DNA of 64,000 nt from assembly GCA_040954595.2 (NCBI GenBank), contig CM082578.2, forward strand, positions 16,166,998-16,230,997, given 5' to 3'. The notes beneath the pieces were generated by a model. The model did not search any database. It was given only the letters and a program-made list of their open reading frames with translations, and was not told where the DNA came from. Of the stretch, positions 1 through 64,000 are shown piece after piece. The stretch is from Balanoglossus misakiensis (lineage: Eukaryota; Animalia; Hemichordata). Position 1 is the first letter of the stretch, and each line of letters begins with the position of its first letter. The translations under genes and the position numbers were made by a program.

Positions 1-3000
1 ACTTATTTAAAGGTTAGTATATACGTCAAAAGTACCATTGGATACATATGGGAGATATCCAATTCCAATCACCGTGGAGACCGTGTGACTTCTCCAAAAT
101 TGAACTTGCAGACTTGAATTCAATGCTGCCAGTGTTACACCTTCAACCTTGTCTCTTCTTGTAGATTTCAGGGAAGATGAAAAGAAACCAGCTGCGTACT
201 TATTAGAAGGTGTCAAGACTATGTGCTCAGCACTCAGAAGTTGGACAATGAAAAAGGAGGTGGGTTCCATCTTGTAAAACAGATCCCTTATGACACTTAA
301 TTCATTTGACGGCTGTGTCCGACAAATCCATCCAAGCATTTGAAGCTAACAAAGTCAGTTACATCTGTACATTTGGTTGGGTTCATTCATGTATTCAGAG
401 CATTTCTCAAACATTACTTTCAAGTGGGTATTAAGGGCAGAGCGATTTTTACATCCAATTTCTATGCCATGTGAACTAAGCTGGGCAACTGACAGATATT
501 GTAATGTAATATGAACTTTAGTGATTTACTGGCAGCTGTAACAGTGCAGTAATAGTGTGATATAAGCTCTCATAGCACAATATGATCTAAGATGACCAAT
601 TAGCAGCTATTGTTATGCAGTGTGATCTTAGTGGATAACTGACAGCTGTAATAGTGCAGTTCTATGATATAAGTGGCAATTAACAGACCGGTCTTTATAG
701 CACAGTACAATCTAAGACGGTGATAATTATGTTCCACGCGTGTTCGTTATGACTGACAGCCCCTTTCAAATAATAATACCTTTTAGACACATTTGAAGTG
801 TATATAGCACACAGGAAAAGAGTCATTTCATAAAAATTATCCAAGGCATGTAATCTGACTAATGCCTGTATTGACTCTGAACTGATGTATTCTGTGTTTC
901 TGTCCGCGTTTCAACATGCACCAGACCTGAATACTTCCTTTACTTTTAATACTGCATGATTTACTAATCACTTCAAAACACTTGCTTTATGTGTTCTACT
1001 TTTTGCTTTGTCTTCATGTTGCCAATGATACAAATGGTAATGTTGATGTACGCTTACTTTACACACACTTAATATTTATATTATTAATTTCTACTCTACT
1101 GGAGAGAGAGACACACACACACATACAGGAGAGTAGTAACTCATTATTTTTTTCCTTTTTATTTTGAAATATTGAAACCAATGACCTGCCAGCTAAAAGA
1201 TGTGGCCATTGTAAGTCCTATTCTATGTTGTTGTGTTGTGCAGTGTTTGCATTTAGCAATGGCACAGGCATAGATTAGGATACCGTTATTGGTTGGGCGA
1301 GCCATGTAGGCCAAATTAGAAACCTTGAGATCCACTTGATCAAGAATGTTTCGCTATCATTGCATCCAGTGCTGATATATAATATTATATTCTCATCAAT
1401 AAGGATAACTGTAAATAGATAACAATGAGAATCGAGAAAGAATAGCAAAGAAGCATCAGCTCCAGCATGGCTCTCATTTACAAGTTAGCATTTCTGTGCT
1501 TTCCTTTCCTGTCAATACACCTGACCTCCCCTTCAGAAAAATAAGTCTACCCTACTGCTAGATGTTCTTGTATTTCACCATTTTAACTTATTTCTGTTGT
1601 GTTGGGTATAACTAATTATGTATATTTCTGTTTCTTTCCATTCACCTCACTTAATTATTTGTCACACCTGAGTTCAATTAAATATTTTACACGATGTATC
1701 AATTCTGATGAAATGGGAGCACAGTGTCCTTCACACTATTTTTTGTATCGTTTGGTTGCTATAGTTTTTCACCTTTCAAAAGCTCAGTAAAGATAAGACG
1801 AGGTGAGAATGACCATTGTAGAGTGTTCATTTTCAGTTTGAGTTATGGTTGTATATTTTTTCTTTCAGTACTTGAAACAGCATCAGCATGAAATCCCAGA
1901 GACAATCCAGTACAGTTCACTCATCAAAGAATTGAGTCGAGAACTTAAGCAGTTCGATGTAAGTGTACACATTACCAATAGCATTATATCATACATTGAT
2001 GGTGGTGCAAAAACAGCATTTTAATTGGTTGTGGCATAAAAATGTGATTTGGTGTTTTTTATTTCTCTAACCACAGCAAAAGACAACAGGGAAGAAAAAA
2101 GACAAAAAGAAAGGGAAAAAGAAGACAGCACCCTCACCCAAGCAGCAGATGGACTTGAATATCTTACACCAGCACACACAAGAGAAGCTACAGCAAGTGT
2201 CAGAGGAAATGTCACACCATCTGACACACAATCTGTCACCAGATCCATCATCGAATGAAATGAAGTTAGCACTAAATCAACAATTGTCTCACAGACTACC
2301 AGCACAAGTAGTTGCTCCAAGAGTACATGAGGTAAAGTCATACAACTGCCAGCACACATTGAGATATTCCAGCAAATGTAGATGCGACTTTTTACCAATT
2401 TCAGACCACATACATAGCTCTGCACCCAGTAAATATGGTTCTGTGATAAACTTTCATTCCTTACCAAATTAAGAGTGATTTGATCTTTTTGTCCACAGCA
2501 AGCTTACCATGCAATAGCTCAAGAACAGAAACCCGCAATCAAAGTTCGCATTCCAAAACCTGGTGCCTTAGTGGATGAGAAGAAAGAGGAGAAAGTCACA
2601 GACAATCAAATGTCAGCAGGATTAAAACTGGTTCTTTCCAATGGAAAGATTGTCAGGTTAGTTTGCTTTTCAATCCATTGATCACACACCGAATCAGTTC
2701 GAAGTTCTGTACGGTACTATAATTTCATCTGCCCTTTGCCTACAGTCGGAGTGGTTCTCCAAAACCCAAGAAAGAAAAAGGTGGTTTCCAACCATTAGTG
2801 AGTACAAGTAGTGAACTTTACGGTAGTGACAATGATGAGATCATAGTGGATGATGAACCGCCACAGAAAGCAAAGCCAGGACCTCTTAAGTTAAAATTAT
2901 CAAGTAAGTTCATCACTGTTTTTCAGACTTTTTAAACTACTGTAAACTGTTGTATTCAGTCAATGAATGAATTTATGTGCATGTACTGTGTAACGGGAAA

Positions 3001-4810
3001 CAAAAGGTCAGCTCTGCATAAATATTTCCATATTGCAGTCAATGGCAAGCCAGCAGTTTCAGAAGGTAACCAGGTCACATCTTCAATCCACATGGTTCCA
3101 GGCGGTTCTTTCCACTCCAGTCTGGACGACTACACAACAGCCACTACCACTGGCACGGAACAATCAGATTCCGGAGAAGACATCATTCCATCCGACAGAA
3201 GTCCCAGGGGACCACCGCCTCCCTATCCCGGCACTGTGTCAAACAAAATAGGAAGCATAGATGACTTGTTAGTTGCCAGCCAGTTTGATTTGCCACCACC
3301 ACCTACTGCCAATATGACCATTCTTGAAATTGAAGAGGAACTCAAGTAAGTCCCCGTCACCTAGTTTTACACAACATTTCACTACATTACACTATTAATG
3401 ACAATTAACACTCAATGAACTCGAAAATGTTTTTGGGTTGACCCATTATTAAAATAAATGAATCCAGCTCAGAAACATATGCTTACAGGTCATCTTACAG
3501 GATTACCTATAAGTGTCAGTTTGCTTTGTACTATCTTAGTATTAGCCAGAGTAATAATTTGATGAGGAATCCTGTTGAAATACCAACTAACTGTACATGT
3601 CTGTCACTAGGAATCAGCCAGCATCTCCAAGCACACACGAAGCTATTCAGGGAATGTTGTCCATCGGTTTACCAAAGACGACAGACAATGAGGTTTCAGT
3701 CCAACCGCATTCAACGGCCTTGTCGTCATTCATGAGTCTACCGCAAAGGTTGGCTTTTGAAGAAAGGGCCAAACCAAAAGAGAAGAGAATCTATGCTGAT
3801 TTAGAAGATAACCCAGATAGTCTTCCAACTTGTTTCCAAGATTCCAAATATGGTAAGAGTTGTTTCATTTCTTTCTCGGCAAGTAATCCTTGTGACATGC
3901 AGCCTGAAATAAACATCAGTGGAATGATCAAAATATGAAATTGACATCATTCTCTTCTACATTGCAGTGTACCCGACATTGGATGACGATGAAGGCCCAT
4001 TGTTCAAGTCAAGGTCAAAGAGGGTGAGACGAGATCCAGCTGATGCGCCCTGGAATCCCAAAGCCAAATTAGTCGCATCGTGTCCAAAACCAGACAGGCC
4101 TGTGCGGGATGCTGCCAAGAAACCCAACGTGGAATCTGGGCTTGCTGAGGCAGCAGCAAGGCTTGCAAACCAGGTATGAATCATGGAATTCACAAAGATT
4201 TTAAAATTTGAATGTTTGCATGTTATCTTTCTTTGGGATGTCCACTTACAGTTTTCATTAGCTCTGTCAGAAACACAGAGCTGATGGCATGATCAGCTCC
4301 ATGTTGCCTGTTTCACATGTACATCGCAGACATTTTTAATATCAATCTTGTTTGCACCGAGGCACTGTCTCAAAGGGAATGTCCTCTCTTTGCATCTGCA
4401 GCCACGACCAAAGAGGCAGTACATCAGGAAGAAATCAGTGGAGAAACCAGTGGCAGAAGAACCAGTAGTAGTCCCCTCTACATCCGGGGTCAATTTGAGT
4501 CATTCCATGGGCACAGGTGCATTCCGGGCGCAGATTAGTGGAGGAATGAATCTGTCCAGCAGTGCTCCGGGCTCTCTTCTGAAAGATGCGTTGAAGGACA
4601 AAGATCTGGCTGCCAAATGTGAGTGTAATCGCATTAATATGGAGTGTCTTTTTTTCTGTGTCAACCGTTTTTTGCATAGTGAGGGCTGAAGTTTGTTAAC
4701 GTGATTGCGTTTATGTTACAGCCAAGAAACCCAAGAAAGGAATGGCAACAGCCAAACAACGATTGAGCAAGATTCTCAAGTTACAGAAAGGAGGACGATT
4801 GATTCTCTGA
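1..4810 (+). CDS. PHF8: PHF8/KDM7/PHF2-family JmjC histone lysine demethylase, 3' portion (5' end outside window), multi-exon
   Basis: Approximate spliced exons: 1-12, 165-259 (FREDEKKPAAYLLEGVKTMCSALRSWTMKKE), 1869-1958 (YLKQHQHEIPETIQYSSLIKELSRELK), 2077-2331, 2499-2657 (LKLVLSNGKI), 2746-2903, 3039-3345, 3611-3853, 3968-4173 (YPTLDDDEGPLFKSRSKR...DAPWNPKAKL), 4402-4618 and 4722-4810. The last exon ends KKGMATAKQRLSKILKLQKGGRLIL*, the characteristic KDM7-family C-terminus. Probably co-orthologous to PHF8, PHF2 and KDM7A. Confidence 0.9.
470..730. repeat. Degenerate intronic tandem duplication / old minisatellite
   Basis: actggcagctgtaacagtgcagt (~528) matches actgacagctgtaatagtgcagt (~638). 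atagcacaatatgatctaagatg (~572) matches atagcacagtacaatctaagacg (~698). Confidence 0.5.
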
Positions 4811-7800
4811 TCCTGGCTGATATTGGGCATGGATGTTTTCTTGATTATAACCCGTATCAAAGAATGATTCTCAGATAACCGCACTGATATGAAAGATAAG
4901 TCTCTCTGTGGTCACTGAGATGAAAAACCATATTCCTGATAGCATCTAATATTAGAGGCATTTTTCGGATACGAGCTGATATTAGTCTGTTTCTCATATA
5001 TTTCCTGCTATTAGAGCCATGTTCTCTGATAATATTTGATATTAGAGACAAACTTTTCATAGTCAATTCTAGAGACTGCCATAGTGAAATATTCCCAGTG
5101 TACAGTACAACCTATTTATAATAATTGCTATCAGATTTTCTAATGTATATGACTATGCAAGGATTTCAGATGTTTTGGTTTATTTAAGAAAACACTAATA
5201 TAAATGCCTGTGAAATGATTCTTCTGTCTGTAGATCTTTGATTTTGCCCTAGTCTTCATCTGTCACTTTCTCTTTTCTTTTGAAAGTTCAATTTCCAGAA
5301 TAGGTTTTGATATGTAAATATCCTTGTTTTACACACATCTGGTTAGCAATACAGGTTCAAAAGAGAAGTTGCTTTTTCACACTCTTTGAAGGGTATGGGC
5401 ATTTCTTTGTAACTATTTTTGTATAAAAAAATATGCTACTGAACGGGTTGATACAGCACATATCTTTTGAAGCGTAGACACAATTTTCTTGAATTTGCAG
5501 ACACCAGCTGCTCTAATGGCTAAGTAGAAAATAATAATTTTCACAATCTTTTTTTCTTCCAAACATTACCTATCTTTTCTTCTTATTTTTTATAAAAAGT
5601 AAATCCCAAATCTGCTGCTTTTGCGGCTTATAAATAAACTTTTCTACGAGTCATTGAAAGGAAAATTTATGAATCACAGTTTAGGGTTCACAATATTTCT
5701 GAGTTATTAAACGGAAGTTTCACTTGTCATAATGCCGATTGAAATTTCAATTTCCCACACTTTTGATTTCTTTAATTGGTTTTACTTTAAAAATTTGTAT
5801 CTTTGGAAACTGAAGTATTCATGTTAACCTTGATACCAGTTTGTATTAGTTACCATAAAATACCGGTAGATAGTCATAATTAGTGAGAGTCGGTTACATC
5901 TTATAGTACCGAATGTTTTTTTTAAATCTTTGTTTGACTGGTTTGTGCAATAGTGTCCCCCTTTCCCTCACCTGCTAACAGCCATGGGATTTGCGTGGTC
6001 TGTCGCCAATCATATTTCGTACACAGCTATGTATTTTGTCTATAAAGCTAATGGTATTTAGAGAGGTCTTTTTGCTGGCAGTGCTATACCATTTGCTGTC
6101 CGTTTATTGAACAGAACAGTTCACTGCAATGTCTGTCTTTTGGATCAGATACTAGTAATTCAGAAGCTCAAGTTTAAAAGGCATCTTCCAGCACCACAAT
6201 GACCAATTGCATACAGGTTACTTTTCTAGTTAATATTGTCTTTAGCCAATTGATGCTCTCACCCTCTTGCATTGTCCACTTGCATGGGTCATTGGCCTGA
6301 CTACAGTCTCCATATTTTTGGAGAGCAATGACCTTGGCGGGCGAAGATGACCTTGTGAAATGATGAATGTATCATCTCAGGTTTACATCATCACTGTCAC
6401 ACGCCACCACTACCGGTACTTCAAAATCAAAACTTCAATATTCATAACATCTGCGGGAACAGAAAGCAATAATAATAGAACTACATGACCTCTGTGTATG
6501 ATCTCTACTGTACAGAAATCATTTGCTCTCATGATGCAGAGTATTCACTCACTGTGCTCACGAAAAAAAATGACTCGGAATACACTAATATATGACAATA
6601 ACTTTTATGGCACAGATTGTGTGCAGAGGCTATCAAATTTTAATCATACGACTGTTTGAGAACATATTCCTGCAGTCAACTAAAATTCACAGTAGACAAA
6701 GTTGTAAAATTATATCACAGAAAACTTCATTAACTGGTTTTATTGAAACTGCTCAATCAGTATCACTATTTATATGATGAATAAAAATTTAAGATGCCTG
6801 TCATACTCAAGAACAATCTTGGATAGTTTTTTTTTTTGAAGAGAGAAACAAATAGCTGATCTTGATTGTTCTTGATACATTTACTGAAAAATTGATTACA
6901 GGCGGTTGATGACATTTTCATCAAACATTTCCCCTCCCCTCCCCTCCAAGCTTACTCTGTATAAAACTGGTCTCCAGTGTGTCAAAGTGACAATTGGACA
7001 TTCTATCTGTCACTGCTGATGATACATGTGGTTCAGTATCATTCTGAAGACTGCATGGATAAAATATTCCAGCTGAATAATTCTTCTCATCTACCAATTC
7101 AAACCATTCAGAGCAAGTTTTTTTGTTTTAAAAAGGATCAGTTCTTCTTCAGAGAACTCTTGAATTTTTATTTTTACCTGTACAATTGTAAATGCTTGCT
7201 GCTGACACCATGCTTTTCCTTAATTTCCTTCAACAATTTTGATCAGTGTAATATTTTATTTATTATTGATTCTTTGAAGAAAAAGAGATGTAACCATTTG
7301 TGTTCCGATTTAGAATGTACATAAAACAATATGGTTTTGTTTCTTTTGGGGGATTAGTACTGAAGTTCATCAGGCAGATAGATTTTCATACACCATTTTC
7401 TTCTGTGAAAGCATGCGGTTCCGTAATTGGAACTGGCCCACATTAAAAAATTATTGTGTAAATACTGCATTTCTTCCAGTTTTTGGTTTTTATGACGTAA
7501 CAGCGCCCTCACTGAGTCATAGCCAGTATGTTAATCTGGTTGCCAGGCCCGTTCTCATGAGCGAAACCCAAAATAAATTAGCGGGTATTAATTGAAGATT
7601 TTAGCGATAACTCTATACTGTTTAGAATAGCCTACGTTTGACTTGTGAATGCATGTCACGTTAAACTATTTGCCTATTATTTACTAATTTGCCTGGCTGG
7701 TTTTGCAGCTATTGTGAATAGTCGATGTTTGGATATTTACCTCTGGTATTAAACAGTGCACAAAATTCTAAGTCGAACCGGGACGTTAGGCGAGACACAA

Positions 7801-10800
7801 TTACAAACTCTTATAACAGTTCATATCGATCTGGCGCAGAGTCGTAAAGCCCTGATGTCGGCAACATCAAAGAGTCGCAGGCGTTCTCTCCGTCTGTTTA
7901 TATTCCCACAAATCTGTCATTTCGATATTGCGGCCACATTAATCATAACCAGTGCGGTTAAAAAAAAGAGGACATTGGCTTATGAACGGCGATTGTTTCT
8001 TTCCGACGCTACCTGTCTTGTTTTCTCTCGTTTCATACAACGATTACATAGAACACCGTGTGTTCACAGTGAAATCGAGATCATGCTACTGTACCCTATT
8101 TCAATTTCTCCCCGGTATATGAGAGAAACGGGACTCTGACAGAAACGGACTTTGAATACTATGTCAAAGTCACGGTGGTTAATAATCGTCTCTATGGATT
8201 CAATTAATTAAAGTGAATACCATTAGATCAATCTTGCGTCCTACACCGCACACGAACAGGTGTTTATAGTAGCTATTAGCATGTGATTCACCGTCGAAAG
8301 CGTGCAATTTGAAATTCTGGATATGGTAACTTTGAACTTCACCGCTATATATGGTGCGAACCATATCATTCTGTTTGATTTGGGCGGCCTGTTGTTACAA
8401 CGAATTTACATAGATTAATTTTCGTAACATTCTGTTAGATACTCAATGACTAAATTCATGAGTCAGAGTTGCCGTAAAAGAAAAGTAGTGCAGTCAAACC
8501 TCACAAGTTTTATTAATGGAAACATCAAAGAGGATGACCCTTTGGAAATCGAGTTACGCCCGTAATTACCGTCTCGTTTCCCACTGCAGGAAAGCAACAG
8601 TTATACAAAGCCTTCAAACAATCCGTCATCAATGTGTATAGCCCAGGTGCACGCCATAAATAAAGTACAATCGGCAGTAGAACGGAAACCGGCTCACAAA
8701 GCTCTGGTTTTAAGCGGGCGTATAAAGCGCGGTACAAACGACATGTATCATAATAACAAAATGGAAGTGAAATTATCAACACGGCCTTGCGGTTGTAATT
8801 TTTATTGCAATGATATTTATCACCGATTCGCTGTAATAAGGCCCCTTTGCACTAATATGCTTTTCATTGTAGCTATTAGAGTTGTGACCATATTGCTGCA
8901 GATTGGTTATCACATAGGCTCAAATTTTTCACCTTATGAAGTGTTAAGCACACCCTTTGTTCCAGATGCAATTGTGTAAAAGAATTTGTCAGTGAATTTC
9001 CCACCCGGCAGTGATAATAATCGTAAAGTTTTGTTGTTAAACGCATAATAGATTGTGTTATGTTTAGATTATACAATAAGGGTGTCATCCCATAAAGGTA
9101 ACTATCGTTCAGACATATGGCATTTGCAAAGATTCCGGGAGTTTTACGAAGATTCCATAATGCCGACGAAGAACTCTCGTGAATGATGGAAAATTGCCGT
9201 TTTGATCACGTGACCTAGTCTAAATTGAGTTCTGTAAATAAACAAAACAAAGCAAAACAAAATGATGGGATGATAGAAGAATAATGGGGAAAGTGTACCA
9301 TTCTATTTTTTTTTTCATGGTGGAAACTCGGCTGTCGCAAACAGCAAGTGCATGTACCTGTTGAAAAACCATCATCAGATAATCGATGTAGGCCTACCTC
9401 AAAAGTTTTGATTTGTGGTAAAATCAGACCCCGTGGTTTTTGACGTTTATCAAAAAAAGTATTGCAGCGAAAAGAAAACAACGTATTGCTGAAATCGTTT
9501 ATCCGGGAATGGATTGTGGAATGGGTACAAAAAAATCAAGAATCTCTTCATCAGGGCCATATGGCCACATGTATTTTAGGCTGGTCAAATGTGACTGATT
9601 AAGACCATTAGCTTGTGAGAATAAGGGTTTATCAAATATGTACCTGTTGGCGGCTTCTTTGGTAACACAGCTGACGATGCCGACCCAACTTTTCTACTTC
9701 AGAAATAAACTACTTCGCCCCTTTTTAATTTTCCCGGTGACAGTACTGTGTAAATTTAATTTTCTAGTGAAGAGTGTCAATACTATTTTATTTATAAGTG
9801 TATTTGATTTTTTCAAAGGCTATACCGTCTTCCTCTTCATAAGGAAAGCAAACATTTCACTTGAAATACACACGTTACGAGGATAATGAATTCGATCATA
9901 GAAGTCAGATCTTTCCCCACAGTGCACTGTGTATAATATAATTCAATTGAAGTGAGCGCACGTGTTGTTAAGCCCGACAAGTACACAATCGTTTCTGTAT
10001 ATTCAGTTGATGGATTTGAAAATAAACGCATATAATTCGGATATATGCTCTTGCATTTTCCATTCATAAATTTATTTTACCACGAAGTGATTTCAAATAC
10101 TTTGGCGATATATATATCGAATTCATTATTGAACTGGTAATCCGTGGCATTGGGGTGCGCCGCATATACTACGGTGACCACAGTTGCATTGTTGAGTTTT
10201 TCTCACTTGTGATGAGTTGTTTAGTAGTATTATCGTAAACCGATTGTTGACCTCAATGCAAGATGGTGAGGTCATCCTTTTAGATGTGATCTGCGCAAAG
10301 TGCTCTGCCTGGATTCGTTTGAATGGTATGTAAAGAGCAGCTGTTGTGTCGGTTTTCCATTTGAAGATGAACACCGGGAAAATCCGCAGCATTTGGGTTC
10401 TGGATTTTTGAATTATCTTTTACCCGCCATCTGTGAGTTAGAAGGGTCCCTCGGGGCATCGCGGAAAAGTCACATGAAATCGCAATGAGTTCACCGTCAA
10501 AATTCTTTATGCGGAAATTGCAATTATCATCCTCATCTTATTACTCTTAACCGCCGCGCTCCGTCACGGTTGTTCGCGGAGAACGTTTGAGAGCCACGCA
10601 ATATAATTTTTCAACCAATCATTAAAAAAATCGTGCCTCGGGGAGAAAAGAATGTCATCTTTGCAGCCCACTTAACCGGTTGCCGACAAAGTTGAACGGC
10701 GCCTTTTTGGCACCTGTCCGACCGACTGAAAGTCGCGCGCTCATCGCCGCTTTTCAGATTAGTAGACTGCACAGAGACCGACTTGATGTACAAAGGCTTG

Positions 10801-11139
10801 AACATAAAGAAACACATTTCCAAGTCGCCGGAAATGTTGTATTTTCGTTTCTTAATTTGATACCCTTTTACAGAAACGTAAAAAAGAGATACGGATCGTT
10901 CGTTCATCGACTTTTATTGTGCATCAACATCCAAGCTGTTGTGAAGTGTACAAATATGCTTCTGTGTCCATTATTGCATATAAGTTTGCACACCGTTCAA
11001 AGGTCCTATCAGGTGATGGTAACACAATAACATAGCATTCACAAAATATTGCAAAGTGCACTTTGTTTCCACCGTTGGAGATTCGTAGCCTCATAATAGT
11101 ACTACAGTGATGGGTGACATACCACTTTGCTCACGCGGC

Positions 11140-11675
11140 ATTGATTGGACGAGGACAAAAATTTCTTTTGATGTGATGCGCCCCACAGCTAAAGGTATCG
11201 CAATGAGATCAAACTGTCGGCATGGTTTGTTGTTTTTTATGGCTCCACCCACCGTATGGTCAGAACCAGGCAGTTGAGTCAGACCTTTTTGAAGCGTTTT
11301 TTTCAGTCGATTCTTCCTGTAATCCCGCGATCTTTGATTGGTGCTTGTTTTAACCAGCGCCTACAAAGCGGAAATAACTAGGAATCGATTTTTATGTATG
11401 AAATATACCGATCAGCTGACAGACTGCATCTTGTATACCGCATACAGACCACAAAAGTTAAAATTCATGTACATATTTATTTAAACGTCTGCCTGGCTTT
11501 GTGCGACCCGCCATCCGCATCCGAATGTATGTACATCGATGACGTTAGCTTTCTGAAATGTAGATGATCAATCATAGGGGAGGGGGTTTAAAAGATAGAA
11601 TCGACAAGGGCGGTGATAGCCTGGCAGTCGACGTCTATATATATAGTGAGTAACCCCCCGGCTCCGCCAGTGACA
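11140..11675 (+). promoter_or_regulatory. Putative promoter of the BH3-motif ORF
   Basis: TATATATATA at 11636-11645, about 30-40 nt before ATG 11676. Reverse CCAAT boxes at ~11144 and ~11337, AP-1 TGAGTCA at 11275-11281, CRE-like TGACGT at 11540. CpG-rich relative to the introns. Confidence 0.5.
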
Positions 11676-11927
11676 ATGGAATTTGGTTATTGTAGTGACG
11701 ATGATGCTGCGGTTCTGGCTGCAAGGATCGGTTCCCGACTGCGCATGATGGGCGACTTGGTAGAAGTCCGCTACGGAACCAACTCATTGATTTACACCTT
11801 GTACTACTGCAAGTTTTACATTGTATACTACCTGGGCGGATTGCTGAGTGAAAGTCGGTGTAACGTGCAAGTCAACCACTGCAGCCACACAGCCAAGTCA
11901 GAAGACAGACGGCGTAGGCAAGGTTGA
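11676..11927 (+). CDS. Candidate BH3-only pro-apoptotic protein (83 aa, intronless CDS)
   Basis: ATG in good context (acaATGg). The protein MEFGYCSDDDAAVLAARIGSRLRMMGDLVEVRYG... contains I-G-x-x-L-x-x-M-G-D-x-V, fitting the BH3 consensus. A hydrophobic/aromatic stretch LIYTLYYCKFYIVYYLGGLL and a basic tail RRRRQG follow. No BH1 NWGR motif is visible. Confidence 0.65.
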   Translation: MEFGYCSDDDAAVLAARIGSRLRMMGDLVEVRYGTNSLIYTLYYCKFYIVYYLGGLLSESRCNVQVNHCSHTAKSEDRRRRQG

Positions 11928-13539
11928 ACATTTCTCCGTTTGACATTCCTTTTTATATCAACTGACAATTATTTTGACGGTTTAACCGAAGTATTTGTAT
12001 GTGGGTGTACCTGGTCCTTGGGCTGGGAAGCCGAACACGTGGATTTATCAACAAGAACCCACGCACCACCATGCTAATGGCCAACAATTAGCACGGTAAG
12101 TTATACCCTAGTATTTACACGCACGTGTCTCGATACAGTAATTGAAACGACCACACATTGTCAACAGTCCATTAGGAAATTTCTATTGACCAGCAGATCA
12201 CCTGAAAACTAGTTAACGTATACGTGATACGGAAGGAAACATGATAAAATGTAACAATCTATTAGCTTATAACCGGCATGGCACTTTACTTTGCCAAAGC
12301 AAAGAGTAGTATAACGAAAATTTTAGTGTATCCAAGTTCGCATGAATCGCCCACCGACAAATATAGGTCACTGATTTCTGATGGTACAAGAGTAGCAGTT
12401 TTATTTTAAAGATGGCCATGTTTTTTAATAAGCAAATTTCCTCCCCGGTAAGTCTTAAAGCACCTCTCTTGCAAACTTACAAATCAAGGTTACTATACAC
12501 AAAGACTTGTCTCTTTGTTTTAAAAGCATTTTTTATTACATTTGCAAAGTACAGGTCTACTGTATTAGTAAGTAATATTCTACAATAATATACTTTTCAC
12601 ACTGGAAAATATATAACTTGTCCTAAAGGACCATGTCAAGCAAAAATTATTATAATGCTTTTAGCTTCAAATTTCTTGTGCCTTCTGTATAAATAAGTTT
12701 CAAGACAGATATGTACCGTATTTTCTGCCAGTTTTACATCTGACAATTTTGCTTTGTAAGCTGTAAACATTGCAAGATGATATTTAATTAATAGGTGATG
12801 TTTTTCTTGATGAAGTCGGCACCCAGAGAATATTTTTCAAACAGATTTGAATATTAATTTTGTAAATATTGTTGATATTGAAATTTATTATTTATTTCCC
12901 CGAAATGAAAACGTTACTGTTTTCATCTTCTTTGGAATAATCACAGTTTTGCGATTCTACTTGTTTCCATCATGATTAAATTTTGAATGTTTCCCATAAA
13001 ATCATCAAGTTGATATCATCATGAACTAATTCTTTCTATATAAAATGTGAATATGATTTTATATCCTTAATTAATTGCTTGTCAAATTCGTTATATTTAA
13101 AGTCACAGAACACTTTACATTGTCCATGACTGTCCTTAAAAATGCTGATTTTCCATTTCTATATCTCCTTAAAAAATAGTAGTTTCTCTCAAATCTTTAA
13201 GTGCATAGTTTCCCCATATAATTTGTGCTATATTCTGACATTCATTCATTTCATACAAAAAGTATAATATCTCTCTGTAAAATGCTGGAATATTATTTTT
13301 CGTTTTGTTCATTGAATGTAAATATCATAGGACATGATCGCCAACTATAAACTATTCTAATCTTTTTATAATATTCTGAGGCATTTCTGTTAGACAGGAA
13401 AATCTGGATAATGCCAGAGATTTTAATATGCTGATCTTTCCAAATACTGATAGGTGTCTACATTTTCACTTGTCCTTCTCAATAAGTGGACAATGTAACA
13501 TAATTATTTGCAGGTTTCATGTTAACAATAACATGATGA

Positions 13540-13554
13540 AATAAAATTTTTATT
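13540..13554. terminator. Bidirectional polyadenylation signal between convergent genes
   Basis: AATAAAATTTTTATT contains AATAAA on + (13540-13545) and AATAAA on - (13549-13554). It lies between the BH3 ORF (+) and the MYND gene (-). Confidence 0.45.
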
Positions 13555-13993
13555 AGCAAGGCAACTTTCAGTGGTAAAATTAAAGAGATGTGATAGTACT
13601 GCAGAGTTGATAAATTGAACAAAGCTAATGAACTAATAAAAATAGCTGTAAAAAGCAAGCATGAGCTACTTTGAATAACAATCCTGATTTTGTTAACACT
13701 AGGATAACTATTACCTTAATGAAATGGTACACTACAAAACACTTCAACTTAAAATGTCACTCTACATATCTATAAAACTGTATACAACTTTCAGCACTAA
13801 GTACTTGGTTATTGAGTTTTAACAGCATATGTTATCAATATCTTCTAAAAACATAATGTGTTTATAACACGTGGTGGATATACAAAACAAATGAAAAAAA
13901 CAAACTTCAGACATGACAGGACTACATGAAATGCCATTCTGTTATGAGTTGTAAAACCTTTACAGGAAGACAATTTTCTCGAGAATGAAGACT

Positions 13994-16900
13994 TTAGAAT
14001 GGCTCTTCCACTTTCTTCCACTCTTTATGTTCCTTCTTGTGACGATCAACCCAGTCTTTCACTGCAACATACAAAAGATAATATATTAATTTATAAATAT
14101 TCAATTTATATAAAGAGCCGTCTAAATATAAAAGCCTCCCTTCCTATTTTAACTGTTTGTATTTCTTTCGCCTGTAGGTTCCAAACCTATGGTTGGAATA
14201 TAATCGCAATGTTAGGACCTGCACACAGTGTAAAATGAGGGAAAACTAACCCCCCTTCACAGACTCAGGATGTAACTAAAGACTTTCATCTAAACGTGAA
14301 CAGACTATTAATCATGACGCTGCACTGAGTGGGGAGCAAAATCATACCACCATATTTTGATCTGGCTGTTAACAACAGTATTAGAGAAGACATGTGGCCT
14401 TTGTGTGATGCCATGAAAACTATTACTTGGCCAAAAAGGCAAACAAAACTCTGAACTATGAGGTCAGAATTCTGTGTGTATTCGTAACATTTGAAAAGTA
14501 CTGGTTTTCAGAGAAGATGCTCATGTCAGCTACGAACATTCAGCTGTGAAACTCCTACGTCTGAATATAATCAGTGTATCTCTTGTTACAAACATGTATC
14601 AATGCTGAAAAGTTGCAATAAAGACACCACTAGAATGATTGAAACTTCAATATTGCATCTGACAAGTGAAGTCATTGTCTCCATATTAACAATATTTGAA
14701 GCTCATAACAGTAGCAACCATTGTACCAAAGAGCTCAAGCAATAGATGGGAACGTTACTCTAAAATTCTGTCACTGAACAGCATGTTACTGCTAAGATGG
14801 GTAGTGTGAGAATTGAACGATGTCAACTCCCCAAAATGTAAACAAGAAATTGACTGACCTTGACATGACTTTTCACAGTAGTATCGTGGCTGGAGGACAT
14901 TGAGTTCTCTACATCTGTCAGTAAACATTAAAATGTTAACTTTTCATTGTGCATCAACTTATATTTTATAGTTGTTTTGTTGCCACTGTGATCACTTAAC
15001 ATCTTACATTGCAGCTTTAAAAAAGTGAATGATACCAAGAGAAATGACACTAGCTACAATTTCCATAATCCCAGTACGCTAAAATATGCAAAATAGTAAT
15101 CAATTTTCCTCCTTTATGAGTTCAATTTACGTACCTCTGACATTTCTTGAATGCTTTTGGTTCTGGTTCTAGTTTTCCACATCCGAAACATTCCTTGGGT
15201 TTTCCATAATTCTTGTCGACATCTCCCTCTTCGATAGCTTTTGGTTTCAATTCTTCTTCTCTTTTCTTCTTTGCTGCTTCCCTTCGTCTCAGTCTCTCCA
15301 TCAGTCCAATATCTTTCTCAGATTCATCCTCCATTCCCGCACCGCATACTCTTAATCCAGACTGCAGAAACTTTGTTACACTTTCATCACTCAGACCTCC
15401 TGTGAACAAAAATAAGAGTACTTAGGCATGTAATCACCACCAGAAATTCTATGTATATTCACAAGCATGACAAGTAAAATAATATCTGTAGAAAATGTCA
15501 TAAATTGGCTGCAGTAACTCTGGATAGCAACAATACAGCAATTTCATTAAATATACAAATTAGTTTATTTGTCCAAATGTTACCTGTTTCCTGGCATTCT
15601 TGTTGAATTTCGTGAATCTGCTTCATCACCCTGTCCATAACACCACTCTTTTCTTCATCTTTAGTGAACACGCACACTATACACGGCTTTGAAGGATCGC
15701 TTGATGTCTTTCCCTTTATCTCTTGATCACACCACTTGGCAAAGTCATCAGGGTCATCAATATGTACAGGTGTGTAGGTCCCATCTCCCTTCAAATGTCC
15801 CCCAGACTGTTCCAACTTTTGCCTCCAGTTTTTCTTTGGCCTATTAAATTTTTCGAAGTACTTCTTCCGTTCCATAATCGTATTTCTGATGTCCGCATCT
15901 TCTATGGGCTTATTTTCTGCGAAGTTGTATCTGATCACCTGCTTGAAGGAGCTGCCATCAATCGGATCCACCATTTCTATGATATCCCCATCTCTCATCA
16001 GAGGAGCATCAGGATCATCATCTGCCGACTTGATCATACTGCTTGGTTTCTTTTCATCCATTGCTTCAGCACTCAGAAGAATTTTGTCTTCCTTTGTTAC
16101 TCGTGTGCCAGGTGGTGCTGTGAACAGTTTCACTTTCCTTTCAAGGAGTTTTCCGGTCTGCATGGATCGGACAAGCATTTTAAAATTACCAAGGTATTCA
16201 CGATCAAAGCTCTTGGCTCGCTTTGGAACCAACGCCTTCTCTGTTTTCCCTTCTTCTCTTCTTTCTTCCTTGCCTCCTGCTGGACTCTCCAGTTTCCGGA
16301 CCACTTCCTTCGTCTTAGACAACTCGGATGGTTGGGACTGTTTTGTCTCAATCTCGTCGTCGAAAGTGAGGTTGATAAATCGACCAGTACCTGCATCGCA
16401 TTCTGGATCACCAGGTCTGACCACCTTCACTGCAGAAGCCCCTAACCTTTTGAAGGTTTCCATAACTGTTGATTCCATTTTCGGCGAGAACAGCTCGTCA
16501 AGCCTCTTGTTGAATTCCGCAGCGATCATTGCTTTCTTTTGTTCCACAAACTCGTCGGGTAAATCATCCGCATCATCTGATAGATTCAAAGAGATCAATT
16601 CAACAACAAAAAACTGAAAAATTTCATCCAAGCAAAATGAGTTGAGCTATAGTATTGCTACTATTGTATAAATAGCATACATAGATGAATATTAATAAAG
16701 CATTGGAGAAAATCCAAGATGGAATTTAATTAATCAAGGTATGTCAGTGAAATTGAGGGGTACTTGGTCCCCCCCCCACCCCCCACAAAGTAATAACCTG
16801 GTAATATATTGGATCATATATATGTTTTTACTCAAATCACCTTTCTTGGCAGTTTCCAAGCACACTTTCATGGTCATGCGTGCAGTTTTGCCATCGGGTG

Positions 16901-19741
16901 ACATCTGGAATGGTGCGGGTGCACCTGGATGCTTTGCTTTGTAATTCTCAAGGAATTCTGCAACTGTTAGACAATCTTCATCCTTATCATCTGCAGCAGT
17001 GCCAGTTGTAGTTGTCGTGGTGGGTTTGGAGATCGGGTCATCATTTGACTTTGAGTCATGCTTCTGTTCAGTTAGTGAAGAGACTGGCGTTTTGCTCTCG
17101 CTGTCTTGGCTTGTTGTTTTCTGTTTAAGTGATCGCTTTGCTTTCAGCTTTTTCTTGTGGACAACTTTCTTCTCATTTGACGTTGTCTCCTTCTCGGTTG
17201 TTTCATCCTTCAGCATGCTCTTCTTCTCTTCAGGGGATGAATCTCTCCTGCCGTTCACCTCTTGTGGAGGGTCATCTCTCGTTTTTGGCTCCACATCTTC
17301 CTTCTCAGCTTCCTCTTTTGTCGAGGAGGCGCTCGCAGAAGATACTTCATCTGTAGTGTTGTCAGTGTCGTCTTCATCATCCTCTTCATCGAAGATTCTG
17401 CCGACTTTCTTGGGTATCGCCCCCAGTTCTGTGATGTCGGCTCCTGGGTTCATAAACGGACGTCCGTGCATCATGCCCTCCATGTAGTGAGCCAGAAGTC
17501 CGCTATCGATGAAGGTCGATTGAAAGTCTTGTGGCATTTCCATGACCTTGGGACGGCTGTCTGCCTTCGGCATTCCAATACAGACAGAGATACCCTTGTC
17601 AGGGTCGGAGGACATACTCTTCTCTCTTGCTGCTTGTTGGTGAACCACGCTCAACTTATTTTTCTTCCTCTTTGAATTTTTTCTGGAATCTCTGCCACCT
17701 TGATTGAAGGTCTCCCTCCACCATGGCTGTGTTGCCTTGCTGAGATCGATCAAGTTACCATCACCATTAGGATCCACAAACTGGCTCATTCTTCCTTGCG
17801 AGTCGATCCTCTCCTCGTAGATATGCCTGCGATACTCGTCCAGATCTCGAAAAGTCCTAGCCCCCTGTTCCCGCCTTTGGTTTTGTTCGTACAAAAAGGT
17901 CAAAATAAGCCTTTCCTCATCTTTGTCCTCCACAACTCTATAGGCCTTGTCCGGATTTGCTAACTGCATCAAATCAGCAACTGTGCTACTTTTGTCTTTT
18001 TTGGTCCACTTGGGTTTCAGGTCTTCTTCTGACGGTGCCACCCAGTACTCCTCATCACCACGAAGTTCTTCGGCCTCCAACCATGCACGCATACAATTAC
18101 AAATTGAACCTCCAAAACACAGGTACAAAGGAAGCAGCAAATAAACCTATATGTGGGGTGCAAACATACAGAAATATCATTGCTTTAGCAATATATACGG
18201 GTACGCTTAATGTGAAAACAGGTGAAATTTCAAATCTATTCTAATTACAATTTTCTTGATAAACTGAAAACATATTTCTGAGGTGCACTATGGTCCAAAA
18301 GGAGTTCATAGTTCAACAAATGTCTTTTACCTACCTTAATATAAGATGATTTTTCTTGTGGATCTCCAAAAAATCTTCTAAAAATGTCTCTAGTTTCTTT
18401 GTGGTAAAATGGATCTTTAGCTGTGAACATCAATGAAAAAATAGCAGTAAGGACACCCATTTGATCAGAACTGATACATTCTAGTGTGTATGTTCAAATA
18501 CTAAGGTGATACGTGCAGGTGTTATCTAGTCTTTGACGGGGATGGATAGCCATACATACATGTACATACATAAATGCCACTTTGTATGGCCAATTTGATC
18601 AAATGATTTTAGCATTTCCAATAAGGTTCACAGATGGTGGCTAAGTTGGATACAAAAGTCAGATAATCTTTGACAAACTTACCATAAGAGTTTGACTCTA
18701 ATCCACCTAAACTTCTTTTGTGTTGTGCTAAAGCTGCTGTATCGACCACTAAGTTTTTAGCAGAATTCGCCTTTCCTGTGGGTAAAGCAACATATATTAT
18801 TATCATCAGTACCATGACTACATATAAAAAGGACAATTTCTTATACATGAATAAGTTCAATGCCTTGAACTACTTTGAAACTCGTGCCTTGAACTACTTT
18901 GTACAATGTAATGTGTTTTTATAGGAATAGTTTGCATCTTCCTTGTCCCCATTGGATTAGGTAAGTTGAAAATACCGTTCTACAATTCTAAATTGGGCAG
19001 TTTCCTTTCCCAAGTGGACGACTACCGGGGTATGCTAAGTATGAATGTGTGGTGTATATATTACCTCTCACAAAGTCTTGTTTAATAAAATCAAAAGCAT
19101 CTTCTATAAACACCTCATACTGTTCATTCTGAAAGTAAAACAGTTATGCATTAAAATACAATGCAATGTAATGAGAGATCCTGGGAAATGCCAAAATAGT
19201 TCCAGGGACACTGCGTTTCTGAGCACTTTATTTTTTTATTTTTTTTTTAAATGACAAAATCTTACCTTCACTGGAAATTCTTTAAGAACTCCACAATTTA
19301 TTGAAAATGCTCTGAAACACTTCACAAATCTTTCCCAAAATTCGCGACCCTAGAAAAAAATGACACAAATTTGATGTTAAAATGGCATAGATTTTTGGAG
19401 ATTACATGTATAATTAAACGGCATTTCAGAGAGGTTTTAGATGTGACGGTTTATTAGCGATAAGGTATATGCCTGAGCAGAGACTTGGGACTGTGGGCGC
19501 ACAATAGGTGACAATGGTTATCTGCACACACAAGACCAGATCCCTGAACACTGGTTCACCCTGGGGGATCAGAAATTGAGCAAGAATGAAAGTTCTGTAA
19601 CAATAGACTGACTATATTTACCTGATCCTCCCACATACGTTTGAAAGCATTTACATGTTTTTTAAAAAACTGATAATCCTGTCCATCAATTTCAGATGAA
19701 AACAGTCTGATTTCATGCTGGTTCAACTTTATCTTTCTCAT
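13994..19741 (-). CDS. Uncharacterised large protein with C-terminal MYND-type zinc finger, multi-exon
   Basis: Phase-consistent exons from ATG 19741 (MRKIKLNQHEIRLF...) through ~19266-19349, ~19065-19128, ~18682-18775, ~18335-18420, ~16841-18147, 15584-16576, 15135-15399, 14859-14914 and 13994-14061. The last three exons splice to CFGCGKLEPEPKAFKKCQRCRELNVLQPRYYCEKSCQVKDWVDRHKKEH, the MYND pattern CxxC...CxxC...YCxxxCQxxDW..HK. Confidence 0.85.
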
Positions 19742-20529
19742 TTTGAAGTCGTCCTTTTTTGATTTTCTGACTCTCAGTCTCAGGCAGGTGAACACCTGGT
19801 GAGCTGTCCTCTACCGACCTGAGCAGCCTGGAAGTGAAAGAACAAAATACCCAATGGAGTAATAAATGAAGAAAACACCAACAAGTGTTATTCAGTGCTG
19901 CTTGTCTTTCACTTTCGGTTTATCCATAACACCTGATTTTTTGAAAACCTGCGTCAGTGAAGCCTTTGTCTGCACGATGTAACAGTGCAAACCAGGCTGA
20001 TTTGCATATGGACTTCCCTGTTCAATATCCCACATGCATTGCTGTAGCCAGGTTCCTCAGAACATGCAAACCACATAAAAGGATGGTTTACAACTTGTTT
20101 ATCCCAGTTCCTGTATGATTGGACACTAAGTTTCTCTCATTTCTTCCAGTTTGATTTTTCAAGTAGGGTTTGCACATAATTACATGTACTTCCTTGTTGG
20201 AATGTATTTATGTTTGAGAACTTTTACTTTTGGCCAATAGCTGTCATGACATTATGCGTCCAATATATGCTGTCGTGAAACAAGCAACGACAATGTTCCC
20301 TGATGCACGGGTCGCTAAAAAGATGCATGACATCATCACATACCTGAAAGCACACGCAGTACCTAACAGTGCTATCTAAAGTGGTACCATGGTACGTCCA
20401 TAGTGGTACAAAGTCCACATCTCATTTTGAACTCGGCAACTTCAGTTTCTTGAATTTAAAAAAGCTATGATCGCAACACGCAGGATAGTAACGGCAATTT
20501 AATGTTACCTACGTAAGCTTAAACGAACA

Positions 20530-20940
20530 TACCTTCGAAGACAGAACGTCGATCGAGACTATCGCCAGAGTTGCAGCAAATCGAAAACTATTAGGCCCAA
20601 AGTGGGTTGATGGTGTCGTATTGCTGCTAACTAAGCGACAGGTCTGCAACAACAGTCCGTCACGTGACTGGCTTCATTTTCAAACTGTGTCTTCGTGAAG
20701 TATGTTTATACGCCTTTTCGTTGAATTGGTCATAAGAATTTGAGTTTTAGTGGAGTTTTTATTGTTATAATTGCCAAAAGAAAATAGTCAAAATATCTTG
20801 AAAAGTTTAAAGGATGGAATGCTGGAAACACAGGGACGTAAACTTGGAACGAAACGACACACTACAAATTATTAAGTGACTGTCCTGTCCGGGCATGTGT
20901 GTCCGCGCGCCCGCTGCGTCCTTGTCAGAGAAATAGGTGA
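20530..20940. promoter_or_regulatory. Bidirectional promoter region, MYND gene / TMEM209
   Basis: CpG-rich interval between divergent genes. Minus-strand donor near 20531 and plus-strand donor ag|gtgagg near 20936 suggest non-coding first exons. Perfect palindromic E-box GTCACGTGAC at 20659-20668. Confidence 0.55.
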
Positions 20941-21356
20941 GGACAGGATTAGTACTTGGTAGATGGTTTCGACCTCATATCACAAGCACATCTCACTGAT
21001 CGGGAGGATCAGCTCGTGCCAATGACTAAAATCTCACCATTATTAGTCCAACATGAGATTTGGACTCCATGCAAAAACTGCTCGACAGTTTGGGTCACAC
21101 ATCGTCCATTTCCCACAGATGAATATACACAATATTAATCATAGCATAGTGAGAATTGGGTCATTGCAGTATTTGATTGCCCAGTGATATGACTAGAAAC
21201 ATTCTGCAAGACACACCTTTACATCATGAACTTCAATTTGAGTATAACCTCTGGTACAATGACACTGATACTGATAGGTGTTAATAAACATAATTTCAGT
21301 TTCTCCTCTGTCGTCATGACGTCATTATGTGTATTTTCAGAGCTTTGAAGGAGAGA

Positions 21357-25590
<4,234 letters not shown>

Positions 25591-26578
25591 AGTTGTCCAC
25601 ATTTAAGATGAATAGATCAAAATCTGTAGAATTTCACTTGAATTTATATTGGAAGGACTAAAACTGTTGTGCTACTTGGCTGTATCACTGCCCTTACTAC
25701 CAGCTTTCCCATAGTCAACGTGGTCTTTCTTCATTTCTCCCGAGGTTCTGCTCTGAATCTTCCCCTCTTTCACTGGGAGACAACTGCGCTTGGTCTTTGG
25801 TTGTATAACATCACAAGCAATGTTTTTTTCCCAGTAGAGTTTTATCTAATACCATGCAATATGCATTGAGTCAAATACAGCTGCTTGAATAGAGAATTAG
25901 AAAGAATGGTAAACATAGCTACTGCTACACCATGCAGAATGACTGAAATGCTGAGATTAAAATTACTAGTTTTTTTTTACATATTGTAATTTTTATAAAT
26001 AAAACCGTTTGTGTCACTAAACTAATCAAGTTCTTATGTTTATACAAGAGGTGTTTACATTCTTGTTATCTGCTTTTCCCTTGTGCCACTTTTGGCTCAT
26101 GGGTGAATTTATCGATTTGATTTGTATTTTAACCTACTACCACACCAGTTCATGTAGCAAGAAAGTGTGGTGCAAAAAATGATTCTTAGAAAAAAATACT
26201 GTCCACATGTTTTGTTTAATCTTAGATTTTATTTTGCTCAAAAGGGCAAACATTTTCCCCTGAATGCAAATATGCAGATTTGTCATCGCTGGCAACCTCC
26301 ATGCTGAACTTCAAAAGAATCGGACCAGTGGATTCAACATTCTTAATCACACATTGTATTTCATTAGTATGGTACAATTCAGAAACCTGGAATTGACAAA
26401 AAGCAATATTCAATATGTTTAAGTTAAGTTGCATACTGACATATAAAAGTTGTGCACTGACATTGTAAGCAACAAATATTTCAATTGGTCCAAGCATATA
26501 AATTTGACAGTCATCGAAGTGCTGACAATAATTAGCAGAAGATACATAATTGGTGCTGAATTCAACCTATTTACTGTT

Positions 26579-28139
26579 TTATGAACTAGATTCTTCTTTT
26601 ATTTTGATCTTTGTGAACTTTGCAGACTTCCTTTTTTTCTTCTTTCTCGGAGGTGACATTTCCTGCTTGACTTCTTCATTTTGTGATGCGTGGGAGTGCG
26701 CCCTCTCAGGGCTCTGACGCTCAGTTTTTATTCGTACATTGCTATAGTCAAACTCGTCTGGTGTCTCAGTTGATACATGCTCTGTCACATGGTCATCGAA
26801 TTCCTTGTTCTTTTCTCTTGATTTCTTTTTCTTCCCCTTTTTCCTCTTTCTTGTGTCAGTTTCTGTTATGTTTTCCGAAAGTTGCTGATTACCGGGTCTC
26901 TGTTCTTGATGGGACTTTCTTGTGACCACTGAGCCTGTACCTATATGAAAGAGTGAAAGATTGACATATGTTGTGATCAGGGTAACATAAATACAAAATA
27001 CAGAATATGTTTGAAGACACATGAAACCATACAAGTACTTACACGACCCAAATGGTTTATATCGCAGTTTAAGTCCCTCTGGTAGTTCCAAGTATTTTGG
27101 TTTGGATGGTAAAGGTATCTTTGTTGGTGGAATAATAATTGACTGAGTGACATTCATCTGTCCACTAATGTGAGATGCTGTCAAAAAATATGTACATGAT
27201 TATTATATAGTACACCAGATATGTAGCAGCGTTGTAAAGAACTTGAATGAAATCAGTTGATGTTTGAGGAATAGTGGTGGAACCAAAAAACACTAACAAA
27301 ATGGCTGCCCAGTGGATTAATTGCAAATTTCATTATTCCTACCTGCAAACAGTTTCTGGCTTTCTTTTGAAGGCAGTACAACACTTAGGTGTGCAGTCTG
27401 GAAAATGAATTAAAAACATACTTCTTCAGAATATTGGACACTAAAATTGTGTGAGTAAAACTATTTTATCAGATTATCTTAACTTCTTGTATACAAAGAA
27501 TTCTCACTTACCCCTGCTAATTTTGATGTTGAGGAATGTACTTCATAAGCCACTTCAGTGTTGCCCTCGTTGCGTAGACACTGTGTTCCATCCAAGACCA
27601 ATGTCTGATCATTCAAATTGTTCGCATCAAACTGGTAATAATTATGAGACAGAATCTTTAAGAATGCACCATAAATCAGTATACACACATCACAAGTTTT
27701 GCGATTGGGAAAATTATTCAAAAACACTCAGCATAAATTACTTACATTGTGTGGAATCCTTATCAACCATAACTCTTTGTCTGGCCCCAGATCTTCCACT
27801 GACGATCCAGTGTTACCATGGAAATTTACGTTGACAAAATCATCTGGGCAAGCAAACCTGAATGTATAGAGGCAAGCGTTGTACAAGAGAATTGTTTATA
27901 TGTGCTCAACATCCCATCACAAATATATGATAGTTTTCTGTTTGATGAGGACAAATAATATAGAATTATCAAATCATACGTGAAGCAATAAATATCTGAC
28001 AGTATACATGTACTTACTTTAATTCTGTCTCATCCTGAGTTCTTGTCACTTTATTGGCCACAGCTTCCGTAGCTGATTCAGAGTCAGATTCAGATTCAGA
28101 ACTACTAGTACCGCTGCTTGAAGTATCTTGGTCACTCAT
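26579..28139 (-). CDS. POLR1G: DNA-directed RNA polymerase I subunit RPA34 (PAF49/CD3EAP), multi-exon
   Basis: ATG 28139 (MSDQDTSSS...). Exon ~27746-27857 reads FACPDDF...EDLGPDKELWLIRIPHN, and a later exon reads LPEGLKLRYKPFGS. The Lys-rich C-terminus PPRKKKKRK...IKIKEESSS* completes the typical A34/PAF49 pattern. Confidence 0.88.
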
Positions 28140-28191
28140 TCTGATCTGTGATCTGTGTGAGTGTAGCGATTGGAGACTTATCAGTTCAACG

Positions 28192-28242
<51 letters not shown>
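28192..28242. repeat. (TCA)17 microsatellite
   Basis: Perfect trinucleotide run just upstream of the POLR1G ATG. Confidence 0.95.
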
Positions 28243-28329
28243 CCACCGTCACCACCAACACCATGATGACGATGCTGATGATCACGACTGCGTACAGAGC
28301 TACGTGAGGACTTGTACACACAGACCGGC

Positions 28330-28396
28330 CATGAAATGTACATATCGGCTAATGGTTTGTTAATGGGTTCGGTGGGCATGAAATGTACATATCGGC
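28330..28396. repeat. 20-bp perfect direct repeat in the POLR1G/QNG1 divergent interval
   Basis: catgaaatgtacatatcggc at 28330-28349 and 28377-28396. Confidence 0.85.
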
Positions 28397-28697
28397 GATC
28401 GCCTGTACCATAAAACTTCTTTCATATATTTCCTAAGAAATCTAACGAAAGAAAGTATTGGTGATACTTGCCTGGTAAGCGGTGAACAGTTTTTTTAAGC
28501 TCTGACGTCGGTACAGGTTAGGGTTGACCTGGGTACATGGGTTGAGGGCACACAACACATTGGTTGTGTGGCACGTGGGTTTATGGAGACCCCTCAGCAT
28601 GCAGGAGCAGCAGGATTGCATTTTTTGTGAAGAGTTAGGTGGTCTCATCTTCATCACCCAGGGTCAGCTGGGTGCAAGTGCACACAATTTTTATGCC

Positions 28698-31047
28698 ATG
28701 TCTGAAGACTTGTCATCGAGGGAATCTGGTAAGCTTATTGCCGAAACCAGTCAAGATGTTCGAGTTTGTCGAGAGGGAGTGCAAAAAATATCAGATGTGG
28801 TATGTATTTTTGCGGGCTCGAGAACAACAGTACAGCTGGCCTATGTAAACAACAGTTGCAAGGGTGTTTCCCCTAGCTCTGGTATAAAAATTAATGCACA
28901 AAGATGGTCTGTGCTTCTAGATTAATAAAAAGCCTGAATTAAAAGACTGAGATTCTTTGACTATAGGTTAGTAAGTGATCGTCTTCATCTTGCAGGTTTT
29001 TCAGAGTTTGAAAAATAAGGAATATGACTTCAAGGACTGGAAGAAACAAACATTGCATCCCAAAGAAATGAATGATGCAGCAGTTGATTGGCAAGTGAAT
29101 TGGTTGACTACAGAAAATAGAGACAAGTTTTCTAAATTGGTTCTCCAAAGAAGGTTCTGTTCATAGGACCAAAGCATCAATTAAGACAACATTATAATCC
29201 TCTTCCATCTGGAACTGGAGTCTTGCCTCCTTGATCAAACCAGATGTTTTCATAATTGACATTTTCCCCCACAGGATTTTCATGGTGGATGCTCTGAATT
29301 TTTCATTTTGGTCTGATATTGAAGAGGAGAAATTCATGGTCAGATACAAAGGCGAAGAGTATACAGGTTTTCGTTCACTCTGTGCAGCTGTGAACAGGGC
29401 CTTGGATGTAAGTACAAAAGAATAGTTAAATTATATTTGGATGTCATACCACCAAGCAAATACTCATTTAGAAACATTGTCGGAGTCATATTGCAGACAA
29501 GCCTCATAACCAAAGAATAATATACTAAAAGTCTTTGCATAGCATATATCCTGTAAATTGATGATGTCTATAATCAGTAATCTTGTGCTTTTAATTTGAT
29601 TAATGCTTTATTGCCTATTGTCATTCGCTTTTCTTTTTTTTCCTTCAGGAAGGAATCCCAGTAACAAGTCCCTCATATTATGCGGATATCACTATGGATC
29701 AGTTGAAGTATGTTTTTAGGAGTGACAGCAAAACTGAAGTACCTTTACTTGAAGAAAGACACAAAGTTCTCAGGGAATCTGGCAAAATCCTTATGGAGGT
29801 GTGTTTTGAGTTCAATTTTGATCAACTGCCTATCTGTCCAGTTTGCCTATAATTTCATCCCTGCGTGTGTTCGTCTGTCCAATCATCTGCAACCATTGCT
29901 CAGATGATGTCTTGACTGATTTCATTCAAACTTGGTATAAGAACAATGAATTATGATATGTTGATGCACATCAATAATCCAGTATGATAATTTTGTTATG
30001 ATTTTTGCACATTTTTTTTATTTTGATTTATTTTCAGAGGTACAACGGTTCATTTGTGAATTGTGTCACACAGTGTGAACAGAGTGCTGAAAGACTGTAT
30101 AAATTTATTGCCAAAACATTTCCATCATTCTGTGATACAGCTTCTTATCAAGGGAAAACTGGTAAGTTTAAGTAACATGCAAGAAAACAGTGGGTAGTGT
30201 CTGTTACAACTGTTCAGGGTTACTTATGGATTTTATTTTGCCATGATTTTGTTGAGTGGTTTTGATCCAGCAGAGTCTTTGTAACTGAAAAAAAGACTTC
30301 AATGTAATGTGAATACATTATTGTCCTTCACAGTGTGCCTGTACAAGAGAACCCAGCTTGTAGTGGCTGATATTTGGGCATGTTTTGAAGGTCAAGGTTA
30401 TGGAACATTTCATGATATAGACTGCTTGACTATGTTTGCTGACTATAGGTGAGTGCACTGCAATATCAATTTATTTTGAGTGATAATTACAAGCGACATC
30501 ATGGCCAGCCAGACAAAATGAACAAACAAACAGATGTATATTACTAAAAGTCTTGTTGTTTTTCCCCTGACAGAGTCCCACAGGCAATGGTATACTTTGG
30601 TGCTCTGCAATACTCTGATTCTCTGATGGCAAAACTGAACGCCAACACTTTGTTCACTCCTGGTGAAAGACATGAAGTGGAAATACGGGGATGCTCCATT
30701 TGGGTTGCTGAGGTGAGATGATATAATGCTAGAAACTTTGTTCCTCACTTAATATCAAGAAGTGCAATGATTGGGCAAGTTCCCACAGGTTTACTCTCTA
30801 AAAAATTCTGCGCACTTCTTGCAAATCTTTGCCCTTCCGTTCCATTTACTGTACACTTCTCTTATTTTCTTCCGTTGTACAGTTGGTGTGTGAGGAGCTA
30901 AAGAAACAAATCACTGGTGATCCAACCACAAAGAACATCACTGTCAATTGCGGCATGATAGATTTCTATCTGTGGGACTATGCCAAGGACCACCGCTCTG
31001 ACATGAAACATATACCCATCCATAAAGTTAGATCCGTTTACTATTAG
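28698..31047 (+). CDS. QNG1: Queuosine 5'-phosphate N-glycosylase/hydrolase (queuosine salvage protein, C9orf64/DUF2419), multi-exon
   Basis: Motifs [25 protein letters not shown]...[49 protein letters not shown] and IDFYLWDY...[11 protein letters not shown]. Confidence 0.95.
29860..29945 (+). mobile_element. Fragment of an interspersed repeat (intronic), same family as 24951-24996
   Basis: A gtctgtcc-type stretch followed by gatttcattcaaacttggtat, similar to the fragment at 24951. Confidence 0.4.
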
Positions 31048-31768
31048 GCTATTTTTGAAAGATTAATACTCACAATAATACATGTACATGGTATATCGGA
31101 TATTATTACAGAATATTCTGCATAAATTGTTTTAAGGGAAAGATCATTATTTATGGAAATAAAAGAATTGTAATATTATTACAGAAAATGTTCTGCATAA
31201 ATTTGAAAATAGAGTTGTAAGAATAAAGATTATTTATATAAATAAAAGTCTGTCTACGTTTTGTAAGTTTTTGTGTGTACCATATTGCAATTGGGTGTCT
31301 GCTTACTGATGGTGTTGGTGGATGAATCTCGTGTTTTGTATTTTGTGAGTCATATCATTGCTACTAGTTCACAATTGGCCTCAAAGAAAAATACTTTTAT
31401 TGACTCTTTTACAGGGAATTTAATATATCTTTGAATTCCGAACTTCATGTACAATATGCATCATGACGATCGCGTAAGCAAAACAAGAACAAGTGAAGCC
31501 CATGCTACCAACCCTGGTGGCGCTCTTGCTTACATCCGTATTCAGATTCAGAATCCGGTTCAGTGTACTTTTTAGACCCGGACAAAAATAGTGGTAGGAA
31601 ATGTGCCAAGCTTCGGCGCTTTCAACACGTGATACTTTGATGTTTCACTACTTAACAATAAAATTGCTGTATTAATAGCAGGAATTAGAAGAAAATTGCC
31701 TTCAGTTCATATAGGAATCAAACAAGAGTTCACAGTTGATTTGCGAACGAGGTTAAACCTTTTCCCTC

Positions 31769-31955
31769 TGACGTCATATCGAATATGGCGGACGATAGAC
31801 CCTGGCCTAGGCCCATCCAGTGCCTGATGACCTTCTTCTAAAAGAAACCTATCTATCGATCTAGGGTGTGCAAGAGTGGACTGGACACAACAAGTTGTTA
31901 CATCACTGAAATATCCATATTACCAATCCATTTGACTTCTTAGACAGATTTAACG
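31769..31955 (+). promoter_or_regulatory. ARIH2 promoter and non-coding first exon with uORF
   Basis: Palindromic CRE TGACGTCA at 31769-31776 and YY1-like aatATGGCGG at ~31782. uORF 31785-31841 (MADDRPWPRPIQCLMTFF*). Donor cg|gtaagg at 31955/31956. Confidence 0.6.
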
Positions 31956-32416
31956 GTAAGGAACCCACTGGTTATACTCGTCACCTTCCCATAACAATTT
32001 TTAACATGGCTGGCATAACAACATCGAGTTGTATTGTAAATCATATGCAAGTTCCTGTAGCCAGTAGCCCATTTGCAGCTAACGGGAAGTCATACAAACG
32101 TAAATATCACCCCTTCTGCTTCTGGGGCATTCCTCCTTTCAATTGAACCATTAACAATGTCAAAAATCAGATACGTTTAACTAACTATTTGTTAGTGATT
32201 GGTATTTGTATGCTCTGTTATTGTTAACATTGCTCCATGCATCGTTTGAGAAAGATCCCTTCGTGCTACCTTCCCATACTATTGTGCAGCGTTTTTCAAA
32301 ACAAAAAATAATACAGAAAGTAGGGTGAATGTTAAAACCATACTAAATATATGGTTGTTCTCAATTGTCTGCCAAACTTACTATTAACTATCTATTTAGG
32401 ATGATAAGTAATTAAA

Positions 32417-32446
32417 TTTTCAGTGGCAAATCTTTGCCACTGAAAA
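32417..32446. repeat. Perfect 14-bp inverted repeat with a 2-nt spacer
   Basis: ttttcagtggcaaa-tc-tttgccactgaaaa. Confidence 0.9.
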
Positions 32447-32653
32447 AAGTATGTTTATCCCTGTACATTTTCAGGGCCATTTTGCATACATCTCCTGACT
32501 AACTTTATTCCAACATGATATCCTTGAACAGTGTTTTCTGAAATATACTCGCCATGCAGAGATATGTCATTGACAACGACTTTTTTTTATAAACAGAGTG
32601 TGAAACTTGATCTGAGTACTTTGAAGAGATATCCCCAGAGCAACATTTCCACC

Positions 32654-35600
32654 ATGTCAGTCGACATGCATAGTCAAGGATCTGATGACAGTGATTGTGC
32701 TGATGATAATAACAGTGACTATGGTGACGACATAGAGGATGATATGTATGACTACTATGAAAATGATGATCATGAAGATGGAGACAAACCTCATGATAAG
32801 AGGGATGATCCTGAGCATTTTGAATTTCAGTGCTTTAACGAGCAGGAAGTTGAGAAGTACATGTATGAACAGGTTGACAAAACCGCGAAGGCTTTGAAGG
32901 TAAGCGCTTGCTCTTTGCTCTTTATAAATACTGTCGCAGGAAAATTTGGTATAGTGTGACTTGTTGGTACATGTTTCATTAAAAGCATATCATGTCTGTT
33001 TTTCTTTGTTAAAAAAGGTATCGCCAACAAGTGCTAAGGTGCTTTTGAAAATGCATAATTGGGTGCTAGCTGATCTCTTACAAAGGTAAATAATCCCACA
33101 GTCTTCATATTTATTGAATAATTTTCCTGTATTCCATATATCAATAAAGCATTTTCTTCAAGAAGTTTGTGGTGTATACACCCTGATTAAGTGAATATTT
33201 TGTATTTTTTTCTGAACAGAAATTCAGAAGACAAAACCAATCTCCTTGTGGAGTCTCACATCATACCCCCACCATGTGCAAAAAAATCCAAAGTAAGTCA
33301 ACTTCTTGCGTTCCACGCAGTAATGTAGTCATTCGTCAGCAATATGTTGTGTTTTTTTCTGTGTGACTGTCTTGAGTCGGAGTGTCCATCAAAAGATCTT
33401 CAGTCCCTTGGACTGAGAGGCCCATGCAATTATGCAAGTGTCTCTCACATGTTATTTCTGGCTTAACATTTAAAAATTCCTCTTTTTTGATTTTTACACA
33501 GCCCAACTCTCCTCCAAAGAATCAGCAATGCCCGGTGTGTTTACAGAGATGCAGTCTGGATAGACTAAAAGCATTGTCATGTGGACATTACTTCTGTAAA
33601 GATTGTTGGGCTATGCATTTTTCTGTCCTTGTCAAAGATGGTGTTTCTACAGGTTAGTACCAGAGAGCTGATTGAAAACTTTCACAAATAAAAGTCAGGG
33701 GGATTGATGACTTGGGCTCCAGCTCCCTTTCTTTGAGACTTGGTGTATTGAAGAGAGTGAGAAAGCGCATTTAGTATGTAATGTCATGGCAAAGTCTGGC
33801 AAGGTGGTAACATCTGAGACTTCCACTTCATTGCAGGTATTCAATGCATGGCAAACAATTGCAATATAGTAGCCCTTGAAGATTTTGTCTCACCACTACT
33901 AGTTCAAGAGGATATCATAAAGAAATTCAAGTATTTTACATTCAAGGATCATATACAGGTTGGTTCTAGTGTGACAAGTTGTACTTCAAGTACATCTGAA
34001 TGCTTTGTAGAAGGAATCCTGTGTGCATGATATCGCAAGAACATCTGAATATGGTATAGTCCAGTCACCTTTGGTATTCATTTATATTTGTGTCCACTAC
34101 TTCGTTGTAGTCTACAGATAATATTTTGATTATACTAACAGAGTCACTACAATTTGTGCTTTTGTCCTGGGCGTGACTGTGAGATAGTGATCAGAGCAGA
34201 ACACCCAGCAGCGAAGAGAGTTACCTGCAGCAAGTGCAATATCTCCTTCTGGTAAGTTCAAGGCATGTTTCATACTCCTCTGCTATGTAACAGTGAATGA
34301 TGTACTAATATTCTGGGGTCTGGCCTTTCATAACATCTCAGTAATTTTTTTGTCCAGTTTCAGATGCGGTAATTGTTATCATGCTCCCACAGACTGTGAT
34401 ACCATCAAGCTGTGGTTGACCAAATGCAGAGATGATTCAGAAACAGCAAATTACATCAGTGCGCATACCAAAGATGTAAGTCAGTACAATTTACTGTTTG
34501 AAGTCATGTCTATAACATTGTGTATTATTCACAGAATTTGGACATGGATTTCAAGGTTGTTGTGGTGGATCAAATAATGAAATTCCTTTCGCTGTATCCT
34601 TCATTTCAGTGTCCCAAATGCAGTGTGTGTATAGAGAAGAATGGTGGCTGTAATCATATGGTAAGGCTGGAATTAATCATAAAAATCATTGCTTTAAATT
34701 TCCAGACAGTACATGCAAGTTTCATTTATCTATATTTTTTTTCTCTCCAAATATCAGTAAGATTTGCAAAACATGACGTTATCATATGCCGGTTTCTTAA
34801 TTACTCATGGTATTTTCTGATTTGCTTTCAGCAATGCTTCAAGTGCAAACATGACTTCTGTTGGATGTGCTTAGGAGGTAACTACTATTTATTACAAATA
34901 AACACCTTGGCATGTGCCATATATGAGAGAGAATTAAGGGTAATCATGCATTGAAGGAAATTCAAAATTCAGGTTGTTGCTGCTCATATAATTCAATGTA
35001 ATGTCATTGATGCTATTTTAATCTAATGTACTCATACTGCCCATTTATGTACTCATATCAAGATATGAATCCCTTTCCCCAAGTTTTACTTACATTTGAC
35101 ATTTGTATTAATGCAGATCTTCAATAATTTGTATCCATTTCAGACTGGAGAAACCATGGCAGCGAATACTATGAATGCAGTCGTTACAAAGAAAACCCTA
35201 ACATTGCGAATGAATCGGTTCATGTACAGGCAAGGGAAGCCTTGAAGAAATACCTCTTTTATTTTGAAAGGGTAAGGTCAGACATTGCATTTTGTCAGTA
35301 GAAGGATAAAAAGAGTACCGTTAGACTTTATTTAGGCATCCTTGCCACATGATAAAAATTGCATCAGATGTCAGGGTAGTTTTCACTTACATGACATATG
35401 ACCATCACCTATGCTTACTAAATATGACATGACCCTCCCCATGTTGGTCCACACACCCCCTGGTTAAAATTGTAAAGTCCTCTACTTCTTATTGATGAAT
35501 TATATCTTGTACATTATAACTGTGAATCTGTAACATTGACTTTCCTAATCTTTCCTTCAGTGGGAGAATCACTCCAAGAGTTTAAGATTAGAGCAGGAGA

Positions 35601-36322
35601 CGGTGAGGAAAATCAACCAGAGAATAGAGGAAAAAGTGATGAACAGTGCGGGAACATGGATTGATTGGCAATATTTACTTGATGCCGCTGTTTTACTGGC
35701 AAAAGTAAGTCCTCAACAACTATTTGCTTCATTACACCAGAAAAATCAAATGGGGCGGGGTCTTTGTCTGAGCAGGGGCTCTTATAAGGAGAAATACGGA
35801 ATATATGTTTATTCTTGTAATGTTATCATTTTCTACCAGGTTCATTCAGGTAATCGAGCCAGATTTATTCTTTCTTTACAGTGTCGCTACTCGTTGCAAT
35901 ATACTTATCCATATGCATACTACATGGACGCTGGTTCTAGGAAGAAACTCTTTGAATACCAACAAGCTCAACTCGAAGCAGAGATAGAAAACCTCTCCTG
36001 GAAGATAGAGAGAGCAGAGACTACGGACAGAGGGGTGAGTGCTTGAAATCATAGGTGACTGTTTCATGCCTATTCCCAGAGTGTGAACTCCAGGCACTGG
36101 GAAATGGTTGGCTGAAGGAAAATGTCTTTGAGGTATTTTGTCGCAGTATGATTAAGACTATAGTCTGTATTGTAAATGAGTTTACACCATTCTAGTGTAG
36201 CACTAACACTGCATTCCTTTTGATTCAAAACTTTCCGTTCACATCATCAGGATCTTGAAAACCAGATGGATATTGCTGAGAAGAGACGGCAGACTCTACT
36301 CAAAGACTTCCTGGTAGCTTGA
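32654..36322 (+). CDS. ARIH2: E3 ubiquitin-protein ligase ARIH2 (Ariadne-2/TRIAD1, RBR family), multi-exon
   Basis: [11 protein letters not shown] acidic N-terminus. RING1 CPVC...[45 protein letters not shown] (RING2), then GTWIDWQYL and [23 protein letters not shown]. Ends [23 protein letters not shown]. Confidence 0.97.
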
Positions 36323-36977
36323 TCACGACTATCTTCAGATTTGAGAAAACAGTCGGGTGAAGAGGATATTTAACATTAGACTACAGCACAGGCCTTTGAA
36401 TTTTAATATATGCTTTAACAGAGGCCATTGACAAAGTATTTCACAGTGACTATCTGTTTTTGTTAAAGGACAGTAACCCAGTAAACGTTACTGGGGTTCC
36501 CCCATCAGTTTACCTGGAGTTCCCTTTGATATATCAAGTCATTTTTATGAATGAGTACCGTACTGACATGTTACCAGGGTTCCAGTATCATTTACCAGTT
36601 GTTCCCCAACCTCAGCAAAAATGCCAACTATATGATGCAGGTTCAACCGTGAAATTCAGGAATTATATGGTTGACCAGCATTCCTGTGGTATATGCATGC
36701 TTTGATGGTCAAAATGATCTACTTGTATCTGTTCTATAGTTTTTATGAAGTGTACATAAAACTTTCACACAAATGTACCAGAAATTTATCATTCATCAGG
36801 CTAGAAAAGATGGATATAGTAGGAAAAAGACATTTTCTGAAACATATAGCGTATGTACATCATGCCTTCTGGATGATAATACATTTTGCTCTCACATGCC
36901 TGCACATGTCCCCCTCCAGTACTTGGCAGTAAGGTTCTTGAAGTGAAGTATTTGATACATATTTTACATAGCGATAG

Positions 36978-37089
36978 TTTATAAGCTCCAATTTGGCAGA
37001 TATATACCAATTGGAACTTATGGCATCAGTTGTCTGTCTGTCTGTATGTGTGTGCCCTGTCATGTATGCATAGATGCATGCATGCCCAC

Positions 37090-37123
<34 letters not shown>

Positions 37124-37740
37124 ATGTATGTATGTATGTATGTATGTATGTATGTATGTATGTATGTATGTATGTATGTCCATATGTCCATCTTATCTAC
37201 TGCAAAAACCTGAGAACTGCTTTAGTTATCACCATGGTATTTGTTCAGTACCGTAATTGCATGCTTGACTGTAGATTGGATTTTGTGTGAGGCAACTACC
37301 AAAAATATGCAAGCATAAACTAAAAAAAAATGAAAATTTTCAAAACTAAAGAAGTACCTGTCACATTGCTTCATAAATTGGTTTGTTAGGTACCTTTGAA
37401 TTTTGTGTTTTCAGTGAATTTTTGCTCATACCAATTGCAGGCTTCTGGGGATTTTCTTACTACGCATTTCAAAATTGTAGTGAAAATATTTTATTTCTAG
37501 GCCAATTTTGTCTCTTTTGTTCAACAACTCTATTTCTTGGAAACCACTTGTTCAGTTGTTTTTGAAAATTGGTGTGTGTAAGAATTATGACAGAAATTTT
37601 TTACTTGTTTGCATTTTTGTCATTTTAATCAAACTGACTTTTTCAGACACTGCTTGTCTGATTGCTTTGCAATTCATATGTGTAAAATATGTGCATCATT
37701 TCTTACACTTATTCAGATGATTTTGTGCAGTGTCTTCACA
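36978..37740 (+). mobile_element. Putative non-autonomous Helentron/DINE-like element with internal microsatellite (3' end uncertain)
   Basis: Starts after a T run with the inverted pair ataagctccaatt (36981-36993) / aattggaacttat (37009-37021). This is followed by (gtct)n, (tg)n and a long (tatg)n run to ~37178. Confidence 0.45.
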
Positions 37741-38792
37741 AATCTGGATGTAAAAGAATTGCCAAGTGTTTAAACAGTTTTAATGATCTAGTACCATATT
37801 TAATTACATCCACCAGATGACTGCGAATTAAAGGAACAGGACAAAGTTTGCACTTCAAGTCATTTATGTTCCTCGAGACATTTTTGCAATGAGAAAAATG
37901 CATTGTATATTAGGCTCTGTGACAAAAGGGGTAATTTCACATTTGAAATCATGAACTTTCACTTGTTATATTTCATCCGGTCCATCTTATAAGAGCTTGT
38001 GACTTGTATTCATGAAGACTTTTTAGTGAGACATGGCTTAAAGCTAGCAAGAAATGGCTTCTCAGAAAGTAGATTACTTAGATCATTTAAGAATTCTTTT
38101 GGTAGATCATAGGGAGATGTTGCGTCTAAATATGACATATCTGTCACTCATGATTTATATGCAACAGCATTCTTGGCTTTGATTAACATCATTAATTTGG
38201 TGTCTTCGCCAAATTACACAAAATTGCTCTCCAGCATTGTCTTGTTTTTGCTTTTTGAAAAAAAACTGTGAAAAAAAAACCTTTTCTCTCAGAAGCCAGT
38301 ATTTCACTTTCCTTCACATTTCTGTAGCTGGTCTCGAATGATGTTTCTATTCGGTCATCTTCAAATCATGACAAAATTAACAAGCTCAAGTCTTTTTGTG
38401 TTTTGTAAAACAAGAGTGATCTCTTTAAAATGGGATGAAATTAGAAAGTTCATTGTTAATCTTCTCTGAAACTTTGATATATTACAGATGTTTTCATCCA
38501 CATTGGTTCCATGTGGGACAAACTCTGCACTATTATATTTTACAGAACACTATTTTTACGTTTTGTTTTGTTTTGTTTTGTTTTGTTTGCGAGTTACTGG
38601 TGATGTATCTAATAAGTTATCTTCATATCATGACAACATTAAAGAGATTGTATTAATAATGATATTTTTTTGTTTGTGGTAATATTTGTATTTTGGTGAT
38701 ATCTGTGTTCGTAGGAGTGCTTATTTGCCAATTTTAAATCTGAAATGACAAATCCATCGATTTCCGATCAAAAATCCAAGAAGTGGCGTAGA

Positions 38793-41700
38793 TCAACAAC
38801 TGGAACACTGCCATGTTGATTTGTCTGTGGGTATGTTTACTGGATCGTCTAAAAAAACAGGAAAGAAAAAATAGTCACCGGGATGTACACTTTGCATTTT
38901 AATGAAGTCTGTGATTCTTTGAGTGCTATCTTTGACCAATGGAAGAAATCAGGGGTTCTGCTTTTGAGGGACGTGTTCGTTTATGGGCGTTTATGTGAGA
39001 CTTTAAGACTCACCTGCTGGAATATAGGCGTCATTGTGATAGGATTCATGGGTGGCAGCTTCATCCCAAACCTCTTGGAGAACACTGTACCAAGTCTTTC
39101 CATCTTCGCTGACGATATAGGATGTCATGTCGTTTGCTATCCCATAATATTCAGAAGAGTCAGAATTCCAGCCAATGACATTTGACACCAGTGGGCTGAT
39201 GGCTGGGTTTGAAAATAAACAGGAAAATTACAGATTGCTTATTTGATTGGCTAGTTGTTTACAAGTATTGATGGATGGATGGATCAGTCAGTTGGTGAAG
39301 AGGTTATAATCACACACTTACCATGTATGCTGCCATTTGTCTGTACATAAGAACATGCCCCATAAATTCTGCAAGAAACAATTTAGTTTAGTTTTAAATG
39401 CCAGGGCCTCAGCCCATCACATAGAAAAAACTTGTTTACAGTGATAAACAATACAATAGTCAAAAAGGACAAATTCGGTTAAAACAGTGAGTGCAAAATT
39501 GACAGACTTGCGAATACAACACCCTGCAATTTCACATGCATGTATTCAAACAAATCAAACTGACATCTTACCCTGGTATGATGTTGTCACACACAATGAA
39601 CCATGGTTCTTCTGGGCCGCTACCACTGGACATATAGAGTCTGGGTTGATAGTCTGTGAGGTTGGATGAGTAAAGGTTAGTGAACTGATGGAAATTCACA
39701 CTCAACCGGTTTATAGTTTGATTGTGTAATTAAATACCAAATACATTTCAATATTGGTATAAAAAATATAAATGTTTCTGTCAACGAAACAAACATCTAT
39801 CTCGGAAATAACACTTTACAACTTACCAATAACCTTGTCACCTTGTGGGAGAGTATTTTGTGGTATGGCTTTCACTGAATTGGTGTCTGCGAGTGTAAAA
39901 AATATAATCAGATTCATAGCTATTTGCCGCACTTTGTACAATCTAGGATAAAATAGTAGTCCATGATGAAATCAATCAAAATATGGTCTGGTGATATGTC
40001 CAGTTTGAATCCTTTTCTTGGATCCTTATGAGAGTCTATATAACTCATATATCTAGAATTATAATTCAACATGTAGAGTAACTTGCTAACGTTTTGATCT
40101 TTTGAAAACCAATTACTTCTAAGAACCATCCTCACCTGGTTTTTCACAAATGTAATGTTTGCTGGCATCACACAATTCGGTTGTCCAGTTGCCCTGGTCG
40201 GTGAGGGCGCACTTCAATTCTCCACCACTCTCTGCACGTGGTTCGCCCAGTGCCCAGTTGTTGTATAGAAGGTACGAGTTGTCCGGCCAGCGATACACTT
40301 GATTCCCTGCGCTGTCTGACCACTCAGAGGCTCCGATCCAAAGTTCCTCGTTGATGCTTTCCGAAACTGAACCCACGAGCTCGTTGTCATCTGAGCTGTC
40401 GATGATGACGAGGTGCCCACCATCAGCTGAACAAACGTCGACGGCTTCTCGCCATGTGCTTGTAGTGCTTGATGTGGTGTAACAACTACTTCCGTGCCAA
40501 GACTGGCCAGTTTTGCATGCTAGTTCGTTTAAAAGGAAGAAAATAAAACTCTAAACAATATTGCTGCGGTTTATAAAAGTGGAAGTCGATGATGTCATCT
40601 TCAATCAATATTTTTCATAATTCCGACATTACGAGGTACAGCAGTTGTTGCATATCCTTTCTTTTTTCCTTTTTAATTTGAAATTTCAATTGATTTTATG
40701 CGACTACGTCAGTTTCCTTCGATTGGCAATTGGCATTTTACTTTTGCTTGAAAGCCACGTGTATGAATGTAGTCTCCAACTTTCCCAACGACGACAAACT
40801 AATGTTATCGCATGATGAAAGGTGTCAATTTATAGTTTGTAAACATGAAGTACAACTTTTTAGTCATCTTACCTGGTATACTGTATGTAAATGTCACCAC
40901 TTTCATATCGTTTAGCTGGGATAGAAAAGTTGTAGATGTTCGCGTAGCCTTGTACAACGCCTCAAATACTCCCACGTATGCGTGCGTTCCTGAACTCTGG
41001 GCTTCGTTTGGATCAATCGCAAAATTGACGATGATGGACAACACTTCGGAAAACTTGACGGTTTCGACCTGGGCAGAAAAAGATGAAATCACATACCGAT
41101 GTAATTTGTTAACATGTTGATCTTTTGAAAAACAGGTACATAATGATGAAATGATCTTGTATATAAAATATGTTAATATATCCATCTATCTGAACCCCCT
41201 ACTCCCAGAAACGCTTACCCTGATTCTGGTAATATCACCAGATACATCTGCAAATGGCACTGACTGAATGGTGTCACTATCCCACGTGAAACCTGCATAA
41301 ATGACTGACGGTGTCGACATGATATTGATGATGACGTCATGGGAGTAGGCTCCTGATGCAAGTTCGTGTTGTAAGGTGAGATGTATGCTTACACTGTCGC
41401 TAAATTAAAATGTGGAAAAAAACATTTTCTCATAAAAAATATACAGATTTACCGCATCTTCAAGTACTGAAGGATCTTCATACTTCATGGTAATAATAGT
41501 TTTCAGGATAAAGAATTTAGCAGAACTGATTTTAAAGTGCATTACTCTTTTTAAAAGTCGGTTATCCTTGCTCTTTCGGAATTTATAAATTGCGTATTTC
41601 ATGAATAAGGCATATTAAAGTTAATTGCTTCATACCCACGATTATATGTGATGTCAGAATCATTTAGCAAGCTAGCATTGAATGTTACACTTGGTGCTCG

Positions 41701-44700
41701 GTCATCGTCCACTAGGGCGAACAGCGAGACTTGTGAAGCCAATATGTAGCTGTCAAGGAGGACGCCAGCTTCAAATAGAAATTCAGAGCCGTTAGTGAGG
41801 GCGATGTGGTCCTCCACTCGAAACCGAATCCGGAAGGTGATCTTATTGTCGTCACTGCTGACATTGCCACCAACAACCGTGATGTGTTCGGGGAAGTTGA
41901 CGACAGCATGGTCGATTTCAGGACCAGACGTTGTCGCTGTGTAGTTAACAACCTCAGAAAGTAAACTACTGCAAGCTACGACGTCAGTGATTGCGGTATC
42001 CAGCGGACACGGGAGATTCTGACCGATAAAGGCAATTGAGATATCCGTTATAGGCGCAACAACACCACCGTCTACTACCGGCGCGTCTATCTCCATGCTC
42101 CATGGTTGAACGAATGCCCTGGGGAAGGCTATGGTGAAGTCCAGGTGTTCCGTTTCGCCTATGTGAGCGTAGGCAGCGCCATCAATGGTATTTTGATGAG
42201 TTGCGCGCAGATCGAAGGACACTGAGGCAATGGAAACCGGAGGCGATTGGTATGATATAACTGGAATAAAGGGTTGACCGGATCCACCTTTTGTCTGAAT
42301 TGTCAGCTCAATATATAATTCCTGTCCAGAAGAGACCGTGTCTACAAAAGATAATATGGGGAAAATTATAGCTTTGTTGTAGAGAAAATAAAAATGTTTC
42401 ATCTCAATACATTAAAACCATAGTGTTGCGTCATAGATTTCTCAGAAAATGCCAAAATGGCCAAAATTCACAAAGTCAAGAATTTTTCGACTTTGCGGAA
42501 TTTCAAAATTTCGTCGATTTTTGAAAAAATCATGGGTTATAGCTCATGAAAATCATCAGAAAATGACAATTTTTCGACTTTGCGGAATTTCAAAATTTCG
42601 TCGATTTTTGAAAAAATCATGGGTTATAGCTCATGAAAATCATCAGAAAATGACAATTTTTCGACTTTGCGGAATTTCAAAATTTCGTCGATTTTTGAAA
42701 AAATCATGGGTTATAGCTCATGAAAATCATCAGAAAATGACAATTTTTCGACTTTGCGGAATTTCAAAATTTCGTCGATTTTTGAAAAAACCATGGGTTA
42801 TAGCTCATGAAAATCATCAGAAAATGACAATTTTTCGACTTTGCGGAATTTCAAAATTTCGTCGATTTTTGAAAAAACCATGGGTTATAGCTCATGAAAA
42901 TCATCAGAAAATGACAATTTTTCGACTTTGCGGAATTTCAAAATTTCGTCGATTTTTGAAAAAACCATGGGTTATAGCTCATGAAAATCATCAGAAAATG
43001 ACAATTTTTCGACTTTGCGGAATTTCAAAATTTCGTCGATTTTTGAAAAAACCATGGGTTATAGCTCATGAAAATCATCAGAAAATGACAATTTTTCGAC
43101 TTTGTGGAATTTGAAAATTTCGTCGATTTTTGAAAAAATCATGGGTTATAGCTCATGAAAATCATCAGAAAATGACAATTTTTCGACTTTGCGGAATTTC
43201 AAAATTTCGTCGATTTTTGAAAAAATCATGGGTTATAGCTCATGAAAATCATCAGAAAATGACAATTTTTCGACTTTGCGGAATTTCAAAATTTCGTCGA
43301 TTTTTGAAAAAATCATGGGTTATAGCTCATGAAAATCATCAGAAAATGACAATTTTTCGACTTTGCGGAATTTCAAAATTTCGTCGATTTTTGAAAAAAC
43401 CATGGGTTATAGCTCATGAAAATCATCAGAAAATGACAATTTTTCGACTTTGCGGAATTTCAAAATTTCGTCGATTTTTGAAAAAATCATGGGTTATAGC
43501 TCATGAAAATCATCAGAAAATGACAATTTTTCGACTTTGCGGAATTTCAAAATTTCGTCGATTTTTGAAAAAATCATGGGTTATAGCTCATGAAAATCAT
43601 CAGAAAATGACAATTTTTCGACTTTGCGGAATTTCAACATTTCGTCGATTTTTGAAAAAATCATGGGTTATAGCTCATGAAAATCATCAGAAAATGACAA
43701 TTTTTCGACTTTGCGGAATTTCAAAATTTCGTCGATTTTTGAAAAAACCATGGGTTATAGCTCATGAAAATCATCAGAAAATGACAATTTTTCGACTTTG
43801 CGGAATTTCAAAATTTCGTCGATTTTTGAAAAAACCATGGGTTATAGCTCATGAAAATCATCAGAAAATGACAATTTTTCGACTTTGCGGAATTTCAAAA
43901 TTTCGTCGATTTTTGAAAAAACCATGGGTTATAGCTCATGAAAATCATCAGAAAATGACAATTTTTCGACTTTGCGGAATTTCAAAATTTCGTCGATTTT
44001 TGAAAAAATCATGGGTTATAGCTCATGAAAATCATCAGAAAATGACAATTTTTCGACTTTGCGGAATTTCAAAATTTCGTCGATTTTTGAAAAAACCATG
44101 GGTTATAGCTCATGAAAATCATCAGAAAATGACAATTTTTCGACTTTGCGGAATTTCAAAATTTCGTCGATTTTTGAAAAAACCATGGGTTATAGCTCAT
44201 GAAAATCATCAGAAAATGACAATTTTTCGACTTTGCGGAATTTCAAAATTTCGTCGATTTTTGAAAAAACCATGGGTTATAGCTCATGAAAATCATCAGA
44301 AAATGACAATTTTTCGACTTTGCGGAATTTCAAAATTTCGTCGATTTTTGAAAAAACCATGGGTTATAGCTCATGAAAATCATCAGAAAATGACAATTTT
44401 TCGACTTTGCGGAATTTCAAAATTTCGTCGATTTTTGAAAAAACCATGGGTTATAGCTCATGAAAATCATCAGAAAATGACAATTTTTCGACTTTGCGGA
44501 ATTTCAAAATTTCGTCGATTTTTGAAAAAATCATGGGTTATAGCTCATGAAAATCATCAGAAAATGACAATTTTTCGACTTTGCGGAATTTCAAAATTTC
44601 GTCGATTTTTGAAAAAACCATGGGTTATAGCTCATGAAAATCATCAGAAAATGACAATTTTTCGACTTTGCGGAATTTCAAAATTTCGTCGATTTTTGAA

Positions 44701-47700
44701 AAAACCATGGGTTATAGCTCATGAAAATCATCAGAAAATGACAATTTTTCGACTTTGCGGAATTTCAAAATTTCGTCGATTTTTGAAAAAACCATGGGTT
44801 ATAGCTCATGAAAATCATCAGAAAATGACAATTTTTCGACTTTGCGGAATTTCAAAATTTCGTCGATTTTTGAAAAAACCATGGGTTATAGCTCATGAAA
44901 ATCATCAGAAAATGACAATTTTTCGACTTTGCGGAATTTCAAAATTTCGTCGATTTTTGAAAAAACCATGGGTTATAGCTCATGAAAATCCTCAGAAAAT
45001 GACAATTTTTCGACTTTGCGGAATTTCAACATTTCGTCGATTTTTGAAAAAACCATGGGTTATAGCTCATGAAAATCCTCAGAAAATGACAATTTTTCGA
45101 CTTTGCGGAATTTCAAAATTTCGTCGATTTTTGAAAAAACCATGGGTTATAGCTCATGAAAATCATCAGAAAATGACAATTTTTCGACTTTGCGGAATTT
45201 CAAAATTTCGTCGATTTTTGAAAAAACCATGGGTTATAGCTCATGAAAATCATCAGAAAATGACAATTTTTCGACTTTGCGGAATTTCAAAATTTCGTCG
45301 ATTTTTGAAAAAACCATGGGTTATAGCTCATGAAAATCATCAGAAAATGACAATTTTTCGACTTTGCGGAATTTCAAAATTTCGTCGATTTTTGAAAAAA
45401 CCATGGGTTATAGCTCATGAAAATCATCAGAAAATGACAATTTTTCGACTTTGCGGAATTTCAAAATTTCGTCGATTTTTGAAAAAATCATGGGTTATAG
45501 CTCATGAAAATCATCAGAAAATGACAATTTTTCGACTTTGCGGAATTTCAAAATTTCGTCGATTTTTGAAAAAATCATGGGTTATAGCTCATGAAAATCA
45601 TCAGAAAATGACAATTTTTCGACTTTGCGGAATTTCAAAATTTCGTCGATTTTTGAAAAAATCATGGGTTATAGCTCATGAAAATCATCAGAAAATGACA
45701 ATTTTTCGACTTTGCGGAATTTCAAAATTTCGTCGATTTTTGAAAAAATCATGGGTTATAGCTCATGAAAATCATCAGAAAATGACAATTTTTCGACTTT
45801 GCGGAATTTCAAAATTTCGTCGATTTTTGAAAAAACCATGGGTTATAGCTCATGAAAATCATCAGAAAATGACAATTTTTCGACTTTGCGGAATTTCAAA
45901 ATTTCGTCGATTTTTGAAAAAACCATGGGTTATAGCTCATGAAAATCATCAGAAAATGACAATTTTTCGACTTTGCGGAATTTCAAAATTTCGTCGATTT
46001 TTGAAAAAACCATGGGTTATAGCTCATGAAAATCATCAGAAAATGACAATTTTTCGACTTTGCGGAATTTCAAAATTTCGTCGATTTTTGAAAAAACCAT
46101 GGGTTATAGCTCATGAAAATCATCAGAAAATGACAATTTTTCGACTTTGCGGAATTTCAAAATTTCGTCGATTTTTGAAAAAACCATGGGTTATAGCTCA
46201 TGAAAATCATCAGAAAATGACAATTTTTCGACTTTGCGGAATTTCAAAATTTCGTCGATTTTTGAAAAAACCATGGGTTATAGCTCATGAAAATCATCAG
46301 AAAATGACAATTTTTCGACTTTGCGGAATTTCAAAATTTCGTCGATTTTTGAAAAAACCATGGGTTATAGCTCATGAAAATCATCAGAAAATGACAATTT
46401 TTCGACTTTGCGGAATTTCAAAATTTCGTCGATTTTTGAAAAAACCATGGGTTATAGCTCATGAAAATCATCAGAAAATGACAATTTTTCGACTTTGCGG
46501 AATTTCAAAATTTCGTCGATTTTTGAAAAAATCATGGGTTATAGCTCATGAAAATCATCAGAAAATGACAATTTTTCGACTTTGCGGAATTTCAAAATTT
46601 CGTCGATTTTTGAAAAAACCATGGGTTATAGCTCATGAAAATCATCAGAAAATGACAATTTTTCGACTTTGCGGAATTTCAAAATTTCGTCGATTTTTGA
46701 AAAAATCATGGGTTATAGCTCATGAAAATCATCAGAAAATGACAATTTTTCGACTTTGCGGAATTTCAAAATTTCGTCGATTTTTGAAAAAATCATGGGT
46801 TATAGCTCATGAAAATCATCAGAAAATGACAATTTTTCGACTTTGCGGAATTTCAAAATTTCGTCGATTTTTGAAAAAATCATGGGTTATAGCTCATGAA
46901 AATCATCAGAAAATGACAATTTTTCGACTTTGCGGAATTTCAAAATTTCGTCGATTTTTGAAAAAATCATGGGTTATAGCTCATGAAAATCATCAGAAAA
47001 TGACAATTTTTCGACTTTGCGGAATTTCAAAATTTCGTCGATTTTTGAAAAAACCATGGGTTATAGCTCATGAAAATCATCAGAAAATGACAATTTTTCG
47101 ACTTTGCGGAATTTCAAAATTTCGTCGATTTTTGAAAAAACCATGGGTTATAGCTCATGAAAATCATCAGAAAATGACAATTTTTCGACTTTGCGGAATT
47201 TCAAAATTTCGTCGATTTTTGAAAAAACCATGGGTTATAGCTCATGAAAATCATCAGAAAATGACAATTTTTCGACTTTGCGGAATTTCAAAATTTCGTC
47301 GATTTTTGAAAAAACCATGGGTTATAGCTCATGAAAATCATCAGAAAATGACAATTTTTCGACTTTGCGGAATTTCAAAATTTCGTCGATTTTTGAAAAA
47401 ACCATGGGTTATAGCTCATGAAAATCATCAGAAAATGACAATTTTTCGACTTTGCGGAATTTCAAAATTTCGTCGATTTTTGAAAAAACCATGGGTTATA
47501 GCTCATGAAAATCATCAGAAAATGACAATTTTTCGACTTTGCGGAATTTCAAAATTTCGTCGATTTTTGAAAAAACCATGGGTTATAGCTCATGAAAATC
47601 ATCAGAAAATGACAATTTTTCGACTTTGCGGAATTTCAAAATTTCGTCGATTTTTGAAAAAACCATGGGTTATAGCTCATGAAAATCATCAGAAAATGAC

Positions 47701-50700
47701 AATTTTTCGACTTTGCGGAATTTCAAAATTTCGTCGATTTTTGAAAAAACCATGGGTTATAGCTCATGAAAATCATCAGAAAATGACAATTTTTCGACTT
47801 TGCGGAATTTCAAAATTTCGTCGATTTTTGAAAAAATCATGGGTTATAGCTCATGAAAATCATCAGAAAATGACAATTTTTCGACTTTGCGGAATTTCAA
47901 AATTTCGTCGATTTTTGAAAAAATCATGGGTTATAGCTCATGAAAATCATCAGAAAATGACAATTTTTCGACTTTGCGGAATTTCAAAATTTCGTCGATT
48001 TTTGAAAAAATCATGGGTTATAGCTCATGAAAATCATCAGAAAATGACAATTTTTCGACTTTGCGGAATTTCAAAATTTCGTCGATTTTTGAAAAAATCA
48101 TGGGTTATAGCTCATGAAAATCATCAGAAAATGACAATTTTTCGACTTTGCGGAATTTCAAAATTTCGTCGATTTTTGAAAAAACCATGGGTTATAGCTC
48201 ATGAAAATCATCAGAAAATGACAATTTTTCGACTTTGCGGAATTTCAACATTTCGTCGATTTTTGAAAAAATCATGGGTTATAGCTCATGAAAATCATCA
48301 GAAAATGACAATTTTTCGACTTTGCGGAATTTCAAAATTTCGTCGATTTTTGAAAAAATCATGTGTTATAGCTCATGAAAATCATCAGAAAATGACAATT
48401 TTTCGACTTTGCGGAATTTCAACATTTCGTCGATTTTTGAAAAAACCATGGGTTATAGCTCATGAAAATCATCAGAAAATGACAATTTTTCGACTTTGCG
48501 GAATTTCAAAATTTCGTCGATTTTTGAAAAAACCATGGGTTATAGCTCATGAAAATCATCAGAAAATGACAATTTTTCGACTTTGCGGAATTTCAAAATT
48601 TCGTCGATTTTTGAAAAAACCATGGGTTATAGCTCATGAAAATCATCAGAAAATGACAATTTTTCGACTTTGCGGAATTTCAAAATTTCGTCGATTTTTG
48701 AAAAAATCATGGGTTATAGCTCATGAAAATCATCAGAAAATGACAATTTTTCGACTTTGCGGAATTTCAAAATTTCGTCGATTTTTGAAAAAACCATGGG
48801 TTATAGCTCATGAAAATCATCAGAAAATGACAATTTTTCGACTTTGCGGAATTTCAAAATTTCGTCGATTTTTGAAAAAATCATGGGTTATAGCTCATGA
48901 AAATCATCAGAAAATGACAATTTTTCGACTTTGCGGAATTTCAAAATTTCGTCGATTTTTGAAAAAACCATGGGTTATAGCTCATGAAAATCATCAGAAA
49001 ATGACAATTTTTCGACTTTGCGGAATTTCAAAATTTCGTCGATTTTTGAAAAAACCATGAGTTATAGCTCATGAAAATCATCAGAAAATGACAATTTTTC
49101 GACTTTGCGGAATTTCAAAATTTCGTCGATTTTTGAAAAAACCATGGGTTATAGCTCATGAAAATCATCAGAAAATGACAATTTTTCGACTTTGCGGAAT
49201 TTCAAAATTTCGTCGATTTTTGAAAAAACCATGGGTTATAGCTCATGAAAATCATCAGAAAATGACAATTTTTCGACTTTGCGGAATTTCAAAATTTCGT
49301 CGATTTTTGAAAAAACCATGGGTTATAGCTCATGAAAATCATCAGAAAATGACAATTTTTCGACTTTGCGGAATTTCAAAATTTCGTCGATTTTTGAAAA
49401 AACCATGGGTTATAGCTCATGAAAATCATCAGAAAATGACAATTTTTCGACTTTGCGGAATTTCAAAATTTCGTCGATTTTTGAAAAAATCATGGGTTAT
49501 AGCTCATGAAAATCATCAGAAAATGACAATTTTTCGACTTTGCGGAATTTCAAAATTTCGTCGATTTTTGAAAAAATCATGGGTTATAGCTCATGAAAAT
49601 CATCAGAAAATGACAATTTTTCGACTTTGCGGAATTTCAAAATTTCGTCGATTTTTGAAAAAATCATGGGTTATAGCTCATGAAAATCATCAGAAAATGA
49701 CAATTTTTCGACTTTGCGGAATTTCAAAATTTCGTCGATTTTTGAAAAAATCATGGGTTATAGCTCATGAAAATCATCAGAAAATGACAATTTTTCGACT
49801 TTGCGGAATTTCAAAATTTCGTCGATTTTTGAAAAAACCATGGGTTATAGCTCATGAAAATCATCAGAAAATGACAATTTTTCGACTTTGCGGAATTTCA
49901 ACATTTCGTCGATTTTTGAAAAAATCATGGGTTATAGCTCATGAAAATCATCAGAAAATGACAATTTTTCGACTTTGCGGAATTTCAAAATTTCGTCGAT
50001 TTTTGAAAAAATCATGTGTTATAGCTCATGAAAATCATCAGAAAATGACAATTTTTCGACTTTGCGGAATTTCAACATTTCGTCGATTTTTGAAAAAACC
50101 ATGGGTTATAGCTCATGAAAATCATCAGAAAATGACAATTTTTCGACTTTGCGGAATTTCAAAATTTCGTCGATTTTTGAAAAAACCATGGGTTATAGCT
50201 CATGAAAATCATCAGAAAATGACAATTTTTCGACTTTGCGGAATTTCAAAATTTCGTCGATTTTTGAAAAAACCATGGGTTATAGCTCATGAAAATCATC
50301 AGAAAATGACAATTTTTCGACTTTGCGGAATTTCAAAATTTCGTCGATTTTTGAAAAAATCATGGGTTATAGCTCATGAAAATCATCAGAAAATGACAAT
50401 TTTTCGACTTTGCGGAATTTCAAAATTTCGTCGATTTTTGAAAAAACCATGGGTTATAGCTCATGAAAATCATCAGAAAATGACAATTTTTCGACTTTGC
50501 GGAATTTCAAAATTTCGTCGATTTTTGAAAAAATCATGGGTTATAGCTCATGAAAATCATCAGAAAATGACAATTTTTCGACTTTGCGGAATTTCAAAAT
50601 TTCGTCGATTTTTGAAAAAACCATGGGTTATAGCTCATGAAAATCATCAGAAAATGACAATTTTTCGACTTTGCGGAATTTCAAAATTTCGTCGATTTTT

Positions 50701-53700
50701 GAAAAAACCATGAGTTATAGCTCATGAAAATCATCAGAAAATGACAATTTTTCGACTTTGCGGAATTTCAAAATTTCGTCGATTTTTGAAAAAACCATGG
50801 GTTATAGCTCATGAAAATCATCAGAAAATGACAATTTTTCGACTTTGCGGAATTTCAAAATTTCGTCGATTTTTGAAAAAACCATGGGTTATAGCTCATG
50901 AAAATCATCAGAAAATGACAATTTTTCGACTTTGCGGAATTTCAAAATTTCGTCGATTTTTGAAAAAACCATGGGTTATAGCTCATGAAAATCATCAGAA
51001 AATGACAATTTTTCGACTTTGCGGAATTTCAAAATTTCGTCGATTTTTGAAAAAACCATGGGTTATAGCTCATGAAAATCATCAGAAAATGACAATTTTT
51101 CGACTTTGCGGAATTTCAAAATTTCGTCGATTTTTGAAAAAACCATGGGTTATAGATCATGAAAATCATCAGAAAATGACAATTTTTCGACTTTGTGGAA
51201 TTTCAAAATTTCGTCGATTTTTGAAAAAATCATGGGTTATAGCTCATGAAAATCATCAGAAAATGACAATTTTTCGACTTTGCGGAATTTCAAAATTTCG
51301 TCGATTTTTGAAAAAATCATGGGTTATAGCTCATGAAAATCATCAGAAAATGACAATTTTTCGACTTTGCGGAATTTCAAAATTTCGTCGATTTTTGAAA
51401 AAATCATGGGTTATAGCTCATGAAAATCATCAGAAAATGACAATTTTTCGACTTTGCGGAATTTCAAAATTTCGTCGATTTTTGAAAAAACCATGGGTTA
51501 TAGCTCATGAAAATCATCAGAAAATGACAATTTTTCGACTTTGCGGAATTTCAAAATTTCGTCGATTTTTGAAAAAACCATGGGTTATAGCTCATGAAAA
51601 TCATCAGAAAATGACAATTTTTCGACTTTGCGGAATTTCAAAATTTCGTCGATTTTTGAAAAAACCATGGGTTATAGCTCATGAAAATCATCAGAAAATG
51701 ACAATTTTTCGACTTTGCGGAATTTCAAAATTTCGTCGATTTTTGAAAAAACCATGGGTTATAGCTCATGAAAATCATCAGAAAATGACAATTTTTCGAC
51801 TTTGCGGAATTTCAAAATTTCGTCGATTTTTGAAAAAACCATGGGTTATAGCTCATGAAAATCATCAGAAAATGACAATTTTTCGACTTTGCGGAATTTC
51901 AAAATTTCGTCGATTTTTGAAAAAACCATGGGTTATAGCTCATGAAAATCATCAGAAAATGACAATTTTTCGACTTTGCGGAATTTCAAAATTTCGTCGA
52001 TTTTTGAAAAAACCATGGGTTATAGCTCATGAAAATCATCAGAAAATGACAATTTTTCGACTTTGCGGAATTTCAAAATTTCGTCGATTTTTGAAAAAAC
52101 CATGGGTTATAGCTCATGAAAATCATCAGAAAATGACAATTTTTCGACTTTGCGGAATTTCAAAATTTCGTCGATTTTTGAAAAAACCATGGGTTATAGC
52201 TCATGAAAATCATCAGAAAATGACAATTTTTCGACTTTGCGGAATTTCAAAATTTCGTCGATTTTTGAAAAAACCATGGGTTATAGCTCATGAAAATCAT
52301 CAGAAAATGACAATTTTTCGACTTTGCGGAATTTCAAAATTTCGTCGATTTTTGAAAAAATCATGGGTTATAGCTCATGAAAATCATCAGAAAATGACAA
52401 TTTTTCGACTTTGCGGAATTTCAAAATTTCGTCGATTTTTGAAAAAATCATGGGTTATAGCTCATGAAAATCATCAGAAAATGACAATTTTTCGACTTTG
52501 CGGAATTTCAAAATTTCGTCGATTTTTGAAAAAATCATGGGTTATAGCTCATGAAAATCATCAGAAAATGACAATTTTTCGACTTTGCGGAATTTCAAAA
52601 TTTCGTCGATTTTTGAAAAAATCATGGGTTATAGCTCATGAAAATCATCAGAAAATGACAATTTTTCGACTTTGCGGAATTTCAAAATTTCGTCGATTTT
52701 TGAAAAAACCATGGGTTATAGCTCATGAAAATCATCAGAAAATGACAATTTTTCGACTTTGCGGAATTTCAACATTTCGTCGATTTTTGAAAAAATCATG
52801 GGTTATAGCTCATGAAAATCATCAGAAAATGACAATTTTTCGACTTTGCGGAATTTCAAAATTTCGTCGATTTTTGAAAAAATCATGGGTTATAGCTCAT
52901 GAAAATCATCAGAAAATGACAATTTTTCGACTTTGCGGAATTTCAACATTTCGTCGATTTTTGAAAAAACCATGGGTTATAGCTCATGAAAATCATCAGA
53001 AAATGACAATTTTTCGACTTTGCGGAATTTCAAAATTTCGTCGATTTTTGAAAAAACCATGGGTTATAGCTCATGAAAATCATCAGAAAATGACAATTTT
53101 TCGACTTTGCGGAATTTCAAAATTTCGTCGATTTTTGAAAAAACCATGGGTTATAGCTCATGAAAATCATCAGAAAATGACAATTTTTCGACTTTGCGGA
53201 ATTTCAAAATTTCGTCGATTTTTGAAAAAATCATGGGTTATAGCTCATGAAAATCATCAGAAAATGACAATTTTTCGACTTTGCGGAATTTCAAAATTTC
53301 GTCGATTTTTGAAAAAACCATGGGTTATAGCTCATGAAAATCATCAGAAAATGACAATTTTTCGACTTTGCGGAATTTCAAAATTTCGTCGATTTTTGAA
53401 AAAACCATGGGTTATAGCTCATGAAAATCATCAGAAAATGACAATTTTTCGACTTTGCGGAATTTCAAAATTTCGTCGATTTTTGAAAAAACCATGGGTT
53501 ATAGCTCATGAAAATCATCAGAAAATGACAATTTTTCGACTTTGCGGAATTTCAAAATTTCGTCGATTTTTGAAAAAACCATGGGTTATAGCTCATGAAA
53601 ATCATCAGAAAATGACAATTTTTCGACTTTGCGGAATTTCAAAATTTCGTCGATTTTTGAAAAAACCATGGGTTATAGCTCATGAAAATCATCAGAAAAT

Positions 53701-56700
53701 GACAATTTTTCGACTTTGCGGAATTTCAAAATTTCGTCGATTTTTGAAAAAACCATGGGTTATAGCTCATGAAAATCATCAGAAAATGACAATTTTTCGA
53801 CTTTGCGGAATTTCAAAATTTCGTCGATTTTTGAAAAAACCATGGGTTATAGCTCATGAAAATCATCAGAAAATGACAATTTTTCGACTTTGCGGAATTT
53901 CAAAATTTCGTCGATTTTTGAAAAAACCATGGGTTATAGCTCATGAAAATCATCAGAAAATGACAATTTTTCGACTTTGCGGAATTTCAAAATTTCGTCG
54001 ATTTTTGAAAAAACCATGGGTTATAGATCATGAAAATCATCAGAAAATGACAATTTTTCGACTTTGTGGAATTTCAAAATTTCGTCGATTTTTGAAAAAA
54101 TCATGGGTTATAGCTCATGAAAATCATCAGAAAATGACAATTTTTCGACTTTGCGGAATTTCAAAATTTCGTCGATTTTTGAAAAAATCATGGGTTATAG
54201 CTCATGAAAATCATCAGAAAATGACAATTTTTCGACTTTGCGGAATTTCAAAATTTCGTCGATTTTTGAAAAAATCATGGGTTATAGCTCATGAAAATCA
54301 TCAGAAAATGACAATTTTTCGACTTTGCGGAATTTCAAAATTTCGTCGATTTTTGAAAAAACCATGGGTTATAGCTCATGAAAATCATCAGAAAATGACA
54401 ATTTTTCGACTTTGCGGAATTTCAAAATTTCGTCGATTTTTGAAAAAACCATGGGTTATAGCTCATGAAAATCATCAGAAAATGACAATTTTTCGACTTT
54501 GCGGAATTTCAAAATTTCGTCGATTTTTGAAAAAACCATGGGTTATAGCTCATGAAAATCATCAGAAAATGACAATTTTTCGACTTTGCGGAATTTCAAA
54601 ATTTCGTCGATTTTTGAAAAAACCATGGGTTATAGCTCATGAAAATCATCAGAAAATGACAATTTTTCGACTTTGCGGAATTTCAAAATTTCGTCGATTT
54701 TTGAAAAAACCATGGGTTATAGCTCATGAAAATCATCAGAAAATGACAATTTTTCGACTTTGCGGAATTTCAAAATTTCGTCGATTTTTGAAAAAACCAT
54801 GGGTTATAGCTCATGAAAATCATCAGAAAATGACAATTTTTCGACTTTGCGGAATTTCAAAATTTCGTCGATTTTTGAAAAAACCATGGGTTATAGATCA
54901 TGAAAATCATCAGAAAATGACAATTTTTCGACTTTGTGGAATTTCAAAATTTCGTCGATTTTTGAAAAAATCATGGGTTATAGCTCATGAAAATCATCAG
55001 AAAATGACAATTTTTCGACTTTGCGGAATTTCAAAATTTCGTCGATTTTTGAAAAAATCATGGGTTATAGCTCATGAAAATCATCAGAAAATGACAATTT
55101 TTCGACTTTGCGGAATTTCAAAATTTCGTCGATTTTTGAAAAAATCATGGGTTATAGCTCATGAAAATCATCAGAAAATGACAATTTTTCGACTTTGCGG
55201 AATTTCAAAATTTCGTCGATTTTTGAAAAAACCATGGGTTATAGCTCATGAAAATCATCAGAAAATGACAATTTTTCGACTTTGCGGAATTTCAAAATTT
55301 CGTCGATTTTTGAAAAAACCATGGGTTATAGCTCATGAAAATCATCAGAAAATGACAATTTTTCGACTTTGCGGAATTTCAAAATTTCGTCGATTTTTGA
55401 AAAAACCATGGGTTATAGCTCATGAAAATCATCAGAAAATGACAATTTTTCGACTTTGCGGAATTTCAAAATTTCGTCGATTTTTGAAAAAACCATGGGT
55501 TATAGCTCATGAAAATCATCAGAAAATGACAATTTTTCGACTTTGCGGAATTTCAAAATTTCGTCGATTTTTGAAAAAACCATGGGTTATAGCTCATGAA
55601 AATCATCAGAAAATGACAATTTTTCGACTTTGCGGAATTTCAAAATTTCGTCGATTTTTGAAAAAACCATGGGTTATAGCTCATGAAAATCATCAGAAAA
55701 TGACAATTTTTCGACTTTGCGGAATTTCAAAATTTCGTCGATTTTTGAAAAAACCATGGGTTATAGCTCATGAAAATCATCAGAAAATGACAATTTTTCG
55801 ACTTTGCGGAATTTCAAAATTTCGTCGATTTTTGAAAAAACCATGGGTTATAGCTCATGAAAATCATCAGAAAATGACAATTTTTCGACTTTGCGGAATT
55901 TCAAAATTTCGTCGATTTTTGAAAAAACCATGGGTTATAGCTCATGAAAATCATCAGAAAATGACAATTTTTCGACTTTGCGGAATTTCAAAATTTCGTC
56001 GATTTTTGAAAAAACCATGGGTTATAGCTCATGAAAATCATCAGAAAATGACAATTTTTCGACTTTGCGGAATTTCAAAATTTCGTCGATTTTTGAAAAA
56101 ACCATGGGTTATAGCTCATGAAAATCATCAGAAAATGACAATTTTTCGACTTTGCGGAATTTCAAAATTTCGTCGATTTTTGAAAAAATCATGGGTTATA
56201 GCTCATGAAAATCATCAGAAAATGACAATTTTTCGACTTTGCGGAATTTCAAAATTTCGTCGATTTTTGAAAAAATCATGGGTTATAGCTCATGAAAATC
56301 ATCAGAAAATGACAATTTTTCGACTTTGCGGAATTTCAAAATTTCGTCGATTTTTGAAAAAATCATGGGTTATAGCTCATGAAAATCATCAGAAAATGAC
56401 AATTTTTCGACTTTGCGGAATTTCAAAATTTCGTCGATTTTTGAAAAAATCATGGGTTATAGCTCATGAAAATCATCAGAAAATGACAATTTTTCGACTT
56501 TGCGGAATTTCAAAATTTCGTCGATTTTTGAAAAAACCATGGGTTATAGCTCATGAAAATCATCAGAAAATGACAATTTTTCGACTTTGCGGAATTTCAA
56601 AATTTCGTCGATTTTTGAAAAAACCATGGGTTATAGCTCATGAAAATCCTCAGAAAATGACAATTTTTCGACTTTGCGGAATTTCAAAATTTCGTCGATT

Positions 56701-59366
56701 TTTGAAAAAACCATGGGTTATAGCTCATGAAAATCATCAGAAAATGACAATTTTTCGACTTTGCGGAATTTCAAAATTTCGTCGATTTTTGAAAAAACCA
56801 TGGGTTATAGCTCATGAAAATCATCAGAAAATGACAATTTTTCGACTTTGCGGAATTTCAAAATTTGGTCGATTTTTGAAAAAATCATGGGTTATAGCTC
56901 ATGAAAATCATCAGAAAATGACAATTTTTCGACTTTGCGGAATTTCAAAATTTCGTCGATTTTTGAAAAAATCATGGGTTATAGCTCATGAAAATCATCA
57001 GAAAATGACAATTTTTCGACTTTGCGGAATTTCAAAATTTCGTCGATTTTTGAAAAAATCATGGGTTATAGCTCATGAAAATCATCAGAAAATGACAATT
57101 TTTCGACTTTGCGGAATTTCAAAATTTCGTCGATTTTTGAAAAAATCATGGGTTATAGCTCATGAAAATCATCAGAAAATGACAATTTTTCGACTTTGCG
57201 GAATTTCAAAATTTCGTCGATTTTTGAAAAAACCATGGGTTATAGCTCATGAAAATCATCAGAAAATGACAATTTTTCGACTTTGCGGAATTTCAAAATT
57301 TCGTCGATTTTTGAAAAAACCATGGGTTATAGCTCATGAAAATCCTCAGAAAATGACAATTTTTCGACTTTGCGGAATTTCAAAATTTCGTCGATTTTTG
57401 AAAAAACCATGGGTTATAGCTCATGAAAATCATCAGAAAATGACAATTTTTCGACTTTGCGGAATTTCAAAATTTCGTCGATTTTTGAAAAAACCATGGG
57501 TTATAGCTCATGAAAATCATCAGAAAATGACAATTTTTCGACTTTGCGGAATTTCAAAATTTCGTCGATTTTTGAAAAAACCATGGGTTATAGCTCATGA
57601 AAATCATCAGAAAATGACAATTTTTCGACTTTGCGGAATTTCAAAATTTCGTCGATTTTTGAAAAAATCATGGGTTATAGCTCATGAAAATCATCAGAAA
57701 ATGACAATTTTTCGACTTTGCGGAATTTCAAAATTTCGTCGATTTTTGAAAAAACCATGGGTTATAGCTCATGAAAATCATCAGAAAATGACAATTTTTC
57801 GACTTTGCGGAATTTCAAAATTTCGTCGATTTTTGAAAAAACCATGGGTTATAAGCTATGCATATGACATGAAAAAGCCAAAGTGGCCAAAATTCAGAAA
57901 GTCGAGAATTTTTCATTTTTTTGAGCGTGAATGAGCTATAACCCATGCATATGACATGAAAAAGACAAAATGGCCAAAATTCAAAAATTATCACTTTTGA
58001 CAGTTTCCCCTCAAGCTACTTACTACGTTCTCCACAATCAGTGCAATCGGTTCCGTAGTCACAGTAGTATGCCAAAGCGCCTAGGCCACCATCTTGGCAA
58101 TCACCGTCAACCGCAAACTGTGCGTAGCAAGTGTCGTCACACAACGCTCCGTCTATAAAAGTGAGAAAAAAGTATCTAGCATTACGTATTCCACTCATTT
58201 ACATTCTATATCTGAGATTAAAAACTACAGGACTCCTGACAGATCACCCTGGGAACCTGACCATGTGACTGTCCAACGTGTGAAATGAGCATTATCTGTT
58301 ATCACGTGTTGTAATTGTACATTTTCTACATGGGAATCGGTCAGAATCGCAGAACGTAACATATGCAAGGTAATGGAAGAGTTGTGAAAATGTGTACTTG
58401 GTCGGCGCATGCAGTAGTTGTATTTTACCACAGTCCCTCACAGTCCCTCCAGGGACTGTGATTTTACCTAAAATCTGTGTGCTGACAGTCCCCACAATGC
58501 GACAGTCTTCACTTTGAGCGGTTCTTCGGATAAGTTGTGACCATATATTGGAACCCGTTGCGGCGGTTTCCTGTAAGTGAACAAGACAACACGTACGACG
58601 GATCGAAATGATAATAAGAGCTGCCTTCTAGTGTACAATGTGCATTGAAGACTTGTGGTACAATGTCATGATATTTTTAGTTCTCTCTTTCAATAATGAA
58701 AATTTGAAACTTTAATGTACTGTCTCTCTCCTCACATAGTTGGAAGTCAAAAATATGTATTTCTGGTTTGCTGACTACATTTTCGTCAAAACAAGAAAAA
58801 CTCAATCTTCCGAATGTTAAATATGTTAACTTTTAAAAATGGCAGCATTTATATTCAACTGGAATTGCTTCTAACATGGACCCCAAAAAACTTGAGTCCG
58901 TGAAGCTTACCGTACTGGTGAACACCCACTGATCGCCACTTAAACTGTAGTAGGATGCTGACAAATCTGTAAACTAACGAGAGTAATCAAGGTGACGTGA
59001 CAAAGTGCAAATACTAAGAACCGACACTACGATAAGAACTCTTTGATTCTACTCGAAATCCTATCTCCGGTTCATCTTTTAAAATTTTAATCAAAGACTA
59101 GTATAGCTGCAAAGTGTGTTTTTATTTAAATCTAGATTCTGATTAATTGAGTCGTCTGGCTTGCCGCGTCGTTCGTGGTAGACAATTGCTGACCCGTGAC
59201 TTACCTGTAGTTTGAATGTACACGGCAGCGGCTCAGCAAATTTGACCATTAATTCAAAGATAGTTTCGGTAAAGTTCATGACGAGGTCGAAATCGAAATC
59301 GATTATGTCACCAGCTTCATATGCCCCGCTTCCAGACGTGGTGATGACAGCATCGCTAGTAATAGC
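38793..59366 (-). CDS. Mosaic extracellular-type protein with a Cys-rich module, beta-rich segments and a C-type lectin domain; 5' end unresolved and possibly disabled
   Basis: Phase-consistent exons: 58024-58152, ~41637-42341, ~41218-41400, ~40873-41068, 40136-40519 (CTL: CY...TWREAVDVC...HLVII...LWIG...YNNWALGEP...C...W...C...YICE), ~39827-39886, ~39572-39653, ~39322-39368, ~39014-39202 and ~38793-38848 (ends WQCSSC*). Further exon-like segments lie at ~58204-58294, ~58468-58570, ~58911-58966 and 59205-59366. Confidence 0.75.
42481..57853 (+). repeat. 87-bp satellite array, ~177 copies, intronic
   Basis: Monomer aatttttcgactttgcggaatttcaaaatttcgtcgatttttgaaaaaa[t/c]catgggttatagctcatgaaaatcatcagaaaatgac. 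The array spans ~15.37 kb, or ~177 units of 87 bp. Only substitutions were seen. Confidence 0.99.
57854..57990 (-). repeat. Diverged inverted monomers flanking the satellite (also 42449-42480)
   Basis: atgcatatgacatgaaaaag recurs at 57858 and 57945 (period 87). atgagctataacccatg (57931-57947) is the reverse complement of the satellite core. The same gccaaa[a/g]tggccaaaattca..aagtc.agaatttttc motif occurs at the left flank. Confidence 0.85.
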
Positions 59367-62289
59367 TGATATACAGATACATAATACTAGTAAGATGCAG
59401 TTAGGGTAACCATGGAGATGGTGTCTGTGTGTTTGTAAAGCCAACGTTATTCATTTTATTTACCGGAATAGAAGAGGAGAGGTTGCCAAGTGTACACATC
59501 CTCAGCAAATGTTGAACAAGCGTGACACAATGATCAAAGAAATCATTTTTCGCTGAAAAAATATTATGAGCGACATTCAAGTTATGATATGAGCAAAGAG
59601 CAATCAAGCCATGGCCCAGAAATTGATATCCCCAGTATCGAACCTGCCAGGTAATGTTGACAATACGAGGAAATAACAAGACCTGACTTATCGAATAGCA
59701 GACCAATAGTTCATAACGCTAGAAAAGAAACCAACAGAAATACAAATCTCGCACAATCATATTATTTGGTAGGGAATATGAGTTAAAACAGATCAATATG
59801 TACATGGGGTCATCGTCTCCCTGTAACTTTACAAAGCCAGTGTTTTTCCCCCAGATACCCTCGGGACAGCTCTCGGCGATTGAAGTTCTTATAATGCATT
59901 TGCTGTAAGATTTATCACTGATTAATTTTACAACATAACTCACACTTAGGCGCGCATTATTCGGAGAGTACACTTCTTGAGAACTAATATCTGAAATGAG
60001 AACAGCGATTTCAATGAATCGTGGGCCAAATAGAAGTAATATAATTCGATAAAAGCGCACCAATTAAGACGGGGTGTCTGCTTCCCGCACGATGCAATTG
60101 TGGGAGAATTTAATGGAATGTGACAAAATGATTAAGATGACTCGTTGATTTCCTGACTCATAACTGCCGCATTATTGCTTGCTCTCTGCTGGTGTGAGAC
60201 GTGTTCGGAATTTTCATTTTTTTTTGCGTGTGACGCTATTAAGTCCCTTCTGAACATACCTTTTCAATTCGACAGTGCAAATTCTAATTTTCATGTCCGT
60301 TAAAAACTGTGTTGAAATATCTTAGTCGAGAAGGATTTAACCTAAAGACAGATAAGTAATTCGTATCACGCCACCATCAGAATTGAAATATTGTGTTCGT
60401 TGAAACGAGAACATTTTTATAGACGTTTAGCGTCGTGAAATCTTCCATAAAAAGCTACTTCAGTGAAACCTTTTTATCCAACTCTAATATTCCCTTTGGG
60501 AGAAAGCTCAGAAAGTGCTGAGACGGCCCGGGGACATTCCTGTGAAGAATTTTCATGATTAGTATACCGTCTATACGCTGCACTGCATTTTCATAAATAA
60601 AAAAGCACCTTTAAATTTAGAGATTTAAAGTTGAAATCATCGAAGGAAACAACTTTATATGCGCTTGTGGCGTGTGTTGGTTACACCAGGACAAAGACCA
60701 AAGACAAACATAAACCGTAGACATGATAGATGAGATTGAATAAACTGTGCGGTCTTTTATTGGTATGGGATTGACTGGATCGGGAAACGTTGACATTTTG
60801 CTCTACCGTCACTGTCGCCTTTGGGCAAATCGTTCATTTGCTATTCTTCGATAGTAAGAATATCAGACTCGAAGTGTGATTGTGGACTGTTTTAGTAAAT
60901 TTGGAGGTCCATCCTTTCCTGGCGTCACAAACAACCTCGAATTTGTCAAATTTAGCATAAAATACATTTCACGACCGGGTGTCACTTTTTGACAGCAAGC
61001 AATAACAAAGCTTTGGTTAAAGCTATGAAGCCTGATGATTGTCAAAGTATTTTCAACCGAGTTCTGTCGCATCGCAAACGCGTCACAATCGCAAAAAGCG
61101 AAAGGAAAAATCCCGACAGACGATTTTGTGACCTGCCTTTGAAGAAACTGGTGAACCAAACAGACACCATTAACAATGATTTCGAAATATAGAATTGCCG
61201 TGACTTGCCTGACGTTGCATGTCTCACAAACAAACTCCAGGTTATAATTCTGATCACCATCATTTTGTCTTCATTTGAAGTTTTCTTCCACATTCTTCTG
61301 CGCAATGCGACTTTTACGAGCTTCCGTTTGATTTGATCTCGGACTGGGACTGAACCATTAAGCGGCCGGGGTGGGTTGTATGCAGCTGAAAGTCTACACA
61401 TTGAAGCTGTGATACGGTTTAGCTGAACACTAAATGTGTATGTACAATGTTTGTGGTTAAATAATCTGATTATGCATTATGCTTTATTAAAATTATTGTG
61501 GGAGAATCCCATTTAGTAAACACTGAACTTGCTGCTGCAGTAGTGATGGATATATTTGGCGCCCTCAGCGATGTACGCCAAAGTTTGCCCCTCCCCCCTT
61601 TCCTATCGCTTCCTATTGAAATCACAAATTAGGATTAGGAGCTCAGACACTTTGATGTATTGCGGGAGAGGCGTTCATACTGTGGTATTGCTATATCTAA
61701 ACTTTGGAGGACACGGAATGCAAATTTAGTGATCAATTTACATGTTTAGTTTTGGCGACCAGAGTAAATCTTACAAGTACCAACTAAATTGGATTAAATT
61801 TTGATCATTTGATTTAACGCGTATTGTGCAAACTGCTATCTCATTTAAACATTCAATTTTTTTCGCCCTGTCTCAGCTTCTGTAGTGTACATGGATAGGT
61901 CTACTTGGAAAAGCTCAGCAAGGGCACAGACTTTGAATTTGTGGCAACTTTTGACTTACTGTTGAACATTTTAGCAAAATTAGAAAACAGGTAAAACTTC
62001 AAGAATTTGTTTCCATGTTTACAGGTGATCATTTGAGTTTCAATGGAAAAGTCGGGCGACATTTGACCTTACCCGTTTCAATTATTTCAACATCAAGGCA
62101 GTGTTGGGGTAATAAAATGACACAGACACAAGTATTTCATTTTAATCTAGTTCATTGAACATTTTAATTTCAGAGGTTTTAAATCCATAAACAAAAGAGG
62201 ATACATGTATACAGTATTATCTGTACACTTACAATATGAAAAAGGAGCAAGAACATTACTTCCGTGAACCCAAATTTCAAAATTCAAAT

Positions 62290-63570
62290 TTAATCTCCAT
62301 TGATGGATATAAAACTGTCAGTAACAGCTACAGCTGCATCGAGGAAAATGGACACTTCGTCCTCAGCTTGGTTGCCGGATACCCATCTGGTCTTTGCATC
62401 TGCAAAACAAGCATGTAGAAATGAATGTCTATAATTGACATGAAACAAAGCATGATCACCACTGTACGTACGCCAATCGTTGTTCATTCGCAGATGGTAC
62501 ATCATGCAAATTTGTATGGCTGCCTGGAATTTCACTCTATTCGGCAACTGGATTAAATTCTACTGCAACAACGATAGAGATCTGCCCATATCAGCTTATA
62601 ATTGTACTTAGTTAAATCGACAATTCCTGGACATTGTGAAAAACACCCCACGCACACCCCGTACCATGTATTGTCTCCGTCATGGCTTCAATTTTCTTTC
62701 CAACAATTCTTACCTTCCCAGAACCATGCAGTATCTTTGGACATCAATCACACAGGCTGGTAATCTTAGTATCATCTATGGGATCCCTGGAATAAATGAA
62801 AAGTATGTAAATGAAATGTCTCCTACAAAGATGGCGAACATGCTTGTGCCATAACAAAATAGCCACTCCTTGCATCTAGCAGTCGGGTCGGTTTTAAAAC
62901 ATTGAATTGACATCCACGGGGTCCATACATGCAGGTTTCGGCAAAATCAGTTCGCTTGACTGGGTAACGGCACCAGTCTGAATCGAAAAAAAATCTTCAA
63001 AATGGCTACCATGAAAAGGGGTTTTGGTGTCTATATCGCCTGTCAAACCTTGTTTGAAACCTCTGGTCTTCTTTCAGCCATTGAACATACTGCCCTTACC
63101 GCACCCAGCTATACTGCTTCATGGCGAAAATAACCAGTCACTTAGACCCCAGCTTGGTTGATGAATACCATTATCCTATGATCTCGTCTCTGGATCTGCA
63201 AAACAAGCAAATGAAGTGAATGTCTGTAATATAGTCATGATCGTTTGGCCGAGGAACATACCTGCCCTTACCTCACCCAGCTATACGGCTGCATGGCGAA
63301 ATAAAACTCTGGTCTCTGGATCTGCAAAACAAGCAAATGAAGTGAATGTCTGTAATATTAGTGAACACGAAAGAAAACATCTACCGCGATCACCGTGCCA
63401 CAACTTTTGTTCATTCGCGGATATTACATCTGACAACATCTTTATATGGTACATATTTTCAAATTTTACAGCCACGAGAAAAATGTTCAACCCTGACAAA
63501 AATTCTTGCTATGCCGGATTGGAGTGAATCCACCTACCTTATTTGAATACGTGTTCTTTGCTGCCCCCTG
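62290..63570 (-). pseudogene. Decayed, internally duplicated exon-like segments of an unidentified gene
   Basis: Minus-strand acceptor gcttgttttgcag|at recurs three times (~62400, ~63198, ~63322). Segments translate to DAKTRWVSGNQAEDEVSIF, DWCRYPVKR...CMYGPRGCQF, and two SANEQ[RK]L copies. In-frame stops interrupt several of them. Confidence 0.4.
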
Positions 63571-63649
63571 TTAAAAAATTAAAAATAAAACAAGTAAATA
63601 TTTCACCATAAAAACAGAATAACAGAGACATACACACACGCAATGATCT

Positions 63650-64000
63650 TTTAATGAAAATGCCGAAAGATTACAAATCTAAAATAAATTATATACGCAC
63701 ATTATCGGTACGGAAATAAACCACTCGCAGTATTATGAGTGCATGTATGTTTTTAATATTTTTTATTGAATAATGACGAAAGATAACAAATCTCAAAAAA
63801 ATGTACTAACTATATACGCACGCCCTAAGATGATCGGTACGGAAATAAACCACTCGCAGTATTATGAGTGCATGTATGTTTTTAATATTTTTATTGAATA
63901 ATGACGAAAGATAACAAATCTCAAAAAAGTACTAACTATATACGCACGCCCTAAGATGATCGGTACGGAAATAAACCACTCGCAGTATTATGAGTGCATG
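63650..64000. repeat. Start of a ~126-129 bp tandem repeat running off the window
   Basis: tcggtacggaaataaaccactcgcagtattatgagtgcatg recurs at 63705, 63834 and 63960. A degenerate partial copy begins at ~63650. Confidence 0.95.

What the first reader, a model, noticed from the sequence alone, without database searches (positions are those of the whole stretch)
11676..11927. Candidate new invertebrate BH3-only apoptosis gene in an apparently empty intergenic region
Seen: an 83-aa ORF behind a TATA-like box whose residues 18-29 (11727-11762), IGSRLRMMGDLV, fill every position of the BH3 pattern (h1-small-x-x-Leu-x-x-h3-Gly-Asp-x-h4). A ~20-aa hydrophobic segment and a basic tail follow. Known: BH3-only proteins share little besides this motif (recalled: PUMA IGAQLRRMADDL, BIM IAQELRRIGDEF, EGL-1 IGSKLAAMCDDF), so homology annotation often misses them, and few are described in invertebrates. 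Inference: a membrane-targeted Bcl-2 antagonist, possibly lineage-specific.
Basis: partly seen in the sequence, partly recalled or inferred. Interest (0 to 1): 0.85.

Follow-up and report, generated by a model that had tools for sequence, protein, structure and literature searches.

The report
Candidate small BH3-only cell-death gene
An 83-codon reading frame behind promoter-like signals, in what is likely an acorn worm, carries a short cell-death motif (BH3) and likely encodes a small protein that would trigger cell suicide by blocking Bcl-2 survival proteins, though no relative was found and its expression and activity are untested.

Summary
The ORF (11676-11927, +, 83 aa) and its BH3 pattern are real. 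A profile built from 21 Bcl-2-family helices fetched here ranks it first in the window (18.9 bits, next 11.0; 2 such hits in 20 Mb simulated). Its ATG has a strong context and follows the window's only TATA+initiator pair; motif and promoter together arise by chance about 4e-5 to 1.6e-4 times per Mb. Codon usage weakly favours this frame. A predicted complex with a stand-in Bcl-xL-like protein gave weak support (0.57, best control 0.02). Against: no homologue in any search, Leu after the Asp and Val at h4 are atypical, and the hydrophobic segment is not a clear transmembrane helix. Conservation and expression could not be tested. Best reading (0.6): an intronless-CDS, NOXA/EGL-1-sized BH3-only gene, likely switched on by transcription; main rival (0.27): a chance ORF. 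Candidate new member of a known kind: an acorn-worm BH3-only candidate is already listed in print (PMC8998228).

The parts
11676..11927 (+). 83-aa open reading frame, candidate BH3-only gene; no splice donor scoring above 1 inside it
11727..11774 (+). BH3 helix core and extension, residues 18-33: I18, L22, M25, G26, D27, V29, E30, Y33
   Evidence: helix 8-33 in the single-sequence model
11787..11846 (+). Tyr-rich, moderately hydrophobic helix, residues 38-57; likely peripheral membrane-binding segment (inferred)
11847..11924 (+). polar, low-confidence tail, residues 58-83, ending in four Arg
11636..11645 (+). TATA-like run; TATAWAWR match at 11638 lies 31 nt before the initiator A
11666..11671 (+). 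initiator-like hexamer, predicted start of transcription at A11669 (7-nt leader); the same AG is also a weak splice acceptor (score 2.1)
11608..11613 (+). GC box about 60 nt upstream of the predicted start; a CRE half-site lies at 11540 and an AP-1 site at 11275
   Evidence: consensus matches only
11646..11651 (+). weak donor-like GTGAGT (score 2.0; 2.4 such sites per kb), upstream of the predicted start site
11928..13545 (+). possible 3' UTR: two strong donor-like sites (12096, 12448), six ATTTA, ATTAAA at 12975, first AATAAA at 13540; may overlap the 3' UTR of the convergent neighbour
   Evidence: extent is inferred
7500..12500 (.). CpG-undepleted block (observed/expected 0.79-1.48) between two convergent, CpG-depleted gene bodies

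Best explanation
The 83-codon frame is likely a real gene with an unsplit coding sequence for a small BH3-only protein, which would bind the groove of this animal's pro-survival Bcl-2 proteins and so likely free Bax/Bak to start apoptosis. Shown: the frame, the motif spacing, the TATA-initiator-ATG layout. Inferred: transcription from A11669; residues 8-33 fold as an amphipathic helix whose I18, L22, M25 and V29 enter the four pockets while D27 pairs with the BH1 Arg; helix 38-57 docks the protein on an organelle membrane peripherally, as for Noxa or Puma; with no long regulatory N-terminus, control is likely at the level of transcription.
For: Motif spacing equals that of hydra Bak1 L74/L78/F81/D83/I85/Y89 (PMC7489894 passages). 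Profile from 21 distinct Bcl-2-family helices fetched: top hit of the window, 18.9 bits against 11.0 for the next, 2 equal hits in 20 Mb of simulated DNA; held-out genuine helices score 8.6-31.4, the ORF 15.5-19.9 under the same profiles, above the held-out row in 3 of 21. Seven of 16 residues identical to the BH3 of two Bak-like loci, in register (Bak identity of L007). Only TATA+initiator pair in 64 kb, both strands; 4.4e-4 of stop-free 20-codon windows lie in such a frame by chance, joint rate 4e-5 to 1.6e-4 per Mb. True frame ranks first of six in two codon models (P 0.054-0.066 synonymous, 0.02 full). ESM Atlas, residues 5-58, named clusters: a BAK fragment cluster (0.76) and a 26-aa Bim/Noxa/Puma peptide cluster (0.75; PF08945 27%, PF15150 18%, PF15826 15%); under 0.9, a lead only. 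Complex with a stand-in invertebrate Bcl-xL-like protein: weak support, score 0.57, best of 3 controls 0.02, runs agree in at least 91% of contacts, partner pLDDT at least 65; the mark was reached by 51 of 78 solved and 2 of 108 mismatched pairs, but at 0.60 or under by only 5 of the 78 and by all 4 mismatches of 180; on eukaryotes by 39 of 65 solved pairs without a like complex and 2 of 126 unrelated pairs, peptides untested; BH3-in-groove complexes are solved, so the pass may show likeness only. Most human BH3-only proteins also lack a canonical transmembrane helix (PMC11346437 passages) and are 54-198 aa (PMC7022251 passage).
Against: No relative: 0 of 1 and 0 of 163 candidates at E<=10; one hit among 1.84 billion representatives, a three-copy repeat ORF matching residues 27-54 only and missing h1-h3; none in metagenome or viral contigs; no BH3 peptide in the PDB at E<=10, where a true Bak BH3 of equal length finds Bak peptides at E 0.034-1.4. 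Leu28 and Val29 occur in 0 of 21 helices at those positions. A TATA+initiator pair alone is expected about twice per window (23-25 per Mb per strand). Across 250,000 windows 0.7-2.5 chance cases of motif plus promoter are expected, and the features were chosen after seeing the locus. The codon test is weak: true frames rank first in only 8 of 22 control pieces. No p53 site with 3 or fewer mismatches and no FOXO site in the block. Two strong donors 168 and 520 nt after the stop could make the RNA a decay target (inference).
Confidence: 0.6

Rival explanations
1. A chance open frame in unmethylated, GC-richer regulatory DNA; nothing is translated, or the promoter drives a non-coding RNA whose first exon ends at the donor at 12096 or 12448.
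For: No homologue in any search. TATA+initiator pairs are common enough alone. About 1-2 chance cases of motif plus promoter are expected over the whole scan. Atypical Leu28/Val29. Strong downstream donors: 2 within 520 nt against 3 in 18.9 kb of antisense DNA.
Against: Three features of different kind coincide (protein profile, core promoter spacing, start context), at a joint rate near 1e-4 per Mb before counting Kozak context. The true frame ranks first of six in both codon models. Homology searches have little power for such motifs: true Bak BH3 29-mers also get 0 Pfam families.
Confidence: 0.27
2. The frame is the last coding exon of a longer BH3-only gene, entered through the AG at 11669-11670 in phase 1, with upstream exons in the 7.5-11.6 kb block (a Bim/Bmf-like layout).
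For: A weak acceptor (score 2.1) with a C-rich tract sits 5 nt before the ATG; vertebrate BH3-only genes are multi-exon (PMC7022251 passage).
Against: Only one donor scoring 4.5 or more upstream on this strand between 5000 and 11670 (10266); no upstream + strand ORF has a Pfam match of note; the search for longer relatives found none; the TATA spacing already explains the CCAGT as an initiator.
Confidence: 0.08
3. A relic of a multi-domain Bak/Bcl-2-type gene that kept only helix 2, now a pseudogene or a truncated product.
For: The E-x-R-Y extension matches helix 2 of multi-domain proteins (19 of 21 Glu, 17 of 21 Tyr); best similarity is to Bak-like BH3 (Atlas BAK-fragment cluster). An origin of BH3-only genes from Bak-like ancestors has been proposed (PMC7527217 passage).
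Against: Profiles of two Bcl-2-family alignments find no BH4, BH1 or BH2 remains in any frame of the non-satellite window (best E 1.5-1.8), and tblastn over 10.5-13.5 kb gives only short pieces at E 0.03 or worse.
Confidence: 0.05

Closest known systems
Vertebrate NOXA (PMAIP1), HRK and PUMA (BBC3)
   Same: Short protein, one BH3 helix, a hydrophobic helix close behind it; Noxa also has a non-acidic residue after the Asp and a non-canonical membrane-binding C-terminus (table in PMC11346437). Atlas peptide cluster with PF08945/PF15150/PF15826 at 0.75.
   Different: No sequence homology (Pfam E<=10 empty for these families). 26 polar residues follow the hydrophobic helix. No p53 site found. Coding sequence appears unsplit.
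C. elegans EGL-1 and hydra HyBH3-only-2; cnidarian BH3-only candidates
   Same: [quoted passage not shown] 5 legend); EGL-1 is up-regulated to bind CED-9 (PMC7527217 passage).
   Different: No detectable homology; those two have shown binding or killing, this one has neither.
Bim/Bad/Bmf-seeded candidates of echinoderms, Saccoglossus and lancelets (Suraweera et al. 2022, PMC8998228)
   Same: Invertebrate deuterostome BH3-only candidates, BH3 on a single exon, experimentally unconfirmed.
   Different: The echinoderm ones are 118-373 aa and were found by BLAST from human seeds; this one is 83 aa and has no database hit. Whether it equals their Saccoglossus candidate could not be checked: the figure is not held and the supplement files are binary.
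BH3 (helix 2) of invertebrate Bak (loci L007, L025; hydra Bak1)
   Same: Same register from h1 to the Tyr at h4+4; 7 of 16 identities.
   Different: No Bcl-2 fold, no BH1/BH2/BH4.
Drosophila Sayonara (PMC10107002)
   Same: A lineage-restricted BH3 motif missed by annotation; the paper notes in-silico BH3 prediction is notoriously difficult and needs experiment.
   Different: Sayonara is a larger coiled-coil protein of a conserved family, with genetic evidence.

Membership tests
BH3-only proteins | BH3 motif: L-x3-[GAS]-D core with four hydrophobic residues at i, i+4, i+7, i+11 and Asp at i+9 | tested here: met
   I18, L22, M25, D27, V29; core definition from PMC10107002 Fig. 1 legend, spacing from PMC7489894. 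The usual, not required, acidic residue after the Asp is absent (Leu28; 0 of 21); human Noxa has Lys there.
BH3-only proteins | No other BH motif and no Bcl-2 fold | tested here: met
   No PF00452 hit; no BH1/BH2/BH4 remains in the region; fold search empty at E<=0.001 on a low-confidence model.
BH3-only proteins | Intrinsic disorder outside the BH3 helix, motif accessible | tested here: inconclusive
   Single-sequence AlphaFold2: helices 8-33 and 38-56, pLDDT under 50 at 1-7, 55-76, 78-83, mean 55.4; low confidence also follows from having no alignment. Tail 77% disorder-promoting residues.
BH3-only proteins | Binds the groove of pro-survival Bcl-2 proteins through the motif | tested here: inconclusive
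   Prediction only, with a stand-in partner: weak support, 0.57 against best control 0.02; like complexes are solved.
BH3-only proteins | Motif-dependent killing (MOMP, caspase activation) | not testable with these tools
   Needs cell or mitochondrial assays.
BH3-only proteins | Expressed, and induced by death stimuli | not testable with these tools
   Only promoter-like consensus matches.
BH3-only proteins | C-terminal membrane-targeting sequence (common, not universal) | tested here: inconclusive
   Helix 38-57, best Kyte-Doolittle mean 1.08, below the roughly 1.6 recalled for transmembrane helices; compatible with peripheral binding as in Bim, Puma, Noxa.
Multi-domain Bcl-2 family (Bak/Bax/Bcl-2) | Helical Bcl-2 fold with BH1 and BH2 | tested here: not met
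   83 aa is too short
Orthologue of a named vertebrate BH3-only gene (Bim, Bad, Bmf, Puma, Noxa, Hrk, Bik, Bid) | Sequence homology beyond the motif | tested here: not met
   sensitivity for short motifs is low

The most novel reading that the evidence does not exclude
Acorn worms carry a second, orphan class of BH3-only gene: a tiny TATA-driven, transcriptionally switched killer that arose separately from the conserved Bim/Bad-like gene and from vertebrate Noxa/Hrk and nematode EGL-1. It would show repeated independent birth of the EGL-1/Noxa design and be a candidate trigger for the larval-tissue death seen at hemichordate metamorphosis.
Probability: 0.3. Interest if true: 0.7.

Novelty: new member of a known kind. 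Interest (0 to 1): 0.47.

Why it matters
How BH3-only triggers arose is open: they share only a short motif, are missed by annotation, and the invertebrate deuterostome candidates in print came from BLAST with human seeds and are unconfirmed (PMC8998228). A real 83-aa orphan BH3-only gene in a hemichordate would mean the repertoire outside vertebrates is undercounted and that small transcription-controlled killers are not special to vertebrates and nematodes. It gives a cheap test: one 29-residue peptide against Bcl-2 proteins, and one in situ probe at metamorphosis, when larval ciliary bands and neurons die (PMC9169294 passages). The mechanism itself would be the textbook one.

Tried and rejected
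Whole genome: none held, so no paralogue, repeat or synteny search. Sequencing runs: no RNA holder listed; no evidence either way, and no reads could be laid. P0002, the one hit, rejected: three tandem copies of a 39-aa unit, singleton cluster, match excludes h1-h3. Pfam DUF3556 (E 0.03, below cut-off) rejected as chance. Exact sequence not in the 15-billion collection. Whole-protein Atlas search: three unnamed clusters at 0.78-0.79, recognition 2126, below the 2300 mark. Foldseek on the low-confidence model: 0 at E<=0.001. Rfam 5000-14500: 0. No transposon-like repeats in 5-15 kb and no copy of the block elsewhere in the window. A first codon test (0.104 against -0.092+/-0.057) was set aside as confounded by GC; the controlled test is. 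A second BH3-like core on the minus strand at 8836 rejected: profile score -2.1, stop codon just upstream, no in-frame ATG, no codon signal. Motif enrichment in the block: AP-1 3 vs 0.6, E-box 4 vs 1.1, GC box 3 vs 0.8 (P 0.03-0.05 each, 7 motifs tested, uncorrected), CRE, FOXO, CCAAT, p53 half-sites not enriched; not relied on. No acorn-worm Bcl-2 protein could be identified: the search gave 10 hits among 26 candidates, all unnamed, so the complex used a stand-in. One search was meant as the BH3 control but covered the BH1 region; one search is the control. The taxon was not tested here.

Full report
Observation. The frame 11676-11927 (+) gives 83 residues, with IGSRLRMMGDLV at 18-29. A looser core occurs 13 times against 6.8 expected, so only the full pattern stands out. 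The spacing I18, L22, M25, D27, V29, Y33 equals that of hydra Bak1 L74, L78, F81, D83, I85, Y89 in its crystal complex (PMC7489894, passages).

Setting. The window is intron-rich animal DNA. Pfam names some neighbours: Q_salvage and Lectin_C strongly; CytochromB561_N (TMEM209), RNA_polI_A34, RING and Ariadne weakly. They converge, so neither needs a promoter between them. CpG observed/expected is 0.79-1.48 from 7.5 to 12.5 kb and 0.16-0.65 in the bins on either side up to 16 kb; I read this as unmethylated DNA between methylated gene bodies, which is no proof of a gene. Earlier notes on this genome call it an acorn worm; I did not test that, and no genome is held.

An independent motif test. 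To avoid scoring the ORF with a pattern fitted to it, I fetched Bcl-2-family sequences by their BH1 signature (35 loci; 31 show the motif in an open frame, most reading as Bcl-2-family proteins) and by a protein search (10 hits of 26 candidates; five further cluster members), aligned 11 and 24 of them and cut 21 distinct 20-residue helix-2 segments. The profile ranks 11715-11774 first in the window, 18.9 bits against 11.0, with 2 equal scores in 20 Mb of simulated DNA. With similar rows left out, genuine helices score 8.6-31.4 and the ORF 15.5-19.9; it beats the held-out row in 3 of 21 cases, so it lies at the low end of the true range. Glu30 and Tyr33 match 19 and 17 of 21 rows; Leu28 and Val29 match 0 of 21. 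The profile is mostly of pro-survival helices, and I chose its limits after seeing the ORF. The Atlas, asked for named clusters with residues 5-58, listed a BAK-fragment cluster (0.76) and a Bim/Noxa/Puma peptide cluster (0.75) after two clusters without a common family (0.78); all are under 0.9 and leads only.

Is it a gene? A TATAWAWR match at 11638 lies 31 nt before the A (11669) of an initiator-like GCCAGT; it is the only such pair on either strand of the 64 kb. The ATG follows 7 nt later with A at -3 and G at +4; a GC box lies at 11608. Such pairs alone are not rare: 23-25 per Mb per strand, about two per window. But only 4.4e-4 of stop-free 20-codon windows fall in a frame opened by the first ATG after one, which puts motif plus promoter at 4e-5 per Mb, 1.6e-4 at an upper hit rate, or 0.7-2.5 cases in 250,000 windows. 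That is rare but not negligible for a scan of this size. Synonymous codon use, trained on 15 coding stretches of the window, ranks the true frame first of six (P 0.054 against 350 overlapping local windows, 0.066 against 2000 shuffles; full codon model 0.02), but the same test ranks true frames first in only 8 of 22 control pieces. The GTGAGT at 11646 scores 2.0 with a generic matrix, a level met 2.4 times per kb, though a real neighbouring donor of like form scores 3.8; it lies upstream of the predicted start. No donor above 1 lies in the ORF. Two strong donors at 12096 and 12448 follow the stop, against 3 such sites in 18.9 kb of antisense DNA; they are unexplained and could mark a 3' UTR intron or a non-coding first exon.

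Relatives. None was found: 0 of 1 and 0 of 163 candidates; one repeat-derived hit among 1.84 billion representatives that misses h1-h3; 0 of 189 and 0 of 10 pattern matches confirmed in metagenome and viral contigs; no BH3 entry in the PDB or Pfam. These blanks are weak: genuine Bak BH3 29-mers also get 0 Pfam families and reach only Bak peptides, at E 0.034-1.4, beside unrelated chains. They do show that it is no close orthologue of a named BH3 protein, and no BH1, BH2 or BH4 remains lie nearby.

Mechanism. The single-sequence model has helices 8-33 and 38-56 and a low-confidence rest (mean pLDDT 55.4). Residues 6-38 folded with residues 6-154 of P0006, an unnamed invertebrate Bcl-xL-like stand-in, gave weak support: median 0.57 (0.67, 0.56, 0.57), best of three controls 0.02, at least 91% contact agreement, partner pLDDT at least 65. 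The mark was reached by 51 of 78 solved and 2 of 108 mismatched pairs, but at 0.60 or under by only 5 of the 78 and by all 4 mismatches of 180; on eukaryotes by 39 of 65 solved pairs without a like complex and 2 of 126 unrelated pairs; peptides are untested, and BH3-in-groove complexes are solved, so the pass may show likeness only. No interface was given, so groove binding is inferred from the motif. Helix 38-57 has a best hydropathy mean of 1.08 with six Tyr and 26 polar residues behind it: not a clear tail anchor, but BH3-only proteins other than Bik and Hrk lack canonical transmembrane helices (PMC11346437, passages). With only 17 residues before h1 there is little room for the phospho- or tether control of Bad and Bim, so I infer control by transcription. 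No p53 site with 3 or fewer mismatches lies in the block.

Comparison and novelty. It works, if real, like Noxa, Hrk or EGL-1; membership rests on the motif and the absence of other BH motifs (met) and on binding, killing and expression (not shown), so it is filed as a candidate. Suraweera et al. (PMC8998228; abstract, passages, section 2.4 and figure legends read; supplement unreadable) list unconfirmed BH3-only candidates in echinoderms (118-373 aa) and, by the Fig. 5 legend and discussion, in Saccoglossus and lancelets; I could not compare sequences. Searches for BH3-only with hemichordate (10 papers), Saccoglossus (7 of 8 listed), amphioxus plus sea urchin (4) and acorn worm/Ptychodera (15 of 17 listed, none holding 'BH3') showed, in their listings, no study of an acorn-worm BH3-only gene; the library lacks most subscription papers. 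Other papers seen as passages only: PMC10107002, PMC7022251, PMC7527217, bioRxiv 2022.05.07.491048, PMC9169294. Unchecked earlier notes report a Bim/Bad-like gene elsewhere in this genome and similar small candidates in Trichoplax, a mussel and an octopus; these lower the surprise and are not support.

Verdict. Observation confirmed; interpretation partly supported. About 0.6 for a stand-alone small BH3-only gene, 0.08 for the last exon of a longer one, 0.27 for a chance frame, 0.05 for a relic. New member of a known kind; interest 0.47.

Noticed in passing
window 42481-57853: An 87-bp satellite, 176.7 copies at 99% match. The unit is 29 codons and open in one frame, giving false ORFs of up to 2406 aa. 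Long stretches look exactly repeated, which could be real or an assembly effect.
   Followed up: partly
window 8525-8851 (-): 108-codon stop-to-stop frame starting with a looser BH3-like core (Leu at 8836); profile score -2.1, no in-frame ATG before it, no codon signal; judged chance.
   Followed up: yes
window 12096 and 12448 (+): Two strong splice-donor-like sites after the stop codon; the second coincides with the drop from 40% to 28% GC and the end of the CpG-rich block. A strong acceptor lies at 14177, antisense to the neighbour's last intron region.
   Followed up: partly
window 7500-12500: 5-kb CpG-undepleted block between convergent genes, with three AP-1 sites, four E-boxes and three GC boxes (each P 0.03-0.05, uncorrected); larger than a core promoter needs, possibly enhancers.
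   Followed up: partly
window 13994-18146 (-): Neighbour gene with two very long exons (382 and 470 codons open) without a clear Pfam family and a C-terminal MYND-like Cys/His pattern split over three small exons; the MYND label is recalled.
   Followed up: partly
window 39000-42411 and 58300-60100 (-): Exons of a C-type-lectin-domain gene (PF00059, E 1e-15) with further unassigned exons that appear to lie on both sides of the satellite, which may then sit in an intron.
   Followed up: no
window 63704-64000: 126-bp tandem repeat, 2.3 copies at 98%, cut by the window end.
   Followed up: no
L007:478-1236 (-), L025:194-877 (+): Bak-like genes from unnamed metagenome contigs in which the N-terminus, BH3, BH1 and most of BH2 lie in one open frame.
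   Followed up: partly
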